Positions 1 to 64,000 of a stretch of DNA of 64,000 nucleotides are shown here, piece after piece. Numbering within the stretch: position 1 is the first letter of the stretch; the number at the start of each line of letters is the position of its first letter. The translations under genes and the position numbers were made by a program. This DNA is from Methanothrix sp. Lineage in GTDB: Archaea > Halobacteriota > Methanosarcinia > Methanotrichales > Methanotrichaceae. Location of the stretch: contig OY821645.1 in assembly GCA_963682135.1 (NCBI GenBank), forward strand, positions 608,001 through 672,000, read 5' to 3'. The notes beneath the pieces were generated by a model. It was not told where the DNA came from and made no database searches. It was given only the letters and a program-made list of their open reading frames with translations.

Positions 1-1062
1 TGTATCGTATGGATCGTTATATGGGATAATGGTCTCCTCTAAGGGTAGGTCTTTGGGAGCTACCTTGGAGTATCTGAACATAGGATGATTGGTCATAATA
101 CTCGGCTCACTGGTGTTGCCGTCTGTGAAATAGAGGTTGCCGTCATCCTTGTTCCACTCGACGATCGTAGATCTTCCTGTGCTATCGTAAATCATGTAGT
201 GGATTCCACCTACTGACTGATATTCCTTATTTGCCAGGAAGGCGATCTTGGCCTCCTCGACTGTACGGCAGGTCTCAAGAACGAGCCTTCCCATTTGCAT
301 GGCGAGCACACCGCTATTTCTGCTTCCTGAGAAGGACGTATTAGCCACCGGTTCTATACTGGGATCCTGCAAAATATCTATGCCTAAACCTTCTGAGTTG
401 AGTCCATCGAGTACTGAGTTGATCTCATGAGCTCCGATGACCATGGTCGCATAACCTCTATCAGGATAAATCTCCATCAAAAACAGACGGGAGAATAGCC
501 GGTTTCCACTTATGTTCTCTGTTTTGTTTAAGTAGACGGCGATGGGCACTCTGAAGAAGTCCTGGCTTTTGACAGATAAGGCATGGCCATTTTCCGTTAA
601 CGTGGGTGGGAAGTAGATCATGGAGCAGGCTCGTGATTCGGTGTCATAGGGCAAGACGGTTGTATCGAAGGTGCCATTGTCCTGCGATAGCCCATAGCTC
701 AAAGCTACCCCCTTCATCCTCTCTCGCATGATGGGATAGTTCCTTGCCATGTATTCCTTTCGGGCTTCGCCGTATACCGGATCGGCGTATTTCTTCAGGG
801 ACGTTACCCCATAATCTTTCTGGGCGATCTCTCCCAGGGCCGTGCCGATTTGGGTGTTGTTTCCTTTGAGGATGATATGCCGCCACTCCATCTCGGTGCC
901 GTTTTCCATGGGGATCATAATTTCATCTTTGACAATGGCTGAGTCTGCGGATATGGTCGCGTCGGGTAAATGATCGTTTGTCCGGGACTCCTCTGCATAA
1001 GAGATGCCCAAAAAAAATGCCAGGACAATAATTGATCCTAAAAACAGTGGTTTTGATAACAT
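1..1062 (-). CDS. Secreted Ntn-hydrolase, peptidase C45-like; runs off the left edge
   Basis: Translated by hand from ATG at 1062 (not in the ORF track because it is open at the edge): signal peptide MLSKPLFLGSIIVLAFFLGISYA, then ACSMIYFPP..NGHALSVKSQDF, the nucleophile-Cys region typical of C45. Confidence 0.7.
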   Translation of the reverse strand, partial: MLSKPLFLGSIIVLAFFLGISYAEESRTNDHLPDATISADSAIVKDEIMIPMENGTEMEWRHIILKGNNTQIGTALGEIAQKDYGVTSLKKYADPVYGEARKEYMARNYPIMRERMKGVALSYGLSQDNGTFDTTVLPYDTESRACSMIYFPPTLTENGHALSVKSQDFFRVPIAVYLNKTENISGNRLFSRLFLMEIYPDRGYATMVIGAHEINSVLDGLNSEGLGIDILQDPSIEPVANTSFSGSRNSGVLAMQMGRLVLETCRTVEEAKIAFLANKEYQSVGGIHYMIYDSTGRSTIVEWNKDDGNLYFTDGNTSEPSIMTNHPMFRYSKVAPKDLPLEETIIPYNDPYDT

Positions 1063-1277
1063 TATTTTCTATATATGGCAGTTTACTACTTATAGATTTT
1101 TATCATCAAAACGCAAGCTTCCTGGAGAGACTCAACAGCTTCGCCTTGCTGCCTTCCGAGATTTAACGGAAAATAGGTCTTCAATCCATTACTTTGATTC
1201 TTTAAATTATATTTGGGATGTGAAGCCGAAGGCTGATCAGGGTATCCTTGCTACCCTCAGGGAATATTTCTTCTCGC

Positions 1278-2291
1278 TTAGGTGACAACAAGAAGCATCA
1301 ACAGCACTGACATCCTTACAGCCACGCTGATGACCGTGGATATTATGACCAGGGACAGGCCCAGCTTCATGCCGAAGACCGAGGTGTAATTGGGCAGAAG
1401 CGAACGCAGAGAGTAGAAGGGGAGCATGAAAAGGCTGCCCAGCATGAGAACGATGAGGGCTTTTGTCTCAGATATGCCGTCGTTTTGGATGAGGGGACCC
1501 AATAACGCAATTCCCGCCTTGGGGCTGGCCACATAAATGGTGAGCGGGATTATCGTCTCCGGGGGAACGCCGAAAAAGTGGGCCAGAGGCAAGACATCCA
1601 GGGATTGAAGAATGCCTTCCCGACTTAAGTACAAGACCAGGAAGGTCATGATGAAGTAGAGCCCTGCAATTCTGAAAAAAATGCGGCTCTGTCCACGCAG
1701 GGATTTTATGGCGGCCTTCTTTAAATTGCTCCATGTCTCAGGCTGAGAGAGCGAGAGCCGCGCGCAAGATGAAGCGGATGGTGCTGACGGATCAGACAGT
1801 CGTGAAGCAGAGGACGGAGGAGATGATGAAGCCACGGATAGATCAGCAGGTAGATAGGCCCGGCCCATAACCATGACCAGTGCCATTTTTATGAGGCCTG
1901 TAGCGATAGAGATAACGGCATAAGCCCCGCCCACGAAGATGCCCAGAACCGGAATCACAAAAGCCAGTTGGTAGGTGAAAAGCTCCCGGAAATAGACGGG
2001 AACGCTGTTCATGATGGCGCTCAGGAATGCCTGGCGATTGCTCAGCTGGCCATCTGCCAGCAATCTGGCGATTACGGTATTAGCAGCCAGAGCTGAGCCC
2101 AAGCTGATGACGAAGGTGGAGGCAGATACTGCCGGCAGGTGGGATACAGAAACCAGCGGCTTGGCAAGATGGGTGATGCACGAGAAGGCATCCATCTCCA
2201 CCATGAGGCCGGTGATAAAGAGCATGAGAAAGACAACTGCCATGGTAGAGACGGTATCGTCGAGCGTTTGCAGAAGTAGATCGAGCATCAT
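1278..2291 (-). CDS. Nucleoside-recognition (Gate) domain membrane protein
   Basis: Multi-TM protein with two similar halves and a Ser-rich linker; start moved to MMLDLL. Confidence 0.65.
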   Translation of the reverse strand: MMLDLLLQTLDDTVSTMAVVFLMLFITGLMVEMDAFSCITHLAKPLVSVSHLPAVSASTFVISLGSALAANTVIARLLADGQLSNRQAFLSAIMNSVPVYFRELFTYQLAFVIPVLGIFVGGAYAVISIATGLIKMALVMVMGRAYLPADLSVASSSPPSSASRLSDPSAPSASSCARLSLSQPETWSNLKKAAIKSLRGQSRIFFRIAGLYFIMTFLVLYLSREGILQSLDVLPLAHFFGVPPETIIPLTIYVASPKAGIALLGPLIQNDGISETKALIVLMLGSLFMLPFYSLRSLLPNYTSVFGMKLGLSLVIISTVISVAVRMSVLLMLLVVT

Positions 2292-2427
2292 TAAATCCTT
2301 TATCTCAAATTCTCCGGATGATATTTTATAATTTTCGGTTATTTGAGCAGCCAGATTTATTACCCGGCAATTGCCAAGAGAAAATCTGGAGAAAAGGCAT
2401 GGGTCTGGAGAATAGTAGAGGATCTGT

Positions 2428-3399
2428 ATGAGATCATTTTCGCCTCGCATGGCCGCTCGGGCGCTCTGGCAGATGAGGGTGCGAAGGAGGCCTTTTGTGC
2501 TCTCTCACGGCATTAATGCCCGCTGCAATCTGAGCTGTCGCTTTTGCGAGTACTGGAGGCGCCCTGGAGAGGAGATGAGCACGCCCCAGATCCTGCAAAT
2601 GCTGGATGAGGCGCGAGAATTCGGCATAGGCGTTTACAATGCCTGGACGGTGGAGCCGCTGCTGCGAGAGGACCTGCCCAAAATTCTCAGCCATGCCAAG
2701 GATCTGGGGATGACCACCTCGCTCATCACCAACGGCCTGCTCTTGCTCAAAAGGGCTGGAGAGCTGGATGATCTGGACCTTCTCTCAGTCTCCGTGGACG
2801 GCATCAAAAGTTATCGGGAGCTGCGGGGCATTGATTTGCAGATTGTCCTGGAAGGCATCCGGGCGGCGCAGCAGGCGGGCCATGAGATTTTGATGAACTG
2901 CGTCATCTCCGGAAAAAATGTGGGCGAGCTCGCAGATCTGGTATCCATGGCAAAGTCGCTGGGGTGCTGGATATCTTTTGAGCCCATGCATGAGTCCCTG
3001 GGCATCGAGGAGAAGGTCTGGAGCGCTTTGAGGATACAGAACATTCCTGCCTATGAGCAGGCCTTAGATCAACTGATTGAACTGAAGAAAAGCGGCGCGC
3101 CCATCATCAACTCGGTGACCTATCTGAAAATGATAAGGGACCTGGAACCGCGATTTAGTTGCCATGCCGGCGACATCATTTTGCATGTGGCAGCAGACGG
3201 CAGCATAGGAAGCTGCCGCGTGCACCACGAACCTCTGGGCAATGTCTCAGAGGGGCTGGCAAAGGTCTGGCAGTCGTCGCAAGAGAAGCGCCGCAGGATC
3301 GTCGCGGGATGCGACGGCTGCCTGTTCTTTGGGTATGTGGAGAACAGCCTGCTATTCGATTTTGTGCCTGAAGTGCTGGCCCATTACGAATGGATCTAG
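2428..3399 (+). CDS. Radical SAM protein with SPASM-like C-terminus
   Basis: CNLSCRFC motif, EPLLR, ITNG, C-terminal Cys cluster. Confidence 0.9.
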   Translation: MRSFSPRMAARALWQMRVRRRPFVLSHGINARCNLSCRFCEYWRRPGEEMSTPQILQMLDEAREFGIGVYNAWTVEPLLREDLPKILSHAKDLGMTTSLITNGLLLLKRAGELDDLDLLSVSVDGIKSYRELRGIDLQIVLEGIRAAQQAGHEILMNCVISGKNVGELADLVSMAKSLGCWISFEPMHESLGIEEKVWSALRIQNIPAYEQALDQLIELKKSGAPIINSVTYLKMIRDLEPRFSCHAGDIILHVAADGSIGSCRVHHEPLGNVSEGLAKVWQSSQEKRRRIVAGCDGCLFFGYVENSLLFDFVPEVLAHYEWI

Positions 3400-3770
3400 A
3401 ATCCGCTGCCTACTTTCATTATCTTTATCTCTTTCCAGCTATCTCCGCCCCATCCGCCGGTCTGGTTCATGAGCTGCAATTCTTCCTCAGAGGTGATATT
3501 GAGCAGTAATGTTCCTGACGCACTCAAATTGCCTTTCGGAACATCAATCCAGCTCAAGCTGACAGTATTGCCTTCCACCGTGCCGTTAGCGACGCTGGTC
3601 CAGCTCGGGCTCACACCGGACGACTCGCAGAGCCACCAAACGGAATTGCCGATCTGCCGGATATAGATATCTGCATTCGGGATTACTTTCCAGTCTCCCG
3701 TCAAGTCAACTGCCATAGCCGTCGAGCTCAGGACCGCGGCTATTACTAATAGCCAATACAGTTTGCTCAT
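3396..3770 (-). CDS. Secreted hypothetical beta-rich protein
   Basis: Signal peptide followed by DLTGDW. Confidence 0.7.
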   Translation of the reverse strand: MSKLYWLLVIAAVLSSTAMAVDLTGDWKVIPNADIYIRQIGNSVWWLCESSGVSPSWTSVANGTVEGNTVSLSWIDVPKGNLSASGTLLLNITSEEELQLMNQTGGWGGDSWKEIKIMKVGSGF

Positions 3771-3954
3771 TTTTCAATCACCGATGCGACATTTCTCATT
3801 ATCATTTATTACTCTTTTCAGTTAAATGTTTTTACTAAAGTTATGAGTTAGATCGTTGGGCTCTTTCAAGGCATAAATGCCAGCCGCCGGGCTATTGTCT
3901 GAGGGGCGAGGAAAAAGCGCCTCGATAATCAGCCTGGCAATCGATCAAGGATGC

Positions 3955-4089
3955 CTATTTTATCGGCTTTTCGCCTCTTGCCTGCGCTTTTTGCCGTCTA
4001 GCCTCTTGCTTCTCTTTCTTCTTGTTCACCGTCGCCGTGCTCGGTGCGTCCTTTTTGAATAGGTTGATCATTGAATTGCTCCCTGCCAT
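3955..4089 (-). CDS. Putative small basic protein (44 aa)
   Basis: MAGSNSMINLFKKDAPSTATVNKKKEKQEARRQKAQARGEKPIK; below the ORF-track cutoff; fills an intergenic gap. Confidence 0.45.
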   Translation of the reverse strand: MAGSNSMINLFKKDAPSTATVNKKKEKQEARRQKAQARGEKPIK

Positions 4090-4161
4090 ACCTCATGATT
4101 AATGTGATGTCATTGGAACCTGATCATATTAATCTGTTCGCACCTCAACACAGTAAGTCGC

Positions 4162-4635
4162 CTAGCTGCAAGGCAGCCAGTCCAGTCTGACGGAGCCAAG
4201 TGTGCTGTTGGACCAGAGCTGCAAAAATTTCTCAATCTTGAATACGCCAGTCAGATCCTCAGTGGCCAGACTGTAGGTGGCATGTCTGCCCATGTAGTAG
4301 GGCATCATGTCTTTGGACTGCCAGGCGATATGGGCCTTTCCGATGACATTGGAATTTAGACTTACCTCCAAGGAGGCATTGCCCCGCGTGTAGTCCTTTT
4401 CATTATTGGATGTGTTGTAAGATCGGCTGACAACCTCGGTCTCTTTGTCCAGGTGCTCGAAATCCTTGTAGGACTCGGTGACGCTCGCCCCGGCATCATA
4501 GTTCTTGACACAAATGGTGTCTTCAGTCCCGATATTGCCCATAGCCTGGTAGAACGAGGCCGGCATATCTGCGAAAGCCGGGCTGAATAGGAAGAGAATC
4601 GAAAACAAGATGAACATCACTCTGGGCGACCGCAT
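4162..4635 (-). CDS. Secreted hypothetical protein, paralog of 47211..47711
   Basis: Signal peptide; shared motifs NSNVIGKAHIAWQS, EDLTGVF, C-terminal DWLPCS. Confidence 0.8.
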   Translation of the reverse strand: MRSPRVMFILFSILFLFSPAFADMPASFYQAMGNIGTEDTICVKNYDAGASVTESYKDFEHLDKETEVVSRSYNTSNNEKDYTRGNASLEVSLNSNVIGKAHIAWQSKDMMPYYMGRHATYSLATEDLTGVFKIEKFLQLWSNSTLGSVRLDWLPCS

Positions 4636-4762
4636 CGGCTGTTTGGATTGCCAGAGCTTCTATTTAAGATGTTGGGCGACCTTTGGGGTGCAAGCCACAA
4701 TGATGCTATCGCTATGTGAAGGCGTAAAAAACCGCGTCCAGAAGGGCGCGGTAGTTACGCCT

Positions 4763-5938
4763 TCATTTCGTCGACACGATCTTTATGACATCCCCGTCCT
4801 TCAGCTCGTGCTTCTCGCCCAGCCTCATCTTCGTCTTGGCATCAATGGCAAAGAGGAAGCTCTCGCCGATGTCCGAGTGGACGCGAAAAGCGAGGTCGCG
4901 CGCCGTGCTGCCCCGTTTCATGAGGAAGGCATCCGGCAGTATCACGCCCTTTCTGTCCGTGAACTTGCCCTCATCCTCCACCGGATAGAGCACAATGTAA
5001 TCCAAAAGCTCGAAGACGGCACGATTGATGCACTGCTGCACACCCGTTCCACCGTACTGCTTCATGAGTGAGCGGATCTTCTCCAGTCCCGCTGTCTGAG
5101 CTTTGTTGAGCTGGCCCACGATCTCAAAGTCGGCGTCACCGGGCTTGTACTTGATCAGCCCCGCCTTCTCGGCCATGCGTAGCGCAATCTCAGCCGACCC
5201 GCTCACCGGAACGACCATATCGTCCTTCAAGGCCAGCAGCTTTTTCACATACTCGGGAGGCGCTATGTCCATCTTATTGGCGGCCAGAATCATGGGCTTG
5301 CTGTAGGCGCGCAGCATCTTGGCAAAGCGGAGCACATCCTCATCCTTCCAGCTTCCCAGATCTTTCTTCATCTCCGTCACAGCCCGACGGATCTGGCTAT
5401 CCGAGACCCCGACGCCTGCCATCTGCTCCATGAGAACCTGCTCTGGCTTGCCACCTACTCCTTTGTAGTTGCGCATCAGCTTGTCCCAGTTGCGCTTGAG
5501 AATGCCGTTCAGCCACATGCTGATCTCATATTCCAGGAACTTGACATCGGTAACGGGATCGTGATTACCCAGGCCAACGGGATTTCCCTCCAGGTCAGTT
5601 CCACCCGAGGCATCCAGCACATGAATTACGGCTTCTGCTACCCGTAGAGCGTCCAGGAACTCATTGCCCAGGCCCTTTCCCAAATGAGCATCAGGCACAA
5701 GGCCGGCCACGTCGATCAGCTCGATGGCGATAAAGCGCTGGCCATCCTTGCACCGGCCACAGCCTTCCTTGATGCCCAGTTCCTTGCAGGGGCAGGACGC
5801 ACGCACGTAGGAGACGCCGTGATTGGCATCAATAGTAGTAAACGGATAATTGGCAATATCCACTTCAACCAGGGTCGCTGCCTTAAAAAAAGTGGATTTG
5901 CCGGAGTTTGGCTTTCCAGCCAGCCCGACAGATAGCAT
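4763..5938 (-). CDS. ychF: Archaeal YchF-type ATPase/GTPase (OBG family, TGS domain)
   Basis: GKPNSGKST, YPFTT, DVAGLV, NKMD, C-terminal TGS. Confidence 0.9.
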   Translation of the reverse strand: MLSVGLAGKPNSGKSTFFKAATLVEVDIANYPFTTIDANHGVSYVRASCPCKELGIKEGCGRCKDGQRFIAIELIDVAGLVPDAHLGKGLGNEFLDALRVAEAVIHVLDASGGTDLEGNPVGLGNHDPVTDVKFLEYEISMWLNGILKRNWDKLMRNYKGVGGKPEQVLMEQMAGVGVSDSQIRRAVTEMKKDLGSWKDEDVLRFAKMLRAYSKPMILAANKMDIAPPEYVKKLLALKDDMVVPVSGSAEIALRMAEKAGLIKYKPGDADFEIVGQLNKAQTAGLEKIRSLMKQYGGTGVQQCINRAVFELLDYIVLYPVEDEGKFTDRKGVILPDAFLMKRGSTARDLAFRVHSDIGESFLFAIDAKTKMRLGEKHELKDGDVIKIVSTK

Positions 5939-5966
5939 ATTCAATCAGTGGTCCTTTCTATTATCA

Positions 5967-7064
5967 TTAACGGATGATGCCGCTCACATTCATCTCGAGG
6001 CATTTGCTCTCAAAGCGCTTGACCTTTCCGCCGGCCAGTTTCTTAGCAAGAGCCAGCCCCTTCTCAGAGATAGGCTTCTCAGAGACTGCACCTTTCGCCA
6101 GAGTAGCAGCGTAGAGCTTCTCGCCTGCATCCGTGCGGGTGAGAATAGTAGACCAGCCATCTGCTGAGCCCACACTGCCCACGGAGATGTCAGCCAGCTC
6201 GCTGGCAAAGTCAAAGCATGGACCGCATCCCGGGAATGTGAATGCATCAGTCTCATTGATCTTGACTTCATGGGCCTTGCCGGTCTTGTCAATAACCCGG
6301 AACATGCCCTTCTTGATCTCAAAGCGAGCTACATCCTTGGGCAGAAGCCCGAACCTGGCCTTAACCAGACCGTTCATGAGAGCATTGTAGTCGAAGTTCT
6401 CCATGCAGAAGAGGCCGACGAGCAGTGCGATCCTGTCCTGGCCGAATTGATAAGGCTCATCGAGAAGCTTGACCTTTCGTAGCCCCTGGATCTGACAGGG
6501 TGTGCCCACAAAACCGATCTTTTTGTAGCCCTTCTCCAGGGCAATCCTGACAGCATCGACGCTATTGGAGATGGTGTACTTGGTTCCTGCAGAGGCGGAA
6601 ATCTCCTCGGCAGTGGTCGCAACTTTAGCTACCGTTCTCCACTCCTCATCTTTGTCTGTGACCACAGCGCAGTCGATCACACCAGACTGCAGAGCCTGCA
6701 CTAGCAGGGCAGTGGCCACTCCTCCATCCTGGGCCCCAGCCGACGCGGGCTTGGCCTGAGCGGAAACGGCGTTCTTGTAGATTCCCAGCGCTTCATCGGC
6801 ATTTCGCGTCCGGCCGAATAGCTTTGTCTCCATTGCTCCCATGTCGAGGAAAGTCCTGGGGCAGTAGGTGAAGCACAGTCCACAGAGCGGATCGTAATTT
6901 ACCAGAGCGGGCTTGTTCTCAACATGCTCAATTCTGGGGCAGAAGGCCTCGCAGGTGCCGCAGCGGCAGCATATCTCCGACTTGATGACCTTATACTCCA
7001 GCTCTCCGAATCCACATTCCAGATAAGTGGGCTCAGCAAACTTCTCCTTGGCAGCCATGATCAT
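5967..7064 (-). CDS. Coenzyme F420 hydrogenase/dehydrogenase beta-subunit family protein (FrhB/FpoF-like) with N-terminal ferredoxin
   Basis: CCRCGTCEAFCP, QDGG, GTKY, GTPCQ, GLFCMENF, ADISVGSVGS. Confidence 0.9.
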   Translation of the reverse strand: MIMAAKEKFAEPTYLECGFGELEYKVIKSEICCRCGTCEAFCPRIEHVENKPALVNYDPLCGLCFTYCPRTFLDMGAMETKLFGRTRNADEALGIYKNAVSAQAKPASAGAQDGGVATALLVQALQSGVIDCAVVTDKDEEWRTVAKVATTAEEISASAGTKYTISNSVDAVRIALEKGYKKIGFVGTPCQIQGLRKVKLLDEPYQFGQDRIALLVGLFCMENFDYNALMNGLVKARFGLLPKDVARFEIKKGMFRVIDKTGKAHEVKINETDAFTFPGCGPCFDFASELADISVGSVGSADGWSTILTRTDAGEKLYAATLAKGAVSEKPISEKGLALAKKLAGGKVKRFESKCLEMNVSGIIR

Positions 7065-7139
7065 GATCTCCGAAAGTTGGTGGCTTAAAGATATCTTCCG
7101 ACCTAAAGCTTTTATGGTTCAAATGGCCTCAACCAGCCA

Positions 7140-8114
7140 ATGATACTGGGTCTGGATATCGGCGGGGCCAACACCAAAGCAGCAAGCTCGGATGGGCTGT
7201 TTGCACAAAGCGTCTACCTGCCTCTCTGGAAGCATGCGCCCTTGGACGAGGTTCTGGGCCGGTTTGCGGCGCGCCGGCCTCTGGCTGTGGCAGTCGTCAT
7301 CACGGGTGAGCTGGCCGACTGCTTCTCTTGCAAGCAAGAGGGCATTTTAAGCCTTACTGCAACGGTGAAACAGGCCTTTTCCTGCCCGGTCTATTTCTGG
7401 GGCGCGAATGGCTTTGCCTGGAAGGACCCCCTGGAGCTGGCTGCGGCCAACTGGGCTGCATCTGCTGCCTTGCTGGCACGCGAGGTAGGAGACTGCCTCT
7501 TCGTGGATATGGGCAGCACCACCACGGATCTCATCCCTATCCGCATGGGAAGAGCGCTGGCAGCCAAGACGGACTTTTTGCGTCTGGCCGGAGGCGATTT
7601 GGTCTACATGGGGCTGCTAAGAACGCGGCTCGATGCCCTGCTGCCCGCAGCCCAAATCAAAGGAAATAAGGTGCCGCTCGCGCCGGAGTTTTTCGCAATC
7701 ATGGCCGATGCCCGCCTGGGGTTGGGCCAGATCTCTGAGGAACGCTATACCTGCGAGACACCGGATGGCGCAGGAAAGGATAGGAATGCAGCGCTTCGCA
7801 GACTGGCGCGCTCTGTCTGCGCCGATCTGGAAGAGATTGGCGAAGCTGCGGCCCTGGCTATAGCTTCGCAGGCCTGCGAGAGGCAGAAGAGTATTCTGGT
7901 CGCGGCACTGGAGAGACAATTGGAACGCCATGAACTAACCAAGGTGGTGGCGGCAGGAATCGGCGAGGAGATAATCGCGCAGGCGGCGGCATTTCTGGGG
8001 GTGGACTGCCTGCGGCTGTCGGAGAGGTACGGGGAAAGGATATCGGATGTGTTCCCGGCCTATGCCGTAGCCAGGCTGGCAGAGACGGAGCTATCTGAAA
8101 TTACAGCGCCTTAG
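7140..8114 (+). CDS. mfnF: Methanofuran biosynthesis protein MfnF (hydantoinase/oxoprolinase family)
   Basis: GLDIGGANTK, TGELADCF, AAANW, DMGSTTTDLIPI. Confidence 0.8.
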   Translation: MILGLDIGGANTKAASSDGLFAQSVYLPLWKHAPLDEVLGRFAARRPLAVAVVITGELADCFSCKQEGILSLTATVKQAFSCPVYFWGANGFAWKDPLELAAANWAASAALLAREVGDCLFVDMGSTTTDLIPIRMGRALAAKTDFLRLAGGDLVYMGLLRTRLDALLPAAQIKGNKVPLAPEFFAIMADARLGLGQISEERYTCETPDGAGKDRNAALRRLARSVCADLEEIGEAAALAIASQACERQKSILVAALERQLERHELTKVVAAGIGEEIIAQAAAFLGVDCLRLSERYGERISDVFPAYAVARLAETELSEITAP

Positions 8115-8386
8115 GACAGGACTATTACTATCAAGAATATGGATATTACTATGATGACTATTCTAGATCTGGAATGTGCCAGCGCACATTTAATTAAACT
8201 TAAATAGTTAAAAATACAGGTAATCTATTGGAGCCTTCTCCCCTGCAAAACTCCCTTTCGCAATTGAAGGCTCGCGCTCCCCTTCTATTCTGCAAGTTTA
8301 TTAAGTTCTCCGGCAGCCCATTTGAGGTGATTGTGCCACGGCCCGATTCGGTTCCACCGGACGCAAGGCAGCGAATGCCAGACCTT

Positions 8387-9301
8387 TTACTCAAACTCAA
8401 TTGTCCCCGGAGGCTTGGGGGTCAGATCGTAAACCACTCTGGCAACAGTCGGAATCTCGCCTGTGATGCGACTGGAGATGCACTTGAGCGTCTCCCAGGG
8501 AAGCTCCATTGCCTCCGCAGTCATTGCATCTCGGGAGGATACGGAACGAACAGCTACTACCCAGCCATAGACCCGGATATCGCCTTTTACGCCTGTGGCT
8601 TTGCCAAGCAGTGCAGCAAAAGCCTGCCAGGGGTTGAATTTCTCGATCTCTTCTTCCACGATGGAATTGGCTTTGCGTACTATATCCAGCTTCTCGGCTG
8701 TAACTTCGCCCACGATGCGCACCGCCAAGCCTGGTCCGGGATAGGGCATCCTCTCGCTGATCTCTTGGGGAAGGCCCAGAGCCCTGGCCACTTCGCGAAC
8801 CTCGTCCTTGTAAAGGTCGCGCAGGGGCTCGATTATGGTCTTGAAATCCATGCAAGTTGGTAGGCCCCCCACATTATGATGAGCCTTGATTCCACCATCA
8901 GACTCTATTCTGTCCGGGTAAATGGTGCCCTGCATGAGGCATCCGCCTCCGATTTTGCGTGACTCCTCCTCAAAGACACGGATGAAGGTCTCGCCCACGA
9001 TCATCCTCTTCTCTTCCGGGTCCGTGACCCCTTTCAAAGCATTGAGGAAACGCTCATGAGCATTCACGCGCACCAGACCGATGCCCTGAAAGAGCTGCTC
9101 AATTCGGTCCGACTCAAACTGCCTCATGAGCCCAGAGTCCACATAAACAGGAACCAAGCGATCCCCAATAGCGCGATGGGCCAGCATGGCGCATACCGAG
9201 CTGTCCACGCCACCCGATAACCCTATGATGGCGCGTCCCGATACATCGCGCCTGATTTCCTCGATGGCGTTCTCAATGAAACGTTGCACATTCATGGCCA
9301 T
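8387..9301 (-). CDS. guaAB: GMP synthase (glutamine-hydrolysing) subunit B
   Basis: [35 protein letters not shown]. Confidence 0.95.
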
Positions 9302-9424
9302 GATTAGCATGCCCGAGTTTGAGGATAATAGGCTTGCGGTTATGATTCGTGCTTATCTAGATGAGGCCAATATGACCCGTATCTGAAAAAAAAGGCTATA
9401 AATTATGAGAGAGATGGATATGCT

Positions 9425-9491
9425 GGCGAGAAGGGAGTTGGGGGCTCGCCGTTAAGACCTCCTCAAGAGAGGGCCTTCCTCCGGCCCTCTC
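9425..9491 (+). promoter_or_regulatory. Two-hairpin structured leader or small RNA downstream of a BRE/TATA-like motif
   Basis: GGCGAG..CTCGCC and GAGAGGGCC..GGCCCTCTC stems; AAAAAAGGCTATAAAT upstream. Confidence 0.4.
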
Positions 9492-9544
9492 AACCAATAA
9501 GAATCACAATCAATGGAATTTTGCCAATAACCAGGGTGTAGGAA

Positions 9545-10198
9545 ATGAATTACTTCAAAGCCTTGATGTGCATGACAGCGCTCGCCGCATGTCTGCTGAC
9601 CGGTATTGCATGGGGAGAAGACTATCTGGAGGGCGGATATGTGAGCAGTTACGATCGCTCTGCAATGATGGATAAAGGAATTGCCGGCATGGTACAGTGG
9701 CTGGACCTGCCCGTTCCAGGCAGCGCCTTTGCGCCCTACAAAGAGTACTACAAGACTACCGTTTCACCCACAATGTTCGTAATGAGCGATGCGGTGAGCA
9801 GCCCGGTCCAGTATGATATCACCGGACAGATGCCCGCCGGGGTGTACTACAGAAACGGCCAGTGGCTGTCCTACGCCACCTATGCTACGTCGCGGATCAC
9901 CCAGAGCAATGATCTCTGGATATCGGGCCAGACCAACTGGACCCAGTATGCGGCAATCCCTGTCGGTTCATCGCTTCAACTGCTGGCCAATGTACCATCG
10001 GGCGGGATAGGGAGCTTCTTCAAGTTGATCCAGACCAATACCATCAGCACCGATTATAAGACCGCTCAGTTCAATTTGGGATACAGCAGCATGAGCTTTA
10101 TCGCCGGGCAGACGGGAAGGCACATGCTCTACTTTGTGGTGAACAATCAGCCGAGCAATGTGGTCATTGTGGATGTGTTCTCCCAGGCCCTTGGATAA
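9545..10198 (+). CDS. Secreted hypothetical protein
   Basis: Signal peptide; Tyr/Ser-rich; C-terminal GRHMLYFVVNNQPSNVVIVDV. Confidence 0.75.
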   Translation: MNYFKALMCMTALAACLLTGIAWGEDYLEGGYVSSYDRSAMMDKGIAGMVQWLDLPVPGSAFAPYKEYYKTTVSPTMFVMSDAVSSPVQYDITGQMPAGVYYRNGQWLSYATYATSRITQSNDLWISGQTNWTQYAAIPVGSSLQLLANVPSGGIGSFFKLIQTNTISTDYKTAQFNLGYSSMSFIAGQTGRHMLYFVVNNQPSNVVIVDVFSQALG

Positions 10199-10253
10199 AT
10201 GATTGCAGTGCTAGGGCGGAGACATTTCCGCCTTCACGTTCAATTTCCATCGA

Positions 10254-11795
10254 TCACGATGATGGTTGACCATCCTCCATCGGGCAGATGCATTCCAGCC
10301 ACTCTTTCTCTGGACTTATGGTCTTGTTGGCCCACTTCCATCTGGTCCTGCCCGCTAGTGTGAAGTTGCCGGCAAGATGCGTATCGGTGAAGCCATTCGG
10401 CCAGTAAGCTGAGCGATCTGCCTGGCCCTGGAACTGAGCGGCCGTCTCCAGATAAGAGAGCGTCTTGCCCAGCTGTGCCCGATAGCTGAGGTTGAGGTCC
10501 TTGCCTTCATAGTATCTATCGCTCCAACGAATATCCCGGTAATCGTTCTCAGTCCGCAGATTTGCAGACCAATCCCCTTGCAGAGAAAGGGGGATGCTTT
10601 TTAGGGAGAGATTTACAGAGACTGGAGAGAATTCGGCAAGGATGTTGCGCTCCGCGCTGATGCTGATGGAATCATATGTCAGCTTCTCATCTGACTGATA
10701 ATCGCCCGTTCCATGCTCGCCGAATGCGAGAGTCGATCCAATTATCGGCCGGATTCTGGTAGTGGCTGATGCCGAGTAGTTGAACTCGCCAGCCATGATA
10801 TGCACATTGTTCGTGATAAGATAGCCTTCAAACTCGGTAGAAAGCATACCAGCGCTGGACATAAATCCCTTGCCGGAAACGCGGCCATCGATGATGCCCT
10901 TAGCGGCGGGCTTGCGGCTCCTCATCTTGATCACGATCTGGCCGTGCGCGCCCGGCGCAAGTTGGGAAAAGGTCCAGGTGTCGAAGGTGCCGGGATCGGG
11001 CGAGGGATAGGACACGATGAATACCGTTCGCGGATCGTATTGCTCTTTGACAGTCAAATCGACAGGTTCCATCCCATTATTTCCGTAGGTTATGGTGTAG
11101 GTTATCAGCCCACCCGCAGTCGCGGAAGATGGGCCGTCTTTGATATCCTCTTTCTCCAGAGGCTCGAAACTGATAATCTCATCGCCGATCTTAATATAAT
11201 CGATAAGAGCAGATGTTTCGGATGCATTGACATCCTTATAAATCGTGATATAAATTTTCACAATTCTCTTGCCCTCCAGCCTGCCCTTGCAGTCATCGAG
11301 ACTTTCGGGCGGGAATTCGTCGTCTTTGTACTTCTCATATTGCAGATCAAATCCATCCAGCTCATTCCAGGTATTATTGGACATCCCCGCTTTAGAGCAT
11401 AATTTTTTCTGCGAGAGAATCCTGGCATCCAGCATATTCTTGCTATCGTAACTGTCGTCCCCATCGCCATCAAAGTAGAGCTCAACCTGCACCGATCCAT
11501 CACCAGATTGAGGATATATCCACATGCTGAACTGATCAAGATCTTCGAGTGGCAGAGGCGGGTCCAGATAAATATAGATGCGGGCATAATTTCCTTCGCT
11601 ATTTATGGTTAGCTCTGCACTGTTGCCGCCTTGAAAGCTCTGTTTAGTAGAGACGCAAGCATCAGCATTCTTTAGCTTGCTGAGACGATAATCCAGATCA
11701 GTAAGACCGGTGGAACTTAATACATCCATCTGCAGAAAGATCATGATAATTAACATAACAGTAAGTGATCGATTGTATTGCAATGGCTTGCTCAT
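10254..11795 (-). CDS. Secreted/cell-surface protein with a DUF11-like Ig domain
   Basis: N-terminal hydrophobic segment; KDGPSSATAGGLITYTITYGNNG..TWTFSQLAPG. Confidence 0.7.
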   Translation of the reverse strand: MSKPLQYNRSLTVMLIIMIFLQMDVLSSTGLTDLDYRLSKLKNADACVSTKQSFQGGNSAELTINSEGNYARIYIYLDPPLPLEDLDQFSMWIYPQSGDGSVQVELYFDGDGDDSYDSKNMLDARILSQKKLCSKAGMSNNTWNELDGFDLQYEKYKDDEFPPESLDDCKGRLEGKRIVKIYITIYKDVNASETSALIDYIKIGDEIISFEPLEKEDIKDGPSSATAGGLITYTITYGNNGMEPVDLTVKEQYDPRTVFIVSYPSPDPGTFDTWTFSQLAPGAHGQIVIKMRSRKPAAKGIIDGRVSGKGFMSSAGMLSTEFEGYLITNNVHIMAGEFNYSASATTRIRPIIGSTLAFGEHGTGDYQSDEKLTYDSISISAERNILAEFSPVSVNLSLKSIPLSLQGDWSANLRTENDYRDIRWSDRYYEGKDLNLSYRAQLGKTLSYLETAAQFQGQADRSAYWPNGFTDTHLAGNFTLAGRTRWKWANKTISPEKEWLECICPMEDGQPSS

Positions 11796-11965
11796 ACATA
11801 TGCATATTTTCGTAACTGTAGAAATAAGATTCGCTCGACAAAACGAGAGAATCTAGCTATAGCCAATTTGCATCATTTCATCTTAATCACAAACTACCTA
11901 GATCAGGTCTACATAACATCTACATGAAAAAAAGGGTTATTAACTTCGCCGATAACCGACTATTC

Positions 11966-12041
11966 GGCGGGGTAGGAGAGTGGGGACTTGTCCTTACCGC
12001 CTGAGCAGGAGGAATGGGAAAGGGGGTAGCCTCCTGCTCAG
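11966..12041 (+). ncRNA. Candidate small RNA or bidirectional hairpin element
   Basis: Perfect 12-bp stem CTGAGCAGGAGG/CCTCCTGCTCAG with a G-rich loop, preceded by an imperfect GGCGG..CCGCC hairpin and AAAAAAGGGTTATTAA. Confidence 0.35.
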
Positions 12042-12059
12042 AATCCCTTAATTCGATTG

Positions 12060-15000
12060 TTAATTATTGCCGCTACCCGTCAGTTCCTCTTCGCTCTTCT
12101 CTATGACTCGTCTCAGTTCCTCGATTACTATGGGTTTGCTGATGTAATCATCCATGCCGGCTGCCAGGCACCTTTCCCGGTCGCCTTTGAGGGCGTAGGC
12201 AGTGATGGCTATAATCCTGGGCCCCTTGGGCCATAGCTTGCGGATCTCTTGAGCGGCCGCCAGGCCATCCATCTCCGGCATCTGTACATCCATGAGAATC
12301 ACATCATAGGGCTGCCGCTCTATTGCCTGCAAGACCTCTAGACCATTGCCGACCACATCTGCGCTGTAGCCGAGCCTCTTTAACATCTGAATAGCAACCA
12401 TCTGGTTGATGGTGTTGTCTTCTGCCAGCAAAATGCGCAGTGGTCTAAATCCTTTTTTGCTGGAGACCGCTCCGGTCTCCCTGAAGCCGGGATCGACGGG
12501 GATAGATATCCTTTCCGCCTCCTCGACCTGGATTGTAAAATGGAAAGTGGAGCCCAATCCCGGCTTGCTGACCACCCATATCTCACCTGCCATCAGCTCC
12601 ACCAGCCTGCGACTGATGGCCAGGCCCAGACCGGTTCCGCCGTACTTGCGTGTGGTAGTGGAATCTACCTGAGAGAAAGATTGAAACAGTCGGTCCATCT
12701 TTTCCTCAGGAATTCCAATGCCTGTATCGCTAATGGAAAAATGCAGCTCATATTGCTTGCCATCTGGGGCCACTATCGGCGTTCCTATCACTGAGATATC
12801 TATCGTCCCATCATGCGTGAATTTGACGGCATTGCCCAACAAGTTGACCAATACCTGACGAAGCCTGGTAACATCGCCTTTGAAGTATTCAGGAATCGAT
12901 TGATCAAGTTCATATTTCACAACCAGCCCCTTTTGATCCGCAGCCGCCTTCACCAGATCTACAGCCACAGCAATGCATTCTCGCAGATGGAAGGGCTGTC
13001 TCTCCAGCTCCATCTTGCCGCTCTCAATCTTGGAATAGTCCAGTATCTCATTTATAACCGAGAGCAAGGTATTGCCGGAGCTTCTTACAGTCTCTACATA
13101 ATCTCTCTCTTGTGCGGACAGGTCCGAGTTCAATAGCAAACCGGTAAGACCCAATACGGCATTGAGGGGCGTTCTGATCTCGTGACTCATATTGGCCAGG
13201 AAGTCTGATTTTGACCTGACTGCCGCCTCTGCGGCCTCTTTTGCCTCAATGAGACGATCTTCTGCCTGCTTTTTCTCTGTGATGTCGCGGATGGACTCTA
13301 TGGCCCCAAAGACGTTGCCGACAGAGTCATAGAGAACAGCAGCGCTGCCCAAGAGATAGACGATTCCGCCTTGCATGTTGGGCATGTAGGATTCTCCCCT
13401 GAGAACACTTCCTTTCTTTTCGATCTGGTTGTAACTGCTTTCGATATCTCTGTCAGCTTTTAAAATCAGATCGATGAGTATGGGCCGGCGAGTTCCATAA
13501 AAAGGTAATGCATACTCATAATTGCCCTTCCCGATCATATCTCTAGCCAAGATGCCGGTCATGGCCTCGATGGCCTTGTTCCAGGCTACCACTTTCCCAT
13601 CCCTATCGATGACAAAGGTAGCATCAGGCAAAAAATCAATGATGTCCATCAGGCGCTGCTCCGATTCCGCCAGGGACTCCTCGGCCCGCTTGCGCTCAGT
13701 AATATCGGTGAGTAAATTCAATGTGGCAGGTCTGCCTTGCCATTCAATCAAGGTCGCATTGATTTCCACCCACTTGACATTTCCTTTTGCAGTTAATACT
13801 CGAAAGGCATAGCTTGGCGGAGCGGCCTCATTTGCGATCCGTCGCCGGTAATTTTCAACCACCATGCTCCGATCATCCGGGTGGATGAACTCGGGAAATG
13901 GTCTATCAATGAGTTCCTGCTGCGAATCTACTTCTAACAGTCTAAGCATCATGGGATTGACAAACTTAAGCAGGCCATCTTGCGCGACGATTATTGATTC
14001 GTTAGCGTTGTTTATCAGCAGGCTATATTTTTTCTCGCTCTCGCGCAGCGCTTCCTCGGCCAGCTTGCGAGAAGTGATGTCCAAACCGACGGCTTGATAG
14101 CGGATGGGCTGCCCCTGCTCATTAAAAAATGCACGGTTGGTCCACTCTTGGTAGACCACTCTGCCGTCCGGCTTAAGATATCGTTGTTCGTGGATCTCAA
14201 TGGGATGCTGCGGTGTAAGCGTGCCCAGAATTTCTCTGACCTTTTTCTGGTCGGCAGGGGACAGGAATTCGAAGAAGTTTTTCCCGATCATATCCTCGGG
14301 TGCCTGGTCTTGCAATGCCGCCAGCGTCTTGTTCAGATAGGTCAGAGTGCCGTTGGGAAGAAACGCCGAAACAAAAACAGGCATGTCCTCAGACAACTGC
14401 CGGTAGCGCTCCTCGCTCACCCGCAATGCCTCCTCCGCCCTCTTGCGGTCGGTGATATCTCGAGTCACTCCCACGAGATACTCATTTCCTGACTTGTCTT
14501 TATAGGGCGTCTTCTTAACCAGGACGGTGCGAGTGATGCCAGGAGCGTAGGTGTTCGTCTCCTCGTTTACGTTCTCCACTCCTGTGGTAAATACCTCCTC
14601 GTCCTTCTGCCAGGAGACCCCAGCATCTTCCTGGGAGGGGAACAGCTCATAAGCGGTCCTGCCCAAAATATTCTCTCTTGAGCGATTGAAGAGTCTGCAA
14701 GAGGCATCATTGACCAGAATAATCCGGTGCTGCCTGTCCTTGACATGAATCGGATCACCGATGGAATTGATTATTTTGTCGAGGGAATCTCGAGTATCTG
14801 TCAGGGCCTGATTGGCTATTTCCAGTTCTGCAGTTCTCTGCAGGACCCTCTTCTCCAGTTCGTCATGGGCCCTTTTTAGCTGTTCATCGACCATCTTGCT
14901 CTTTGTGACATCCCGGGCAATGCCTACCAGAAACTGGTTGCCGACTTCATCTACATACAAGGTCTTCTTGGTGACCATGGTATGAACAATGCCCCGGCCA

Positions 15001-15419
15001 TCAGTCATCAGTTCTTCATTGACGCTCTCTCTTCCTGTAGTAAATACGGCTTCATCCATTTCCCAGAAAACGTCCGCCTGCTCTTTGGGGAAGAAATCAA
15101 AACAGGTCTTGCCGATCATTTCGTCAGGTCTTTGGCCGGCCAATTTGCTTTCGGCGGCGTTGATCAATATATACCGGTGCCGCCTATCTTTGACGAATAG
15201 AGGATCTGTAAACGAATTAAGAATCCTTTCCAGAAAGAGATGCTCCGATTTTTCTGCACTGCTCTCTTCTTCGAGAATTTTTTCTATGGCAATCAGATCT
15301 GTGGATACATCGGATAGCGTTTCGCCCAAGCATGCCGGAACGGATACGCTCTTGATCCTGAGATCATCTAATCGAGCGCGAAGCTGGCATATTCTGTGCA
15401 GTGCCTCATCGAATTGCAT
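12060..15419 (-). CDS. Cytoplasmic multi-PAS hybrid histidine kinase with receiver domain
   Basis: About five PAS/PAC repeats (RDITxRK), [29 protein letters not shown] (LAEDN, MDVQMP, KP). Confidence 0.95.
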
Positions 15420-15943
15420 TTCATGTCCTGGAAGCAGATAGCTTTGCTTAAGCGGTTCTACGAATCCAAAATCTTCATAGACCTAACCTCTCCAATTATG
15501 CATGTTTGTGATAAATAATTTTCCCCTAAATTGATATTTAACCCTGGTGCAACTGGAGGAACTCACACCAGTGATTCAGGCGAAATGGCACGGCTCCAAT
15601 GTGGTGAAGCTTACTTAAAAGGAGAGCTTGGGCAGCCCAAGATGCTCCTGCCAGGTGCCAGAGGCGCGCTGGACTGGATTGGGCGTATCGTATACGGCCT
15701 ACAGTTATACGGATGCTATTGGGGGAAATGGATCGGTTGAACTGGGATAGGGGGCTCATTTCTTCTTGCCTTTTTTATAAGCACACTCATATTATCGAAA
15801 TGCTTTTTAATTCGTGAGGTAGATTATGATATCGCCAAAAAGGAAGTCAGGGGGTACTTCCTAGAAGAGTTGAAAAAAGAAGGACGCCTGGAGGTTCTCT
15901 GAAGGATGGACCTTCAAAGAAGCTGGACGTATACCAATCTCAT

Positions 15944-17908
15944 TCATTTCTCGGCAGGCTGCTGCTGGCTTATGCAGTGCACCGTCCCCAGGCCGTGCAC
16001 CATCTCCCGGCAGTTGATGCCGACGACCCGCCTATCCGGGAAGGCCTCCTGGATGATTCTGAGTGCCACAGAATCGTTCCTGTGCCCGAAGACCGGCACC
16101 ATGACCACATCGTTGCCGATGTAGAAGTTGGCGTAGCTGGCGGGCAGCCGCCGCTCTGCGCCCACCTTTCCCGGCATGGGCAGCCTGATCACCTTGAGCG
16201 CGCAGCCGTCCTGGTCGGTCTCCCGGCAGAGCTGCTCGTAGTTCTGCTTGAGGACCGGGTAGTTTTCATCCTCTGCATCATCCTCGTAAGCGCAAAGCAC
16301 GGTGTTCGGGCCGACGAACCTGGCAATATCGTCCACATGCCCGTCCGTGTCGTCCCCGGATATGCCCTCTTTGAGCCAGATGACCTTGCTTATGCCCAGG
16401 TATTCCTTGAGATAACTCTCGATCTTCTCTTTGTTCAGGGCAGGGTTTCGGTTCTTATTGAGCAGGCACTGCTCCGTGGTCAGAACCGTCCCGCAGCCGT
16501 TCACATCGATGGAGCCGCCCTCCAGGACGATGCCAGGCCAGAAGTACTCCATCTTGAGGTCTTCGTTGATGAGTCCGCCAATTCTGCTGTCACCCATCAG
16601 CTCCGCATATTTCTCGCCCCAGGCGTTGAAGATCCAATTTACCGCGGCTACGCTCCTCTCCGGCTCATTCTTCCGGTTTACGACAAATGTGGGACCGTAG
16701 TCTCTGAACCACACATCCGCATAGCTTATCACGTGGAAGTGAACGCGGTGCAAATCGACCATTTCTTCTTTCAGCCGGTCCACGACATCGTTTTGCATCA
16801 TTTCGTCTTTGACCAGCAGGTTGACAATCTCGCTCTTGTGAATGGCTTTGATGATGGCCAGGTATGCCTTCTCCACCGCCTCGATCTCAGGGAAGCTGTC
16901 CAGATCGTAAGGCCAGGAGAGCCAGATGGCCTCGTGACGCTCCCACTCTGCCGGCATGTGGTAGCCCAAAGAGCGGGGCGTCTCTTGCCGACAGATCCCT
17001 ATCCCTTCCTTAGCCTTTCGATCCAGCCCTTCCTCATCCTGCACCATCTCGATGAGCGGCCAGTAGACATCAGGCCTGCGGTTGCGGAAAAAGCCCCAGC
17101 CCTTGCGCACCGCCTCATTCATGGCCAGATCCAGCTCCACCACCAGCGTCTCCTCCTCACTGCTGCCGGCCCGGGCCAGGATCTTGCCAAAGCAGTCGCA
17201 GACAAAGGAGCTGCCCCAAAAGATCAGGTCATCCTCGCAGCCCACCCTATTAGCCGCAGCCACGCAGACGCTATTGGCAATGGCGTGGCCTCTTTGCACT
17301 GTCTCCCAGGCATCATGCCAATCGCCCTCAGATGGGTCCTCCTCGCCCTTTATCCAGCCGATGGCCGTGGGATAGAAGATAATCTGCGCTCCGCTCAGCG
17401 CAGCAGCGCGCGCTGCTTCCGGGAACCACTGGTCATAGCAGATGAGTGCGGCAAATTTGGCATAGCGGGTATCGTAAACCCGGATCTCCTCTCCGGGAGT
17501 AAAATAGCTTTTCTCGTAAAAGAGAGGATCGTGAGGAATGTGCACTTTGCGATAGGTGGGAAGAAGGCTGCCGTCTGCATCAATCACAGCCACGGAGTTG
17601 TAGAATTCGCCTTCGTCATGCTCGAAGATGGGCACTATTATCACTATCTGCAGCTCTTCTGCCAGCGTGGAAAAGGCCTGCGTGGAAGGGCCAGGGATGG
17701 TCTCAGCCAGAGCAGCGGCATCTTCGCCATCCCACTGCGGAAAGTAGCGCGTGCGGAAAAGCTCCTGCAGGCAGACGATCCGGGCTCCTTTGCTTGCTGC
17801 CTCTCTTACCTTTTCTACAGTTCTCATCAGATTTAGATAGAGGTCTTCGCTAACATTGGTTTGAATCAATGCGATGCTGACTCTGGACGGAGGTTTATCT
17901 ACCGGCAT
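15944..17908 (-). CDS. Fusion of N-carbamoylputrescine amidase (nitrilase family) and agmatine deiminase
   Basis: CLQELF, YRKVHIP, ICYDQWFPE; then MPAEWERH, WFRDYGP, EGGSIDVNG, DDTDGHVD, GTVHCISQQQP. Confidence 0.92.
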   Translation of the reverse strand: MPVDKPPSRVSIALIQTNVSEDLYLNLMRTVEKVREAASKGARIVCLQELFRTRYFPQWDGEDAAALAETIPGPSTQAFSTLAEELQIVIIVPIFEHDEGEFYNSVAVIDADGSLLPTYRKVHIPHDPLFYEKSYFTPGEEIRVYDTRYAKFAALICYDQWFPEAARAAALSGAQIIFYPTAIGWIKGEEDPSEGDWHDAWETVQRGHAIANSVCVAAANRVGCEDDLIFWGSSFVCDCFGKILARAGSSEEETLVVELDLAMNEAVRKGWGFFRNRRPDVYWPLIEMVQDEEGLDRKAKEGIGICRQETPRSLGYHMPAEWERHEAIWLSWPYDLDSFPEIEAVEKAYLAIIKAIHKSEIVNLLVKDEMMQNDVVDRLKEEMVDLHRVHFHVISYADVWFRDYGPTFVVNRKNEPERSVAAVNWIFNAWGEKYAELMGDSRIGGLINEDLKMEYFWPGIVLEGGSIDVNGCGTVLTTEQCLLNKNRNPALNKEKIESYLKEYLGISKVIWLKEGISGDDTDGHVDDIARFVGPNTVLCAYEDDAEDENYPVLKQNYEQLCRETDQDGCALKVIRLPMPGKVGAERRLPASYANFYIGNDVVMVPVFGHRNDSVALRIIQEAFPDRRVVGINCREMVHGLGTVHCISQQQPAEK

Positions 17909-18548
17909 ATTCTTCCCCAATTGCATTGCTATTGAGCGCGCTGGTTTAACTAGATGGCGGGAATTTCAATTGATGCAGCCGCATGTATTCGATCACATCC
18001 AGCGGGAACCTGGCATAATTCCGGCGGCTCTCTGGCGGTTCCTATTGGGCGGTGGAGGGTGGAGTATGCAGCTGACCTGGAGGTTACGAGGGCCGCGGCG
18101 GGGGCGCTGGACGTCTTTGCGACCCTGTCCATGGCGGCCAGATCGGAGGTGAATAAGGAGGCCACGACGAAGATGGGCATCAGCTCCGGGGTTTCTATGA
18201 GGGGATCCGTAAGCCATTGCGGCTTCCTGTTGGATCTGGCAGCCAAAGCGACATACTATCTGAACTGCAAGACGGGTCAGGCGTCCATGACGGCGATCGC
18301 CTTCAAGGGAAGCGAGCAGAAGACGAAGGTGAGGGCGGTGTGCGCTTATTCATGATGGATGGTCGGATCGAATCTCTGCAGTACATCTAGCTTTACGGTG
18401 GCGGGTTCCACCGGGTTTTTACTTCTGGAGCGCGGAGGGTCACGAATATCCAGACCTTCAGTTTGGTAATGAAGTGAACCATCGCACGTTTTTTTCTGCT
18501 CTCTTAAATCGACAAGACATCACTTCTTTCTAAATTGAGGGCGGCAGC

Positions 18549-18949
18549 GCCTCCGCCGGCTCCCGGCGCGACGGATCGATAGCAAGCTTCTTTCCGTTCC
18601 TCTTGAGCACCGCCAAAAAGCTCGCATAATCATGCTCGTAGTAGCCCTGTAGCTTTGTCTTGGGCGTGAGATCCTCCACATTGGCTCCCAGGCAGCTCTC
18701 CAGCCAGCCAAGGAAGCCCTTGATATCCTGGCTAGCTTCTGCCAGGTTCATCTCCAGCATCCTCTCTGCCAGGAAGGCCTGGTGAATCGTGCACTACATC
18801 CGATTTCTCCTGTTCGGTGATGAAATTGCCAGCCTTGTCTTTGGGCAGGCAGGCATCCACCAGGGCCCCAATCTCGGCGTGCTTGCCATCGGCATAGAGC
18901 TGCATCAGCTCCGCCCCCAGGCGGGCGCGCTCGGGCGCGGGAGTGGTGA
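18549..18949 (-). pseudogene. Degenerate direct-repeat copy of the constant post-TRD 3' segment of the type IIG RM gene (cf. 19874..20270)
   Basis: Near-identical DNA (atctcggcgtgcttgccatcggcatagagctgcatcagctccgcccccaggcgggcgcgctcgggcgcggg) and peptide VEDLTPKTKLQGYYEHDY; frameshifted and truncated. Confidence 0.9.
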
Positions 18950-18973
18950 CAACTAGAAATATCGCTGTTAAAA

Positions 18974-19479
18974 TTATGAAAAGATCTCATCCACATTTTT
19001 GGGATGCATCACTACGAGCGGAAAAGCATCTGGAATTCTGTATTTCCTCAGGGTTTTATCTGTTGTTATGAGATAATCGAGATCATAAGCCATAGCATAG
19101 CCCAAATGAACCAAATCCGTTGGGCTCAGCCTGCTATCACGAACAGATTCATCCATATAGAGATTATAGCAAGCTACGGCCACAGCCTTGTTCGGGCGAA
19201 GAACGACTATATCTAATCCTTGCCAAAATCCAATCAGCTTATAGAGATCTTCAATACAGAATTTGCCCTCTTGTTCGCCGTTTTGCCCTCCTTGAAGGCA
19301 CAAGCTGACGATTTCCGCAAATACCGACACGGGAATACAGAGCTCTACGCGGGGGTGTCCGCTCGCGCGGCTCAAAAATTTTTTATTTCTCGGGGGAAAA
19401 TGTCCTTCTTTCTGAGCTCATCGCGATTGTGGTCAATGACAGCGTATAAGAAAATATCTGAATCTACAGCGATGCGCAT
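18974..19479 (-). CDS. PIN-domain (VapC-like) toxin split by a -1 frameshift at 19378-19384
   Basis: MRIAVDSDIF in one frame, stopping at 19372; SVFAEI, LSPTDLVHL, LITTDK in the -1 frame. Confidence 0.8.
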
Positions 19480-19484
19480 TGTTT

Positions 19485-19640
19485 TTAGCCACCAAAAGCG
19501 CTCTGAATTTTTCTTACCATTGCTTCCTCTTCTTCTTCGGTTAAGGCCCAAACCACTCTACCGAATAAATCCGTGGCTCCTCCGTGTGGCAGAGGGTCCT
19601 TCTCGGAGTCAAAGAGTTGATCAAATGGAATTTTTGGCAT
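19485..19640 (-). CDS. Putative antitoxin (51 aa, acidic)
   Basis: MPKIPFDQLFDSEKDPLPHGGATDLFGRVVWALTEEEEEAMVRKIQSAFGG ends 5 nt before the PIN ATG. Confidence 0.55.
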   Translation of the reverse strand: MPKIPFDQLFDSEKDPLPHGGATDLFGRVVWALTEEEEEAMVRKIQSAFGG

Positions 19641-19725
19641 TTTAAAGCACATCCACGATTGTCCTTGATCTTGGCATCATTCCCGTTATTATACTTTTGG
19701 GCAGTTTGCCCGTCGTGAATTATTA

Positions 19726-22700
19726 TTATGCTTTTCCTTCCACAATCCGTTTCTCTTCCTCCGTCAATCCGTACAGCCTGTACACGACCGCATCGATCAG
19801 CTCATCCGTCTGCTTTATCCGCTCCCTCAAGGGCGCAAGCTTGCCCATCGACCCCTCGAACTCGGCTTTGAGGGCCTCCGCCGGCTCGCGTCTGGCCGGA
19901 TCGATGGCCAGTTTCTTGCTGTTCTTCTTGAGCACCGCCAAAAAGCTCTCATAATCGTGCTCGTAGTAGCCCTGCAGCTTTGTCTTGGGCGTGAGGTCCT
20001 CTACCTTTGCTCCCAGGTAGCTCTCCAACCAGCTTAGGAAGTCTTTGATCTCTTTCTGCTTCTGTTTGTTCATCTCCAACATCTTCTCCGCCAGGTGGGC
20101 CAGAAGATCGTGCACCACATCCGAGCGCTCCTGTTCGGCGATGAAATTGCCCTCCCCGTCTTTGGGCAGGCAGGCCTCCACGGCAGCCAGGATCTCGGCG
20201 TGCTTGCCATCGGCATAGAGCTGCATCAGCTCCGCCCCCAGGCGGGCGCGCTCGGGCGCGGGGGTGGTGAAGGATATGCGGCGGATGGGGAGCTCAGAAA
20301 CAAGAGGGGCTCTGAAATTTATCCCACCATCCATACTCAGGTTCCCATATACCTCCTTGATAAAAAATGTCATTAATTTGGAATTTAGTATCGTTAATAT
20401 ACAGGATAGATTATAATTTGTAGACGATCCCTCAAAAATAATAGCAGTAGATTTGCCTGCAATATATTCTCCATTTTTATCCAAGAATGTTTCAAAGTGC
20501 CTTATTCCAGAAACAATTATTTTTTTGGTGGATGATTGCATGAACCTCTTTGGAAAGCTTTTTTGAAAATCGCTTTTTTTAACGGCTGGCATATTGTAAT
20601 TACGTTTTAAATATGTGGTTGGTTCTACCCCCCACAACGAAGTATACCTGTCAATTGTACCAGTTACTATAAACTTAAAGTCCTCTGAATCTTCTTGTTT
20701 TGTATCTCTTAATAGTGCGGGTAATTCATAAGCTTCTGAAACTGTTGAAGCTTCCTTAACAATAAAAATTTCAGATAGCATTTGACTCGCTTCTTGCACT
20801 TTGATTAGCATGATGGGATCTTTAGAAAATATGATCCCCCAATTTTTTGTAGCATAAAAATTTTTTGTATTAATATAGTTGTTTAATATTTTCAAATAGT
20901 TTTTATCAAAGATTTCGATATTAAGTTCTTGATGAGTCTGTTTGTCCATGAAAACAACGACTGGAAATATTGAGGCCTCTTCGAAAACTTTAGCTTTAGA
21001 ATAATCGGATATCCAATACAAATTCTCCTTAGAAAACTCCCTCAAAGATAATCCGTATCCAGCAGCGATCCACTTATTAGGCGTGATTAGTGATGCTTTT
21101 CCTTTGGTATTAATCAGTTGCAAGGCCAATTCCCAAAATGGTATGTATAAATCCCAATTTCCACTAGCAGTCTTAAACCGCTTTGATATTACATCTCTTT
21201 CAGCTGGTGAATTTTTCACCATATTTTCAGAATCAACATAGGGTGGGTTCCCGATAACCACATCGAATCCGGGATTTTCCCCGGCAAACGCTTCAGGAAA
21301 CTCCATCCTCCAGTGGAAGAATCGCTTCTCTTTCGCCAGCACCTGGGCTCTTGTGAACCAATCTTGTTCCCTCAGGTAGGACAAGTCCGGAAACTTCTCC
21401 GGGTTCAGGTGGTTTTGCAGCTCATAGTAATCGTCATCTTTCACTTTGTTCCCAAAGAACGAGGATAGCCAGACATTAGAAAGATCGTTTAGCCTTCGGG
21501 AGAGCTCTGATTCCTTGATCTGACGGAACTGCTCTTCTTTCCACTTTACCGTCTGCAAGTTATCGTCCGGCAGAGCTGCCATGAGTCTGTACCTACCGAG
21601 GAGTTTATCCGTGTGACTTTTCAGCCCAAAGCTCCAGATCTGCGTCTGCTCCGCCTGCCCGCCGGGCAGCACAGCGAGTTTTTCTAGCTCCGCTCCGATG
21701 AGGCTGTTTCCGCATCTCAAGTGATGGTCCAGGAAGCTCAGCGGCTTGTTGGAGGCAACTGTGGTAAGCCACAACGATAATTTGGCCAGCTCCACAGCCA
21801 TGGGGTTGAGATCCACGCCGTAGATACAATTTCTCACCACCTCGCGCCTAGCCCAATGAATGTCGTTCTCAGCTATCTCTTCCGATTCCAGCTCCTCGTG
21901 TCTGGCTATCTCTTTGGCATGAATAATCTCCCTGGCGATGTAATCAGTAGCCTCAACTAGGAAATGACCGGACCCCATGGCCGGATCGAGGACCTTCAGG
22001 GAAAGCAGCTTCTTGAGAAGATCCTTGCGCAGGTCCTCAGACCAGATGGCTTCCTCCATCATCGGATTTATCAATGGCGCAAGTGTGTTTTTCACCATGT
22101 GCTTCACGATATATTCCGGTGTGTAGAAGGAGCCGGTGGCCTTTCTCTCCCCCTTGTCCGTCACCAAATACAGGCCACCCGCCTCAACGCTGTCTGTGAA
22201 TTTCTTGCCGGCCTTGCTCGCCGGCAACCAGACCTCTTTGCCCTTTTCTTTGACGGCCACCATGGGCTCCCCGGCCAGGTGCAGCTTGTACTCAAGAATG
22301 CCTTCATAGATCGATCCCAGGTGTCGAATGTCCAGGGACGAATAATCTACGAAAACCATTTTTCCTTCGCCTGGGGAGCGTGCCAGGAGGTCAATGGCCC
22401 CTGCCAGATATGAGTTTCCTATCTTCTTTTGAGAGAGAAACGGATTTTTCAAGGGATCAAAGAGCCCGCCATTGTATGCCGGGATGTAGAACTCTTCCTT
22501 GGGATAGCCGAAGGCTTCACTACCATCGTTTATGAGGCGGAACAGGTCCTTGAGTCCCTCCCAGTAAGTAGATCTGACCGCCAGCATGCTCTCGCCCTGA
22601 TCCATCTTTTCTGAGATTTCTTCCTTCAGCTTGCGTAGACTCATTTCCCTGTAGTGCTTGTTGTCGGTGTTGAGAAGCTTCCTGCTCTCGGCATAGAAGA

Positions 22701-23628
22701 TGAAAAGCATTCGATAGAGCAGGCGCATGGAGTTATCCTGCACATCTCTTATGTCTTCCAACGCATGGGACAACGAGTTCGATTGCTCTGCAAAAAAACC
22801 TTCAGCCAGGACCTTCATTGCTTTATAGACATTCTCTTGCAGGTCATTTCCAACCTTCTGGGCGTATGCTGCGCTCTCCTCCCTTACTCTATCCAGGAAA
22901 GATGAACCGAGCGGAACCTGGGGAAAGGCTTCCAGCCGGAAGAAGAGATAAAAATACTTGAAAAGAGTGATATCGCCGCTCTCCTCGATCCGATTGATCA
23001 GCTCAGGGAGGTTTACCTCATAGTAACAGTCCATCTTGACGCTGGTGTCTTCATGGTAAAGCCTCCACATTCTCCCATTGGTGAGAATCGCCCACTTCGC
23101 AGGGGTTGCTCGCAGGTAGTTGTCAATCTGATAGCTTGGATTGGCCATGTCTCTCTGAGCTTTCCCCTGGCGGCTCTTGTCCAGAGCTACATTCCAGGCT
23201 TTTGCATCCCCTACGACAACGGCCTTTTTGTAGAAACCTTCTGAGTCTTTCTTGTGTGAATAAGCCTCATCGAGCGTCTTTCTATCTGGAAAGAAGGCAT
23301 AGTCGGGTTTCAGAGGGTCATGATGCACGCTTTCTTGAACCCCGTAATGATGACCGAGTTTGTCAAAGGCCGGCCTGATCAAATTGTGCTCCAGATCCGC
23401 CTCAACGTACCTTTCGAAATTTTTCCCTTTCCGCTCGAAGATCTCTTTTATTTGAGAGAATGTTTCACGGAGACGGGCATCATCATCATCCCATTCTGGA
23501 ACCTTCTGGATCATATTCTCTAAGTAATGATTTGAAAAAAGGCCGCTGTTATTGAACGCATTTATAGTCGTTGTTGTCTCCGTGGTTGCCGCCAATTGCC
23601 TATCCTCCGAGTAAGGATCATTCATCAT
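19726..23628 (-). CDS. Type IIG restriction-modification enzyme (Eco57I-like; fused endonuclease, N6-adenine methyltransferase and TRD)
   Basis: PD..DAK nuclease motif, ILTNG.WRLY, GSIYEGIL, GSFYTP, DPAMGSGHFL, GNPPY, C-terminal IDAVVYRLYGLTEEE. Confidence 0.93.
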   Translation of the reverse strand: MMNDPYSEDRQLAATTETTTTINAFNNSGLFSNHYLENMIQKVPEWDDDDARLRETFSQIKEIFERKGKNFERYVEADLEHNLIRPAFDKLGHHYGVQESVHHDPLKPDYAFFPDRKTLDEAYSHKKDSEGFYKKAVVVGDAKAWNVALDKSRQGKAQRDMANPSYQIDNYLRATPAKWAILTNGRMWRLYHEDTSVKMDCYYEVNLPELINRIEESGDITLFKYFYLFFRLEAFPQVPLGSSFLDRVREESAAYAQKVGNDLQENVYKAMKVLAEGFFAEQSNSLSHALEDIRDVQDNSMRLLYRMLFIFYAESRKLLNTDNKHYREMSLRKLKEEISEKMDQGESMLAVRSTYWEGLKDLFRLINDGSEAFGYPKEEFYIPAYNGGLFDPLKNPFLSQKKIGNSYLAGAIDLLARSPGEGKMVFVDYSSLDIRHLGSIYEGILEYKLHLAGEPMVAVKEKGKEVWLPASKAGKKFTDSVEAGGLYLVTDKGERKATGSFYTPEYIVKHMVKNTLAPLINPMMEEAIWSEDLRKDLLKKLLSLKVLDPAMGSGHFLVEATDYIAREIIHAKEIARHEELESEEIAENDIHWARREVVRNCIYGVDLNPMAVELAKLSLWLTTVASNKPLSFLDHHLRCGNSLIGAELEKLAVLPGGQAEQTQIWSFGLKSHTDKLLGRYRLMAALPDDNLQTVKWKEEQFRQIKESELSRRLNDLSNVWLSSFFGNKVKDDDYYELQNHLNPEKFPDLSYLREQDWFTRAQVLAKEKRFFHWRMEFPEAFAGENPGFDVVIGNPPYVDSENMVKNSPAERDVISKRFKTASGNWDLYIPFWELALQLINTKGKASLITPNKWIAAGYGLSLREFSKENLYWISDYSKAKVFEEASIFPVVVFMDKQTHQELNIEIFDKNYLKILNNYINTKNFYATKNWGIIFSKDPIMLIKVQEASQMLSEIFIVKEASTVSEAYELPALLRDTKQEDSEDFKFIVTGTIDRYTSLWGVEPTTYLKRNYNMPAVKKSDFQKSFPKRFMQSSTKKIIVSGIRHFETFLDKNGEYIAGKSTAIIFEGSSTNYNLSCILTILNSKLMTFFIKEVYGNLSMDGGINFRAPLVSELPIRRISFTTPAPERARLGAELMQLYADGKHAEILAAVEACLPKDGEGNFIAEQERSDVVHDLLAHLAEKMLEMNKQKQKEIKDFLSWLESYLGAKVEDLTPKTKLQGYYEHDYESFLAVLKKNSKKLAIDPARREPAEALKAEFEGSMGKLAPLRERIKQTDELIDAVVYRLYGLTEEEKRIVEGKA

Positions 23629-24237
23629 ATCCAAAAGCTTTGCGGGAAGCAATTGGATTGCGTGGCCTGGATATCATGGCGCGCGGCAGGCCGGCAGCCG
23701 GGAGAGATCCGGGGGCACAGGGACAGGCGGCAGATATCCGGGTGCCATGCAGGCCGAAGGAGATGCCTTTCAGGGGGCGGAAGATATTGGACGCGCTGGT
23801 CTTTTTAAGGCGATTTTCTCGCGGCTACAGGAAGGCGAATTGTACTTTCTGGCGGAAACTCACTGGGCTGACCGATATCGCCAGTCAAGCGGTGAAGTCC
23901 AGGCCGCAGGCGGTCTGCGGGTCCTGGGGATCGCACTCGTTGGAGCGTTGCCTGGTAGTAGAGAGCCCGCAAGCTGTCACACTTCTTGCTCGAAGATGAC
24001 GCCCAGATCTTGGGTGACTATGGGACGCCTTGGGGTCCGCGGCCAGGGCTCGCGTGGCGTGCTCACTGGAGCGCAGCAGGTACGCCCGTCCGCTGGCAGC
24101 CGAGCCCCAGGGCCATGCAGGCGTCAAGCGGCTGAGAGCGAGCTATCGGCTGCGGTTTAGCAGCTCAATCACCGGTCTAGCTAGCCAAGGTCTACGGTGC
24201 ATAGGCCCGGGTTGTAAAGGAGGTCGGGATTCTCGGG

Positions 24238-24417
24238 GTCCTGGCGGAGGAGTTCCTGGGGCCTGCGACCTTCAATGCGTACATGGATCTGAAGTTCTTC
24301 CTGGAAGATTTGCTGCAGCGCCCTGTAGATTTGGTGACCCGTAAATCTATTCGGCCCAGGATCAAAGCACAGGTAGATAGCGAGGCCCAATATGTCGAGG
24401 GACTATCTGCATGAGAT
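24238..24417 (+). pseudogene. Relic of a minimal nucleotidyltransferase (MNT)-HEPN toxin-antitoxin pair
   Basis: TFNAYMDLKFFLEDLLQRPVDLVTRKSIRPRIKAQVDSEAQYV (MNT C-terminal half) overlapping ATG 24392 MSRDYL (HEPN-like start), truncated. Confidence 0.65.
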
Positions 24418-24422
24418 AAAAT

Positions 24423-25151
24423 TCACATTGGTTTTCTTCCCACCATCAGGGCAATGCAAAGGTACTGCCAGAGCACATTGACCTGCACAAATCCCGCTTG
24501 CCTCCACCACTCTTCCTTCTCAGCCCTGCTGGCGTAGTAGTGTGTCTCTTGCTCGCTTCGCAGCCGGGCCACGAAGTCGGATAGCTTGGGATCAACTGCC
24601 GCTCTCCTGCGCTCCATCTCTTCGAAGAACCACACCTGCATGTCGCTTCCCGCTTGCGAGTAGCCTTCCGCTGCCAGGAGCCAGCCACCTGGTCTAAGCA
24701 GACGATAGCATTTGGCAATGGCTGCTTGGTAACGATCAAAGGGCAGGTGCTCCAGGACCAGAGTGGAGATGATGCCGTCATACCCTTCGCCCACCAGGCC
24801 CTTGCCCACGATTCCTTCATCCCAATCGCTTCCTGAAAGGTCCGCCACCTTGCGGCCCAGGATTGCCTGCGGGCGGGCGCAGGAGATCTTCTCCTCAGCT
24901 ACTCTCACCATTCTTCCAGAGCCGTCGATGAGAAAGACTCCGGCCGAGGGCATCTTCTGCAGTACTGCCAGAGCGGCATTGCCGGTTCCGCAGCCCAGAT
25001 CGATGAGCCTGGCATCTTGCGGCAGATAGCGCTGGCATGCCTCGGCTGTGAGGTCGAGCATCTCCTGATAGCCGGGGACAACGGCAGACTGGTAGAGGTC
25101 GTAGTCCCTGGCATGTCTGTCGTAGCATGAGACGGTTAAGTCCACTTTCAT
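24423..25151 (-). CDS. Class I SAM-dependent methyltransferase
   Basis: IDLGCGTG, LRPGG. Confidence 0.88.
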   Translation of the reverse strand: MKVDLTVSCYDRHARDYDLYQSAVVPGYQEMLDLTAEACQRYLPQDARLIDLGCGTGNAALAVLQKMPSAGVFLIDGSGRMVRVAEEKISCARPQAILGRKVADLSGSDWDEGIVGKGLVGEGYDGIISTLVLEHLPFDRYQAAIAKCYRLLRPGGWLLAAEGYSQAGSDMQVWFFEEMERRRAAVDPKLSDFVARLRSEQETHYYASRAEKEEWWRQAGFVQVNVLWQYLCIALMVGRKPM

Positions 25152-25223
25152 CGCTTCATGTCTGTTATTATCATTATTTAATTTTCGCGCAAATCTCGCA
25201 TGCATTCATGAATTCAAATAAAT

Positions 25224-26468
25224 TCAAAGAAGCTGCCAGTAAACCAGCACATTAAGAATTGTCAATGGCACCCCTACCCTGGCAAACTCCAGGAAGGTCA
25301 GTGTCTCGCCGCTCTTCTCAGCATTCTGGATGATTATCACATTGCTCGCCGCACCTAAGATGAAGAGATTCCCGGCAATGGTGCTCCCGGCAGCCAGGGC
25401 CATGAGCGCCTGCGGGGATGGATTGGCAAGCAGCGGCTGGCAGAGGGCAACCATTGGCACATTGGAGATGAGCTGGCTTAGGAGGACGCTAAAGGCCAGA
25501 ATAGTAGGAATAGAGGCCAGATCCGCTTTTGATCCGGCCAAAAGAGACTGAAAAGAGCCCGAACTCCAGACCGCATCCATGAGAACGAACATGGCTGCAA
25601 AGAAAACTAGAGTGCACCAATCTATGCCCTTCAGAACCTTGTACCTGTTGCTGCTGAAAAGAAGGATGGGCAGCGCCGAGATAAGGGCGATGTAGGTCAG
25701 CCGGAACTCGCCGCCAACGCCTAAAGAAACTGCTGCCATCTTGGCCAGAATCATTACGAAAAGCAGAATAAAAGATATGCGGGATAGACGTGCCAATGCC
25801 GGATCGGTGACCCTTTCCTGGCATATCTCCAGGGTTCTTTTCTGAAACTGCTCTTTGTAGAAGACTCTGAGCAGCAAATAGGCCAGCAGAAGATTGGCAA
25901 TGGTGGGCAGCAGCAGGTAATGCAGAAAGACAAGAAATGGATTGGACAGATCCGAGTTGACGGCGATGAGCAGATTTTGCGGATTGCCGATGGGACTCAC
26001 GGCGCTGCCTATGGTCACGGCAAAGGCCAGCGTCAAGAGCAGAAGCTTGGGGTCTATTTTGAGCGTTCGGGCAAAGTAGAGCATGAGCGGCGTGCCGATG
26101 ATGGCCAGGGTGTCATTCATGAGCAGAGCCGAGAGAAATCCCATAGCAAAAAGAATGAGAAGCAGAAGCTGATCGAGATTTTGGGCCCGGCAAAAGATTC
26201 GATTGAACCGGAAAAGGAGATAGCCGCTTCTCTGCATAGACTCCCCAATCACGAACATTGCTCCCAGAAATACCATCACATCCAGGTTTATGGCGCCTAG
26301 CGCCTCCGCTGGAGATATCTGCCCGGTGAAAAGAACCAATAATGCGCCCAGCAGCATAATCTGCCAGATGGCAAGGCTATTCTTGCCCATCTGACGGACG
26401 GCTATGAGGATCAGAACGGCGGCTAAAGCCATGACGGAGATATTGGCATTATTTAGGGCTTCGAGCAT
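25224..26468 (-). CDS. ArsB/NhaD (SLC13-like) anion transporter
   Basis: SALLMND, SPIGNPQN, SNVP, GAASNVI. Confidence 0.88.
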   Translation of the reverse strand: MLEALNNANISVMALAAVLILIAVRQMGKNSLAIWQIMLLGALLVLFTGQISPAEALGAINLDVMVFLGAMFVIGESMQRSGYLLFRFNRIFCRAQNLDQLLLLILFAMGFLSALLMNDTLAIIGTPLMLYFARTLKIDPKLLLLTLAFAVTIGSAVSPIGNPQNLLIAVNSDLSNPFLVFLHYLLLPTIANLLLAYLLLRVFYKEQFQKRTLEICQERVTDPALARLSRISFILLFVMILAKMAAVSLGVGGEFRLTYIALISALPILLFSSNRYKVLKGIDWCTLVFFAAMFVLMDAVWSSGSFQSLLAGSKADLASIPTILAFSVLLSQLISNVPMVALCQPLLANPSPQALMALAAGSTIAGNLFILGAASNVIIIQNAEKSGETLTFLEFARVGVPLTILNVLVYWQLL

Positions 26469-26648
26469 CGCAAGACCTCGCAATCCATGCAGATGGACTT
26501 ATAGTTTTCCCAGAGTCACTCCATTATCCACGCATAGTTGTGTCTTGCTCCCAAGTCCATACACTCGATTACGCCTTTGGATATGCATAAATTGTAATAT
26601 ATATTCCTGACCGACACCCTTATAGCTTGTTATAATGCTACATGCTAC

Positions 26649-26711
26649 CACACACCACAGCTTTCCCCTGGAAAGCCGCAATTTGTGTGTAGTCCGGGCT
26701 GAAGGGACTGC
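26649..26711 (+). promoter_or_regulatory. Candidate structured 5' leader of the symporter operon
   Basis: Nested stems CACACA/TGTGTG and GCTTTCC/GGAAAGC, then GTAGTCC/GGACTGC; TATA-like sequence at ~26619-26636. Confidence 0.3.
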
Positions 26712-26729
26712 AATCAGGCAGCATTATGG

Positions 26730-26930
26730 TTGGTGATAGTCGTGCTTGGCATCGATGATCCTTGGATCTGGGGAGTTTATCTTCTTTGTATCATTAGCGC
26801 GCTTTTATGCGTGGTTTACGGATTCGTAAACTGGAATAAAGAAGGAGAGCTGGAGGCATTAGAAATAAAAGAGGAAGCCGACTGGGAAGCCGGTGAAGAA
26901 GAGATGCAGGAAAAAGAGATGGGATTGTGA
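26730..26930 (+). CDS. Symporter small accessory membrane protein
   Basis: LGIDDPWIWGVYLLC..YGFVNWN directly upstream of the SSS gene. Confidence 0.85.
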   Translation: MVIVVLGIDDPWIWGVYLLCIISALLCVVYGFVNWNKEGELEALEIKEEADWEAGEEEMQEKEMGL

Positions 26931-26935
26931 TCTAA

Positions 26936-28522
26936 ATGAATCTTACTCTTCTATATATTATTGTTCTGATCTACCTTCTTGCTACCATTTATCTAGGTTA
27001 TAGAGGCTGGAAGTCAACCAAGGACTCAGAGGGCTACCTGGTGGCGGGCAGAAAGACACATCCCTATATCATGGCCATGAGCTACGGGGCTACCTTCATC
27101 AGCACTTCGGCCATCGTAGGCTTCGGCGGCTCAGCCGGCCTCTTCGGCATGGGCCTCCTGTGGTTGACGCTGCTCAACATATTCGTAGGTATCTTTTTGG
27201 CCTTCATTGTTTATGGCAAACGCACCCGAAAGATAGGACACAACCTCAATGCTATGACCTTTCCCGAGCTATTAGGAAAAAGATTCGATAGCAAATTCAT
27301 CCAGTATTTCAGCGGGCTTGTCATCTTCTTCGGCATGCCGCTTTACGCCTCGGTGGTTCTGATCGGTGCTGCGCGCTTCATGGAGACTACTTTAGCTATC
27401 GACTTTAAAGTTGCACTGCTTATTTACTCCCTCATAATCACCGCTTATGTGTTCTGGGGAGGCATACGCGGCGTCATGTATACCGATGCCATGCAGGGAA
27501 CCATTATGTTCGTGGGTATGGTCTTTCTCCTGATTATGACCTACAACAATCTGGGTGGAATCACCGCGGCTCACCAGGCGCTAACCGATATGGCCCACCT
27601 GGTTCCAGCGAAGTTCGCCGCCATGGGCCACACCGGATGGACATCTATGCCTGCCTTCGGCAGCACCTGGTGGTGGACACTGGTATCAACCATTGTCATG
27701 GGCGTGGGCATTGGAGTCTTAGCCATGCCACAGCTTGTCGTGCGGTTTATGACTGTAAAATCCAATCGGGAGCTCAATCGGGGCGTTCTCATCGGCGGCA
27801 TCTTCATTTTAGCCATGACGGGCGTGGCCTTCGTGGTAGGATCTCTCTCTAATGTCTTCTTCAATCAGAACATGGGAAATATATCCGTAAACATAGCCAA
27901 AGGCAATGCAGACAGCATAATTCCCATATACATCAATGCCGCAACTCCGGAGTGGTTCGTCTACCTGTTCATGCTCACCCTTCTGGCTGCAGCCATGTCT
28001 ACATCCAGCTCCCAGTTTCATGCTCAGGGAAGCGCTATTGCCAGGGATATTTATGAGACATTGACTAATAAAAAAGGCGGCGAATCGATACTGATTACGA
28101 GGGCTGGAATAGTAATAGCTGTCATAATTGCCGTCACTCTGGGAGTAATTCTTCCCGATAACATAATAGCCCGCGGCACGGCCATCTTCTTCGGCCTGTG
28201 CGCTGCTGCCTTCCTGCCCATGTACACCAGCGCACTCTACTGGCGAGGTGCAACCAAAGCCGGTGCCATTGCCGGGCTTATTACCGGTACCTTTGTGACC
28301 GTCTTCTGGTATCTGTTCATCCATAAAGCGGAAGCCGTGCCTCTCGGCATATGCAAGATGCTTCTGGGCAGGGAAGTGCTGATAGCTTCGATGCCCTGGC
28401 CGGTGGTAGATCCGATATTAGTAGCCCTACCGCTGGCGATACTGGCAACCGTGGCCGTAAGCCTGATGACAAAGAGACCAGGAGATAAACATCTGGAGGA
28501 ATGCTTCAAAGGAATAAAATAA
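26936..28522 (+). CDS. Sodium:solute symporter (SSS family)
   Basis: YLVAGR, SYGATFISTSA, TDAMQG, PQLVVRFM, AAAMST. Confidence 0.93.
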   Translation: MNLTLLYIIVLIYLLATIYLGYRGWKSTKDSEGYLVAGRKTHPYIMAMSYGATFISTSAIVGFGGSAGLFGMGLLWLTLLNIFVGIFLAFIVYGKRTRKIGHNLNAMTFPELLGKRFDSKFIQYFSGLVIFFGMPLYASVVLIGAARFMETTLAIDFKVALLIYSLIITAYVFWGGIRGVMYTDAMQGTIMFVGMVFLLIMTYNNLGGITAAHQALTDMAHLVPAKFAAMGHTGWTSMPAFGSTWWWTLVSTIVMGVGIGVLAMPQLVVRFMTVKSNRELNRGVLIGGIFILAMTGVAFVVGSLSNVFFNQNMGNISVNIAKGNADSIIPIYINAATPEWFVYLFMLTLLAAAMSTSSSQFHAQGSAIARDIYETLTNKKGGESILITRAGIVIAVIIAVTLGVILPDNIIARGTAIFFGLCAAAFLPMYTSALYWRGATKAGAIAGLITGTFVTVFWYLFIHKAEAVPLGICKMLLGREVLIASMPWPVVDPILVALPLAILATVAVSLMTKRPGDKHLEECFKGIK

Positions 28523-28683
28523 AAATTCTTTTTATTATTTTTGTTTTTTACATTGTTGCTGGGGCGCTATCTTGCTGCCACAATTGCAATTATAAAGTTT
28601 GAAGGCATTAGTCCAACTGATAGATGAGGACAGAAAAGCTAAAAGCCTATGCCATATTGAAGATCTCTTGGAGATGACATTGA

Positions 28684-29100
28684 ATGAAGCTTATCGCGGC
28701 GATAGCCGTCTTAATTATGCTCATAATAGCCGTTCCTCAGGCTCTTGGGGAGATGACCGATTACCAGAAAGGAGTGGCCAATGGGCTTCGGATTGGACTA
28801 TTTATGGGCGAGTATCATGGAAAAGGCCAGTACGTGATGGAGACTGCCGGACAGTTCAATACATACCTGGAAAACTATAACCAGTTCCTTTGGGGGGCTT
28901 TTGCCAACAATCAAACCTTGATTAATGAGTTCATGCTCTCACCCATCCAGGTTGGGCTGCGATCCTCAAGCACCGGCGTGCTAAAGCCGGATGCCAGCGG
29001 AAGAATTCTTGGCTATCCTGCCGATTCCTACTTCACCTGGATTGGTGCGGTTCCTGGAACAAAACCCCTAAATCCAGGGGATGCGCTACCCGGCGTATAG
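28684..29100 (+). CDS. Secreted hypothetical protein
   Basis: Signal peptide, good ORF context. Confidence 0.7.
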   Translation: MKLIAAIAVLIMLIIAVPQALGEMTDYQKGVANGLRIGLFMGEYHGKGQYVMETAGQFNTYLENYNQFLWGAFANNQTLINEFMLSPIQVGLRSSSTGVLKPDASGRILGYPADSYFTWIGAVPGTKPLNPGDALPGV

Positions 29101-29110
29101 ATGATGATTC

Positions 29111-30151
29111 ATGCAACTCGATCTGCCAATTCGTCTGGGTAAGAAAAATTGGTTGATAGTCTTCACGCTAGCTCTGGTCGTCTTGCTTTCTTACTACATC
29201 TGGCCGCTTCTCGATGGCCTTGTTCTGGGCCTCGTCTTCGCCTACGTGGGCAGACCGGTGCGAGATCTATTCGGAGCGAATAGGCGCATCGGCTCACTGG
29301 CGGCTATCATCTGTATCGTCGTTCCGCTTTCCGCAATCTTTGCAGCGGGAGTTATCGAGACGTCAAGCCAGATCAGATGGCTGGAGAGCCATGAGAGAGT
29401 GATCGTCTCTCTCATCTTTGAACTTGTCTCAAGAGTCCATATTCCGCAAGCAATATTCGATGAAATCTCGCGTGGGATGGCTAATTTGATGGGAATGGGC
29501 CTCAATCTCTTGGCCAGTTTGCCGGTCTTCAGCCTGGGATCAACCATAACCCTCGGCATTGTCAACTTCTTGATCGCCTTTTGCGTCTGCTACTTTTTAT
29601 TGCTCGATGCAGATCGACTCGCCAAAGCCGTAAGGGAGCTTTTCAATCTGGATGAGGGCAGCTTTGAGTTGCGTTGTTTGGTGAGAATTGATAGCATTCT
29701 TTGCGGGGTTTATATGGGCAGCATCTACACCGCCATCGTGGGCGGGATTACCTCAGTGGCCATCTTTTACGTATTTGAAGTTCCCCGGCCCTTTGCCATG
29801 GCCAGCATAGTCTTTCTGGCGGGAATGGTGCCCTTTTTGACCTGGCTGGTCTTCATACCTACGGCGATAGGCCGGTATATCGAGATCGGCCCCCTGGATG
29901 CCTGGCTCTTCTTCCTGGCAGCCTCAATTCTGGTTCATATCGCGGAGTTGGTCATCCGGCCTTACATCGTCTACACCAAATCATCGCTACATCCTCTGTT
30001 GGTGCTGCTTGCCTTCCTGGGTGGCGGGCTTGTTGCCGGAATTGCGGGCTTCTTCCTGGCTCCGGCGATGGTTGGGGTGGTGACGGGAATTTATCGGGTG
30101 ATGACTGAAGAGAGGACGAGAAGGAACAAAGAAATCGGATGTTCATCTTGA
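29111..30151 (+). CDS. AI-2E family transporter
   Basis: FAYVGRP, LHPLLVLLAFLGG..G..GFFLAP. Confidence 0.88.
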   Translation: MQLDLPIRLGKKNWLIVFTLALVVLLSYYIWPLLDGLVLGLVFAYVGRPVRDLFGANRRIGSLAAIICIVVPLSAIFAAGVIETSSQIRWLESHERVIVSLIFELVSRVHIPQAIFDEISRGMANLMGMGLNLLASLPVFSLGSTITLGIVNFLIAFCVCYFLLLDADRLAKAVRELFNLDEGSFELRCLVRIDSILCGVYMGSIYTAIVGGITSVAIFYVFEVPRPFAMASIVFLAGMVPFLTWLVFIPTAIGRYIEIGPLDAWLFFLAASILVHIAELVIRPYIVYTKSSLHPLLVLLAFLGGGLVAGIAGFFLAPAMVGVVTGIYRVMTEERTRRNKEIGCSS

Positions 30152-30152
30152 T

Positions 30153-30731
30153 ATGCAAAATGGTAAGGTCGGCAATTTTTATTTTGAGCTGAGGAGAAAG
30201 CTCTTCCACCTTTTTTTCGGCCTTTTCTTGATTTTCATTCTGTTCTATTCAAGCAGAATAAATCTGATAATTTTTCTCAGCGTCTTTCTCTTCATCGGCT
30301 GTATAATGATTTTCGTGATGCAAAAAGGCGGGAAGATTCCCATAGCGAATTGGCTTGAAGAGACATTCGAGAGGAAGAACGTCCGGTTCCCAGGATATGG
30401 AGCCTTCTGGTATGTTGTAGGTGCGCTCCTCTTGGCTATTTTTCTGGGCAATGCTCATGAGATAGCTGCCTCAATTGTGGCTCTGGCCGCCGGAGACTCG
30501 GCAGCTACCATCGTCGGCATCCTGGGTACTCACCCCCTTCCCCACAACCGGCGCAAAACGTGGGAAGGATCACTGGCATTTTTTGTTTTCTCTCTGCCCG
30601 CTTGCCTGTTTGTAGGCTGGATTGGCATAGCGCTGGCAGCAATAGCTGCAATTATGGAAAGCCTGGATACGCAGGTGGACGACAACCTTTTAATTCCCAT
30701 AACAGCGATATTATTTTTTGAATTTATCTGA
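30153..30731 (+). CDS. Dolichol/phytol kinase-like (SEC59/DGK1/VTE5) membrane protein
   Basis: RRKLFH, GDSAATIVG, KTWEGS, DDNLLIP. Confidence 0.88.
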   Translation: MQNGKVGNFYFELRRKLFHLFFGLFLIFILFYSSRINLIIFLSVFLFIGCIMIFVMQKGGKIPIANWLEETFERKNVRFPGYGAFWYVVGALLLAIFLGNAHEIAASIVALAAGDSAATIVGILGTHPLPHNRRKTWEGSLAFFVFSLPACLFVGWIGIALAAIAAIMESLDTQVDDNLLIPITAILFFEFI

Positions 30732-30797
30732 AAAGAAATGGAAGGAAAAAAGGAGATAGATTTCAAATGATACTATCTTCAACCTATGTTTTTTTTC

Positions 30798-31298
30798 CTA
30801 CGCAATGTACGACGCACTCGATCTATCAAAGCCCTGCACCAGTTCCAGTCCCTCGTCTTCCGGCTTCCAGGATACATCCGGGTAGGAAAGGTGCTTTATG
30901 AACTCGCTGCTGCTTGATGCAATCTGCGTGGCCAGATGATCTTCTCCCAGAGCTTCTTTCGTGATGACAAAGACCTTTGACCTCACATCTGCCTCATCCA
31001 GGTAGCCCAGGGAATGGATGTATTCGTGCAAGAGTACATGAAAGACGTAGGGCTTGTATAGCTCGGGGCGTGTCTCCTTGATCCTTTGTAGCGGGATCTT
31101 ATTGAGGACGATGACATTGGTACCTGTGGTGAAGAAACCTCCGAAAAATCCCTGCGGATGGTTTCCGAGGTTTGCCATGCCCAGCATCAGACCTCCCCTG
31201 CTCTTGCCCAGGCTCTTTAAGACCAATGATTTGACCAGTTCGAAGATATCAGGCAGGGACTTTGCCTCAATCAGCCGGGTGCGATAGTCAGTTATCAT
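30798..31298 (-). CDS. Conserved archaeal protein with a zincin HExxH motif
   Basis: LLHEYIHSLG. Confidence 0.7.
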   Translation of the reverse strand: MITDYRTRLIEAKSLPDIFELVKSLVLKSLGKSRGGLMLGMANLGNHPQGFFGGFFTTGTNVIVLNKIPLQRIKETRPELYKPYVFHVLLHEYIHSLGYLDEADVRSKVFVITKEALGEDHLATQIASSSSEFIKHLSYPDVSWKPEDEGLELVQGFDRSSASYIA

Positions 31299-31449
31299 TT
31301 GAAATACATGAGGACAAGTCTAAGTATATAATACTAACTTATGGTTACTAATGATCGGTGATGTTTTGCACAATTATTATAAATGATATTAAATGGTTGG
31401 TATTCGCAGTTTCAGTAGTGCGACTGAGAACAAAAGGCCGGCCTTTGCC

Positions 31450-31779
31450 TCACTCTCTCTGCTGCAAGAGTCCTTTCTCAAGGCCAATCTCCATCCAAGC
31501 CCAGGCCCAGATTACCGCCTCAAAAGCTCTGATAAGGTCGCCTTTTTCCAAAAAGTATCGGCAGTCGCGAATGTATGCCGAGATGTTCTCCAGGAACTCT
31601 CTATCCCCGGATACATTCCCGTATAGATCCTGCGCCTTCCTCTGCCATTTCTCTGTCTCAGCACGCAGATCTTCTTCTAACTTTCCTTGCGAACACTTTT
31701 TCGTGCCACAGACTGCCGGAGGCTCTTGTGCCGTTTTAATATTTCTTCCCGGACATCCCGTTTCTCGGTTCATTTCCAT
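31450..31779 (-). CDS. DUF357-like protein
   Basis: FLENISAYIRDCRYFLEKGDLIRAFEAVIWAWAW; start uncertain. Confidence 0.75.
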   Translation of the reverse strand: MEMNRETGCPGRNIKTAQEPPAVCGTKKCSQGKLEEDLRAETEKWQRKAQDLYGNVSGDREFLENISAYIRDCRYFLEKGDLIRAFEAVIWAWAWMEIGLEKGLLQQRE

Positions 31780-31792
31780 CCCAATGTAATCT

Positions 31793-32371
31793 CTATTTAC
31801 CCAGGCCATTATCAGATTTTGTAACACTGGTCACCCGGCTCTCGCTTACCTCCACATCAACCATTGTCTTGACAGCATAACCTTCCGCCTTCAGCCGCTC
31901 CACGCCGTCGCCCCGCTTTACTACCACTACCACATCCTTAACATTGGCACCTGCGATCTTCAGGGACTTGAGCACGGCAAGAAGCGTGCCCCCTGTGCTG
32001 ATGACATCATCTACAACAATAACGCGATCGCCCTTATTTATACCGTTCAAGAATAGCTGCGACTTGGAGTAGCCGGTCACCTGGGAGACCTCAATCTCGC
32101 CGGGTAGACCGTATTTGCGTTTTCTTATTATTACTAGAGGGATGTCGCAGATAATGGAAAGGCCGATGCCTATGGGAATACCCATGGCTTCCACCGTCAC
32201 AATCTTGTCTACCTCCAGATCGGCAATGCGCACGATATGGCCAGTAATCTCCCGGATCAGCTCCGGCCTGACTTCGGGTACACCGTCGGTGATGGGATGA
32301 ATGAAGTAATTGTATTCGCCCCTCTTGAAGATCGGAGCTTCAAGTAATGATTTTGTTAGCCTTTCCAGCAT
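31793..32371 (-). CDS. hpt: Hypoxanthine/guanine phosphoribosyltransferase, archaeal type
   Basis: YFIHPITDGVP, EAMGIP, VDDVISTGGT. Confidence 0.88.
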   Translation of the reverse strand: MLERLTKSLLEAPIFKRGEYNYFIHPITDGVPEVRPELIREITGHIVRIADLEVDKIVTVEAMGIPIGIGLSIICDIPLVIIRKRKYGLPGEIEVSQVTGYSKSQLFLNGINKGDRVIVVDDVISTGGTLLAVLKSLKIAGANVKDVVVVVKRGDGVERLKAEGYAVKTMVDVEVSESRVTSVTKSDNGLGK

Positions 32372-32541
32372 CTTTAGAGCCTCAATGCTCAATATTCATA
32401 AATCAGGGAAATAAAGGTGTTGGATGGGAATGAGAGAATGCGAAAAATGGCGATTAACTAATAATTATGACGAAAATCGCAAGCTACAGCCGCAAGACAC
32501 AAAGAATGAATTGAGCTCTCAGACTTCTATTGAAGCGACGC

Positions 32542-32871
32542 TCAGGCTGAAGCCAAAGCCGGCTCAATAGCGATCCTATCGCAGAAGGCTTTGACCTGTG
32601 CTTCATCCATGCTATTCTTAGGAATGACCATGACTTGATATCCATCGCTCTCCAGCCTGTTAATGAGGTCTCGAAACTGGCTCATGGCCACTTTAACCTG
32701 TTTTGTCAAATCCGGCATCTTCAGAATGACTATCTTGATTGAAGGAATAACTGCATCCACGACATAACCCCATCGTGTGGGACGATGCATCAACACAACT
32801 ATCCCTCTCCTGCCTAGTTCGGAGACTATGCCCTCAAACTTCACAATATCTTGCTTCTCGGCTTGTTTCAT
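32542..32871 (-). CDS. Hypothetical protein, possibly a degenerate restriction-endonuclease-like fold
   Basis: GYVVDAVIP..LESDGYQVMVI pattern. Confidence 0.5.
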   Translation of the reverse strand: MKQAEKQDIVKFEGIVSELGRRGIVVLMHRPTRWGYVVDAVIPSIKIVILKMPDLTKQVKVAMSQFRDLINRLESDGYQVMVIPKNSMDEAQVKAFCDRIAIEPALASA

Positions 32872-33014
32872 TTCGACTCTACCCCATGCGCAATTTATTA
32901 TTTTTATTATTGCAGTAAAAACTGAAGAGGACGGAGCATTTGCCTTCATTCAAGGTTTCCGTTATAAACGGATGCGGCCCTCTTACAAATAGATAATTAA
33001 GAAAGATTGAATGT

Positions 33015-33212
33015 CTAATATCTACCAGGTGATCGAGCAGGTCTATGCTTCTGATAGCATTCACTGCAATATACCGGTCTGGATCCATCCGGCTTGAAGG
33101 GCACTTGTGTCTGTTTGCCACATTCTGAACAGGTAACATCTGTCATTTCTCTGGGACGGCTATTGTAACCACTTCTACTGCTACCGCTGTTTTCATATTT
33201 TCTCTCAAACAT
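33015..33212 (-). CDS. CxxC-x17-CxxC zinc-binding small protein
   Basis: PREM..CSECGK..VPFKPDGSRPVYCSECY. Confidence 0.9.
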   Translation of the reverse strand: MFERKYENSGSSRSGYNSRPREMTDVTCSECGKQTQVPFKPDGSRPVYCSECYQKHRPARSPGRY

Positions 33213-33362
33213 TTAATTCACTTACCTCTAGGATCGATTCAAGGAACCGAAACTGCTCTGAAAACATCTCAACAAAGAACTTTGAATCAACGAATCCAGC
33301 ATCACTTAAAGAACCGCTCGACTTATATACCTGTTGGTTAAGCCAAAAAGATTTTTATTCTG

Positions 33363-34466
33363 TTACCTTCTCTTGGTAATTATGGAGAGGATATCGCAGT
33401 CTCTGAGCTCATGATCCAGCCCTACAGATTGACCGGGAAACTTTGCGCTCTTGCCCCAGACCAGAGCGTAGCGGAAAAGATTTACAAAGTCGCGATGAAG
33501 ATGCTCGCAAACCGATTTGACGCTGCTTCCGTCCAGGAGTACCAACGGCTCTTCCAGGTCAGCCTTTCCCCCTTTTGGCTTCAGATAGACGCGAATGAAG
33601 CCCAGTCTCTCGTAAATAAGATCTTTTAGCTCCTCAAGGCCCTGGGTAGTGGCGCAAGAGAGTGGCAAATAATCCCTTCCAAGATCTTCTTTGATTCTGG
33701 TCTCTACATCTCCGAATCGGAGGTCGAACTTATTTATGGCCACAACGGATGGTATGTAAACCCTGTTTCCTGCCAAAAAGTCCACCAGGCTGTCGGTATC
33801 TATATCTTCGCGAACTGTGACATTTGCATTGACAATTCCATAGGCCCGAATGATATCTGCAATCTCAAACTCTGTCATGTGGGTGAGCTTCACAGTGCTT
33901 CGTATGATTATGCCGCCCTTCTTATCCGGTGTGATGTGAATATTCGGAGGTTGTTTGTCGAGCCGAATTCCAGCTTCATAAAGCTCACGCTCCAGAATAT
34001 CCAGCCTGTAGTTGAAGACGTCACCTAATAATAATATTATATCCGCAGCGCGAGCGGCTGTAATGACCTCTCTGCCCCGACCCTTGCCCTTGGCGGCTCC
34101 TTTGATGATGCCGGGCATATCCAGTATCTGGATTTCAGCGCCTTTGTATTTCATGACCCCGGGAATTACTTCCAGGGTTGTGAATTGGTATGCGGCAACC
34201 TCTGATTTGGAAGCAGTCAGATGGTTGAGCAGACTTGACTTTCCAACAGATGGAAAGCCCACCAGGGCCACAGTTGCATCTCCAGACTTCTTGATGTAGT
34301 ATCTTCTACCCCCGCCGCCGCCCTTGATCTTTTGAAGCTCTTGCTGCGCCTTTAGCTTCGCGATCTTGGCCTTGATCTTGCCCAGATGGTGCTCAGTTGC
34401 CTTGTTCTTCTGAGTGTTAAAGATCTCCTCTTCCAGTGCCTTGATCTGTTCCTCGATGGTTGCCAT
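33363..34466 (-). CDS. DRG-family GTPase (OBG superfamily, TGS domain)
   Basis: TQKNKATEHH, GFPSVGKSS, FTTL, DMPG, WGKSAKFPGQ. Confidence 0.93.
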   Translation of the reverse strand: MATIEEQIKALEEEIFNTQKNKATEHHLGKIKAKIAKLKAQQELQKIKGGGGGRRYYIKKSGDATVALVGFPSVGKSSLLNHLTASKSEVAAYQFTTLEVIPGVMKYKGAEIQILDMPGIIKGAAKGKGRGREVITAARAADIILLLGDVFNYRLDILERELYEAGIRLDKQPPNIHITPDKKGGIIIRSTVKLTHMTEFEIADIIRAYGIVNANVTVREDIDTDSLVDFLAGNRVYIPSVVAINKFDLRFGDVETRIKEDLGRDYLPLSCATTQGLEELKDLIYERLGFIRVYLKPKGGKADLEEPLVLLDGSSVKSVCEHLHRDFVNLFRYALVWGKSAKFPGQSVGLDHELRDCDILSIITKRR

Positions 34467-34803
34467 TTATTATCCTCTTAATCCGCCAAGAACAGCGCGC
34501 TTTGCTATCGACTCAGGATGTTCTTGGCTTCGTAGCTGCAAATGAGGCTTCCCCTTTATAAGGTATGGGTTTGCACTTCTGACATTAAAAGGATCGTCAT
34601 GCCAGACTATGCTTTGGGCTGCAATAAATTTTTTTTTGGGTTAAAGCGTTTAAAATGAGTCAAACGTATGTGCTTCTTCAAAGGGATTTGTAGGAAAGGC
34701 AAACGCACCCATCATTATAGAAAAATTTAAATTGTAATAACTAATAGTAATATATTAGCAGCACCTCGCTGGCTAATACGTCTGTTTAAATGAGGTACTT
34801 GAA

Positions 34804-35220
34804 ATGAGAAAAATATTTGCGTTGGTGCTATTGCTGGCCTTTTGCATTCCAGCCATGGCAACTGAATTGCCAAACATGACAGGTAACTGGACCGGAGTTA
34901 TGGATTTTGTGGGATATGACAAGAATACAGCTTGGCTACCGAATGAGACTGTCTCCTTCTGGCCTGGAGAAGAATATAGCTTGACCATATCTGAGCAGCA
35001 TGGACGAGCATTTTCGGGGACGATGGTTCCAAGCTTGAGCCCCAGGACATTGCAAGTTGTGCTGGGGGTCTTGTGCAGCGAAAATGAATCCATAACAATG
35101 GTAGACGAGAACGCCTACTGGTGGGGCGATGTGATCTCGCCGACAGAAATTGAGCTGAACTACCAGAAAGTCAATATGGAAGGGATGGTTGTAGGAGGAG
35201 GGATATTTAAGAAAGTATGA
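34804..35220 (+). CDS. Secreted hypothetical protein
   Basis: Signal peptide, PNMTGNWTG. Confidence 0.75.
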   Translation: MRKIFALVLLLAFCIPAMATELPNMTGNWTGVMDFVGYDKNTAWLPNETVSFWPGEEYSLTISEQHGRAFSGTMVPSLSPRTLQVVLGVLCSENESITMVDENAYWWGDVISPTEIELNYQKVNMEGMVVGGGIFKKV

Positions 35221-35339
35221 TGGCGATTTCATATTCAGCATAAAACACTCTTTTCATCATACTTTTTATAATGGATAACTATTCAAATTTACCATAAACC
35301 TTTTAGCCGAACCATGCTAATAAGCATTCAGGTGAGTTT

Positions 35340-36047
35340 ATGAAAGCCCTCTTTATATTAGCTGTGCTGGCAATATCTATCACCTCAGCAACAAACGCAG
35401 AGGACAACACCAGCGCGTACTGGACCGCTCAGGGCGATGAGCTCAGAGAGCAGTACAAGTTCAATGATTCTATCCAGGCTTACGATAAGGCCCTGGAGAT
35501 CAACAAGTCTCACATAGCCGCACTGGCCGGCAAAGGCGAAGCCTTATGGAATATCGGCAGGTATAATGAGTCCCTCCTAAGCTTTAATGAAGTCCTGAAT
35601 CTAAGCCCATATTACGTCAGAGCATGGGTTGGTAAAGGTGTGGCTCTTCACGGTTTGGGCAATTTCAATGAGTCGCGCCAGGCTTATGATGAGGCACTGG
35701 AGATAGATCCCGCCTATGCTATGGCCTGGAATGATAAAGCCTGGCTGTTCTACAAGCAAGATATGTACCAGGAGGCAGTGGATTATTCTGACAGAGCAAT
35801 TAAGATTTTAAACAAAAATCTCGCAGCGACTATTGACACGAAGGCCGTTGCGCTGGAAAAACTTGGCAAGAACGATGAAGCCCTACAGTGCATCGACAGG
35901 GCCCTGGAGCTGACCCCCACGGATTCAATAGTTTGGATACACAAAGGCGATATCCTGAAGGCACTGGGCAACCAGACCGGATCTGATGCAGCATATGCTA
36001 AGGCAAAGGAACTCCCTGAGCAGATCCTGGACGAATCCAGCGTATAG
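35340..36047 (+). CDS. Secreted TPR protein
   Basis: Signal peptide and 34-aa TPR units (AYDKALEI, AWVGKG). Confidence 0.88.
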   Translation: MKALFILAVLAISITSATNAEDNTSAYWTAQGDELREQYKFNDSIQAYDKALEINKSHIAALAGKGEALWNIGRYNESLLSFNEVLNLSPYYVRAWVGKGVALHGLGNFNESRQAYDEALEIDPAYAMAWNDKAWLFYKQDMYQEAVDYSDRAIKILNKNLAATIDTKAVALEKLGKNDEALQCIDRALELTPTDSIVWIHKGDILKALGNQTGSDAAYAKAKELPEQILDESSV

Positions 36048-36163
36048 GCAGTGAAACAGCGGCGGCGCACCCCGCTGCAAGCATACGGGGCATTCGAGGC
36101 GTCCGCATGAAGACGGAAATAGTTGGTTGATCCGCACTAAAGTCGGAGACGCATGCCCTTTAT

Positions 36164-36189
36164 CCCTGCAGCAGAGCTGCAGGGTATTC
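36164..36189. repeat. Short palindromic element, related to 50938..50964
   Basis: CCCTGCAGC-AGA-GCTGCAGGG-TATTC. Confidence 0.6.
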
Positions 36190-36354
36190 ATTTTAAAATC
36201 AAAGCCCGCACTTCATGCCTGGGCTCCAACAACGGTGATTGTAGCTTCAGCGAAACGGAGGCATTTGCCCAAATGTGCTGTAGAGCATTGATCTTCGCTT
36301 GTTACTTTTCCCGTGGAACCATTGACAAGTTTTGAAACAGGCTTTGAGATTCCT

Positions 36355-36912
36355 CTAGTCCCCCTGACATATTGCCAGCGTCTGGGCCTTGACCATTTGC
36401 ATCTTCTCCTTTCCTGCCAGCACCTCCACCAGCTTCAGGCCGAACTCCAGGGCAGTTCCCGGCGAGCGGCTGGTTACCAGGTTGCCGTCCACCAACACCC
36501 GCTCCTCGCTGAAGTTTGCGCAGGCCTCCACCTGGGCCTTGCCGGATGGGCTGACAGTTGCCCTGCGGCCCTGCAGGACTCCTGCCTTGATGAGGACCGA
36601 AGGAGCCGCGCATATCGCCGCCACGACCTTTCCCACTTTATCCATCTCCTGTGCCATCTTCAAGATGCGCTCGTCATTTCCCAGATTGATAAAGCCCGGC
36701 GATCCTCCCGGTAAGACCAGCCCGTCAAAGTCCCGATAGTCGATCTTATCCAGAGTGGTATCAGGCAGCATCTTGATTTTATGAGAGCCTTCCACAAGTC
36801 CCTCTTTCAATCCCGCCGTGACGACATCCACATCTGCGCGTCTTAAGATGTCGATGACATTTACAGCCTCAATCTCCTCGAAGCCATTTGCCAGTGGCAC
36901 TAGAATTTTCAT
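36355..36912 (-). CDS. DJ-1/PfpI (ThiJ/YajL) family protein
   Basis: GFEEIE, LPGG, AICAAP, SPGTA. Confidence 0.93.
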   Translation of the reverse strand: MKILVPLANGFEEIEAVNVIDILRRADVDVVTAGLKEGLVEGSHKIKMLPDTTLDKIDYRDFDGLVLPGGSPGFINLGNDERILKMAQEMDKVGKVVAAICAAPSVLIKAGVLQGRRATVSPSGKAQVEACANFSEERVLVDGNLVTSRSPGTALEFGLKLVEVLAGKEKMQMVKAQTLAICQGD

Positions 36913-36968
36913 GCTACCATCAATCGCAATTATAATTAATAAAGACGCTCCCACATTCTACTACGACT

Positions 36969-37271
36969 ATGATCTGCCTGCGCTGCGGCCAATGCTGCCT
37001 TCATCTGGACATTTTCATCGTCAATCCTTCTTCTATTCAGGCAGATGGCAGCATCGATGCCGATGATCAGGAGGCCATGATCTTCAAGCCCGCCGGACAA
37101 AGGTGCCCCCATCTTGTCCTTGAAGCCTACTGCGAAGGAGATCGGGCAGTTTGCACGATTCATCACCTGCCCTGCTACCGGGGAACTCCATGCGAACAAT
37201 TCGAGCTGCTCGGGCCGGAGGATGCGGTCTGTGTCATGAGCCGATACCTGCAGGCTCTGGATGAAGGATGA
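36969..37271 (+). CDS. Cys-cluster protein (YkgJ/CxxCxxCC-like)
   Basis: CLRCGQCC..CPHL..CTIH..C. Confidence 0.75.
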   Translation: MICLRCGQCCLHLDIFIVNPSSIQADGSIDADDQEAMIFKPAGQRCPHLVLEAYCEGDRAVCTIHHLPCYRGTPCEQFELLGPEDAVCVMSRYLQALDEG

Positions 37272-37392
37272 TAATCATATCGCATCCCTGGCCACCTTGC
37301 AGAAGACATAGCCTCTTCTCATCTGGCTGCCGGATTATGCCCTGACCCGGCTGGCCAGAGGAGCGCCGGACTTTTGGGGATGACGCAGCGGC

Positions 37393-37717
37393 GTGTTCGA
37401 GTTCATCCCAGAGGCAAGGATAATCTCTGCAGTAGAGCGGATGGCCTTCCGAGATACGGGTTTTTTCAATTTGAGCCGGGAAGAGAAGATAGTGCGAGCA
37501 GAGTACCTGGATGGACTTGCTCGGGACTATTTCGAATTGAAGAGAGGTGAGCGCGAGGATCGAGCATTGGCTGAAGTTCTGCGGCGTCTGGGAGATATTC
37601 GAACTGATCTGGCTGACTATCCTCAGGCTATCCGGCTCTTTTCGCAGAGCCTGCAAATATCCCGGAATGTTTGGGATAAAAAGAGGGTAGCCGATTCTCT
37701 GGCTGGGCAGGATCAAT
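37393..37717 (+). pseudogene. 5' fragment of a TPR gene (NLR-type repeats) interrupted by IS1634
   Basis: LGDIRTDLADYPQAIRLFSQSLQISRNVWDK; continues at 40574. Confidence 0.75.
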
Positions 37718-37981
37718 CCCACATCCCGCATGTCACCCTTCAAACATAGTATTTTTCGCATTCCTGTCCTAGAAACTTTATAATTTTAATTTGCTCATCA
37801 TTTAAATTAATAATCTCTCGCTGAATTGCACCCTTGAATTCAAAGATGGCCTCGTTGATATTCCTGAATTTCTGGAATATCCATTTTAGAGTTGGACGCG
37901 CCGTGGGCTTTCCGAGCTGATTCAATACGGTTTCGCTATATTCCTTCAATTTTTGTCTGATCATCCATTCGGCAATCGAAT

Positions 37982-39122
37982 GAGGATTCCTATTTACTTC
38001 GGTTTAAGAGATTGTTTTCAGAAATTCATGCATAATTCGCTTCACGAGGAGGCAATTTCGCTAAATACTTCATTCGTCAGCCCCCTTTTCTGATCATTCT
38101 TCGACAGCGTCCGCTAGGCTCAAATGATTCCGGCTTTTTTCAGAGTGCAGAGCTGATATAAATTGAAAGCAAAGGCGGTAGCCATCATTTTTATATGAAC
38201 CCTCTTTATCGTTGTAACCAACACCCAGCCCGAGTTAAAAATTCTCTTGATCACTGCATGGGGGCGCTCACCTGGGGATCTTAGCTTGCTGATCAATCGA
38301 TTTCGCTCCTTATCAAGTTCCTCCAGTGGCTTATCGGTTGTCCTGCGCTTCATTGTAAAATCTATTCCCCTGGCCTTTGCCCCAAAATACCCCCTGTCTC
38401 TTAACACCACTTCATCCTCAATTGAGAGATCAACCTGACTATCATGCAACGAAGCCGTGGAAGTCTCGATTTCACGAATCAGGCAATAATCAATATCGGT
38501 TTTTTGATGCAGTTTGTAGCCAAAATGGAATTCATTGCCCTTCTTGGCTATTGTCCCATCCCTACTGCGGCGGGTCTTAGCATCTTTTCCACGTGGTTTC
38601 TTGAACTTTCCGGGATCTGCTTCAATGAACGTGGCATCTTGGATCGTTCCATGTTTGACCTGTAAACCCATAGCATCCAATTGCCTCTGAAGTTCTGCCC
38701 AGACAACTTCATCTTTTCCAGCATTGGCCATGCGCTCTCTAAATAGCCATATCGTCCTAGAATCGGGGAACATATCAGGGAAACCAAGAAATGACATAAA
38801 CGAGATGCGGTCAGCCATTTGTCGCTCAATTTCCAAATCGCTCAAGCCGTACCATTGTTGGAGTATCAGGATCTTGAACATCAAAATTACATCGCAGTTG
38901 GGCCTTCCACCCTTTTCGCTCTTATTGTCATACATCTCATCCAGTATCCGGCGAATGGGTAACCAGTCGATCAAATTCGATATCTGCGATAACCGAGATT
39001 TACCTTGCGTCTCGCTAAGCCCTCGCAATACCCAAGTGGTAAAAGAATTCATAACATATAATGGTGTTAATAGTATATAAACATTTCTATATTAAGAATT
39101 GGGCTGGTTTATAGGAATCCTC
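37982..39122 (-). mobile_element. IS5-family insertion sequence
   Basis: TIRs GAGGATTCCTAT / ATAGGAATCCTC; 4-bp TSD GAAT at 37978-37981 and 39123-39126. Confidence 0.92.
38120..39052 (-). CDS. IS5-family transposase, intact
   Basis: LQQWYGLSD, QDATFI, FGYKLH, DRGY, R..GERP..VIK. Confidence 0.93.
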   Translation of the reverse strand: MNSFTTWVLRGLSETQGKSRLSQISNLIDWLPIRRILDEMYDNKSEKGGRPNCDVILMFKILILQQWYGLSDLEIERQMADRISFMSFLGFPDMFPDSRTIWLFRERMANAGKDEVVWAELQRQLDAMGLQVKHGTIQDATFIEADPGKFKKPRGKDAKTRRSRDGTIAKKGNEFHFGYKLHQKTDIDYCLIREIETSTASLHDSQVDLSIEDEVVLRDRGYFGAKARGIDFTMKRRTTDKPLEELDKERNRLISKLRSPGERPHAVIKRIFNSGWVLVTTIKRVHIKMMATAFAFNLYQLCTLKKAGII

Positions 39123-40573
39123 GAATAGATCAATAGGGAAAGAGCCATGATCATAGACAAGGCTTCAATCCGTTCTTCTTTCTTGAGATAGACTTCCGCT
39201 ACCCGAAAGCTTTTGTCCTTTAAGAATCGGAAGCCTTTCTCGACAGCGTTCTGGCCTTTGTAGTATTTTAGCATCAATTCGCCATCAAGTGCTTTATCGT
39301 TGCTTGCCAGGATGAACCTGCCCAGTCTCGCTCTCTCGTTCGCGATGCTTTCCTCATTTAGCACGACTTCGGCTTCAATACGATAGCCTTTTTCAAGTTC
39401 CTCATCTTTCTTCGGACGCCCTTTTTTAGAGCCTTTGCGTTTGCTGAATGCATTAGTTTTCAAATTTTCAAGGATGAAATGAGGATTCTCCAATAGCCAT
39501 CGATCAGCCGCCTTTCTAGCATCGGCTTCGCACGCGAAGAGCACTCTTCCCAGTTTTTTGAACGATTTTCTTGTTTCAGTGAACTCTTTTTCAATCCTCT
39601 TATCAAAGGTCTTTGCCTTGCTGGTATGCATTTCCCTGGAATCGACCACAACCCACTTTTGATCTATTCCGCCATAGTTTATATATGTCTCAAATATGCT
39701 GTAACGATCATCTGAGCATGTCTTCATCTCAAGATCGCGTTTTAGAAAATCCTTGACTTCGCCAACAGTTGAAGGGACATGAGTAATCCATAAGGTCTCG
39801 TCACCTAGGAGGCGGATATTCTCTGAACTGAAAAAAGCGCTATCTGCGGCAAAGTAACCTTTTTCAGAAAAGTCTAGGTTGGACTTGAACGCTTGAATTG
39901 TCTCGATGATAGTTTTCTTATCTGATTTATTTCCGGAATGAGCCTGGACAAAAAGAGGGATGCCACATTGGTTGGTTACCATGCTGATAACGAATTGTTT
40001 TAGATCCCATCGACCGTCCTTGGGATGACCGAGAGTTATTTCCATAGCAGGCAGACAATCCGGTCCTTCGTAATCCCCATGGACGCTGAAACTTGTAGTA
40101 TCGACATGATAGATCTGAGTGCCAATCGATAGTTTCCGAACGCACTTCAAGGCTATCTGATTGAAAAGCATGGTCGAGCCGTATCGATTGATTCTATCAA
40201 GAGTCCTGCCAACAGCATCTTCATTAAAATCTGTTGAAACAACTCCAGGATGAAAAAGGCGTTCAAGCGCAAGATTCTCGAAATAGCTTGGAAATATGTA
40301 CAGCCTTCGCTCAACGAAACCCAAACCGTTGATTATCAAGGCCTTTATTATTTCAGAATGGCTCAGCTTGCATTCGCGAGTCTTCGGAATCAATCCATCA
40401 ATCAATTCAGAAATGCCCAAAGCATCGAAGATTGCTGCAACTAATCCAAGATGGTCAAGCGACAAAGTTGATAATTTCATTTTGGCCCCTTCGAATCCCT
40501 TTGGGGCTAAGAAATCATGGCAGCATAAAAATGTTTCACAAAATTAAGGATACCTGCGGGATGTGGGATCAAT

Positions 40574-40828
40574 CTATTCTTGGCTGATTATCCCAAAGCC
40601 ATCGAGTACCACGAGCAGGCGCTGGCCATTGATCGTGAGATCGGGGACAGAAGGGTCGAGGCCTTAGCATCCTGGAACCTGGGCATGGAATATGAGATAG
40701 CAGGCAATCTCAAGCGGGCTGGCGAAATGATGCAGATACGCGTGGATTACGAAAGAGAGATCGGCCATCCGGATGCTGAGAATGATGCTGCTCACCTGGA
40801 AGCCCTCCTGGACAAATTGAAGAGCTGA
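40574..40828 (+). pseudogene. 3' fragment of the IS-interrupted TPR gene
   Basis: ADYPKAIEYHEQALAIDREIGDRRVE; same repeat family as 41851..44436. Confidence 0.8.
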
Positions 40829-40982
40829 TCCTGAGGCACATACGATTTCCTGCCCTCGGCCAGGAAATTGCAGGATGCGTTTCGAGCAGGCAATCGCTGC
40901 CGGCGGGAGCCCGGCCCGCTTGCAGCCGCACGCCCATGCGGACGTGTTCACGAGCGGGGGTGGAGAACGAGATGCGACGGAT
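40822..40982 (-). pseudogene. Relic of the type IIG post-TRD constant segment
   Basis: IRRISFSTPAREHVRMG and NFLAEGRKSYVPQDQL versus IRRISFTTPAPERARLG and NFIAEQERSDVVHDLL in the RM protein. Confidence 0.75.
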
Positions 40983-40988
40983 TTAGCG

Positions 40989-41340
40989 CTACTTGCAAGC
41001 CATTTCAAGGAGGCGATTCCTGACAGGTTCCAGATCGTGAAGCAGATAATAGACCTCTATTCCAAATCTTCTGGCACTAATTGCCTGAAATTTATCATTG
41101 GAAATTATGATTGCTTTGTCTGCAATTGCGCAGGCTATGTAGAATGCATCTGATGCCCTTGATCCAGTCTCGAGAGCAATGGAAAATGCGTCATCATAGA
41201 TTTTGGCGGTCTCAATAAATCAGGTTCAATTATTGTCAGGTCATTTTCTTCAATTATCGAAAGCACTTCTTCAGCGCATCGAGTCCTTTCGGAATCATAT
41301 TCGAAGAGAAGATCGATAAAGACCAAAAGCATCTATTACT
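40989..41340 (-). pseudogene. PIN-domain toxin pseudogene (deleted and frameshifted)
   Basis: VFIDLLFEY..TIIEPDL, then in another frame RASDAFYIACA..IISNDKFQ..stop at 40989. Confidence 0.75.
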
Positions 41341-41341
41341 A

Positions 41342-41539
41342 TCATCTTCGCTCCTCAACGAACTCCTGCATAACGTCCTTGTCCACTTTGATCCTGAACT
41401 TTCTGGCAGCTTCTGTGATTTTTCCCGCCTTGAGGACAACGAATGCCTTAGTTCCCTCTTGCAGCTTTATTTCCTGCAGGGGCTTAAAGACGCCATTTTC
41501 ATAAACCACTCTTACCTTATCAGCTACAGAATCGGACAT
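41342..41539 (-). CDS. Antitoxin, AF2212/DUF104-like
   Basis: VVYENGVFKPL..LQEG motif; ends FVEERR next to the PIN gene. Confidence 0.88.
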   Translation of the reverse strand: MSDSVADKVRVVYENGVFKPLQEIKLQEGTKAFVVLKAGKITEAARKFRIKVDKDVMQEFVEERR

Positions 41540-41620
41540 ATGAAACCTCCAGATAATGGCAGTCAGAATAGAAAAGGCCCGTCTAGGATAAATATTGTTT
41601 GAAGCAGTCCGGTTCCATCT

Positions 41621-41727
41621 GCCTTCAGTTCCACCATTTTAATCGCTTCCTCAGCCAGCTCGCCAGGACCGCACGCCTCGGCATCGATCATCTGCTCCGT
41701 CTGCTCGGTCTTCTCCTGCCCAGCGCA
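41621..41727 (-). pseudogene. Relic of the extreme 3' end of a type IIG RM gene
   Basis: gcatcgatcatctgctccgtctgct versus gcatcgatcagctcatccgtctgct at ~19790; QTEQMIDA..LAEEAIKMVELKA versus QTDELIDA..LTEEEKRIVEGKA. Confidence 0.7.
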
Positions 41728-41850
41728 TCTTTTTCTCAAATGATTGCCGCCGCATTGTCATCGTCTAAGCAATCGCATCATCCGGGCAAGATTATTTAAG
41801 GTCTTGGGGATATCCGCTTCTCATAATACTGCAAGGAGCAAAGAGCAAGA

Positions 41851-44436
41851 ATGGGCTATTATGTCTTCATCAGCTATTCTCATAAGGATTCCCAGTATAT
41901 TTTAAAGCTTGCCGACTACCTGCGTAATTTCAGAATCTCAATATGGATAGATAATCGGAATCTCGATGGTGGGCAGATATGGAATGAAGAGATAAAAAAG
42001 GCTTTGCAGGAATGCAATTACTTCCTGATAGCTCTTTCCACGTATTCAGCGAAATCAGAAGAGGTCAAAAAAGAGCTTGATGCAGCTCTCTCATCCGGGA
42101 GAGCCATAGTCCCAATAATGATTGAGGACTGCAATATCCCTGAAGAGATCAGGTCCCTGCATTGCATCGATTTTAAAGAGAGAGACCTAAATGATTCTGT
42201 GGCAATCAATTCGCTGCTGAGAGCATTGAACCTTGTCACCAATCCAGGCGATCGGCCTTTCCAGATAGACCGTCCTCCTCGAGATTTTACAGGTCGCACA
42301 ATAGAGATCGAAGAAATGCTCTCCCAGTTCGAGAGGGGAATTACCATCTCTGGATTTCATGGCATGGGCGGCGTAGGAAAGACCGCGCTGGCTTATGTTT
42401 TGGCCGAGAAGTTGAGAGATAACTATCCTGACGGCCAGATACTGGTAAAGATGGAGGGTACAAGCCAAAATCCATTAAATCCGATCGCAGCGATGGAGAA
42501 AATAATTCATGCCTATGAGCCAATGGCCAGCCTGCCCGGAAACGATGAAGAAATTACAGCTAGATTTGAAAGGCTAATGAGAGAAAAGCGCGCTCTGATC
42601 CTGCTGGACAATGCTAAAAATAGCGAGCAAGTAAAGCCTCTGCTCGATAAGTTGCCAGGTACCTGCGCAGTGATAATAACATCTCGCCATATCTTTGCTT
42701 TGCCAGGAATGAAGAGAAAGGATTTGAATGTTCTGAAGCCGGAAGAAGCCACAGAACTCTTGCTGAGGATTTGTGGATATGATCTTGCCGACCCCAATTT
42801 TGCAGAGAAAGAAGAGATATGCAGGGAGATCGCCAGCCTCTGCGGCCATCTCCCCCTGGCCCTGCGCCTGGCAGGCACATTTCTGGTCAACACCAGAGAT
42901 CTGAGCCCTGAGGATTACGCCGGGAGCCTTAAGGATGAGAGAAGCAGGCTGGAGCATATCGATAAAGGCAGCAAGAGTAGCAGAGAGATCAGCGTGCAGG
43001 CAAGCCTGCTTCTGTCTTACTCCCGCCTGCCTGCTGAAGCTGCCAGGGTCTTCCGCCTCCTCTCCGTCTTTCCCCTTGACTTCGATTCCGGGGCGGAGGA
43101 GGCTGTTTGCCAGGATAAGGATCACGAGCAGCTCAGCGAGCTATTGCGCTGGAACTTGGTCGACTACCAGGAGGAGAACAAACGCTACCGGTTACATGAC
43201 CTGGTGAGGATCTTTGCTTCCGCCAAGCTCTTGGAGGTAGATGGCGAGGATGCGAGAGACGAGGCCAGACAGAGACATGCTGAGCGCTACAGAGATGTGC
43301 TCTCTTCTGCTACTGAGATCTATAAAAATGGAAATGCTCTGGCGGGATTGAATATATTCGACCTGGAAAGGATGAATATCGAGTCTGCCTGGGCCTGGGC
43401 AAAAGAGAATCTAGCCAAAAGCAATGCTGCAGCCACCATATGCAGCTCTTTTCTCAACTGGCCATATTTGCTTGATCTGCGCCATCATCCGAGAGAGCGC
43501 ATTTTGTGGATGGAGACGGCTCTCTCTGCAGCTCGGCGGCTGAATGATCGAAGCATGGAAGGAGTGCATCTGGGCAACCTGGGCATCGCATACAAAAACC
43601 TGGGCGACGCCCGCAAGGCCATCGAATACTACGAGCAGCATCTCGTCATCGCCCGCGAGATTGGGGACCGAAGGGGCGAGGGTAATGCGCTGGGCAACCT
43701 GGGCTTGGCCTACGCCGCTCTGGGCGACTCCCGCCAGGCCATCGAGTACTACGAGCAGCATCTCGTCATCGCCCGCGAGATTGGGGACCGAAGGGGCGAG
43801 GGTAATGCGCTGGGCAACCTGGGCCTGGCCTACGCCGCTCTGGGCGACGCTCGCCATGCCATCGAGTACTACGAGCAGGCGCTGGCCATTTTACGCGAGA
43901 TCGGGGACAGAAGGGGCGAGGGTGCTGATCTGGGCAACCTGGGCAGCGCATACTACGCGCTGGACGACGCCCGCCAGGCCATCGAGTACTACGAGCAGGC
44001 TCTGGCCATTTTACGCGAGATCGGAGACCGAAGGGGTGAGGGTGCTGGTCTGGGCAACCTGGGCTTGGCCTATGCCGCTTTGGGCGACGCCCGCAAGGCC
44101 ATCGAGTATTACGAGCAGGCTCTGGCCATCGCCCGCGAGATCGGGGACAGAAGGGGCGAGGGTGCTGATCTGGGCTGCCTGGGCAGCGCTTTTTACAGAT
44201 TAGATGATATCGATAAATCCCAGGATTACTACCAGCAGCAACTCAAGATTGCACAGGAGATAGGCGATCGCAATGGCGAAGCCAATGCCCTCTGGGGTCA
44301 GGCCATCTGCCTGAAAAAGAAAAACGATCCCGTACAAGCCATTGCAAAAACGGAAAGCGCATTGAGGATCTTCGAGCAGATCGAGTCGCCCAGTGCATCA
44401 ACCATGCGTGAATTGCTGGCCGAGTGGAAGAAGTAG
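41851..44436 (+). CDS. TIR - NB-ARC (STAND NTPase) - TPR protein, NLR-like
   Basis: VFISYSHKD TIR domain; FTGR, GMGGVGKT, LILLDN, IITSR, GHLPLAL, YRLHDLVR; 40-aa TPR repeats. Confidence 0.93.
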   Translation: MGYYVFISYSHKDSQYILKLADYLRNFRISIWIDNRNLDGGQIWNEEIKKALQECNYFLIALSTYSAKSEEVKKELDAALSSGRAIVPIMIEDCNIPEEIRSLHCIDFKERDLNDSVAINSLLRALNLVTNPGDRPFQIDRPPRDFTGRTIEIEEMLSQFERGITISGFHGMGGVGKTALAYVLAEKLRDNYPDGQILVKMEGTSQNPLNPIAAMEKIIHAYEPMASLPGNDEEITARFERLMREKRALILLDNAKNSEQVKPLLDKLPGTCAVIITSRHIFALPGMKRKDLNVLKPEEATELLLRICGYDLADPNFAEKEEICREIASLCGHLPLALRLAGTFLVNTRDLSPEDYAGSLKDERSRLEHIDKGSKSSREISVQASLLLSYSRLPAEAARVFRLLSVFPLDFDSGAEEAVCQDKDHEQLSELLRWNLVDYQEENKRYRLHDLVRIFASAKLLEVDGEDARDEARQRHAERYRDVLSSATEIYKNGNALAGLNIFDLERMNIESAWAWAKENLAKSNAAATICSSFLNWPYLLDLRHHPRERILWMETALSAARRLNDRSMEGVHLGNLGIAYKNLGDARKAIEYYEQHLVIAREIGDRRGEGNALGNLGLAYAALGDSRQAIEYYEQHLVIAREIGDRRGEGNALGNLGLAYAALGDARHAIEYYEQALAILREIGDRRGEGADLGNLGSAYYALDDARQAIEYYEQALAILREIGDRRGEGAGLGNLGLAYAALGDARKAIEYYEQALAIAREIGDRRGEGADLGCLGSAFYRLDDIDKSQDYYQQQLKIAQEIGDRNGEANALWGQAICLKKKNDPVQAIAKTESALRIFEQIESPSASTMRELLAEWKK
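43561..44190 (+). repeat. Tandem 120-bp intragenic repeats (five full units plus a partial one) encoding TPRs
   Basis: Alternate 60-nt lines align almost exactly (atcgagtactacgagcag..gggcgag). Confidence 0.95.
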
Positions 44437-44526
44437 CCCCTTCTGAACGGCAGCCGACACCCTCCGGCAGATGCCCTCGCGCCTTTGACAAAGCCCGCTT
44501 AAAAAGAATAGGAAAAAATAGAAACC

Positions 44527-46563
44527 CTACGCCCTGCTCTCTAGAGCCTCCTGCAGTCCCGGAACCGCTCCCGCTCCCGCAGGCACAGTCAGATTGGCTC
44601 CCACAAAGTCCTGGCCGATGGGCTGGAAGCTGCCGCCCAGGTGAGCAGCCAGGAACGCCTCGGCAATGGCGTAGAAAGAGAGCCGGTTCTCGGGCCTGGC
44701 AAACCCGTGACCCTCGTCGCCGTAGAGCACATAGGTCACAGGAAGCCCTTTGGCCTGCATGGCTTTGACGATCTGGTCTGACTCATTCTGCTTGACGCGC
44801 GGATCATTGGCACCCTGGCCGATGAGCAGGGGCCTCTCTATTCTCTCCACGTAACTGAGCGGCGAGCGCTCTCTCAGCAGCTTCTTGCCCTCCTCAGTGC
44901 GAAAATCGCCTACCCTCTTGGTATAGTGCTCGATCTCCGGCTTCCAGTAGGGTGGAATGGTCTCCAGGAGCGTTATCAGGTTGGAGGGGCCTACGATATC
45001 AACCGCACAGGCAAAGGTCTCCGGGGTGAAGGTCAATCCGGCCAGAGCAGCATAACCGCCGTAGCTTCCTCCCATGATGGCAATCTTCTTTGGATCAGCG
45101 ATCTTCTTCTCCACCGACCAGTTTACCGCATCTATCAGGTCATCCTGCATCTTCCTGCCCCACTCCAGGTTTCCGGCATTGATGAAGCTCTTGCCCAGGC
45201 CGGTGGAACCGCGGAAGTTAACGCTCAAAACGGCGTAACCCCGGTTGGCCAGCCACTGATGGGTGGATTCAAAGCCCCAGTAATCGCGGCCCCATGGTCC
45301 TCCGTGCACATACAAAACCATTGGGAGCGGCTCATCCGGCAGCCCATCGCCATTCTTATCGCTGTTACACGGCAGGGTGTAGTAGCAGACCATATCCAGG
45401 CCGTCGCGCGATTTTATGACGGCGGGAATCATCCTGGACAGGAGCAGTCCCTGCAGCTTTTCTCTGTCTGTGAAGAGGAAAGAAGCCTTCTTCAGAGTAC
45501 GGTCATAGCGGTAGTAGCGCGCCGGACCATTGTCCTTGGTGAAGACGACAATCCAAACCTTATCGTCCAGGGTACGGCTTACTACCGACATGTCCCCATC
45601 TTCCATCTTGCTAAGAAAGTCGATATCCAGCTGGATGGACGGGTCCATGATCTTCCATGCGACCCGATCATAGTAAAATGCCACCGCCTGCACAGTCTTC
45701 TCTGTAGGGTGAGTCATAGCACCGTAAAGGTCAGATTTAGGGTCTTCTGCCAAAAGAGAACTCTTATTCGTATTCATATCAAAGGCATAAAGAGCGGCCG
45801 TATTTCTGCCTCTGCTATCGATAAGGTAGCTCACTTCATTGCTCTTGTTAAATCCGGAAAAGCCGGTGGTGAGGGCATCCTCCATCTCGATCTTCTGGAA
45901 GGGCACCCAGCTGCCGTTTTCGGCTGGCTTGAAGATCTGGGTTCCTCCGTCCGGCGTCATGTTGCTGGCCATCCTCACCTGGAAATCGTTATCGATCTCA
46001 AAGTTAGAGAACTCTTTATTCTCGAGGATTAGTGTCATGTTTCCGGTCTCGAAATTGAGCCTGTAGAGATCGTGATACTCAGGGTCACGCTTATTCATGG
46101 CAATAATAGCTTCATGAGGGTGATTGAGGCTAATAGCCCTGATCTCGGCCCGGACACCTTCAAAAGGCGTGAGGTCCAGGATCTTGCCGCTGCTGAGATT
46201 GACGCTGTAAATGCGCCAGTTCTCGTCTCCATTGGCATCCTGCTGGTAGAGGATATGCTGACCGGTGTAAGACCAGAGGTAGCTTCTAATGCCGCGATAT
46301 GTGTCATTGGTCACCGGCTTTGCCGTCTCCGGTGCATCAGCTCGCCCCACCCAAATATTGAGCACTCCGTCTCTCGGGGCGAGAAAGCTGATATTTGAAC
46401 CGTCGGGGCTGATTCTGGTGGTGATTTTGTCCGGATTGCCAAAGAGCAGATCCCGAGAAATAAGTGAACTAATATTTCTATTCAGCTCTCCAGCCTTCGT
46501 ATCAGCGCCAGCCAAGGACGCCAGCAGGATCGTAAAAATGATAATAATAAGAAAATTTTTCAT
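44527..46563 (-). CDS. Secreted S9 family peptidase
   Basis: VHGGPW, GGSYGG, NDPRV, DEGHG; signal peptide. Confidence 0.93.
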
Positions 46564-46621
46564 CGTCCAATCTCCTAGTTGCAGCAACTAACCTCAACCT
46601 CTTCCAGATATAAATAAATAG

Positions 46622-47098
46622 TCACATAGTCTCGGTAGCTATGAGAAATCCAATGGCTCTTTCCGCCAGAGGGTATCTATGCACCAGTGCCTTGAACCTC
46701 TTGCCGTGATTGGGTTCAAGAAGATGGGCAAGCTCGTGCACAATCACATAATCCTCAACCCACTGGGGTAGATTGGCCAGCTTGCTGCTGATTAGAATCG
46801 TCCGGGCGGTACAATTGCATGACCCGCGCCTTCGCTCCTGGTTTGAAGAGTAGCGAATGCTGTTCCAGCGCAAAGAACCCTGGAAGTATTTGCTGTTTAG
46901 AAGGCAGGCTCTTTCATGCAGATGATTGTCATCCTTGGGATAGACCCGCTTCTCCAGTCGAGAACGCAGTTTCTCTATGTGACCATGCAAAACAGCGTCC
47001 GAGATAGAGGCCGGTGCCAAGACCTCCATCTTTCCTCCCACCATCCTGGCCTGGATGGTCTTTTTGCGTCGCGCTGATCTCTTTATCAGAACCTCCAA
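46622..47098 (-). CDS. M48/YgjP-like (DUF45) metallopeptidase
   Basis: DYVIVHELAHLLEPNH; TTG start after GGGAGG. Confidence 0.85.
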   Translation of the reverse strand: MEVLIKRSARRKKTIQARMVGGKMEVLAPASISDAVLHGHIEKLRSRLEKRVYPKDDNHLHERACLLNSKYFQGSLRWNSIRYSSNQERRRGSCNCTARTILISSKLANLPQWVEDYVIVHELAHLLEPNHGKRFKALVHRYPLAERAIGFLIATETM

Positions 47099-47210
47099 AG
47101 CGTTAGCCTCCCTGGTGCAACAATGGTTCTCTGGCTGGCTATTAATAACTTTCTTATTTGATGGTAGTATATAAAAAATAACGAAGTAAGTCTCAAAAAG
47201 ATTCTCCACC

Positions 47211-47711
47211 TCAAGAGCAGGGCAGCCAGTCCACGCAAATCTCTCCAGGAGGACTGCCTGACCAAAGCTGTATAAACTTCTCAATGGAGAATACCCCTGT
47301 CAGATCCTCTACGCTGCGACCCAATAGCTGATGGCGGCCCATGCGAGAGCTTGCCGGATCGATTGATTGCCAGGCGATGTGGGCTTTGCCTATCACATTG
47401 GAATTTATGCTGGCCTCAAGACCGCCTGCGCCGTTAACGGCTGAGCTTAAATCCCGGCTGTCGCCCGGCTCCCCGGCATCGGAAGGATCGGACTGCATCC
47501 CATAAGCTACAGTATTTACCTGCGTATTTCTCTGCAGATGCTCTATGTCAGTGTACGCCTCGGTCAATGATGCTCCTGTATCATAATTCTTGATGGTGAG
47601 GATATCCTTCTGGACGGCGTTGTTCATAGCTTCTGCAAAACTCACGGGCATTCCTTGCACCCCGGAAATCAGAAACGCTGCTGCCAAGATCAGACAGAGC
47701 TGCTTGAGCAT
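47211..47711 (-). CDS. Secreted hypothetical protein, paralog of 4162..4635
   Basis: Same motifs, ends DWLPCS. Confidence 0.8.
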   Translation of the reverse strand: MLKQLCLILAAAFLISGVQGMPVSFAEAMNNAVQKDILTIKNYDTGASLTEAYTDIEHLQRNTQVNTVAYGMQSDPSDAGEPGDSRDLSSAVNGAGGLEASINSNVIGKAHIAWQSIDPASSRMGRHQLLGRSVEDLTGVFSIEKFIQLWSGSPPGEICVDWLPCS

Positions 47712-47820
47712 TTCCCAACACCTCTGATCGATATTTGTCGAACATTTATTTCAAGCTATTGCTCAATTTAATGAAATCGACGAAAGATGCCCGCTAAAAA
47801 AAGAAATGGACTTTACAGGC

Positions 47821-48495
47821 TCACTGCATATCTTGCGTGCTCATGCTTGGAGCTGTCGGTTGTTCCTGCTCCATGTCTTGCAGGGTTAGCTCTCGGTTCT
47901 GCCGGGCAGCCTCATGAGAAGAGTCAAGGGTGAGAGCTTTGCTAAAGCAGGTCAAAGCATCCTGATATCTTCCCATTTGCCGTAGAACGACGCCTTTGTT
48001 ATTCCAGCCGGATGGGTCACGGGACCTGACTTGAGTGGCTTTTTCGAAGCAATCCAGAGAGCCGGAAAGGTCGCCTTCATTGGCCAGAGCCATGCCCTTT
48101 CCAATCAAAGCGTCATAATAAGATGGATTTGCCTGCAGAACCTGGTCAAAAATGACAATGGCCTCGCTGTATTTATTCAATCCCTGAGAAAGCGCAATTG
48201 CCAGCAGGTTCATAGATGCGAGATCGGAGGCATTGATTTCAAGCGATTTATCAAAACAAGAGATCGCGTCATCAATTCTGCCCAAGTTGGCCAGAGCTTT
48301 TCCTTTATTATTCAACAGGTCAGTGCTGTTCGGCTCCAGTTCCAGGGCCTTATCATAGCTTGCAGCCGCCTTTTCAAAGTCACCGGAAATGAAGTACTCA
48401 TTGGCCTGGTCAGACCAGAACTTTGCCGATTCTCCCATGGCCGGCAGGACTAATATCGACGCCAGCACAGCGATAATAGTAATTGCGAGTTTCAT
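47821..48495 (-). CDS. Secreted TPR protein
   Basis: Signal peptide and TPR units. Confidence 0.88.
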   Translation of the reverse strand: MKLAITIIAVLASILVLPAMGESAKFWSDQANEYFISGDFEKAAASYDKALELEPNSTDLLNNKGKALANLGRIDDAISCFDKSLEINASDLASMNLLAIALSQGLNKYSEAIVIFDQVLQANPSYYDALIGKGMALANEGDLSGSLDCFEKATQVRSRDPSGWNNKGVVLRQMGRYQDALTCFSKALTLDSSHEAARQNRELTLQDMEQEQPTAPSMSTQDMQ

Positions 48496-48548
48496 GGAAG
48501 GCTCTTCTTAAACGAAGGTGTAAATATCTCTACCCCTTGACTTAACTA

Positions 48549-49100
48549 CTATCCGCCATTCCTTTTTATTTCATCCATAAACTTGTTCCATTTTTTCGCC
48601 TGGTCAACCTTTCGCCTGATCAGGTCCTCTGCGCCGTATTCTGTCAGTGTGCCATGTTCTCTCTTCTTTAGGATATCCTTGAGATCCAAAAGGGCTCTAA
48701 TTATGCTGGCAGCTTCATCGTGAAGCTCTACTGCCTGTTTTAGGTTCAGCTTTGCCGCCTTGAGATCTTCCTCGTCTTTCTTCTCCTTCTTATCCAATAT
48801 CTCGATCAACTCGTTAATCTGCAGCCGCTCTTCATCTGTTATCTCCTTCTCGTTGATCAATCTCCAGATGAGGCGATGCAGATCAACTCGACCCTGTCCG
48901 GCATGAATTTCGGGCGGCAGATCCTTTTCCGTCTGATGATACTTTTCCATCTCGCTTCGGAGATCATTGCCGTCTATCTGCATCTGCTCCGGTTCTGTAG
49001 CTCCTACCCATACCAAGAAATGATGAAGACTGGCCAGCAGTTTTGTTCGTTCCGCCTCTGTCAGATAATCAGTAATGTCCTTTTTTTCAATTTCAGACAT
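48549..49100 (-). CDS. Conserved euryarchaeal coiled-coil protein (DUF5788-like)
   Basis: ERTKLLASLH..WVGA..P pattern, helical C-terminus. Confidence 0.65.
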   Translation of the reverse strand: MSEIEKKDITDYLTEAERTKLLASLHHFLVWVGATEPEQMQIDGNDLRSEMEKYHQTEKDLPPEIHAGQGRVDLHRLIWRLINEKEITDEERLQINELIEILDKKEKKDEEDLKAAKLNLKQAVELHDEAASIIRALLDLKDILKKREHGTLTEYGAEDLIRRKVDQAKKWNKFMDEIKRNGG

Positions 49101-49287
49101 GAATCCTCTTCGAATCGTTTTGCATTTATCTTCGGCCCTGAGATCATGCCGGCTCGCCAGAAGCGTTTTGGCGATGCTGCGCGGCGGGATGCAACGCCAA
49201 TCGAACGCGGTCAATTGGTTGTCTATCTACCTGACCATTATGCGCAATACTTGAGGTCATCTCCGAGGCCTTTTTTTGCATTGGGCG

Positions 49288-49303
49288 GCAAAAGTTTTAT
49301 AGC
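49288..49303 (+). promoter_or_regulatory. BRE/TATA promoter of leuA (probably a leaderless transcript)
   Basis: GCAAAAG-TTTTATAG about 23-30 nt before ATG 49325. Confidence 0.6.
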
Positions 49304-49324
49304 TATGGATGCTATCCTTGATCT

Positions 49325-50897
49325 ATGACACACGAAACCTCTGTGGGGAATCGTCTTCTACGACGTTCGTTCGCTTGTTGATGAAAAAGTCCGCATTTTT
49401 GACACGACTCTTAGGGATGGCGAGCAGACTCCCGGCGTATCACTCAATTTGGACGATAAGCTCAAGATCGCAAGGCAGCTTGATAAACTCGGTGTGAATG
49501 TTATCGAGGCTGGTTTTCCCGTATCCTCCAAAGGCGAGTTTGACAGCGTCCGGCAGATTGCCAGAGAGGGCTTGCAAGCCCAGGTCTGCGGCCTCTCTCG
49601 CATTGTGAAAAAGGATGCTCAGGCATGTCTTGATGCCGATGTGGGCATGGTGCATGTCTTCGTCCCTACCTCCGACATCCAGATAGCTCATACTATTAAG
49701 AAGAGCCATGATGAGATTGTGGCCGGAGCAATGGAGACTGTGCAGTTTGTCAAGGACAACGGCAGAACATGTCTCTTCTCTGCCATGGATGCCACCCGCA
49801 CCTCGCCGGAGTTCTTGCATCGCATCTTCAAGGCAGTGGAAGAAGTGCACTGCGATATAATCAATATCCCGGACACGGTAGGAGTAGCAGCTCCATCTGC
49901 TTTCTACCGTTTTGTCAAGGATATCTGCGATGATGTGGATATGGTAGTTGATGTGCACTGCCACAACGACTTCGGTCTGGCTGTGGCTAACAGCCTGGCG
50001 GCAGTCGAGGCAGGAGCCAGAGAGGTCCAGGTCTGCGTAAACGGACTGGGCGAGAGAGCTGGCAACGCCAACCTGGCCGAGACAGTGATGAGCTTGCATG
50101 CCATTTATGGTGCTCGCACCAGCATAAAGACGGAATACCTGGTGGAGACAGGCCGCATGGTAGAGCGGCTCACCGGGGTTAAGATTCCCATAACCGCACC
50201 CATCATAGGCGATAATGCCTTCTCCCATGAGAGCGGCATTCACAGCCACGGAGTTATCGAGAACAGCAAGACCTTTGAGCCAGGCATCATGACACCGGAG
50301 ATGGTAGGCCACAAGAGACGCATAGTCATGGGCAAGCACACGGGACGGCACGCTGTGGCCAAGGTGTTGGAGGAAGGGGGCTACCTGCCCACGGAAGAGC
50401 AGCTCCAGGAAATCCTGGAGAGGATCAAAGAGCTGGGCGACAAAGGAAAGCAGATTGCCAATATCGATCTTCAAGCCATTGCCGATGTGGTGATAGGAGA
50501 AGTGGCCAAAGGCAGTCAGGCTGTGATTCTCAAAGAGGTCTCAGTCATGACCGGCAACATCATCACCCCCACAGCAACCGTAAAGGCCCTGGTACGAGGT
50601 AAAGAGAAAGTTCTCGCCCATATCGGCGTGGGGCCGGTGGATGCCGCCGTAAATGCCGTGCAGGGCCTCCTGGAAAGCGATACATCAATTCACCTCTGCG
50701 ACTTTCGAATTGAGGCCATTAGCGGCGGGGCCGATGCCCTGGCGGAAGTGGTGATTGGCGTAGAGGACGACCGGGGACGCAAGGTCAGCGCCAGATCGGC
50801 ACGCGAGGATATAGTCATGGCTTCAGTGGAGGCTCTGGTCAGCGCCATAAACCGTTTGATGCTCCTCAATGACGCAGCAGAACGCAAGAAGGCTTGA
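49325..50897 (+). CDS. leuA: 2-isopropylmalate synthase; the 5' end needs recoding or a non-canonical start
   Basis: [14 protein letters not shown] (from 49395) in frame with ORF 49449..50897; IEAGFP, PDTVG, HCHND, GERAGN, HESGIH, regulatory domain GVGPVDA. Confidence 0.88.
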
Positions 50898-50937
50898 ATT
50901 TCAGGCCTTCCATCTATTTTATCGATATCTTTATTTT

Positions 50938-50964
50938 GAATACCCTGCAGCTTGCTGCGCGGGT
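50938..50964. repeat. Short palindromic element between convergent genes, related to 36164..36189
   Basis: GAATACCCTGCAGCTTGCTGCGCGGGT. Confidence 0.55.
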
Positions 50965-50997
50965 GCGCTGCCGTTTTATGCGCGTTCTTTTGTCATT

Positions 50998-52707
50998 CTA
51001 ATGCTCGAAATGCATATGCAGCTCTGTCTTCCCTTCTTTTGTTGAAAAGCTTATCTTATCCACATACCTGCTCATGGTAAACGCGGCGAGAGCCAGCGCG
51101 CTTGCCTGCTCATCATGCATAAAATCTATGCTGGGCATGGCGGTAGGAATATCGAAGGGCTTGCCCTCATAGACTGCCCGAACGTCCAGGTTGAACTCAT
51201 CAAACGAAGCGCTCAGGGCGATCTTTTTTTCAGATAGACCCAGGAAGGGTGCCGCATCCAGAAGCTCGTTCATGGCAGAGATGGCATTGAAGATTACCTC
51301 TCTTCGAGCACCCCAAATGCCGCCCTGTTTTTCCATGACCTGAAATATCTTTTCCGAGGTATCCGTAGCCGGATCGATCTCAAACTCCATCTTCCGGCTG
51401 ATGCCCATGCGGAAGAAGACGTTGAGCACCACGGCGCAGATGGTTGCCAGCGCCAGAGACGATGATAAGAGGGGCCGCAGCATAGGATCCAATCCGGCAT
51501 ATAGTCCGGGCACGGCATCAAAAGAGAGCCCGAATATGATGGAGAGCCCTACCACGAAGGTCTTTCTGGAATCGATCATTCGTGACATGATGATCTGAAT
51601 GCCTGCCATGATCATGAAGCAGACCGTAAAGATCAGAGAGGCTCCCATTACCGGTGTGGGCATGATCACGAAGATGGCTGCCAATTTGGGAAAGAAAGCC
51701 ATCAATATGAGAATGCCGCCTGCGGCATAACCGATGCGCCGGCTCGTCGCGCCGGTGGCGATGGATAGACCAATATTGCTGGAAGAGACCGACTGGCCCA
51801 GAGCCCCCAGGAGCCCGGAGGCTATGTTTCCTGCTCCGCAGGCCAGCATGCCACGACTTATGGACCGCATCTCTATTCTCTTCCAATCGGCATCGTTGAT
51901 CTTCTGGCAGGTGGTGAGGTCGCCCATGGTCTTGAGGGCAGAAGATAAGGCTGCCACCAGAAAGGGCACAAGCATGGCAGTGCTAAACGACATTCCGAAT
52001 TTGCCGATCTCAGGAAGCTGGAAAGATGCAGAGTCGACTATCAGCCTGACCTGGTCCATGGTCAAGATGCCTGTGGCAAAGGAGATTGCGTAGCCTGCAG
52101 CCATGCCGATCAAAAGAGAGTAGAGCCGCATCTTGCCTTTGCCCCAGACATTAAATCCGGCAGTGACTGCCAGAGTGATCAAAGCCACAAGAAAAGGCAG
52201 AGCTTGAACTGAGGGATGCAGACTATCCACCCCAAAGAACTTGGGAACGGCGATGGGTATCACCTCCACACCCACCATGAGCACTACAGTTCCCGTCACC
52301 TCCGGCGGGAAGAACTTGCGCATTCGGCCCACAACTTGAGAGAAAAGGCCCTCGAAGATACCGGCCAGGGCCGTCATGCCGAAGATGAGAGCCAGGCCAC
52401 CCGCCTTGCCTGCCAGGAGCGACGCCGGCACGAAAGCCGGACCGTTTAGCAGAGGGCAGAGATAACCGGAGCCGACCGGCCCTTTATTCAATGCCTGCAA
52501 AGCAGTGGAAAAGCCGGTGGCCAGCATGGCCATGCAGATGAGGTTTTGCGCATCTTCGGGCGAAGCACCGATCTCATTTATTATCACTACTGGGAAGATG
52601 AAGGCAATGGAAAGAATGAAGATATGCTGAAATCCCAGGATCAGCGTAGTGGCAAGAGGCGGCTCATCGTCAACGCCATAGATGAGATTGGTGGGTTTTC
52701 TGGCCAT
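50998..52707 (-). CDS. NCS2/NAT (xanthine/uracil permease) transporter with a C-terminal degenerate RsbW-like domain
   Basis: GFQH, FPPEVTG, SSNIGL..TGATSR, PVMGA; about 135-aa soluble tail. Confidence 0.88.
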   Translation of the reverse strand: MARKPTNLIYGVDDEPPLATTLILGFQHIFILSIAFIFPVVIINEIGASPEDAQNLICMAMLATGFSTALQALNKGPVGSGYLCPLLNGPAFVPASLLAGKAGGLALIFGMTALAGIFEGLFSQVVGRMRKFFPPEVTGTVVLMVGVEVIPIAVPKFFGVDSLHPSVQALPFLVALITLAVTAGFNVWGKGKMRLYSLLIGMAAGYAISFATGILTMDQVRLIVDSASFQLPEIGKFGMSFSTAMLVPFLVAALSSALKTMGDLTTCQKINDADWKRIEMRSISRGMLACGAGNIASGLLGALGQSVSSSNIGLSIATGATSRRIGYAAGGILILMAFFPKLAAIFVIMPTPVMGASLIFTVCFMIMAGIQIIMSRMIDSRKTFVVGLSIIFGLSFDAVPGLYAGLDPMLRPLLSSSLALATICAVVLNVFFRMGISRKMEFEIDPATDTSEKIFQVMEKQGGIWGARREVIFNAISAMNELLDAAPFLGLSEKKIALSASFDEFNLDVRAVYEGKPFDIPTAMPSIDFMHDEQASALALAAFTMSRYVDKISFSTKEGKTELHMHFEH

Positions 52708-52814
52708 CTTGGATCTCCATGCCCTCAAATATTTCATTCAAATTGATTTGCTGGTTCAGGCTGATTTGCATTTCAAATATTTCAATCTAATGTCTGATTC
52801 AATTTACGGTCGGA

Positions 52815-54185
52815 TCACCTTTCCACTTTGATAACAATGGCGGTAATATCGTCCGACTGCTCCATACCTACGGTAAACTGCCCCAGGTCACGCAAAACGC
52901 TATCCAGTATCTCTTGGGCAGAGAGATTTGAGGCAGCAGCCAGGGCGGATCTGAGACGATTCTCGCCGAAGAATTCCTCCTTGTCGTTCATGGCCTCCAC
53001 TATGCCATCTGTGTATGAAAGCAAAACATCACCCGGTTCAAGCGCCACCTGTCGCTGCTCGTAGTCCATATCTGCCATCATTCCCAGAGCTGCGCCGGTC
53101 ACATCCATCCTCTCCATACTACTTGATTTGGCTCGGAAGAGCAGAGGTGGATTGTGGCCGGCATTGGCGTAAACCAGGCTATGGTCTTTCTGGCTCAGCC
53201 TGGCCAGGAAAAGAGTAACGAACATACCCGAAGTCGTAGAACCGGAATCATCCACGATCATATTGTTGGCGCACTTCAGCCGTTCGAATCCCCCTCTTTG
53301 AGGCGCAGAGCAAGCTCGCACAATTATTCGGGAGAGGGCCATGAACAATGCAGCAGGAACTCCCTTTCCGGACACATCTGCGATCACAAACTGCAAATTG
53401 TCGTCCTGCTCGATGAAGTCGTAAAAGTCTCCGCCCACCTCTCTGGCGGGAATAGCAGTAGCTGCTATATCAAACCCTTTCAGAGAAGGAATCTTGCCGG
53501 GAAGAAAGCTCTTCTGAATATCTGCGGCTACCACCATCTCTGCCTGTTTTATCTGCAGCTGCAACTGGTAGCTGTCTCTTTCCTTCATCGTCTCTCTTTC
53601 CCGGATGACATTGGCTATGATGAATGCGAATATGAGCATGCCTGCTCCATTGGCAAGAATCATGGGTACGGATGCCTGCTCTACCACATGCAGAGCAAGA
53701 TCAAAGGGACGGGAGATGGCAATAGTCATCAGCATATGAAATAGCTCGAAGAGGACGGCAAAGGCGGCAGAGAAGACGACACCGGGAAATCTGCCTTTAT
53801 GCAGATAAACCAGGCCCCCAAAGAGACCTGCCAGAGTTACTATTATGCTACAGGCCAGAGCCGTGAAGCCGCCTTCAGAAAAGCGGAAAGCTGCGCCGAT
53901 AAGCCCGGCGCCCAGTCCCACCACCGGCCCGCAGGCGAGACCTGCCACAAGCGGCCCCAGATCACGGACGTTGATGATGGCCCCGAGCACATTAATGCCG
54001 ATTGCCGAGCCGTAAATCGAGACCAGTCCGAAGAAGAGAACAAGAAGTAGCTGGCTCTTCTTTGTTGGCCGCCCTTCAATAATCTCGGTGAATTGTCGGC
54101 TGCGTGAGATCAAGAGAGCAGCGACTACGATAACGCTTACCGCCTGGAGCAATACCAGGGAATCGCTGATTAGTAAATTGGCCAT
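52815..54185 (-). CDS. 5TM-LytS-type sensor fused to a PP2C (SpoIIE/RsbU) phosphatase
   Basis: NVRDLGP..GP.VG; VGGDFYD, DVSGKG, NAGHNPP, YTDG, DDIT. Confidence 0.92.
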   Translation of the reverse strand: MANLLISDSLVLLQAVSVIVVAALLISRSRQFTEIIEGRPTKKSQLLLVLFFGLVSIYGSAIGINVLGAIINVRDLGPLVAGLACGPVVGLGAGLIGAAFRFSEGGFTALACSIIVTLAGLFGGLVYLHKGRFPGVVFSAAFAVLFELFHMLMTIAISRPFDLALHVVEQASVPMILANGAGMLIFAFIIANVIRERETMKERDSYQLQLQIKQAEMVVAADIQKSFLPGKIPSLKGFDIAATAIPAREVGGDFYDFIEQDDNLQFVIADVSGKGVPAALFMALSRIIVRACSAPQRGGFERLKCANNMIVDDSGSTTSGMFVTLFLARLSQKDHSLVYANAGHNPPLLFRAKSSSMERMDVTGAALGMMADMDYEQRQVALEPGDVLLSYTDGIVEAMNDKEEFFGENRLRSALAAASNLSAQEILDSVLRDLGQFTVGMEQSDDITAIVIKVER

Positions 54186-54220
54186 GTGAATTATCAGCTA
54201 TATGTGAATATCAGCGATAT

Positions 54221-54568
54221 TCACGTTTGAAGACTCTTGATCGCTTCATCCTGACTGGGATAGATGGAAAAAAATCTATTGGCCCCGGTCAAAAAGAAGA
54301 CATCTTTGACAAAAGGCTGCAAAGCCGCTAGGAGCAGATCTCCGTCCTTGTGTTTGAGCTTGTTAAGCGATGCCATGAGCACCCGCAGGCCAGAGCTGCT
54401 GAGAAACTCCACCTTTTCCATGTCAATCACCAAAAACCTCTTGTTCTTATCTATTAGTCCTGTTATTGCAGTCTCCAGGTCCTTGGAAGTCACTGCATCG
54501 ATTTTACCGGATACGAAGAGGACCGGAATATCCTTGATAAGACTATGGATGATCTCCATTTTGCTCAT
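54221..54568 (-). CDS. STAS-domain anti-anti-sigma-like protein (RsbV/SpoIIAA)
   Basis: GKIDA, DMEKVEFLSSSGLRVL with the phospho-acceptor Ser. Confidence 0.92.
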   Translation of the reverse strand: MSKMEIIHSLIKDIPVLFVSGKIDAVTSKDLETAITGLIDKNKRFLVIDMEKVEFLSSSGLRVLMASLNKLKHKDGDLLLAALQPFVKDVFFLTGANRFFSIYPSQDEAIKSLQT

Positions 54569-54772
54569 GACAATGATCCAGGGACTTCAAACTTATATTC
54601 CTTATGCGAGATTACCCTCGCGATAGAATACCCTGGTGAAAAGAAGGCATCCTAAGCAAGGAGGAAGGGCAGCACTTTGCGAGTGACGCCTAAGTCCGAG
54701 CTACACCAAAAAAGATAATACCATCAAGTCTAAAAAGGAGAATGTGGAGGAATCTCATCGATAAATGCTTCT

Positions 54773-55528
54773 TTGCAGGGTGTAATCGATTCGCATTGCC
54801 ACCTTGACTTTAAGCAGTTCAATAAAGACCGCGAAGCAGTACTAGATAATGCCCGGAAATCAGGCGTAGTCCACATGATCAACTCAGGAGTGGACTATTC
54901 CACCAATGCCAAGTCCCTGGAGCTGGCCAAAAAGTACGATTTCATCTCCGCTACGTTGGGGCTTTCCCCTAACACTTTGCAGAGCATAAGAGAGCCTGAA
55001 CTGGAGATGCTTTTTAAGCAGATTGAAGACAACGCCGGCCAGGCAGTGGGCATAGGCGAGGCAGGATTAGATTACTATCACTGCAAAGATGCTCCCAGCA
55101 GGCAGAGCCAGGCGAAGGTCTTTAGCAGGGTCATAGAGATGGCCAAATCCCTCGATTTGCCTTTGGTCATTCATTCCCGTGATGCCGAGCAGCCAGCTCT
55201 CGAGATGGTAAAGCACCTGGAAAAGGTCGTCTTCCACTGCTTCAGCGGCTCAATCGCAACCATGAAAGAGGCCATTGATCAGGGATTTTACATTTCTCTG
55301 GCGACGAATACCTGTCGATCCGGACATCATCAAATCCTGGCTAGAAATGTATCACTGGACCGACTGCTGGTGGAGACCGACAGCCCCTTCCTCTCACCTC
55401 GGGGCGGCAGAAATGAACCATCGCTTGTCTTAGACAGCGTCCGCCTCATTGCCAGGATTAGAGGTTTGGAGCCTCAAGAGATCGCCCGGATAACTGCGGA
55501 AAATACCAAACGAATTTATAACATCTGA
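54773..55528 (+). CDS. tatD: TatD-family hydrolase/DNase
   Basis: DSHCHL, GEAGLDY, HSR, FHCF, ETDSP. Confidence 0.92.
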   Translation: MQGVIDSHCHLDFKQFNKDREAVLDNARKSGVVHMINSGVDYSTNAKSLELAKKYDFISATLGLSPNTLQSIREPELEMLFKQIEDNAGQAVGIGEAGLDYYHCKDAPSRQSQAKVFSRVIEMAKSLDLPLVIHSRDAEQPALEMVKHLEKVVFHCFSGSIATMKEAIDQGFYISLATNTCRSGHHQILARNVSLDRLLVETDSPFLSPRGGRNEPSLVLDSVRLIARIRGLEPQEIARITAENTKRIYNI

Positions 55529-55553
55529 TAAAATATATCAAGAAAGGATCAAC

Positions 55554-56048
55554 ATGAATCGGATACCAATACAGTTCGAGCATATCATGAGTTACCTGGG
55601 TTCCAAGAAGGAGAAGGGGAGAAAGAAGATCGGACTGCTCGTGGATGGTCCCAATATGCTCAGAAAGGAGTTTCAGATGGATCTGGAGGAGATTCGAGAC
55701 ATCCTCAAGGATTATGGCGATATCAAGATGGGTAAGGTTTTCTTAAATCAGTACGCCTCGGAAAAACTGGTAGAAGCTGTGGAAAATCAGGGCTTTGATC
55801 CGGTAATCTGCACCAGCGATGTGGATGTGAGAATGGCGGTTGAGGGTGTGGATATGATCTATAATCCCGTTATCGATACCCTGGCCCTTGTGACCCGGGA
55901 CGCCGATTTAAAGCCGGTGCTCATGAAAGCAATGGAGCACGGCAAAGAGACTATCATCTTTGGAGCGGAACCGGGTTTTTCAGTGGCTCTGCGAAACTCC
56001 GCGGATTATGTTATAGTTCTGCGAAACGGCCAGTATGTACCGGAATAA
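55554..56048 (+). CDS. NYN-domain protein (UPF0058/TIGR00288-like)
   Basis: LVDGPNMLRKEF, DVDV, TRDADL. Confidence 0.85.
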   Translation: MNRIPIQFEHIMSYLGSKKEKGRKKIGLLVDGPNMLRKEFQMDLEEIRDILKDYGDIKMGKVFLNQYASEKLVEAVENQGFDPVICTSDVDVRMAVEGVDMIYNPVIDTLALVTRDADLKPVLMKAMEHGKETIIFGAEPGFSVALRNSADYVIVLRNGQYVPE

Positions 56049-56116
56049 GCGCTGTCCGAAGGTTATAGTCCCAAGGATATACGCGTTGCCGGCTACGATG
56101 CCAAGAGGGAGCTAAA

Positions 56117-56779
56117 TTGAAACCAATTCAGACTGTGATGGGTAGAAGAGTGGACTATAGACGCAGGGATGAATGGGGCGAGCCGATACCAGTCAGCGGC
56201 TGGCGTAGCTACATTCCTCCCGGGCTGCCTGTGACCTATTCGGGCCTAATATTATTGGCATGCATAGTAGTATTCCTTGTCAATCTCGTTATTCCTGACT
56301 TCGTGGAAGATTACTTGGTTCTAAACTTGGGATATGTAATGCAAAGGCCCTGGACGCTTATTACGTATATGTTCGTGCATGCCGACTTTAACCACATATT
56401 CTGGAATATGGTAGTCCTTTTTTTCTTTGGCATGGAGCTGGAGCGGCGTGTGGGTGAGAACAAATTCCTGCAGATCTACATCTTCTCCGGGATCGTAGCA
56501 GCACTGGGCCAGATGATGATATCAGGGGGCTCCTTAATGGGGGCGAGCGGAGCGCTCTATGGTGTGATGGGCTGTCTAGCGATAATTGCTCCCGAGATTC
56601 GCATATTGCTCTTCTTCGTTATACCGATGAGCATTCGTGGCGCAGTCGTACTATACGCACTATTTGATTTCCTGACATTAGGTTCGGCAGACAATATAGC
56701 TCATATGGCTCATATCGTGGGGCTGCTGGTCGGGCTGGCCTACGGGCAGGCGATGAGTAGAATGCCGAGATACTACTAA
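56117..56779 (+). CDS. Rhomboid intramembrane serine protease
   Basis: HIFWNM, GASG, AHMAHIVG. Confidence 0.93.
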   Translation: MKPIQTVMGRRVDYRRRDEWGEPIPVSGWRSYIPPGLPVTYSGLILLACIVVFLVNLVIPDFVEDYLVLNLGYVMQRPWTLITYMFVHADFNHIFWNMVVLFFFGMELERRVGENKFLQIYIFSGIVAALGQMMISGGSLMGASGALYGVMGCLAIIAPEIRILLFFVIPMSIRGAVVLYALFDFLTLGSADNIAHMAHIVGLLVGLAYGQAMSRMPRYY

Positions 56780-57062
56780 TAAGAGAGCCAAACAATCGAA
56801 AAAAGCATTGATGCATAATTAATATTATCTACAGAAATGTTTCCCTGGGTGAGACAAAATTTATCCTATTTACATCAATTAGCAAATTTGATTAATTAAT
56901 TGTTGTGCATAGTATTGCAGGGAGTTAAAGCTTTATAGCTCAGTGCACGATTATATTAAATTAATTTCCTATGCAATGGACTAACCTTCATTTGGACCAA
57001 TCTTTTTATACTTCAAGATACGTAGTAAAAATGGGAATGTAGCAAGAAGGCGATGCAAGAAG

Positions 57063-58670
57063 ATGATGTCTATAGCAAAGGGATCGGTCGGAACAATTGT
57101 TGGTGAGACCAATCCATTAGCATTCAAGTTCATTATAAACAAAGAGGTGGGTCGAGGCACCTACATCAAGGCTAAAGCTGACGGAAGGGAATGGGCCCTC
57201 GCCCAGGTGGAGGACATCAAACGATCAAACATCGCCTACAGTGTAAACCAGCTCAATGATGCAGCCCGCAATTATGATTCAAAAGAGATGATGATAGCTG
57301 AAGCCAGGGTTATCGGTGTGACAAGCAATGGCAAACTGCGTCTTCCCACCAGCCCTGCCCGGCCGGGAGATCCGGTATTCATAGCAGACGAAAAACTTAT
57401 CAAGGCAACCCTGGGCCTGGCCAAGGGAGATATGTACATAGGCATGTTGCGAGGTTATGATATCCGGGTGGAGCTGGATGCCAATACCCTTGTACAAAAG
57501 CATTGCAGCGTGCTGGCCAAGACAGGCTCAGGAAAATCCTATACAGCGGCCGTGATTTTGGAGGAGCTTCTGGAAAGGAAAGTGGCTCTGCTCATCATAG
57601 ATCCTCATGGCGAGTACGCCTCCATGAAGGAGCCCAATAAAGTGGGCGACTTCTCCAAATATAAGGTCAAGCCGCGAGGCTATGACGCAACCATCTACAC
57701 TCCGGGCGAGATGGCCATGAATCCCAGAGCCGACCGGCCTTTTCGCTTTAACGGAATGAACATGTCTGCCCGGGAAGTCTCGAAGATGATTCCCCACGAG
57801 AGCAGCAGCAGCGGCCAGTTGGGATTGCTCTACGAGGCAGTCAGTGCCCTGCGGGCGGAGACTGATGTCTACACCCTGGAAGACATCATAGAGCAGGTAG
57901 TACGAAGTAATTCCAAGACAAAGTGGAATTTAGTGGGCCAGCTTGAGTCACTTCTGGAGCTGGGACTCTTCTCGGGAGCGGAGACACCAGTTGAAGAGCT
58001 TCTGCGGCCCGGCAAGGCAGCAGTTATCGATATGACCGGCATCCTCCCCGAACTGCAGGCCATGATCGTATCTCGACTCTTAACAGATGTCTTTGAAGCC
58101 AGAAAGCGCAGGCTTGTCTCACCGGGAATGGTAGTGGTAGAGGAAGCCCATAACTACATTCCGGAACGGGGCAGCGGAAACGCCGCTTCCACCAGCATTG
58201 TGCGCACCATTGCCGCGGAGGGCAGAAAATTTGGCATGGGGCTGATGGTCATCAGCCAGAGGCCGGCCCGTGTGGACAAGAACGTCATTTCTCAGTGCAA
58301 CACACAGATCATTATGAGAGTCACCAATCCCAATGACCTCAAAGCTCTCTCTAAAGGCCTGGAGGGAATGACAGGCGATCTGGAAGAGGAGATCAAGAGG
58401 CTGCCGGCGGGGGTGGCCATGCTGGTGAGCAATGAGATCGAACGGCCTATCACAGTTGATGTCCGGCCCAGGAAATCCAGACACGGGGGAGTGAGCACTC
58501 AGATAGTGATCAAAGAGAAAGCGTCCGCTGCCGGATCGCGTGCTTCTCGAAGCGCGGATAAAAGATCAGGCACTCCACCGACTTCACCAGGGGGAGCCAA
58601 GGCGAGCAGGCCCAGGGAGAAGAAAGCAAGCGGCCTCCTAAAGAAGGTTTTTGGGGCGAGAAAAGCATGA
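57063..58670 (+). CDS. HerA/FtsK-like ATPase (HAS barrel + DUF87)
   Basis: AKTGSGKS, DPHGEY, EEAH, EGRKFG, SQRP. Confidence 0.9.
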   Translation: MMSIAKGSVGTIVGETNPLAFKFIINKEVGRGTYIKAKADGREWALAQVEDIKRSNIAYSVNQLNDAARNYDSKEMMIAEARVIGVTSNGKLRLPTSPARPGDPVFIADEKLIKATLGLAKGDMYIGMLRGYDIRVELDANTLVQKHCSVLAKTGSGKSYTAAVILEELLERKVALLIIDPHGEYASMKEPNKVGDFSKYKVKPRGYDATIYTPGEMAMNPRADRPFRFNGMNMSAREVSKMIPHESSSSGQLGLLYEAVSALRAETDVYTLEDIIEQVVRSNSKTKWNLVGQLESLLELGLFSGAETPVEELLRPGKAAVIDMTGILPELQAMIVSRLLTDVFEARKRRLVSPGMVVVEEAHNYIPERGSGNAASTSIVRTIAAEGRKFGMGLMVISQRPARVDKNVISQCNTQIIMRVTNPNDLKALSKGLEGMTGDLEEEIKRLPAGVAMLVSNEIERPITVDVRPRKSRHGGVSTQIVIKEKASAAGSRASRSADKRSGTPPTSPGGAKASRPREKKASGLLKKVFGARKA

Positions 58671-59029
58671 TGAGCCGAAAATTCAGCGATCTAAAAGCGA
58701 GCGATCTGGCCAAGCTGCCGGCCTTAACCTATGATCACTCTTGTATTGGTGAAGAGAGAATTTATCTGCATCTTTTCAACAAAAAGAATATGCACTGGTA
58801 TCTGGCAGAGTATGGTTCCATCGGCAAAAAATTCTTCGGATTCTTTGAGAATAAATCGGACGGATTGACCTCAGGGCAATGCAGCGTCGAAGAGATCACC
58901 TATTGGGCGAAAAAGGGAGAAGCCTGGGAGCCAATGGTTGATGAAGACTGGAAGCCGGTGGCAGCCAAGGAGATTCCCATCCTGACTGAATATGTAAAAA
59001 TGATGATTTGCCAGCCGGATATAACATAA
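58667..59029 (+). CDS. Hypothetical protein, DUF2958-like
   Basis: LF..WYLAEY..FFG..G..S.EE..D..WKP pattern; overlaps the ATPase stop (ATGA). Confidence 0.55.
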   Translation: MMSRKFSDLKASDLAKLPALTYDHSCIGEERIYLHLFNKKNMHWYLAEYGSIGKKFFGFFENKSDGLTSGQCSVEEITYWAKKGEAWEPMVDEDWKPVAAKEIPILTEYVKMMICQPDIT

Positions 59030-59060
59030 GCCTTAAGACGTCAAAACGCATATTAATTCT

Positions 59061-59756
59061 GTGGCTATGAAATCCGGGAAATTTGAATTTATACTAGCCT
59101 TAGCGCTGGCAATTAATGCACTATTTGCCCTCAATGCCTGCGCTATCATAGATGGTGGCTCGGGACTATCCGCTGATCAGCTCATCGATGCCAGCAATGG
59201 CATCTATGTCTTTAATAACGGTATACCGGAAAATCCTCAGGTATCGAGAAAGCTGTGGAGCAAGGAGATGGGCACTAATTTCACCATTCCCGGCAAGCTA
59301 TCAGGAAACCAAACCAATCCAGTGGAGGTTCGAAGTTCTGTAAACACCGGCGAGGCACTTGCCTTTCAGACTGCAAGTACCGTGAGTTCAGGCCAGGCTA
59401 AAGCCGCATCATCGCCGGAGCCGACCGTCTTGCCGGCAGCAGGCGTGGCAGGAAACTGGTCCTTCCGACTTAGAGACAGCAAGAATCGATTTATGGCCAT
59501 CACGCTTTTCCAATCAGAGAACACAGTTCTCGGGACGGGCAACATAAATGATGGCGGCGATACCCTGAAGGTCCTGGCTTCAGGCTTAATTTCCGCAGAT
59601 AAGCTCCATCTGGATGTGATATCCTCCGGGATCGTTAACCTTTACCGACTCAGCCTCAATCTGAGCGGCAGTTCAGCTTCCGGTGAATACAAGGCGTTCT
59701 CAACCAAAGGCGAGACATGGATAGGAAGCGCGGAAGGTATGCTTGGCGCTAATTAA
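59061..59756 (+). CDS. Secreted hypothetical protein
   Basis: Signal peptide, linker, beta-rich C-terminal domain. Confidence 0.7.
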   Translation: MAMKSGKFEFILALALAINALFALNACAIIDGGSGLSADQLIDASNGIYVFNNGIPENPQVSRKLWSKEMGTNFTIPGKLSGNQTNPVEVRSSVNTGEALAFQTASTVSSGQAKAASSPEPTVLPAAGVAGNWSFRLRDSKNRFMAITLFQSENTVLGTGNINDGGDTLKVLASGLISADKLHLDVISSGIVNLYRLSLNLSGSSASGEYKAFSTKGETWIGSAEGMLGAN

Positions 59757-59933
59757 GAAAATGAGTAGAACCCGAGTGCTAAAAAATTGTGGACCGAGTC
59801 CTTTTTTCCCAGCGCAAAGTTTAATAGGTTTTACATATCAACTCACATATCTGATAATAGTAACCATCCGTGTTTACATGGTCCAGAATATGACCTGTAA
59901 TGTGACAAACGATAATTCCGGAGGAAACACCAA

Positions 59934-60782
59934 ATGATAAACAAATATGTATTTCCAGCCTTAATTGCGGTCCTGGTTTTGGCCTCATTTGCAGGATCTG
60001 CATCGGAGCCAAAAGAGATCACCGTATTTACTGCGGCGTCACTGACCGGCGCTTTTGGCGAGATCGGAGGGATTTACGAGAATGAAACCGGCATCCATGC
60101 AGTCTTCAACTTCGACGGCTCCCAGGCACTTCGTACCCAGATAGAGAATGGAGCTTATGCAGATGTCTTTGCCTCTGCCAACAAGAAGCAGATGAATGCC
60201 TTAAAAAATGGCGGACTGATGAATAACAGTAGCGTAGTAATATTCGCAAAGAACAAGATCTCGCTCATTGTTCCCAAGGATAATCCGGCTAAAATCAAGA
60301 GCCTCTCAGATCTGGCCAAGCCTGGCATAAAGATCGTCATGGGAACCAAGGATGTACCGGTGGGCGACTATGCCCTGCAGATCATAGATAAATTGGGCAA
60401 TGATTCCTCATACGGTCAGGACTATAAGACAAAGGTGCTCTCCAATGTCATTTCGCAGGAGACCACTGTCAACTACGTGGTTACCAAGGTAGCCCTGGGT
60501 GAGGCAGATGTGGGATTTGCATATGTTTCCGATGTCACCGAGGAGCTGGCCGGCAAGGTGGATAAGATCGAGATCCCGGATGAATACAATATCATCGCTG
60601 AGTACCCCATGGGATTATTGCAGGAATCCAAGTATCCGACTGATGGCATGGAGTTCATTAATCTGGTCATGTCGGATAAAGGCAAGACTGTCATGGAAAA
60701 ATACGGCTTTTCTCCCGTGGAAAGCAATCCTGCTAAATCCGAAGGGACCGCAACAGCTCCCGTAGCAGTAGCCGCAGCTTAA
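59934..60782 (+). CDS. modA: Molybdate ABC transporter substrate-binding protein
   Basis: FTAASL, FDGS..L..QIENGA..DVFASA, VPVG.YA, VALGEAD. Confidence 0.92.
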   Translation: MINKYVFPALIAVLVLASFAGSASEPKEITVFTAASLTGAFGEIGGIYENETGIHAVFNFDGSQALRTQIENGAYADVFASANKKQMNALKNGGLMNNSSVVIFAKNKISLIVPKDNPAKIKSLSDLAKPGIKIVMGTKDVPVGDYALQIIDKLGNDSSYGQDYKTKVLSNVISQETTVNYVVTKVALGEADVGFAYVSDVTEELAGKVDKIEIPDEYNIIAEYPMGLLQESKYPTDGMEFINLVMSDKGKTVMEKYGFSPVESNPAKSEGTATAPVAVAAA

Positions 60783-60799
60783 GACGAACGAAATTAAAA

Positions 60800-60839
60800 G
60801 AATGATCGAGTGATCGTGTAATCGAGTGACAGAGTGATC
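60800..60839. repeat. Degenerate 8-bp tandem repeat (GAGTGATC x5)
   Basis: gaatgatc gagtgatc gtgtaatc gagtgaca gagtgatc. Confidence 0.6.
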
Positions 60840-60840
60840 G

Positions 60841-61743
60841 ATGGCTTCCCATCAGGCAGATATTGGCCGATTGCATAAAGGAAGTCCGGCTGAGGTGGCC
60901 AATAAAGAGCAGGAAACCATCGACCATCCTTACCAAAGTTACCGGAACCGGGAAGTAGCCGTTAAAACCGGTCTGGGCCTTTTGCTGATACTGTCCATGA
61001 GCTTTATAGCTCTGCCCGTAATGGCGCTCTTCCTCAAGAGCCCCCTGGACACTATCCTCAGATCTCTGCACGATCCGATGGTGATGGATGCGCTTTGCCT
61101 CAGTCTCATGACCTCGACCATAACCACCATCACGGTCGTAATCATGGGCACACCTATCGCCTATGTCAGCGCTCGCTTTAATTATTTCGGAAAGGAGCTG
61201 GCCGACTCCCTGATCGATCTGCCTGTAATCATGCCTCCGGCGGTGGCCGGAATTGCTCTGCTTATGGCTTTTGGCAGAATGGGAATTGTAGGCCGGCCTC
61301 TCAATGCCCTGGGAATCAGCATAGCTTTTACAACTCTGGCGGTAATCATAGCTCAGACCTTTGTCTCCTCGCCCTTTTACATTCGCCAGGCCAGGACGAG
61401 CTTTGAGGATGTGGATCTGGCCTTCGAGAATGCGGCCCGCACTTTAGGAGCTTCCCGGTTTTACACCTTCTTTCATGTTATCCTGCCCATAGCCATGAAC
61501 GGTCTCATCTCCGGGGCTATCATGGCCTTTGCCCGCTCGCTGGGCGAGTTCGGAGCTACCATCATGTTTGCGGGAAACTTCCAGGGACGCACCCAGACCA
61601 TGCCTCTGGCCGTTTATACCGCCATGCAAGGAGATCTGGACGTATCGCTATGCTTGGCCATAATCCTGGTGGTCATCTCCTTTTTGGTCATAGCTCTGGT
61701 GAAGATCCTGACAAGGCGAGTGTACAAAAATTTTAAAAATTAA
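60841..61743 (+). CDS. modB: Molybdate ABC transporter permease
   Basis: DLPVIMPP, AARTLGA, FARSLGEFGAT; start uncertain. Confidence 0.9.
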   Translation: MASHQADIGRLHKGSPAEVANKEQETIDHPYQSYRNREVAVKTGLGLLLILSMSFIALPVMALFLKSPLDTILRSLHDPMVMDALCLSLMTSTITTITVVIMGTPIAYVSARFNYFGKELADSLIDLPVIMPPAVAGIALLMAFGRMGIVGRPLNALGISIAFTTLAVIIAQTFVSSPFYIRQARTSFEDVDLAFENAARTLGASRFYTFFHVILPIAMNGLISGAIMAFARSLGEFGATIMFAGNFQGRTQTMPLAVYTAMQGDLDVSLCLAIILVVISFLVIALVKILTRRVYKNFKN

Positions 61744-61764
61744 AATCGATAAGAGGAGTAGCAT

Positions 61765-62814
61765 ATGATAGAAAATGATACTGACATATTTACTGAAATG
61801 TCTGGAATTCTGCCCTATCAGGAGCTTGTAGATCAGGTATGGCAGAAGAATCTCTGTTCAGGCTGCAGGGGCTGCATCGCTGTCTGTCTGGCCGGTACTC
61901 TTGGATATGACCAAAATCTCTGCAGACCCTATCAGATAAATCCCTGTGTAGAGTGCAAAGCATGTCTTGATGCCTGCCCGCGCTTGAAGGAAAATGCCGG
62001 GAAAATTGCCTCTTCAAATGTCCTGGGAAATTATCTGGAAATCAAGAATGTGAGGTCAAAGACAGGCAGCGAGCACTTCCAGAATGGAGGAGCAGCTACT
62101 GCATTGCTGGCTGTGGCTCTGGAGGAAGAGCTTGTGGATTGTGCTCTGGTCATGGGACTGGATCGATGGACTCAGAAGCCATATCCGCGCATAGTCTATC
62201 AGGCGAAGGATCTGGAAAGGTCTGCAGGAAGCAAGTACACGAGCAATGCAATTTTAGAGTCCATGAAGGATCTGGTAAAAGACCCGGGCATAAAAAATGT
62301 GGCACTGGTAGGCTCTGCTTGCACCGTCCAGGCGGTAGGACTTCTTTGCCGATCACAAAATGAATATGCTATGAAGTTGGCGCAAAAGGTGAGGTTCCTT
62401 TTGGGTCTGTTCTGCTTCGAGGCTTTTGATGATTCCATGATTGCTGAGATCACCAGGTGCATCGGTGAGCCGTCCTGGCGCATAAGCAAAATCAGTGCAA
62501 GTGAAGGACAGATGAGGATCACACTTCGAGATCAAAGTGTGAGGTGTATTCCCCTTCGAGATCTGGCGAGATTCGTACGTCCAGGATGCAAAGTCTGTAC
62601 AGACTTCACCGCTAACCTATCTGATATCTCAGTGGGTGGGGTTGGAAGCGCGCCGGGAATGAGCTGCGTCATCATCAGGACACAGAAAGGATTGGGTCTC
62701 TTCAAGATAGCCGAAGAGATGGGCTTTCTGGAAGCCTGGGATGGGGTAAACGTTGAGGCCATAGAAAAAATTGGCAGGCTGAAGCAAAAGAGAATCTTAT
62801 CAGAAGGCGCTTGA
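61765..62814 (+). CDS. FrhB-family F420-binding beta subunit with N-terminal ferredoxin
   Basis: CSGCRGC, CVECKACLDACP, QNGG, AGSKY, GLFCFE, SDISVGGVGS. Confidence 0.88.
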   Translation: MIENDTDIFTEMSGILPYQELVDQVWQKNLCSGCRGCIAVCLAGTLGYDQNLCRPYQINPCVECKACLDACPRLKENAGKIASSNVLGNYLEIKNVRSKTGSEHFQNGGAATALLAVALEEELVDCALVMGLDRWTQKPYPRIVYQAKDLERSAGSKYTSNAILESMKDLVKDPGIKNVALVGSACTVQAVGLLCRSQNEYAMKLAQKVRFLLGLFCFEAFDDSMIAEITRCIGEPSWRISKISASEGQMRITLRDQSVRCIPLRDLARFVRPGCKVCTDFTANLSDISVGGVGSAPGMSCVIIRTQKGLGLFKIAEEMGFLEAWDGVNVEAIEKIGRLKQKRILSEGA

Positions 62815-62897
62815 AGCCTGTCTGCGTGAAAGTGCAAGTAAACGAAGAAGAAGTCCGGGACTTCGAGAAGGACTTATCCGGAAAAATCAAACTTATT

Positions 62898-62939
62898 GCG
62901 GCCACCCCACCCTAATGGATGGGGTATGCTTCGGGCCGC
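62898..62939. repeat. Hairpin resembling an IS200/IS605 subterminal palindrome
   Basis: GCGGCC-ACCCCA..TGGGGT-ATGCTTCG-GGCCGC. Confidence 0.5.
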
Positions 62940-63017
62940 ACTCCCTCACGCCAGGTTTTATAGAATCCAGAAATCGTCGAGTCGTCGTTGCCCAGATCTC
63001 CTGACCGGAATAGTGAC

Positions 63018-64000
63018 CTATTGGAGTCCATCTGGCTTTTGGATGCTTCTCTCTTCAGACGACGAAGCGGAAAACGTGGTATGAGTATTTCGCCATAGAG
63101 CATGATCGGTTCCTACGACGAAGGCTTGTGTGTTACCAACGATTATTGCCCCTGATGTATATGTCAAAATCGCTCCGCCCATGCTTTGCCACTGATTTCC
63201 GTTTGGATTCCATGGATTGGTGCTGAATATATTCTCCCACAGTGCCGAATTGCCGCCGCGGACAAAGACATGTATTTTGTTGGCAGATGTATCTGCAATT
63301 GCATCCGGATCTGAGGTAATTACTCCCCCAAGTCCATACCAACTGCCTATCTCAGGTTCGCTGGCAGAGTTTACATCGCATATCCATATGGCATTGTCAC
63401 TACCCTTTACAATTACAACGACATGAGCATCAACTCCGGGTTCGATTGTAGCTACCGGACCGTTTGCCAAAATACCTCCCAAGTAGCTCCAAGTACGCGT
63501 ATACGCGGATTCACTCCACACTCCTTTTTTGTCCCACAATGCGTTATCGCCTCCTCGGACAAAGATGTGCTCTTTACCGGAAGGATCAAACAGTATGTAA
63601 GGACGTGATGTAAGGAAGCCGCCTTGAGATGCCCAGGCAAAAGTCTCAGTATTGATATCGAATTCGCAAGTCCATAGAGCATTATCACCCCCAATAACCG
63701 CTACTCTGAGGATATTGCAGTTTGCCGGGTCTATTGCCGCAGTGAGGCCATTCGTGATGTAGCCACCCAGATTTTTCCATTGTCCAGAGGAGGTAGTCGA
63801 ATCATAGATGAAGTCCCAAACACCATTGTCTCCCCCGCGAACCAAGACATGTATCTTGCCATTGCAGTCTTTTGCTGTGAAGGGATCTGATGTTAGAAAA
63901 CCTCCTTTGCCTTGCCAAGATCCATCTATGTTGACCCATAGCGCATTGTCCCCGCCTTTCACCCAGACTTCGGTCTTGCCTTGGTTGTCTATAATCACGC
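63018..64000 (-). CDS. 3' part of a protein with PLL-like lectin beta-propeller repeats; runs off the right edge
   Basis: Seven repeats of [V/I]xVxGxDxALW, most followed by W..LGG..T..P. Confidence 0.75.
   Translation of the reverse strand, partial: VIIDNQGKTEVWVKGGDNALWVNIDGSWQGKGGFLTSDPFTAKDCNGKIHVLVRGGDNGVWDFIYDSTTSSGQWKNLGGYITNGLTAAIDPANCNILRVAVIGGDNALWTCEFDINTETFAWASQGGFLTSRPYILFDPSGKEHIFVRGGDNALWDKKGVWSESAYTRTWSYLGGILANGPVATIEPGVDAHVVVIVKGSDNAIWICDVNSASEPEIGSWYGLGGVITSDPDAIADTSANKIHVFVRGGNSALWENIFSTNPWNPNGNQWQSMGGAILTYTSGAIIVGNTQAFVVGTDHALWRNTHTTFSASSSEERSIQKPDGLQ

Follow-up and report, generated by a model that had tools for sequence, protein, structure and literature searches.

Toxin-antitoxin and defence cassettes between repeated copies of a restriction-modification gene tail in Methanothrix: an array possibly built by recombination

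Chromosomal superintegrons are rich in toxin-antitoxin (TA) cassettes, and in Rhs and CdiA systems partial, co-directional copies that retain a conserved segment lie downstream of a complete polymorphic gene, with small protective genes between them; modules are believed to be swapped by homologous recombination in that segment. Orphan toxin/immunity arrays of Rhs and CdiA loci are described, for example, in PMC3967940, and archaeal clusters of attC sites without an integrase in PMC9668308. Two other systems involve restriction-modification (RM) genes directly. One is insertion with long target duplication, which Furuta, Abe and Kobayashi (2010, PMC2853133) present as RM-linked, with direct repeats from more than 30 bp up to hundreds of bp; the paper cites an earlier, original description from Helicobacter pylori and also covers allelic diversity of target recognition domains (TRDs) in type IIG genes. 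The other is the phase-variable type I RM arrangement with silent partial hsdS genes, of which the pneumococcal tvr locus (PMC6265443) includes a TA pair.

Here we analyzed a 64,000-nucleotide stretch of a Methanothrix genome (the window), in which all features located below lie on the minus strand. With moderate confidence, we read a locus in it as one end, next to the RM gene, of a cassette array with tail repeats that arose through recombination on the constant tail of a type IIG-like RM gene. It resembles a long target duplication (PMC2853133) in being a short unit without a mobility gene, flanked by duplicated resident sequence and linked to RM; the repeats measure 404-560 bp, and homologous RM genes with one tail and no second copy (e.g., our loci L015, L034, L031 and L032) are apparent single-copy empty sites. 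In that system, however, an RM unit inserts into an arbitrary target, which is duplicated, whereas here it is always the RM gene's tail that is duplicated and TA or defence cargo that is inserted; repetition of the arrangement gives arrays of up to 7, and cassettes are common to several species. Co-directional partial copies downstream of a full gene, with small genes in between, are shared with the Rhs/CdiA arrays, but the Rhs/CDI orphans hold the variable module (the toxin tip) as a reservoir of alternatives. The orphans found here start at the TRD/tail border and comprise the constant tail only, without alternative variable modules, and the variable content is unrelated cargo between the repeats. 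The tvr locus likewise has partial specificity-gene copies beside an active RM gene, repeat-driven rearrangement and an embedded TA pair, but its partial genes carry alternative TRDs that a locus-encoded recombinase shuffles to alter specificity; our arrays have no stored TRD, direct instead of inverted repeats and no encoded recombinase.

Integrons share with these arrays one direction, mostly one- or two-gene cassettes, a repeated separator, TA enrichment and distribution across taxa. The sequence-only reading that preceded this analysis had called the arrangement integron-like, which is borne out for the cassette architecture with its variable cargo and fails on the machinery: neither intI nor any other integrase or resolvase was found near any array (E<=1e-8; 117 flanking ORFs of at least 170 aa from 35 of the loci). 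In further contrast to integrons, the repeat is the 560-bp (or 190-bp) end of a protein-coding gene rather than a 60-140-nt imperfect hairpin, each cassette has its own leader of about 170 nt, and the position of the borders shifts by about 45 nt from one cassette type to another. Full-text literature searches yielded no description of such tail-repeat cassette arrays.

The RM gene (19726..23652) encodes a protein of 1308 aa in which a MmeI_N-like N-terminal part is followed by a gamma-class N6-adenine methyltransferase, a TaqI_C-type recognition domain and the conserved tail. The methyltransferase was recognized by Pfam models Eco57I (3.3e-40, exceeding the cut-off), MmeI_Mtase (3.8e-13) and N6_Mtase, and the translation shows NPPY and GSGHF motifs. 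The TaqI_C match (residues 1023-1103, 9.3e-6) is borderline at 26.3 bits against a cut-off of 26.5, and MmeI_N (6.9e-5, 23.7 bits) and MmeI_hel (19.6 bits) fall under their 27-bit cut-offs. Sequence matches in the PDB were CamA and M.TaqI, over the methyltransferase region, and PglX (BREX) models scored far under their cut-offs. A predicted gamma-class N6-adenine methyltransferase and a predicted TRD are thus present in one polypeptide, as in type IIG enzymes. Between the conserved body and the conserved 560-bp tail of this mosaic gene lies the hypervariable TRD (20291..21150), which could not be aligned among 16 homologous genes; 48 of 66 gene pairs gave no alignment of at least 100 aa. This diversity is, to judge by the alignments, ordinary allelic mosaicism. 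An AT-rich TRD and a cargo AT-richer than the repeats, both anticipated beforehand, were found, with GC contents of 0.333 for the TRD, 0.589 for the tail, 0.437 for the cargo and 0.601 for the orphan tail copy described below.

The repeat unit of the arrays is the post-TRD tail (19726..20290; 187 aa plus stop; nhmmer 19732-20289, E 5.5e-176), which shares 55-89% aa identity with the tails of 15 other RM genes. In the alignment of the 16 RM genes, unalignable sequence switches to highly conserved sequence exactly at LPIRRISFTTPAPER. The tail has no sequence match in Pfam, NCBIfam or the PDB. It is predicted by AlphaFold to form a helical hairpin (pLDDT 85-93), in a model whose overall mean pLDDT is 66.9 and whose TRD part is poor; Foldseek returned no PDB match for this model at E<=0.001, and the best weaker matches were to TaqI-like methyltransferases and to generic coiled coils.

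A second, frameshifted copy of the tail that lacks the last ~140 nt lies at 18542..18951, covering positions 18-423 of the 561 in the tail profile (nhmmer). By blastn it matches the RM tail over 404 nt at 84.9% (E 5.9e-123), and a search of the 3.04-Mb genome with the tail found these two copies only. Block 18546-18727 corresponds to 19871-20052 of the RM tail at 86% identity and block 18786-18949 to 20107-20270 at 89%; the frameshift follows from the 4-nt offset between the two. The order seen by the sequence-only reading, with the RM gene end followed by a small ORF, a PIN gene and a second tail copy, was confirmed, the orphan being 85-89% identical. Its proposed restart of the tail about 25 nt past the PIN gene was measured as 18-25 nt after the PIN stop codon (18974-18976), where homology resumes at TCACCAC.CCCGCGCCCGAG, encoding TTPAPER; the orphan begins at the TRD/tail boundary, as had also been proposed.

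Between the two tails lies one cassette of what we call type K. Its first gene is an ORF of 51 aa (19485..19640) that terminates 6 nt ahead of the PIN start codon and corresponds in position to a 52-aa ORF preceding an unsplit PIN paralogue. Compared with a copy of 83% identity it has 12 synonymous and 6 non-synonymous codon changes, an excess which suggests purifying selection. No Pfam or NCBIfam match and no known antitoxin family was found for it; we consider it antitoxin-like, the putative antitoxin of the PIN toxin. The toxin gene itself is split. Its N-terminal part (19372..19479, MRIAVDSDIFLY...) opens with MRIAVDSD, ends at a 0-frame TGA and differs from the copy in locus L004 by 12 synonymous and 2 non-synonymous changes; its C-terminal part (18974..19378), in the -1 frame, shows 22 synonymous versus 13 non-synonymous changes. 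Directly ahead of the 0-frame stop is an A_AAA_AAT heptamer (19378..19384), a candidate programmed -1 frameshift site that may link both parts. The heptamer and both reading frames are kept in 4 copies, one of them merely 83% identical, and the interpretation of the split gene as a pseudogene was dropped since the split is conserved across copies. Although the split gene has no direct Pfam match, its C-terminal part shares 44% identity across 125 aa with the unsplit 165-aa paralogue, which matches the Pfam PIN family (PF01850) at 6.4e-7; through this paralogue the split gene is a predicted PIN-domain toxin.

The same order had been reported at 40822-41727, and it is indeed present there, although the locus is heavily decayed and the evidence weaker. 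Tail remnants flank an antitoxin gene and a broken PIN gene. A remnant of the tail 3′ end lies at 41629..41718 (positions 463-552 of the tail profile by nhmmer, E 1.6e-4; a 25-nt stretch is 88% identical to 19790-19814), followed by an AF2212-like antitoxin of cassette type F (about 41342..41539; Pfam PF01954, 2.5e-15), a PIN toxin pseudogene with several frameshifts recognized by reading the sequence (41000..41345), and a remnant of the tail 5′ start (40823..40983, IRRISFSTPAREHV...; nhmmer positions 3-188, E 2e-7; 13/20 aa by tblastn). The longest fragment of the pseudogene has no Pfam match; it is colinear with the intact PIN gene of type F cassettes, and the cassette is 73-74% identical to those in loci L007, L019 and L008. 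By its homologies, this second locus is a decayed array remnant without an RM gene.

Tail copies elsewhere form arrays of variable cargo in many genomes. In the genus, matches were found in 47 of 59 genomes, many with several co-directional matches 1.2-2.3 kb apart, and likewise in two other genera of the family, three in all. We examined 38 loci from the genus and family, which comprise 101 tail pieces in co-directional arrays; at least 2 tails are present in 29 and at least 3 in 17, with a maximum of 7, in a sample biased toward arrays because it was picked from genus and family tail matches. Sampling with less selection gave 70 loci, of which 35 carry at least 2 copies within the 4 kb of flank included per side. 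Between the tails of the 38 loci lie 63 segments, with a median of 727 nt. The repeat unit extends from the TRD/tail boundary to the stop codon: homology begins within ~45 nt of PIRRISF/TTPAPER, and complete copies extend to ...YRLYGLTEEEIxIVEG. The last tail codons and the junctions are constant inside one cassette type and variable across types. A tree of 53 full-length tails clusters by locus, with some tails pairing with the downstream cargo type; tails inside one array are most alike, a pattern that shows apparent concerted evolution. A single tandem duplication of the RM 3′ end at this locus, followed by decay, would account for the two copies in the source genome, the second truncated and frameshifted, but the same architecture and border recur, with other cargo, across three genera and dozens of genomes, and cassette K is present in two other species at 94-98%, so that we regard this explanation as barely credible.

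Orphan tails number 75, of which 43 are truncated, and frameshifts or stops interrupt 21 of the 32 full-length ones. With 64 of 75 truncated or broken, they look like scars rather than working sites. Alternatively, they could be working genes for small helical proteins that partner the RM enzyme or the TA pairs, as the 11 full-length orphans free of frameshifts and stops, several open frames of 184-226 aa and the predicted autonomy of the helical hairpin would allow. Besides the proportion of broken copies, this is made very improbable by the frames themselves, which open a short way ahead of the tail, lack a start codon at the border and have their first ATG at an internal MQLY; 3 of the 11 intact orphans are moreover the first tails of interrupted RM genes.

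The cargo scan, which covered ORFs on the RM strand, found AF2212+PIN, PIN-like, MazF, ParE, HicA/HicB, MNT+HepT, GNAT, a TIR-like protein, DUF365 and a dCTP-deaminase-like protein with a 147-aa partner. Under a 70% reciprocal-coverage rule the cassettes form 14 recurrent clusters, several of which (e.g., A, C, D, I, J, M and N) have no recognized domain. There are few cargo types, and the same ones reappear at other positions and in other genomes; the dCTP-deaminase cassette is found at position 1, 2 or 3. The window's cassette K is 98.2% identical to that of genome G047 and 94.2% to that of G045, compared with 81-88% for the flanking tails, and neighbouring housekeeping genes are 83-84% (G047) and 71-75% (G045) identical to those of the window. 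Likewise, the dCTP-deaminase cassette is 90-96.5% identical between species and its tails 75-88%, and the MazF cassette 97-98% and its tails 83-90%. By these differences in identity, the movement of cassettes from species to species is more recent than the divergence of the tails and of the genes nearby. Loci L007 and L008 are colinear but for one cargo, placed between homologous tails. The capture or exchange of cassettes suggested by the sequence-only reading is therefore upheld for defence and TA cargo by position, identity and the L007/L008 comparison; it is not for TRDs, whose storage as cassettes is unsupported because no orphan tail includes one. Absence of other copies, random breakpoints and a one-off duplication, any of which would have undone the proposal, are excluded because arrays recur, few cargo types shift position, cargo outmatches its flanks and L007 and L008 differ in a single cargo.

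We infer from these patterns that the tail is a recombination substrate. Tails would supply the homology for insertion, loss, replacement and duplication of cassettes, through gene conversion and homologous recombination, unequal or ectopic, both inside one genome and with the DNA of relatives, and orphan tails would be by-products, or scars, of such events. Addiction modules may dominate the cargo as sequence between direct repeats would be deleted unless its loss is punished. The array behind the RM gene in the window is a minimal one, with a single cassette (the putative 51-aa antitoxin and the PIN toxin with its candidate -1 frameshift site) and one truncated orphan tail. The origin of the first tail-cargo-tail unit of each cassette type lies outside this explanation: homologous recombination cannot make the first cargo-tail junction, nor explain orphans without an upstream TRD.

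Orphans could also be passive scars of displacement, left when an incoming allele with a new TRD replaces the 3′ part of the RM gene, tail and downstream sequence included, much as for orphan modules downstream of Rhs/CDI toxin genes, with cargo hitch-hiking and no mobility of cassettes. The decay of orphan tails, the hypervariability of TRDs among otherwise similar genes, the pairing of the tails of K, E, B and M with downstream cargo in the tree and the tracking of downstream cargo by the final tail codons all fit such a process. We nevertheless consider it quite unlikely, given that one and the same cargo can stand first, second or third in an array, beside different neighbours, that cargo exceeds in identity the tails on both sides, that colinear arrays differ by one cargo between homologous tails, that arrays exist without any RM gene (L001, L003, the second locus of the window and a second family at 2.48 Mb), and that no orphan tail is preceded by a TRD remnant.

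The borders of the cassettes bear on the recombination mechanism. Inter-species identity falls at the cassette borders, within ~25-50 nt and without tapering off into the tails. Such sharpness is not an obvious outcome of plain homologous recombination, and crossovers in tails should often drag tail sequence along; gene conversion among resident tails could wipe out co-transferred tracts, which is an added assumption. Runs of perfect identity at tail ends were rejected as the origin of the borders, since in 1347 inter-locus pairs of the 53 full tails runs of at least 20 nt were commoner at profile positions 200-340. Borders that are sharp on both sides and match the cassette edges, junctions invariant per cassette type and identity runs that do not favour tail ends could instead point to a site-specific system, in which a recombinase encoded elsewhere (e.g., Xer-type) acts on short sites at both tail ends as in integrons and precisely cuts out and inserts units of cargo or of tail plus cargo. 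In keeping with this are a conserved, GC-rich motif containing short repeats, both inverted and direct, where the tail starts, and a GTACAG.CTGTAC palindrome read at its end, as well as the account in PMC9668308 that most published integrons of archaea are attC clusters that lack an integrase. However, the 117 flanking ORFs include no integrase or resolvase, the four tyrosine recombinase (PF00589) matches in the source genome are at least 280 kb away and three of them contain stops, and no Rfam family matched in 15000-45000. In addition, the 5′ border of orphan tails shifts over ~45 nt across cassette types, the repeat is a 560-bp coding segment and not a short hairpin site, and tails group by locus as homology-driven conversion predicts. 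A site-specific system therefore seems unlikely to us. A palindromic GC-rich motif in several inter-tail segments was discarded as a cassette site, having 13 dispersed genome copies and none in the window arrays.

Beside recombination on the tail, our preferred reading, we put forward tentatively a bolder one, which we consider doubtful: the conserved 3′ coding end of RM genes would be the portable address of a cassette platform without an integrase of its own, an archaeal functional analogue of the integron, and the sharp borders would reflect a precise step at the tail ends. If this were true, selfish TA and defence cassettes flanked by RM tails could enter any genome with an RM gene related to theirs, the arrays would actively exchange genes and so assemble defence islands, and no fewer than two tail families (560 bp and ~190 bp) would operate in this way within one genome. 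The second family, in the same genome, is an array with 7 copies of a short tail of ~190 bp starting at IRxIxF, with PIN, PIN_2, ParE-like, HicA-like and HEPN cargo.

The tail arrays bear on how defence islands are assembled and on why TA modules cluster beside RM systems. They make a unit of assembly visible, namely cargo that is bounded by the constant end of one gene and exchanged among species of a methanogen family that is dominant in the environment. Should the tail be a recombination handle, defence and addiction genes could spread without mobile-element machinery, on homology alone, and the TA bias would have a testable reason, only addictive cargo surviving between direct repeats. For annotation, orphan tails account for many "partial methyltransferase" pseudogenes in Methanotrichaceae genomes.

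Public sequencing runs gave a view of the junctions in the window. Five of them contain at least half of the sampled words of the stretch (77-98%). In assembled contigs of four runs, which cannot reveal rare forms, no deletion or circle joint was seen; contigs break at the repeat, and those spanning 18912-20221 do so without differences, in runs that may include the source sample. A joint from 19935 to 18627, with 16 other letters in between, was observed in a wetland metagenome and derives from a relative.

The sequence-only reading had placed toxin-antitoxin cargo between copies of the conserved 3′ end (the tail) of a type IIG restriction-modification (RM) gene. Our analysis confirmed this observation; the interpretation, in which the tail served as a recombination anchor, was supported in part, its mechanism being a proposal. 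The RM ORF (19726-23652, minus strand, 1308 aa) is predicted by its domain architecture to encode a type IIG RM enzyme, with Pfam matches to Eco57I (3.3e-40), MmeI_Mtase, N6_Mtase and, across residues 1023-1103, to a recognition domain of TaqI_C type, weak matches to MmeI_N and MmeI_hel, and a nuclease part under the Pfam cut-offs. GC content is 0.50 in the body of the gene, 0.33 in the recognition domain (TRD, 20291-21150) and 0.59 in the last 565 nt. Downstream, also on the minus strand, lie a 51-aa ORF (19485-19640) and a PIN gene divided between two frames (19372-19479 and 18974-19378), which together form what we call cassette K. A second tail copy begins 18-25 nt past the PIN stop, opens at TCACCAC.CCCGCGCCCGAG (encoding TTPAPER) and lacks the final ~140 nt of the tail; its segments 18546-18727 and 18786-18949 correspond to 19871-20052 (86%) and 20107-20270 (89%), with a 4-nt offset. 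The earlier description was therefore accurate, and so were both its remarks on composition. A blastn search of the 3.04-Mb genome with the tail (E 5.9e-123) returned these two copies only. Contigs from public runs span 18912-20221 without any difference and end at the repeat, and they do not constitute independent support because the runs may include the source sample.

At 19372-19392 (minus strand) the PIN reading frame breaks at the heptamer A_AAA_AAT, and a 0-frame TGA follows. The heptamer and both frames are kept in four cassette copies, one of them just 83% identical; changes between PIN copies are mostly synonymous (12 synonymous vs 2 non-synonymous in the N part, 22 vs 13 in the C part); and an unsplit 165-aa PIN paralogue (Pfam PIN 6.4e-7, 44% identity) is present elsewhere in the same genome. 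Together these features make the split a candidate site of programmed -1 ribosomal frameshifting in an archaeal toxin gene, with a product that would be 167 aa long, and speak against a dead gene. The same heptamer is reportedly used in a Sulfolobus fucosidase gene. In the third inter-tail segment of a related locus (L022), a copy of cassette K has kept the antitoxin ORF and lost the PIN toxin between two GATGAG microhomologies.

Homology to the window tail opens at the equivalent of 20247-20297 in nearly all copies and, in complete ones, ends at 19719-19753, so that the unit starts at the TRD/tail boundary and finishes with the stop codon. Alignment of 16 RM proteins gave the same boundary, with no alignable sequence before LPIRRISF and high conservation from that motif onward. 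The 5′ start shifts by up to ~45 nt across cassette types and is identical inside a type. At the 3′ side homology reaches its limit at ...YRLYGLTEEEIxIVEG, and the last three to six tail codons, the stop and the next leader are particular to the cargo that follows. The gap from the end of the upstream cargo gene to the tail is 7-35 nt. As a protein, the tail had no sequence match in Pfam, NCBIfam or PDB. The AlphaFold model covering TRD and tail (mean pLDDT 66.9, pTM 0.70, the TRD part poor) predicted a helical tail with block pLDDT of 85-93 and two long helices (281-317 and 359-397) in an apparent hairpin, and a Foldseek search of this model against PDB gave nothing at E<=0.001. A palindromic GC-rich motif (CTTCGCGGCTTCGCG ... 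CGCGAAGCCGCGAAG) occurs in inter-tail segments of L030 and L001, after K cargo, and of L006, L007, L008 and L011. This motif, which may be a small repeat of the dispersed kind, has 13 scattered copies in the genome of the window and is absent from the window's arrays.

We found no recognisable TRD sequence upstream of any orphan tail (a copy that does not continue a long open frame), and the earlier suggestion that TRDs are captured as cassettes was therefore not borne out. When the TRDs of 12 full genes were compared pairwise, 48 of the 66 pairs gave no alignment of at least 100 aa, yet tail identity was 56-90%; one inter-genus pair was more similar in the TRD (61%) than in the body (47%). 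Judged from these comparisons, the TRD diversity corresponds to allelic mosaicism and not to TRD storage within the array. Such mosaicism is already known in type IIG genes (PMC2853133).

Within the genus, 47 of 59 genomes had matches to the 187-aa tail, and many contigs carried several co-directional matches at 1.2-2.3 kb spacing, 3′ of an open frame of ~1300 aa. In a phylum-wide sample of 401 genomes, full tails and arrays were found in two further genera of the same family, two other families had single RM-attached tails (44-56% identity), and in other lineages the match was limited to the last ~35 tail residues. From the genus and phylum matches we fetched 36 loci, a choice biased toward arrays, which were oriented and their tails mapped by profile. 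Together with the two window loci, these 38 loci held 101 tail pieces, with at least two pieces in 29 loci, at least three in 17 and a maximum of 7; the 63 inter-tail segments had a median length of 727 nt (range 164-3573 nt). For a less selected set, one genome per species was scanned and the best 70 loci were taken with 4 kb of flank per side, most records being labelled Methanothrix, Methanotrichaceae or Methanocrinis. Half of these best 70 loci (35/70) had at least two tail copies (two copies in 17, three in 11, four in 5 and five in 2), including one Methanoperedens locus with two; bacterial-titled loci (~50% identity) had one. Tail direction was uniform within each of the first 16 loci, and small reverse pieces occurred in one locus of the best-70 set. 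Tails 79-91% identical to those of Methanotrichaceae were also present on short contigs titled as Anaerolineae, Minisyncoccia and Bacteroidales bins (L050, L071 and L102), which looks like mis-binning more than transfer. One locus (L090:4651-5875) has, after a full tail, four tandem copies of the tail 3′ half alone (residues ~113-187) at ~330-nt spacing, unlike the usual cargo-bearing arrays.

Only 26 of the 101 tail pieces are attached, continuing a long open frame. The 75 orphans comprise 43 truncated and 32 full-length copies, the latter with frameshifts or stops in 21 cases and none in 11, and three of these 11 intact orphans are first tails belonging to interrupted RM genes. By these counts of truncated and broken copies, most orphans are decaying. 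A tree built from 53 full-length tails grouped them chiefly by locus (L017, L003, L027, L005, L011, L001, L004, L012 and L008), with a few pairs grouped by downstream cargo (cassette types K, E, B and M). The clustering by locus indicates local duplication or gene conversion.

The cargo, scanned as ORFs on the RM strand only, included AF2212-like antitoxins with PIN, PIN-like proteins (155-166 aa), MazF/PemK, ParE/YafQ-like toxins, HicA and HicB, MNT with HepT, a TIR-like protein, DUF365, GNAT acetyltransferases (176-251 aa, with a small ORF upstream) and a dCTP-deaminase-like protein (NCBIfam dCTP_deam 7.3e-33) with an unannotated partner (147-152 aa). Clustered under a 70% reciprocal-coverage rule, the segments fell into 14 recurrent types, several of which consist of two small ORFs with no recognised domain. 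The two-gene cassette of the dCTP-deaminase-like protein (233-245 aa), which may be a nucleotide-depletion defence module, was present in 7 loci (L007:9049-10190, L009:7855-8998, L010:1765-2906, L011:613-1754, L016:6461-7611, L003:2587-3765 and L024:7287-8466) at array position 1, 2 or 3. Its onset lies ~170 nt past the stop of the preceding tail (junctions in L007, L009, L010 and L011; 173 nt in L016).

Cassettes were more similar between genomes than the tails flanking them. Taking the nucleotide identity of neighbouring housekeeping genes (12060-17926) as baseline for cassette K (780 nt), we found in one genome (G047) 98.2% identity over 758 nt of the cassette, with 81-88% in the flanking tails and 83-84% in the housekeeping genes; in another (G045) the values were 94.2%, 83-84% and 71-75%. 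The dCTP-deaminase cassette had 90-96.5% identity vs 75-88% in tails, and the MazF cassette 97-98% vs 83-90%. By these figures, cassettes have passed from species to species. The loci L007 and L008 are otherwise colinear, but the third cargo is the dCTP-deaminase cassette in one and an unrelated 3.3-kb segment in the other, both between homologous tails. Strain-variable cargo, which had been predicted, was thus found, and cassettes were shared across species. A one-off tandem duplication, named beforehand among the cases that would refute the cassette reading, is excluded by the transfer of cassettes and by the L007/L008 difference.

We regard as established the architecture with its borders, the limited set of recurring cassettes, their passage from species to species, the similarity of tails by locus, the decay of orphans and the lack of a local recombinase. 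Among 117 flanking ORFs of at least 170 aa, a search for integrases and resolvases gave none at E<=1e-8, and one DDE transposase was found; the array flanks are housekeeping genes in several distinct chromosomal contexts. On balance we lean toward homology-driven exchange on the tails. The tails would provide the homology for gain, loss, replacement and duplication of cassettes, resident tails would be homogenised by gene conversion, and toxin-antitoxin cargo would dominate because a segment between direct repeats would be lost unless its loss is punished. However, sliding-window identity drops within ~25-50 nt at the cassette edges with no gradient into the tails, which argues against simple homologous recombination. 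Later conversion by resident copies could erase co-transferred tail tracts, at the cost of an extra assumption. Since the edges drop without a gradient, and since one explanation of the sharp borders, namely that long perfect matches exist at the tail ends alone, failed on test, a recombinase that is encoded elsewhere and acts precisely at the ends of the tail stays a live, if rather improbable, alternative. The array lies at 626-632 kb of the window's own genome, which has four PF00589 matches, at 912 kb, 1635 kb and 2807 kb. Neither exchange on the tails nor such a recombinase accounts for the first cargo-tail junction of each cassette type at the TRD border.

A literature search of article main texts found no published description of such arrays. 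Among published classes of rearrangement at RM loci, the nearest is insertion with long target duplication (PMC2853133). In the present arrays the duplicated piece is without exception the RM tail, toxin-antitoxin or defence genes make up the insert, and repeated events have built arrays. In layout the arrays are like the orphan arrays behind Rhs/CdiA genes (PMC3967940), although here orphans lack the variable module. They are also like integrons and integrase-less attC clusters (PMC9668308), being real cassette arrays with exchanged cargo, anchored on the RM tail, as the integron-like reading held; but no intI integrase lies beside them, and what repeats is a stretch of coding sequence. Phase-variable type I loci, the pneumococcal tvr locus among them (PMC6265443), store alternative TRDs and encode a recombinase, whereas here neither is the case.

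The order of tail end, antitoxin, PIN and tail start is repeated at 40822-41727, as had been stated, but takes the form of a decayed remnant with a broken PIN frame and no attached RM gene. A profile built from 41 full tails matched there at 40823-40983 (profile positions 3-188, E 2e-7) and 41629-41718 (positions 463-552, E 1.6e-4), enclosing an AF2212-like antitoxin (Pfam 2.5e-15) and a PIN frame that reads as having several frameshifts. This cargo is 73-74% identical to an AF2212 plus PIN cassette found within arrays of three other genomes. Next to it lie genes for two IS transposases and for a TIR-NB-ARC-TPR protein. The transposase genes directly adjoin the remnant (38120-39052 and 39092-40480, both minus strand; DUF772/DDE_Tnp_1 and DUF4277/DDE_Tnp_1). 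The TIR-NB-ARC-TPR protein (861 aa, 41851-44436, plus strand) has a TPR part (43448-44304) made of six copies of a 120-nt-period repeat, and a stray TPR gene end (40580-40828, plus strand), 76-87% identical to those repeats, abuts the decayed tail.

A second array family occurs outside the window in the same genome, at ~2476600-2485000 of contig C1 (minus strand; L037:2600-11000). Its repeat is a ~190-bp short RM-type tail, present in seven copies, that starts with IRxIxF (IRTIAFSDP...) and ends with ...YELYGLTEEEIRIVEDAG, and the cargo between copies consists of antitoxin plus PIN, PIN_2, ParE-like, HicA-like and HEPN modules. More short-tail copies lie near 1.109 Mb and at 1.159-1.163 Mb, no copy being joined to a long ORF.

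Follow-up and report, generated by a model that had tools for sequence, protein, structure and literature searches.

A putative leucine-responsive +1 ribosomal frameshift into the start-less leuA gene of Methanothrix, with an isoleucine-codon counterpart in cimA

The bacterial prfB gene (release factor 2) is autoregulated by a +1 frameshift at CUU_UGA_C, with an upstream SD-like stimulator, and in bacterial leu/ilv leader-peptide attenuation the E. coli leuL leader carries rare CUA codons. To our knowledge, no amino-acid-responsive control of translation elongation has been established in Archaea. The yeast Ty1 element undergoes a +1 frameshift at CUU_AGG_C (PMC5009743). Archaeal recoding was reviewed in 2021; the accessible portion of that review names a single cellular −1 shift (fucA1), examples from viruses and a suspected one in Mg-chelatase, and leuA is not mentioned there.

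Start-less haloarchaeal leuA2 genes were noted in the available text of Pfeiffer and Dyall-Smith (2021; PMC8305020), where slippage and translation only in the absence of leucine were speculated upon, and where Haloferax volcanii leuA2 (HVO_1510) is reported to yield peptides from upstream of its first canonical Met. The leuA2 set and the gene analyzed here belong to the same family and share the absence of a canonical start before the conserved N-terminal region; our gene, too, is a LeuA orthologue without a canonical start that is overlapped by an out-of-frame ATG ORF. Unlike in the account given below, the leuA2 set is presented in that text as an annotation problem of 16 haloarchaeal genomes, and a shift site, a sensor codon, a cimA counterpart and an occurrence beyond Halobacteria are not named in the available part of it. 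Frameshifting of leuA or cimA was likewise not found in the main text of PMC11456600 or in the accessible portions of PMC8211752, PMC5009743 and PMC3711429. In the accessible text of the literature searched, neither the shift site nor its Ile counterpart nor the wide distribution of the layout was found.

The window, the whole stretch of 64,000 nucleotides from a Methanothrix genome that was analyzed, contains a gene whose predicted product is 2-isopropylmalate synthase (LeuA). The open frame of 522 codons has all three domains intact, with matches to Pfam PF00682 (HMGL-like), PF22617 (HCS_D2; post-HMGL) and PF08502 (LeuA_dimer), and the product scores 694.7 bits against NCBIfam NF002085 (cut-off 517). 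A paralogue (CimA) is 45% identical to it, and NCBIfam does not separate the pair. In the sources the clusters are named 2-isopropylmalate synthase (window type) and D-/(R)-citramalate synthase (paralogue), which are annotation names and not assays.

The leuA frame (frame 0) is closed by a TGA, and the 24 codons that follow (49329–49400) include no ATG, GTG or TTG up to the DTTLRDGEQ motif (49401–27); the earliest ORF with a canonical start in this frame begins at TTG 49449, 3′ of that motif. The uORF opened by the ATG at 49325 ends at a TGA (49379–81), its start is spaced by 22 nt from the TATA box, and it runs one base behind leuA, so that a +1 shift is needed to enter leuA. The adjacent CTT and CTA are the only Leu codons of the uORF, and reading CTTC as one step leaves a frame that is open into leuA (Table 1). 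A sequence-only reading of this region had described the start-less leuA frame, the 18-codon uORF at leaderless distance from the TATA box and the pair of adjacent Leu codons, and all three were recovered at the same coordinates. A second out-of-frame ATG (49381–83, in TGATG and followed by A5G) had been overlooked in that reading.

Table 1. Features of the leuA 5′ region, in window coordinates.
Feature	Coordinates	Strand	Description
Promoter	49290..49302	+	Purine-rich BRE-like AAAAG, then TATA box TTTATAG (49296–302); kept in genus relatives
Leaderless uORF (predicted)	49325..49381	+	18 codons + TGA
TGA closing the leuA frame	49326..49328	+	Nested in the uORF start (ATGA)
Conserved 5′ core G-N-GG-R-ATCG-N	49345..49354	+	GGGGAATCGT in the window
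uORF codons of the 5′ core			GGG AAT CGT (G-N-R); CGT is the putative E-site codon
Proposed shift site CTT_C	49355..49358	+	P-site CUU (Leu, tRNA-Leu GAG) would re-pair with UUC
Proposed sensor (A-site) codon CTA, Leu	49358..49360	+	Rare codon; Leu identity kept across loci
Small hairpin	49350..49367	+	ATCGTC / loop TTCTAC / GACGTT; 5/6 pairs in the window; loop presents the shift site
leuA frame after the proposed shift	49359..50897	+	TAC GAC ... to TGA 50895–97
Out-of-frame ATG	49381..49389	+	Overlaps the uORF stop (TGATG), then AAAAAG; judged incidental

By our estimate, a start-less stretch of 24 codons arises by chance with a probability of ∼0.3 and is not rare alone; the significance of the start-less leuA comes from the conservation of the layout and not from the length of the stretch. 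A one-base assembly error, which the sequence-only reading had named as the finding that would speak against it, or a pseudogene replaced in function by a paralogue, is scarcely credible as an explanation. A relative (G012) does carry two single-base insertions, one of them within LRDG, which resemble sequencing errors. Against such an artefact or decay, one contig from an independent isolate-type run spans the whole stretch with 0 differences, two metagenomes show zero indels at 49318–49400, the same frame layout is present in 57 of 58 genus genomes, and the long leuA frame is undamaged. The similarity of metagenome contigs to the window starts at 49323–25. A homopolymer error at ATG 49381 and the A5 run was ruled out, the layout there being not conserved and independent assemblies and runs being in agreement. 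Slippage of RNA polymerase is unlikely in the genus, because CTTCTAC has no homopolymer run.

Relatives were searched with the pattern ATCGNYTTNTW-N15-45-(DTTLRDG codons), with the reversed pattern as control. Besides the 57 genus genomes, the pattern was present in 331 of 392 class genomes (217 of the 231 of high quality) and in 149/401 genomes of the phylum sample; the reversed pattern had 0 matches in the class. Named records with the layout belong to Methanosarcinales, Methanoperedens, Methanomicrobiales and Bathyarchaeia, and it is also found in Halobacteria. Several core positions are forced by the pattern, so that counts on pattern-found loci overstate their conservation. Among 27 LeuA orthologues collected by protein search, 20 have no in-frame ATG, GTG or TTG between the frame-0 stop and DTT, and 26 have the uORF ATG in the same frame. 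This out-of-frame ATG is present in 104/104 pattern-found LeuA-type loci. An NTT in the core holds across groups, but the exact CTT is not fixed (TTT or CTT in the LeuA type, GTT in Halobacteria). The conserved core reads RAT-CGN-NTT-(Leu codon)-Y. In the halobacterial variant the uORF (G/D)RVLPGH lies over frame-0 (V/I)EFFQGT, with GTT_CTT in place of CTT_CTA, and three of the four haloarchaeal genomes sampled have no canonical start and an overlapping out-of-frame ATG ORF.

The layout is kept among the class genomes and not repaired by an indel; none of 188 genomes that are ≥95% complete has an in-frame form shorter by one base, a result that is neutral as to mechanism. Relatives with the ATG in frame, a second finding that would have counted against the sequence-only reading, were absent from most of the protein-search orthologues, yet an ATG in frame occurs in 32 of the 104 LeuA-type loci. 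In 30/104 a canonical start precedes the ATC, and 46/104 distinct loci have none at all. The bearers of such starts include 3/15 genus members (CAC ATG AAA), Methanosarcina (MQNKK...) and Methanoregula (MLRGIVFF); therefore ordinary initiation may operate in some lineages. The suspicion that leuA and cimA starts are often mis-annotated was well founded: the catalytic motif is missing from 79 of 120 listed public records. A genome scan for other genes with the uORF module returned five matches, of which leuA and cimA are convincing and the other three are chance-like.

In 102 LeuA-type loci, the peak of TATA-like motifs lies at −41 to −27 relative to the ATG of the uORF, and just 15 of these loci have an SD-like sequence, which indicates a leaderless or near-leaderless mRNA. 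In CimA-type loci, an SD-like sequence lies before the uORF ATG in 36/56. The start signals point at the uORF. Contigs of one RNA run have no coverage at 49150–49381 and bear neither on transcription nor on the 5′ end. Frame 0 is coding directly after the uORF stop: from this stop to DTT, synonymous differences were more numerous in frame 0 than in the uORF frame (115 vs. 51, 40 vs. 15 and 31 vs. 7). Neither frame was favored by the substitutions upstream of the shift site (49 vs. 47) or between the sensor and the uORF stop (23 vs. 26). One relative, L192, starts at an ordinary ATG (MSMNYRNEELRDK...), and its alignment with the others begins at the post-shift Tyr.

Translation might begin at a non-canonical start in the leuA frame (CTG 49338, ATC 49350 or another near-cognate codon), the uORF then encoding a leader peptide with a purely regulatory role: its translation, or a stall at its Leu codons, would modulate access to the leuA start without any frameshift. 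We consider this unlikely, while several observations speak for it. Within the genus the in-frame CTG is conserved as YTG, this codon is the annotated start of some public records (MWGIVFY) while others begin MFDTT, and an in-frame CTG is among the options listed by the Haloferax authors in the available text of PMC8305020. The ATC is invariant in the core, the frame-0 peptide GI(V/A)FY is itself conserved, and the change of ATC to ATT in two genera is synonymous in frame 0 but replaces Arg with Cys in the uORF. In several lineages (30/104 loci), moreover, a real in-frame ATG stands just upstream of GI(V)FY. In 30/104 loci, however, GGG ATC comes immediately after a frame-0 TGA, so that ATC is the sole possible start, and this ATC abuts the SD-like GGG with no spacer and would lie ∼25 nt into a leaderless mRNA. 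From the uORF stop to DTT, no near-cognate codon is conserved. A start of this kind also leaves unexplained why the Val/Ala codon has Y as its third base, why TTT and GTT sensors are missing and why the third position of CGN is free.

A +1 shift out of the uORF would have little room. The two frames overlap over as few as ∼8 codons, and this overlap always holds NTT and a Leu codon; in this short overlap NTT (CTT_C in the window), followed by the Leu codon, is the sole re-pairable codon. On its 5′ side, frame 0 opens only one codon upstream of the ATC in 30/104 loci, as in other genera where a stop directly precedes GGG ATC, and on its 3′ side the uORF stop lies 1–3 codons past the sensor in 61/104. 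The comparison, with the uORF ATG and the NTT-Leu pair present throughout, supports the sequence-only reading both in the need for a +1 shift and in its placement at CTT_CTA.

The shift codon is YTT in 104/104 LeuA-type loci, where the pattern in part imposes YTT_Y, and likewise in every protein-search orthologue that bears the motif, and it switched between TTT and CTT at least six times on the tree. At the sensor, the 104 loci have TTA (50), CTA (30) or CTT (24), and TTT, GTA, GTT and ATA, which are allowed by the pattern, were never seen in LeuA-type loci. The sensor changed at least four times on the tree, each time to another Leu codon, and none of the 24 sensors that end in T is TTT (Phe), though TTT would be synonymous in frame 0. 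It is the amino-acid identity of the sensor codon that is conserved, not its letters. CTA is, together with TTA, the rarest Leu codon of the genome (6.6 and 6.8 per 1000; each 7% of Leu), the CGT before the shift codon is its rarest Arg codon, and there is one gene each for tRNA-Leu(GAG) and tRNA-Leu(UAG). The re-pairing from UUU to UUA in the CimA type is poor, as is that from GUU to UUC in Halobacteria.

Upstream of the shift site, G occupies core position −5 in 71, position −3 in 69 and position −2 in 70 of 71 loci, and these positions are not forced by the pattern. A +1 shift within the uORF could take place here, at GGG_A (49346–49), an alternative raised in the sequence-only reading, in which case GIVFY would be translated and the downstream Leu codons would be irrelevant to the shift. 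Such a site would account for the conserved frame-0 GI(V/A)FY; its NGG-R is conserved, as the counts at −3 and −2 indicate, and AGG_G and GGG_G permit re-pairing. We regard it as quite improbable all the same. TGG_G re-pairs poorly, CimA-type lineages with 'MTDRFI' have ACA GAT at this place and no re-pairable codon, and the Leu/Ile identity of the later codon and the Y before TT are left unexplained.

Complementarity to the 16S 3′ tail is enriched across loci (mean −9.1 vs. −5.15 kcal/mol), and an SD-like stimulator, enriched overall, is weak in the window (−6.7 kcal/mol). The bases of the small hairpin are paired in 67.1% of cells compared with 63.1 ± 0.8 in shuffles, none of 500 shuffles reaching the observed value; changes on both sides occurred in 37 cells vs. 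16.3 expected, and slid registers were 12.8–54.1% paired. This shift-site hairpin is limited to some lineages.

The second out-of-frame ATG raises another route into leuA, namely termination at the uORF stop, restart at ATG 49381 and a −1 slip on AAA_AAG. The TGATG overlap and an A_AAG-like run are both present in the window, and the product would resemble an ordinary LeuA N-terminus. The ATG or GTG, however, is found in 13/15 genus members and A5G in just 8/15, both are missing in two loci (L015 and L016) and in other genera, and the variation fits frame-0 coding of D/N-E-K/R. We rate this route as very improbable.

The module recurs in the cimA paralogue, where an isoleucine codon takes the sensor position (TTT_ATT). 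ATT is the sensor in 61/61 CimA-type loci and is never replaced by GTT, although the change of TTA to TTG would be synonymous in frame 0. In the 'MTDRFI' lineages, TTT is the sole slippery codon in the overlap. A Leu sensor accompanies a LeuA-like protein in 99/99 loci and an Ile sensor a CimA-like protein in 56/56, 10 of 165 loci having been skipped as too short; this match of Leu/Ile with LeuA/CimA represents a single change on the tree and not repeated evidence. The comparison suggests an ancient module, [D/N/Y]-[R/C/H]-[NUU]-[end-product codon], with a Leu codon in LeuA and AUU in CimA (isoleucine pathway).

The anatomy and its conservation, the constraints specific to each frame and the rarity of the codons are shown by the data above, and we lean toward the view that leuA is expressed via a programmed +1 ribosomal frameshift for which a hungry Leu codon is the probable trigger. 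Where transcription starts, that a slip occurs, where it occurs and that it depends on Leu-tRNA we infer as follows. Transcription would begin ∼22–27 nt past the TATA box and yield a leaderless mRNA with the AUG of the 18-codon uORF (49325) at its 5′ end. Ribosomes would translate the uORF until CUU (49355–57) occupies the P site, with the rare CUA, read by the single tRNA-Leu(UAG), as the next codon. If charged tRNA-Leu arrives, the ribosome would proceed and terminate seven codons on, and LeuA would not be made. If the A site stays empty, peptidyl-tRNA-Leu(GAG) would slip by one base from CUU to UUC, Tyr-tRNA would read UAC (49359–61) and translation would run on into leuA. In this way LeuA, which catalyzes the first committed step of leucine synthesis, would be turned on by a shortage of leucine.

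The proposed leuA shift resembles that of prfB in the P-site CUU that would re-pair one base forward, in its negative feedback logic and in the purine-rich stretch immediately 5′ of the site, which is complementary to the 16S tail but pairs weakly in the window. It differs from prfB in that a putatively slow sense codon takes the place of the stop, so that aminoacyl-tRNA and not release factor would be sensed, and in that the shift would join a tiny leaderless uORF to a whole enzyme in an archaeon. With Ty1 it shares a seven-base site, a P-site CUU, a sense codon, putatively hungry in leuA, with a scarce tRNA and no need for a large downstream structure. Ty1 sets a fixed Gag:Pol ratio, whereas the proposed hungry codon of leuA specifies leucine, the very amino acid whose synthesis the shifted frame serves, and this implies regulation. 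As in leu/ilv attenuation, a short leader peptide contains end-product codons, and a rare Leu codon would sense tRNA charging; in contrast to attenuation, just one or two codons would be regulatory, and the output would be a changed reading frame and not continued transcription, so that no coupling of transcription and translation is needed.

An RNA motif upstream of haloarchaeal leuA had been mentioned in the sequence-only reading. Such a motif exists (Rfam RF03001, leuA-Halobacteria RNA motif), but it is a different element on a different paralogue: it matched only a third haloarchaeal paralogue (L205; 73.3 bits). No match was obtained in the window at 49100–49600 at E values up to 10 (covariance-model threshold 47.9 bits), in 12 uORF-bearing related loci or in the haloarchaeal uORF loci (L200–L203). 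RF03001 and the leuA module are alike as candidate cis-regulators upstream of a leuA-family gene, and their sequence and structure differ. No known RNA family was matched by the leuA leader.

More tentatively, LeuA and CimA may belong to an ancient family of amino-acid-sensing recoding switches that extends over more than one archaeal phylum, in which the enzyme is made mainly through a +1 slip, under starvation for the end product, from a uORF of 6–20 codons. If true, (i) the family would be the archaeal counterpart of bacterial attenuation, placed on leaderless mRNA and free of transcription-translation coupling, and the first regulated cellular +1 frameshift in Archaea; (ii) the switch would be a simple one, in which some seven bases and a short uORF report directly on tRNA charging; (iii) the chronic mis-annotation of leuA and cimA starts would be accounted for, and gene models would be corrected in hundreds of methanogen genomes; and (iv) leuA and cimA would provide a natural Leu/Ile sensor pair that could be compared in tractable hosts, Methanosarcina and Haloferax among them.

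The leuA-family synthase in the window is full length, with the HMGL-like, HCS_D2 and LeuA_dimer domains all present, and its product scored 694.7 bits against NCBIfam NF002085 (cut-off 517). Neither ATG nor GTG nor TTG was found in the 24 leuA-frame codons that separate the closing TGA from DTTLRDGEQ, and the first canonical start of any ORF in this frame, the TTG at 49449, already lies past that motif. The overlapping uORF contains no Leu codons other than CTT CTA. Upon re-inspection of the sequence, the sequence-only reading, a start-less leuA overlapped by a uORF with adjacent CTT CTA, proved exact in every part described, although it had overlooked a second out-of-frame ATG. Translation of the leader and leuA with CTTC taken as a single step yielded an open leuA-frame product. 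The flanking genes, which encode a DUF5788 protein (upstream) and a xanthine/uracil-type permease (downstream), are unrelated, lie on the minus strand and are divergent or convergent relative to leuA; therefore, leuA stands alone behind its own promoter.

Coordinates of the leuA leader features and of related genes in the same genome
Feature	Position	Strand	Remark
TATA box TTTATAG	49296-302	+	22 nt before ATG 49325
uORF	ATG 49325, stop 49379-81	+	one base behind leuA
TGA	49326-28	+	closes the leuA frame
Hairpin ATCGNY/RNCGAT, 6 bp	49350-49367	+	shift site in hexaloop; several lineages including this one (alignment A1 of leader loci)
Leu codons CTT CTA	49355-60	+	
Second out-of-frame ATG	49381	+	overlaps uORF stop (TGATG), then AAAAAG (49381-49389)
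Catalytic motif DTTLRDGEQ	from 49401	+	leuA frame
507-codon paralogue	G000:C1:693566-695038	minus	outside the window; 45% identical to window LeuA
cimA (locus L031; the 507-codon paralogue, named citramalate synthase by some sources)	G000:C1:693566-695066	minus	outside the window

On balance, the probable reading is that ribosomes undergo programmed +1 frameshifting at CUU_C when the A-site codon CUA is hungry, so that leucine shortage turns LeuA on. Sequence comparison supports it; what was directly observed is the layout of the leader and how widely it is conserved, together with the constraints specific to each frame and the rarity of the codons. CTA and TTA (6.6 and 6.8 per 1000) are the rarest Leu codons of this genome and CGT (4.6 per 1000) its rarest Arg codon; tRNA-Leu(UAG), (UAA) and (GAG) are encoded by one gene each. 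ARAGORN reported 44 tRNAs in the whole genome, including odd Ile(AAT) and Phe(AAA) calls that are probably intron-containing or false. Names on close homologues indicate the genus Methanothrix. Three leuA-family genes are present (window leuA, the 507-codon paralogue and a 396-codon member), and a whole-genome scan for the module gave leuA and cimA as the only convincing cases.

An artefact or a pseudogene is scarcely credible. The 1-nt assembly error that the sequence-only reading had offered as a refutation was not borne out: an isolate-type run contained the complete 601-base stretch within one contig with zero differences from the window, two metagenomes had no indels at 49318-49400 despite many strain variants, and 57 of the 58 genomes of the genus share the frame layout. 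The similarity of metagenome contigs of relatives to the window ends just upstream of 49323-25, the site of the uORF ATG. One relative's MAG (G012, locus L002 on G012:C3) carries two single-base insertions relative to the window, one in the leader and one within the codons for LRDG, which are likely long-read sequencing errors.

Protein similarity gave 27 LeuA orthologues from 30 relatives and the own genome. A uORF with ATG, one base behind and reading ...(D/N)R(L/F)L..., was present in 26 of them, and a canonical in-frame start was missing in 20. The search pattern derived from this comparison (ATCGNYTTNTW, 15-45 bases, DTTLRDG codons) was found in 331 of 392 genomes of the class (217 of the 231 high-quality ones) and in 149 of 401 genomes of the phylum sample, and the reversed control pattern had zero matches in the genomes of the class. 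Among the matches listed in a scan of genomes of all species were Methanosarcinales, Methanoperedens, Methanomicrobiales, Bathyarchaeia and Hecatellales, together with three contigs labelled as bacterial MAGs with leaders of the archaeal type. The latter are labelled Calditrichaeota, Krumholzibacteriaceae and Caldisericota (L075, L078 and L146; uORFs MTDRFIH*, MGYRFIR* and one of the Methanothrix type) and probably represent archaeal sequence that was binned wrongly. Most lineages that escape the strict pattern have variants (DCLL*, NCLL*, NRFLRP*, YCLLHR*, NCFLC*, GHLLF...), and Halobacteria have a uORF (G/D)RVLPGH over frame-0 (V/I)EFFQGT. An ordinary start and no uORF were observed in a few lineages (L018, L192, L199, L208, L209); the L192 protein (MSMNYRNEELRDKFVRIF) aligns with uORF-bearing relatives (...|YRTEKLRDVRVRIF) exactly from the Tyr after the proposed shift.

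The 165 distinct loci found with the pattern fall into two classes. In the LeuA type (104 loci) 13-14 codons separate the sensor, the putative hungry codon, from DTT, and the sensor is TTA (50), CTA (30) or CTT (24); in the CimA type (61 loci) the gap is 7-11 codons and the sensor is always ATT. TTT, GTA, GTT and ATA, which the pattern permitted, were absent among the 165 loci. After 10 loci that were too short had been dropped, the downstream protein was nearer to the window LeuA in 99/99 Leu-sensor loci and to the own-genome paralogue in 56/56 Ile-sensor loci. NCBIfam models did not separate LeuA from CimA; going by source names, 2-isopropylmalate synthase is the enzyme of the window-type clusters and D- or (R)-citramalate synthase that of the paralogue's cluster. 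The match of sensor with enzyme counts as one event, not as repeated evidence, because it is a single change on the protein tree. Neither the standard module nor a clear start is present in two genes of the CimA type (L197 and L198, from genera g35 and g45). Their leaders read GGGATTCGC... and GAT TAT ATT ATT, the latter with a pair of Ile codons, and may represent variant sensors or degenerate ones.

The uORF is the target of the start signals. TATA-like motifs cluster at -41 to -27 from its ATG in the LeuA type and at -50 to -42 in the CimA type, and SD-like sequences precede it in 15/102 and 36/56 loci, respectively; in the LeuA type, transcription would start at or near the uORF ATG. Past the uORF stop, synonymous differences among the nearest relatives were about twice as frequent in the leuA frame as in the uORF frame (115 vs. 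51, 40 vs. 15 and 31 vs. 7), so the leuA frame is translated there, before any canonical start. No frame preference was detected upstream of the shift site (49 vs. 47) or in the few codons between sensor and uORF stop (23 vs. 26). Initiation at the non-canonical CTG 49338 or ATC 49350, with the uORF a leader peptide only, is unlikely: 32 of the 104 LeuA-type loci do have a true in-frame ATG and the frame-0 peptide GI(V/A)FY is conserved, but in some lineages TGA immediately precedes GGG ATC. Reinitiation at ATG 49381 followed by a -1 slip is very improbable; AAA_AAG after TGATG is a -1-prone run from which such a slip would enter the leuA frame, but conservation of the ATG and the run extends over only part of the genus.

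For the +1 frameshift, both frames are open together over only a short stretch: in 30/104 LeuA-type loci frame 0 is open from just one codon ahead of ATC, and the uORF stops 1-3 codons past the sensor in 61/104. Within it, NTT is the sole codon re-pairable one base forward in every lineage, and in the 'MTDRFI' lineages the single slippery codon of the overlap. The slip would probably occur here; a +1 shift at GGG_A instead is improbable.

Counted from ATCG, positions -5, -3 and -2 of the core, which the pattern does not force, hold G in 71, 69 and 70 of 71 loci; position -1 is R, and a Y follows the sensor. CGN varies freely at its third base, with no fewer than 10 and 8 changes on the tree; this leaves Arg unaltered in the uORF but yields Val, Ala or Asp in frame 0. 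The sensor amino acid is kept while its letters are not (at least 4 changes on the tree, all between Leu codons). Sensors with third base T have first base C in 24/24 loci, where T in first place would be silent in frame 0 and nearby silent sites do vary; GTT was never a CimA sensor (61 loci), though the frame-0 change that it brings, TTA to TTG, would be synonymous. Counter to a pure uORF reading, ATC shows no synonymous GAC-type change, and the replacement of ATC by ATT in two genera keeps the frame-0 residue but turns Arg into Cys in the uORF. The core is probably in part an RNA-level signal, because neither frame by itself accounts for it. Complementarity between the core and the 3′ tail of the 16S rRNA, which reads CUGGAUCACCUCCU here, averaged -9.1 vs. 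-5.15 kcal/mol in coding controls, with 39% vs. 5% at -10 or lower; the window's own core (49343-49352) is weak (-6.7). At the homologous sites of the 165 loci, the G-N-GG-R-AUC that immediately precedes the shift codon is complementary to the tail with one bulge, typically at -11.5 kcal/mol, and recalls the SD-like stimulator of prfB. Hairpin covariation was modest but exceeded controls, at two pairs in Methanosarcinaceae, Methanothrix and Methanoregulaceae; in alignment A1 the hairpin is absent from Methanoperedens and two other families.

No Rfam family matched the leuA leader. The RNA motif that the sequence-only reading mentioned upstream of haloarchaeal leuA exists (RF03001, leuA-Halobacteria motif; 73.3 bits at L205:1364-1416), but it is unrelated: it precedes a different, third haloarchaeal paralogue of the family, in which the uORF module is missing. 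Its suspicion of mis-annotated euryarchaeal starts was well founded: among the 120 homologue records listed (P0002-P0121), 79 lack DTTLRDGEQ at the N-terminus, because gene callers picked internal starts or, for some, as contig-end fragments; other public records begin at CTG, ATT or similar codons. The accessible text of Pfeiffer and Dyall-Smith (PMC8305020) describes an orthologue set of haloarchaeal leuA2 (HVO_1510) without canonical starts and peptides upstream of its first canonical Met, and the frameshift idea is already published there, as speculation, for Halobacteria. Neither leuA nor citramalate synthase is mentioned in the searchable text of two recoding reviews (PMC8211752 and the first 300,000 characters of PMC5009743) or of the GeneTack survey (PMC3711429), nor does the main text of the M. 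mazei Ribo-seq paper name them. None of the papers searched was found to give the shift site or sensor codon, the cimA isoleucine twin, or the spread over methanogens and Bathyarchaeia.

The proposed switch in the leuA leader would share its programmed +1 frameshifting logic with prfB and its hungry sense codon with Ty1. The own-genome cimA is preceded by an SD (GAGGGTGAT) and has two ATGs four bases apart, one opening the uORF MNAWDRFIW* (TTT ATT) and one in frame (MRGIDLFGK...); with an SD and an in-frame ATG beside the uORF ATG, basal initiation may operate in this gene alongside a shift that depends on isoleucine. At leuA, tRNA-Leu(GAG) on CUU could re-pair with UUC through one G-U and two Watson-Crick pairs. 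The slip would depend on charged tRNA: under leucine shortage, an empty A site at CUA would cause a +1 slip that carries ribosomes into the leuA frame.
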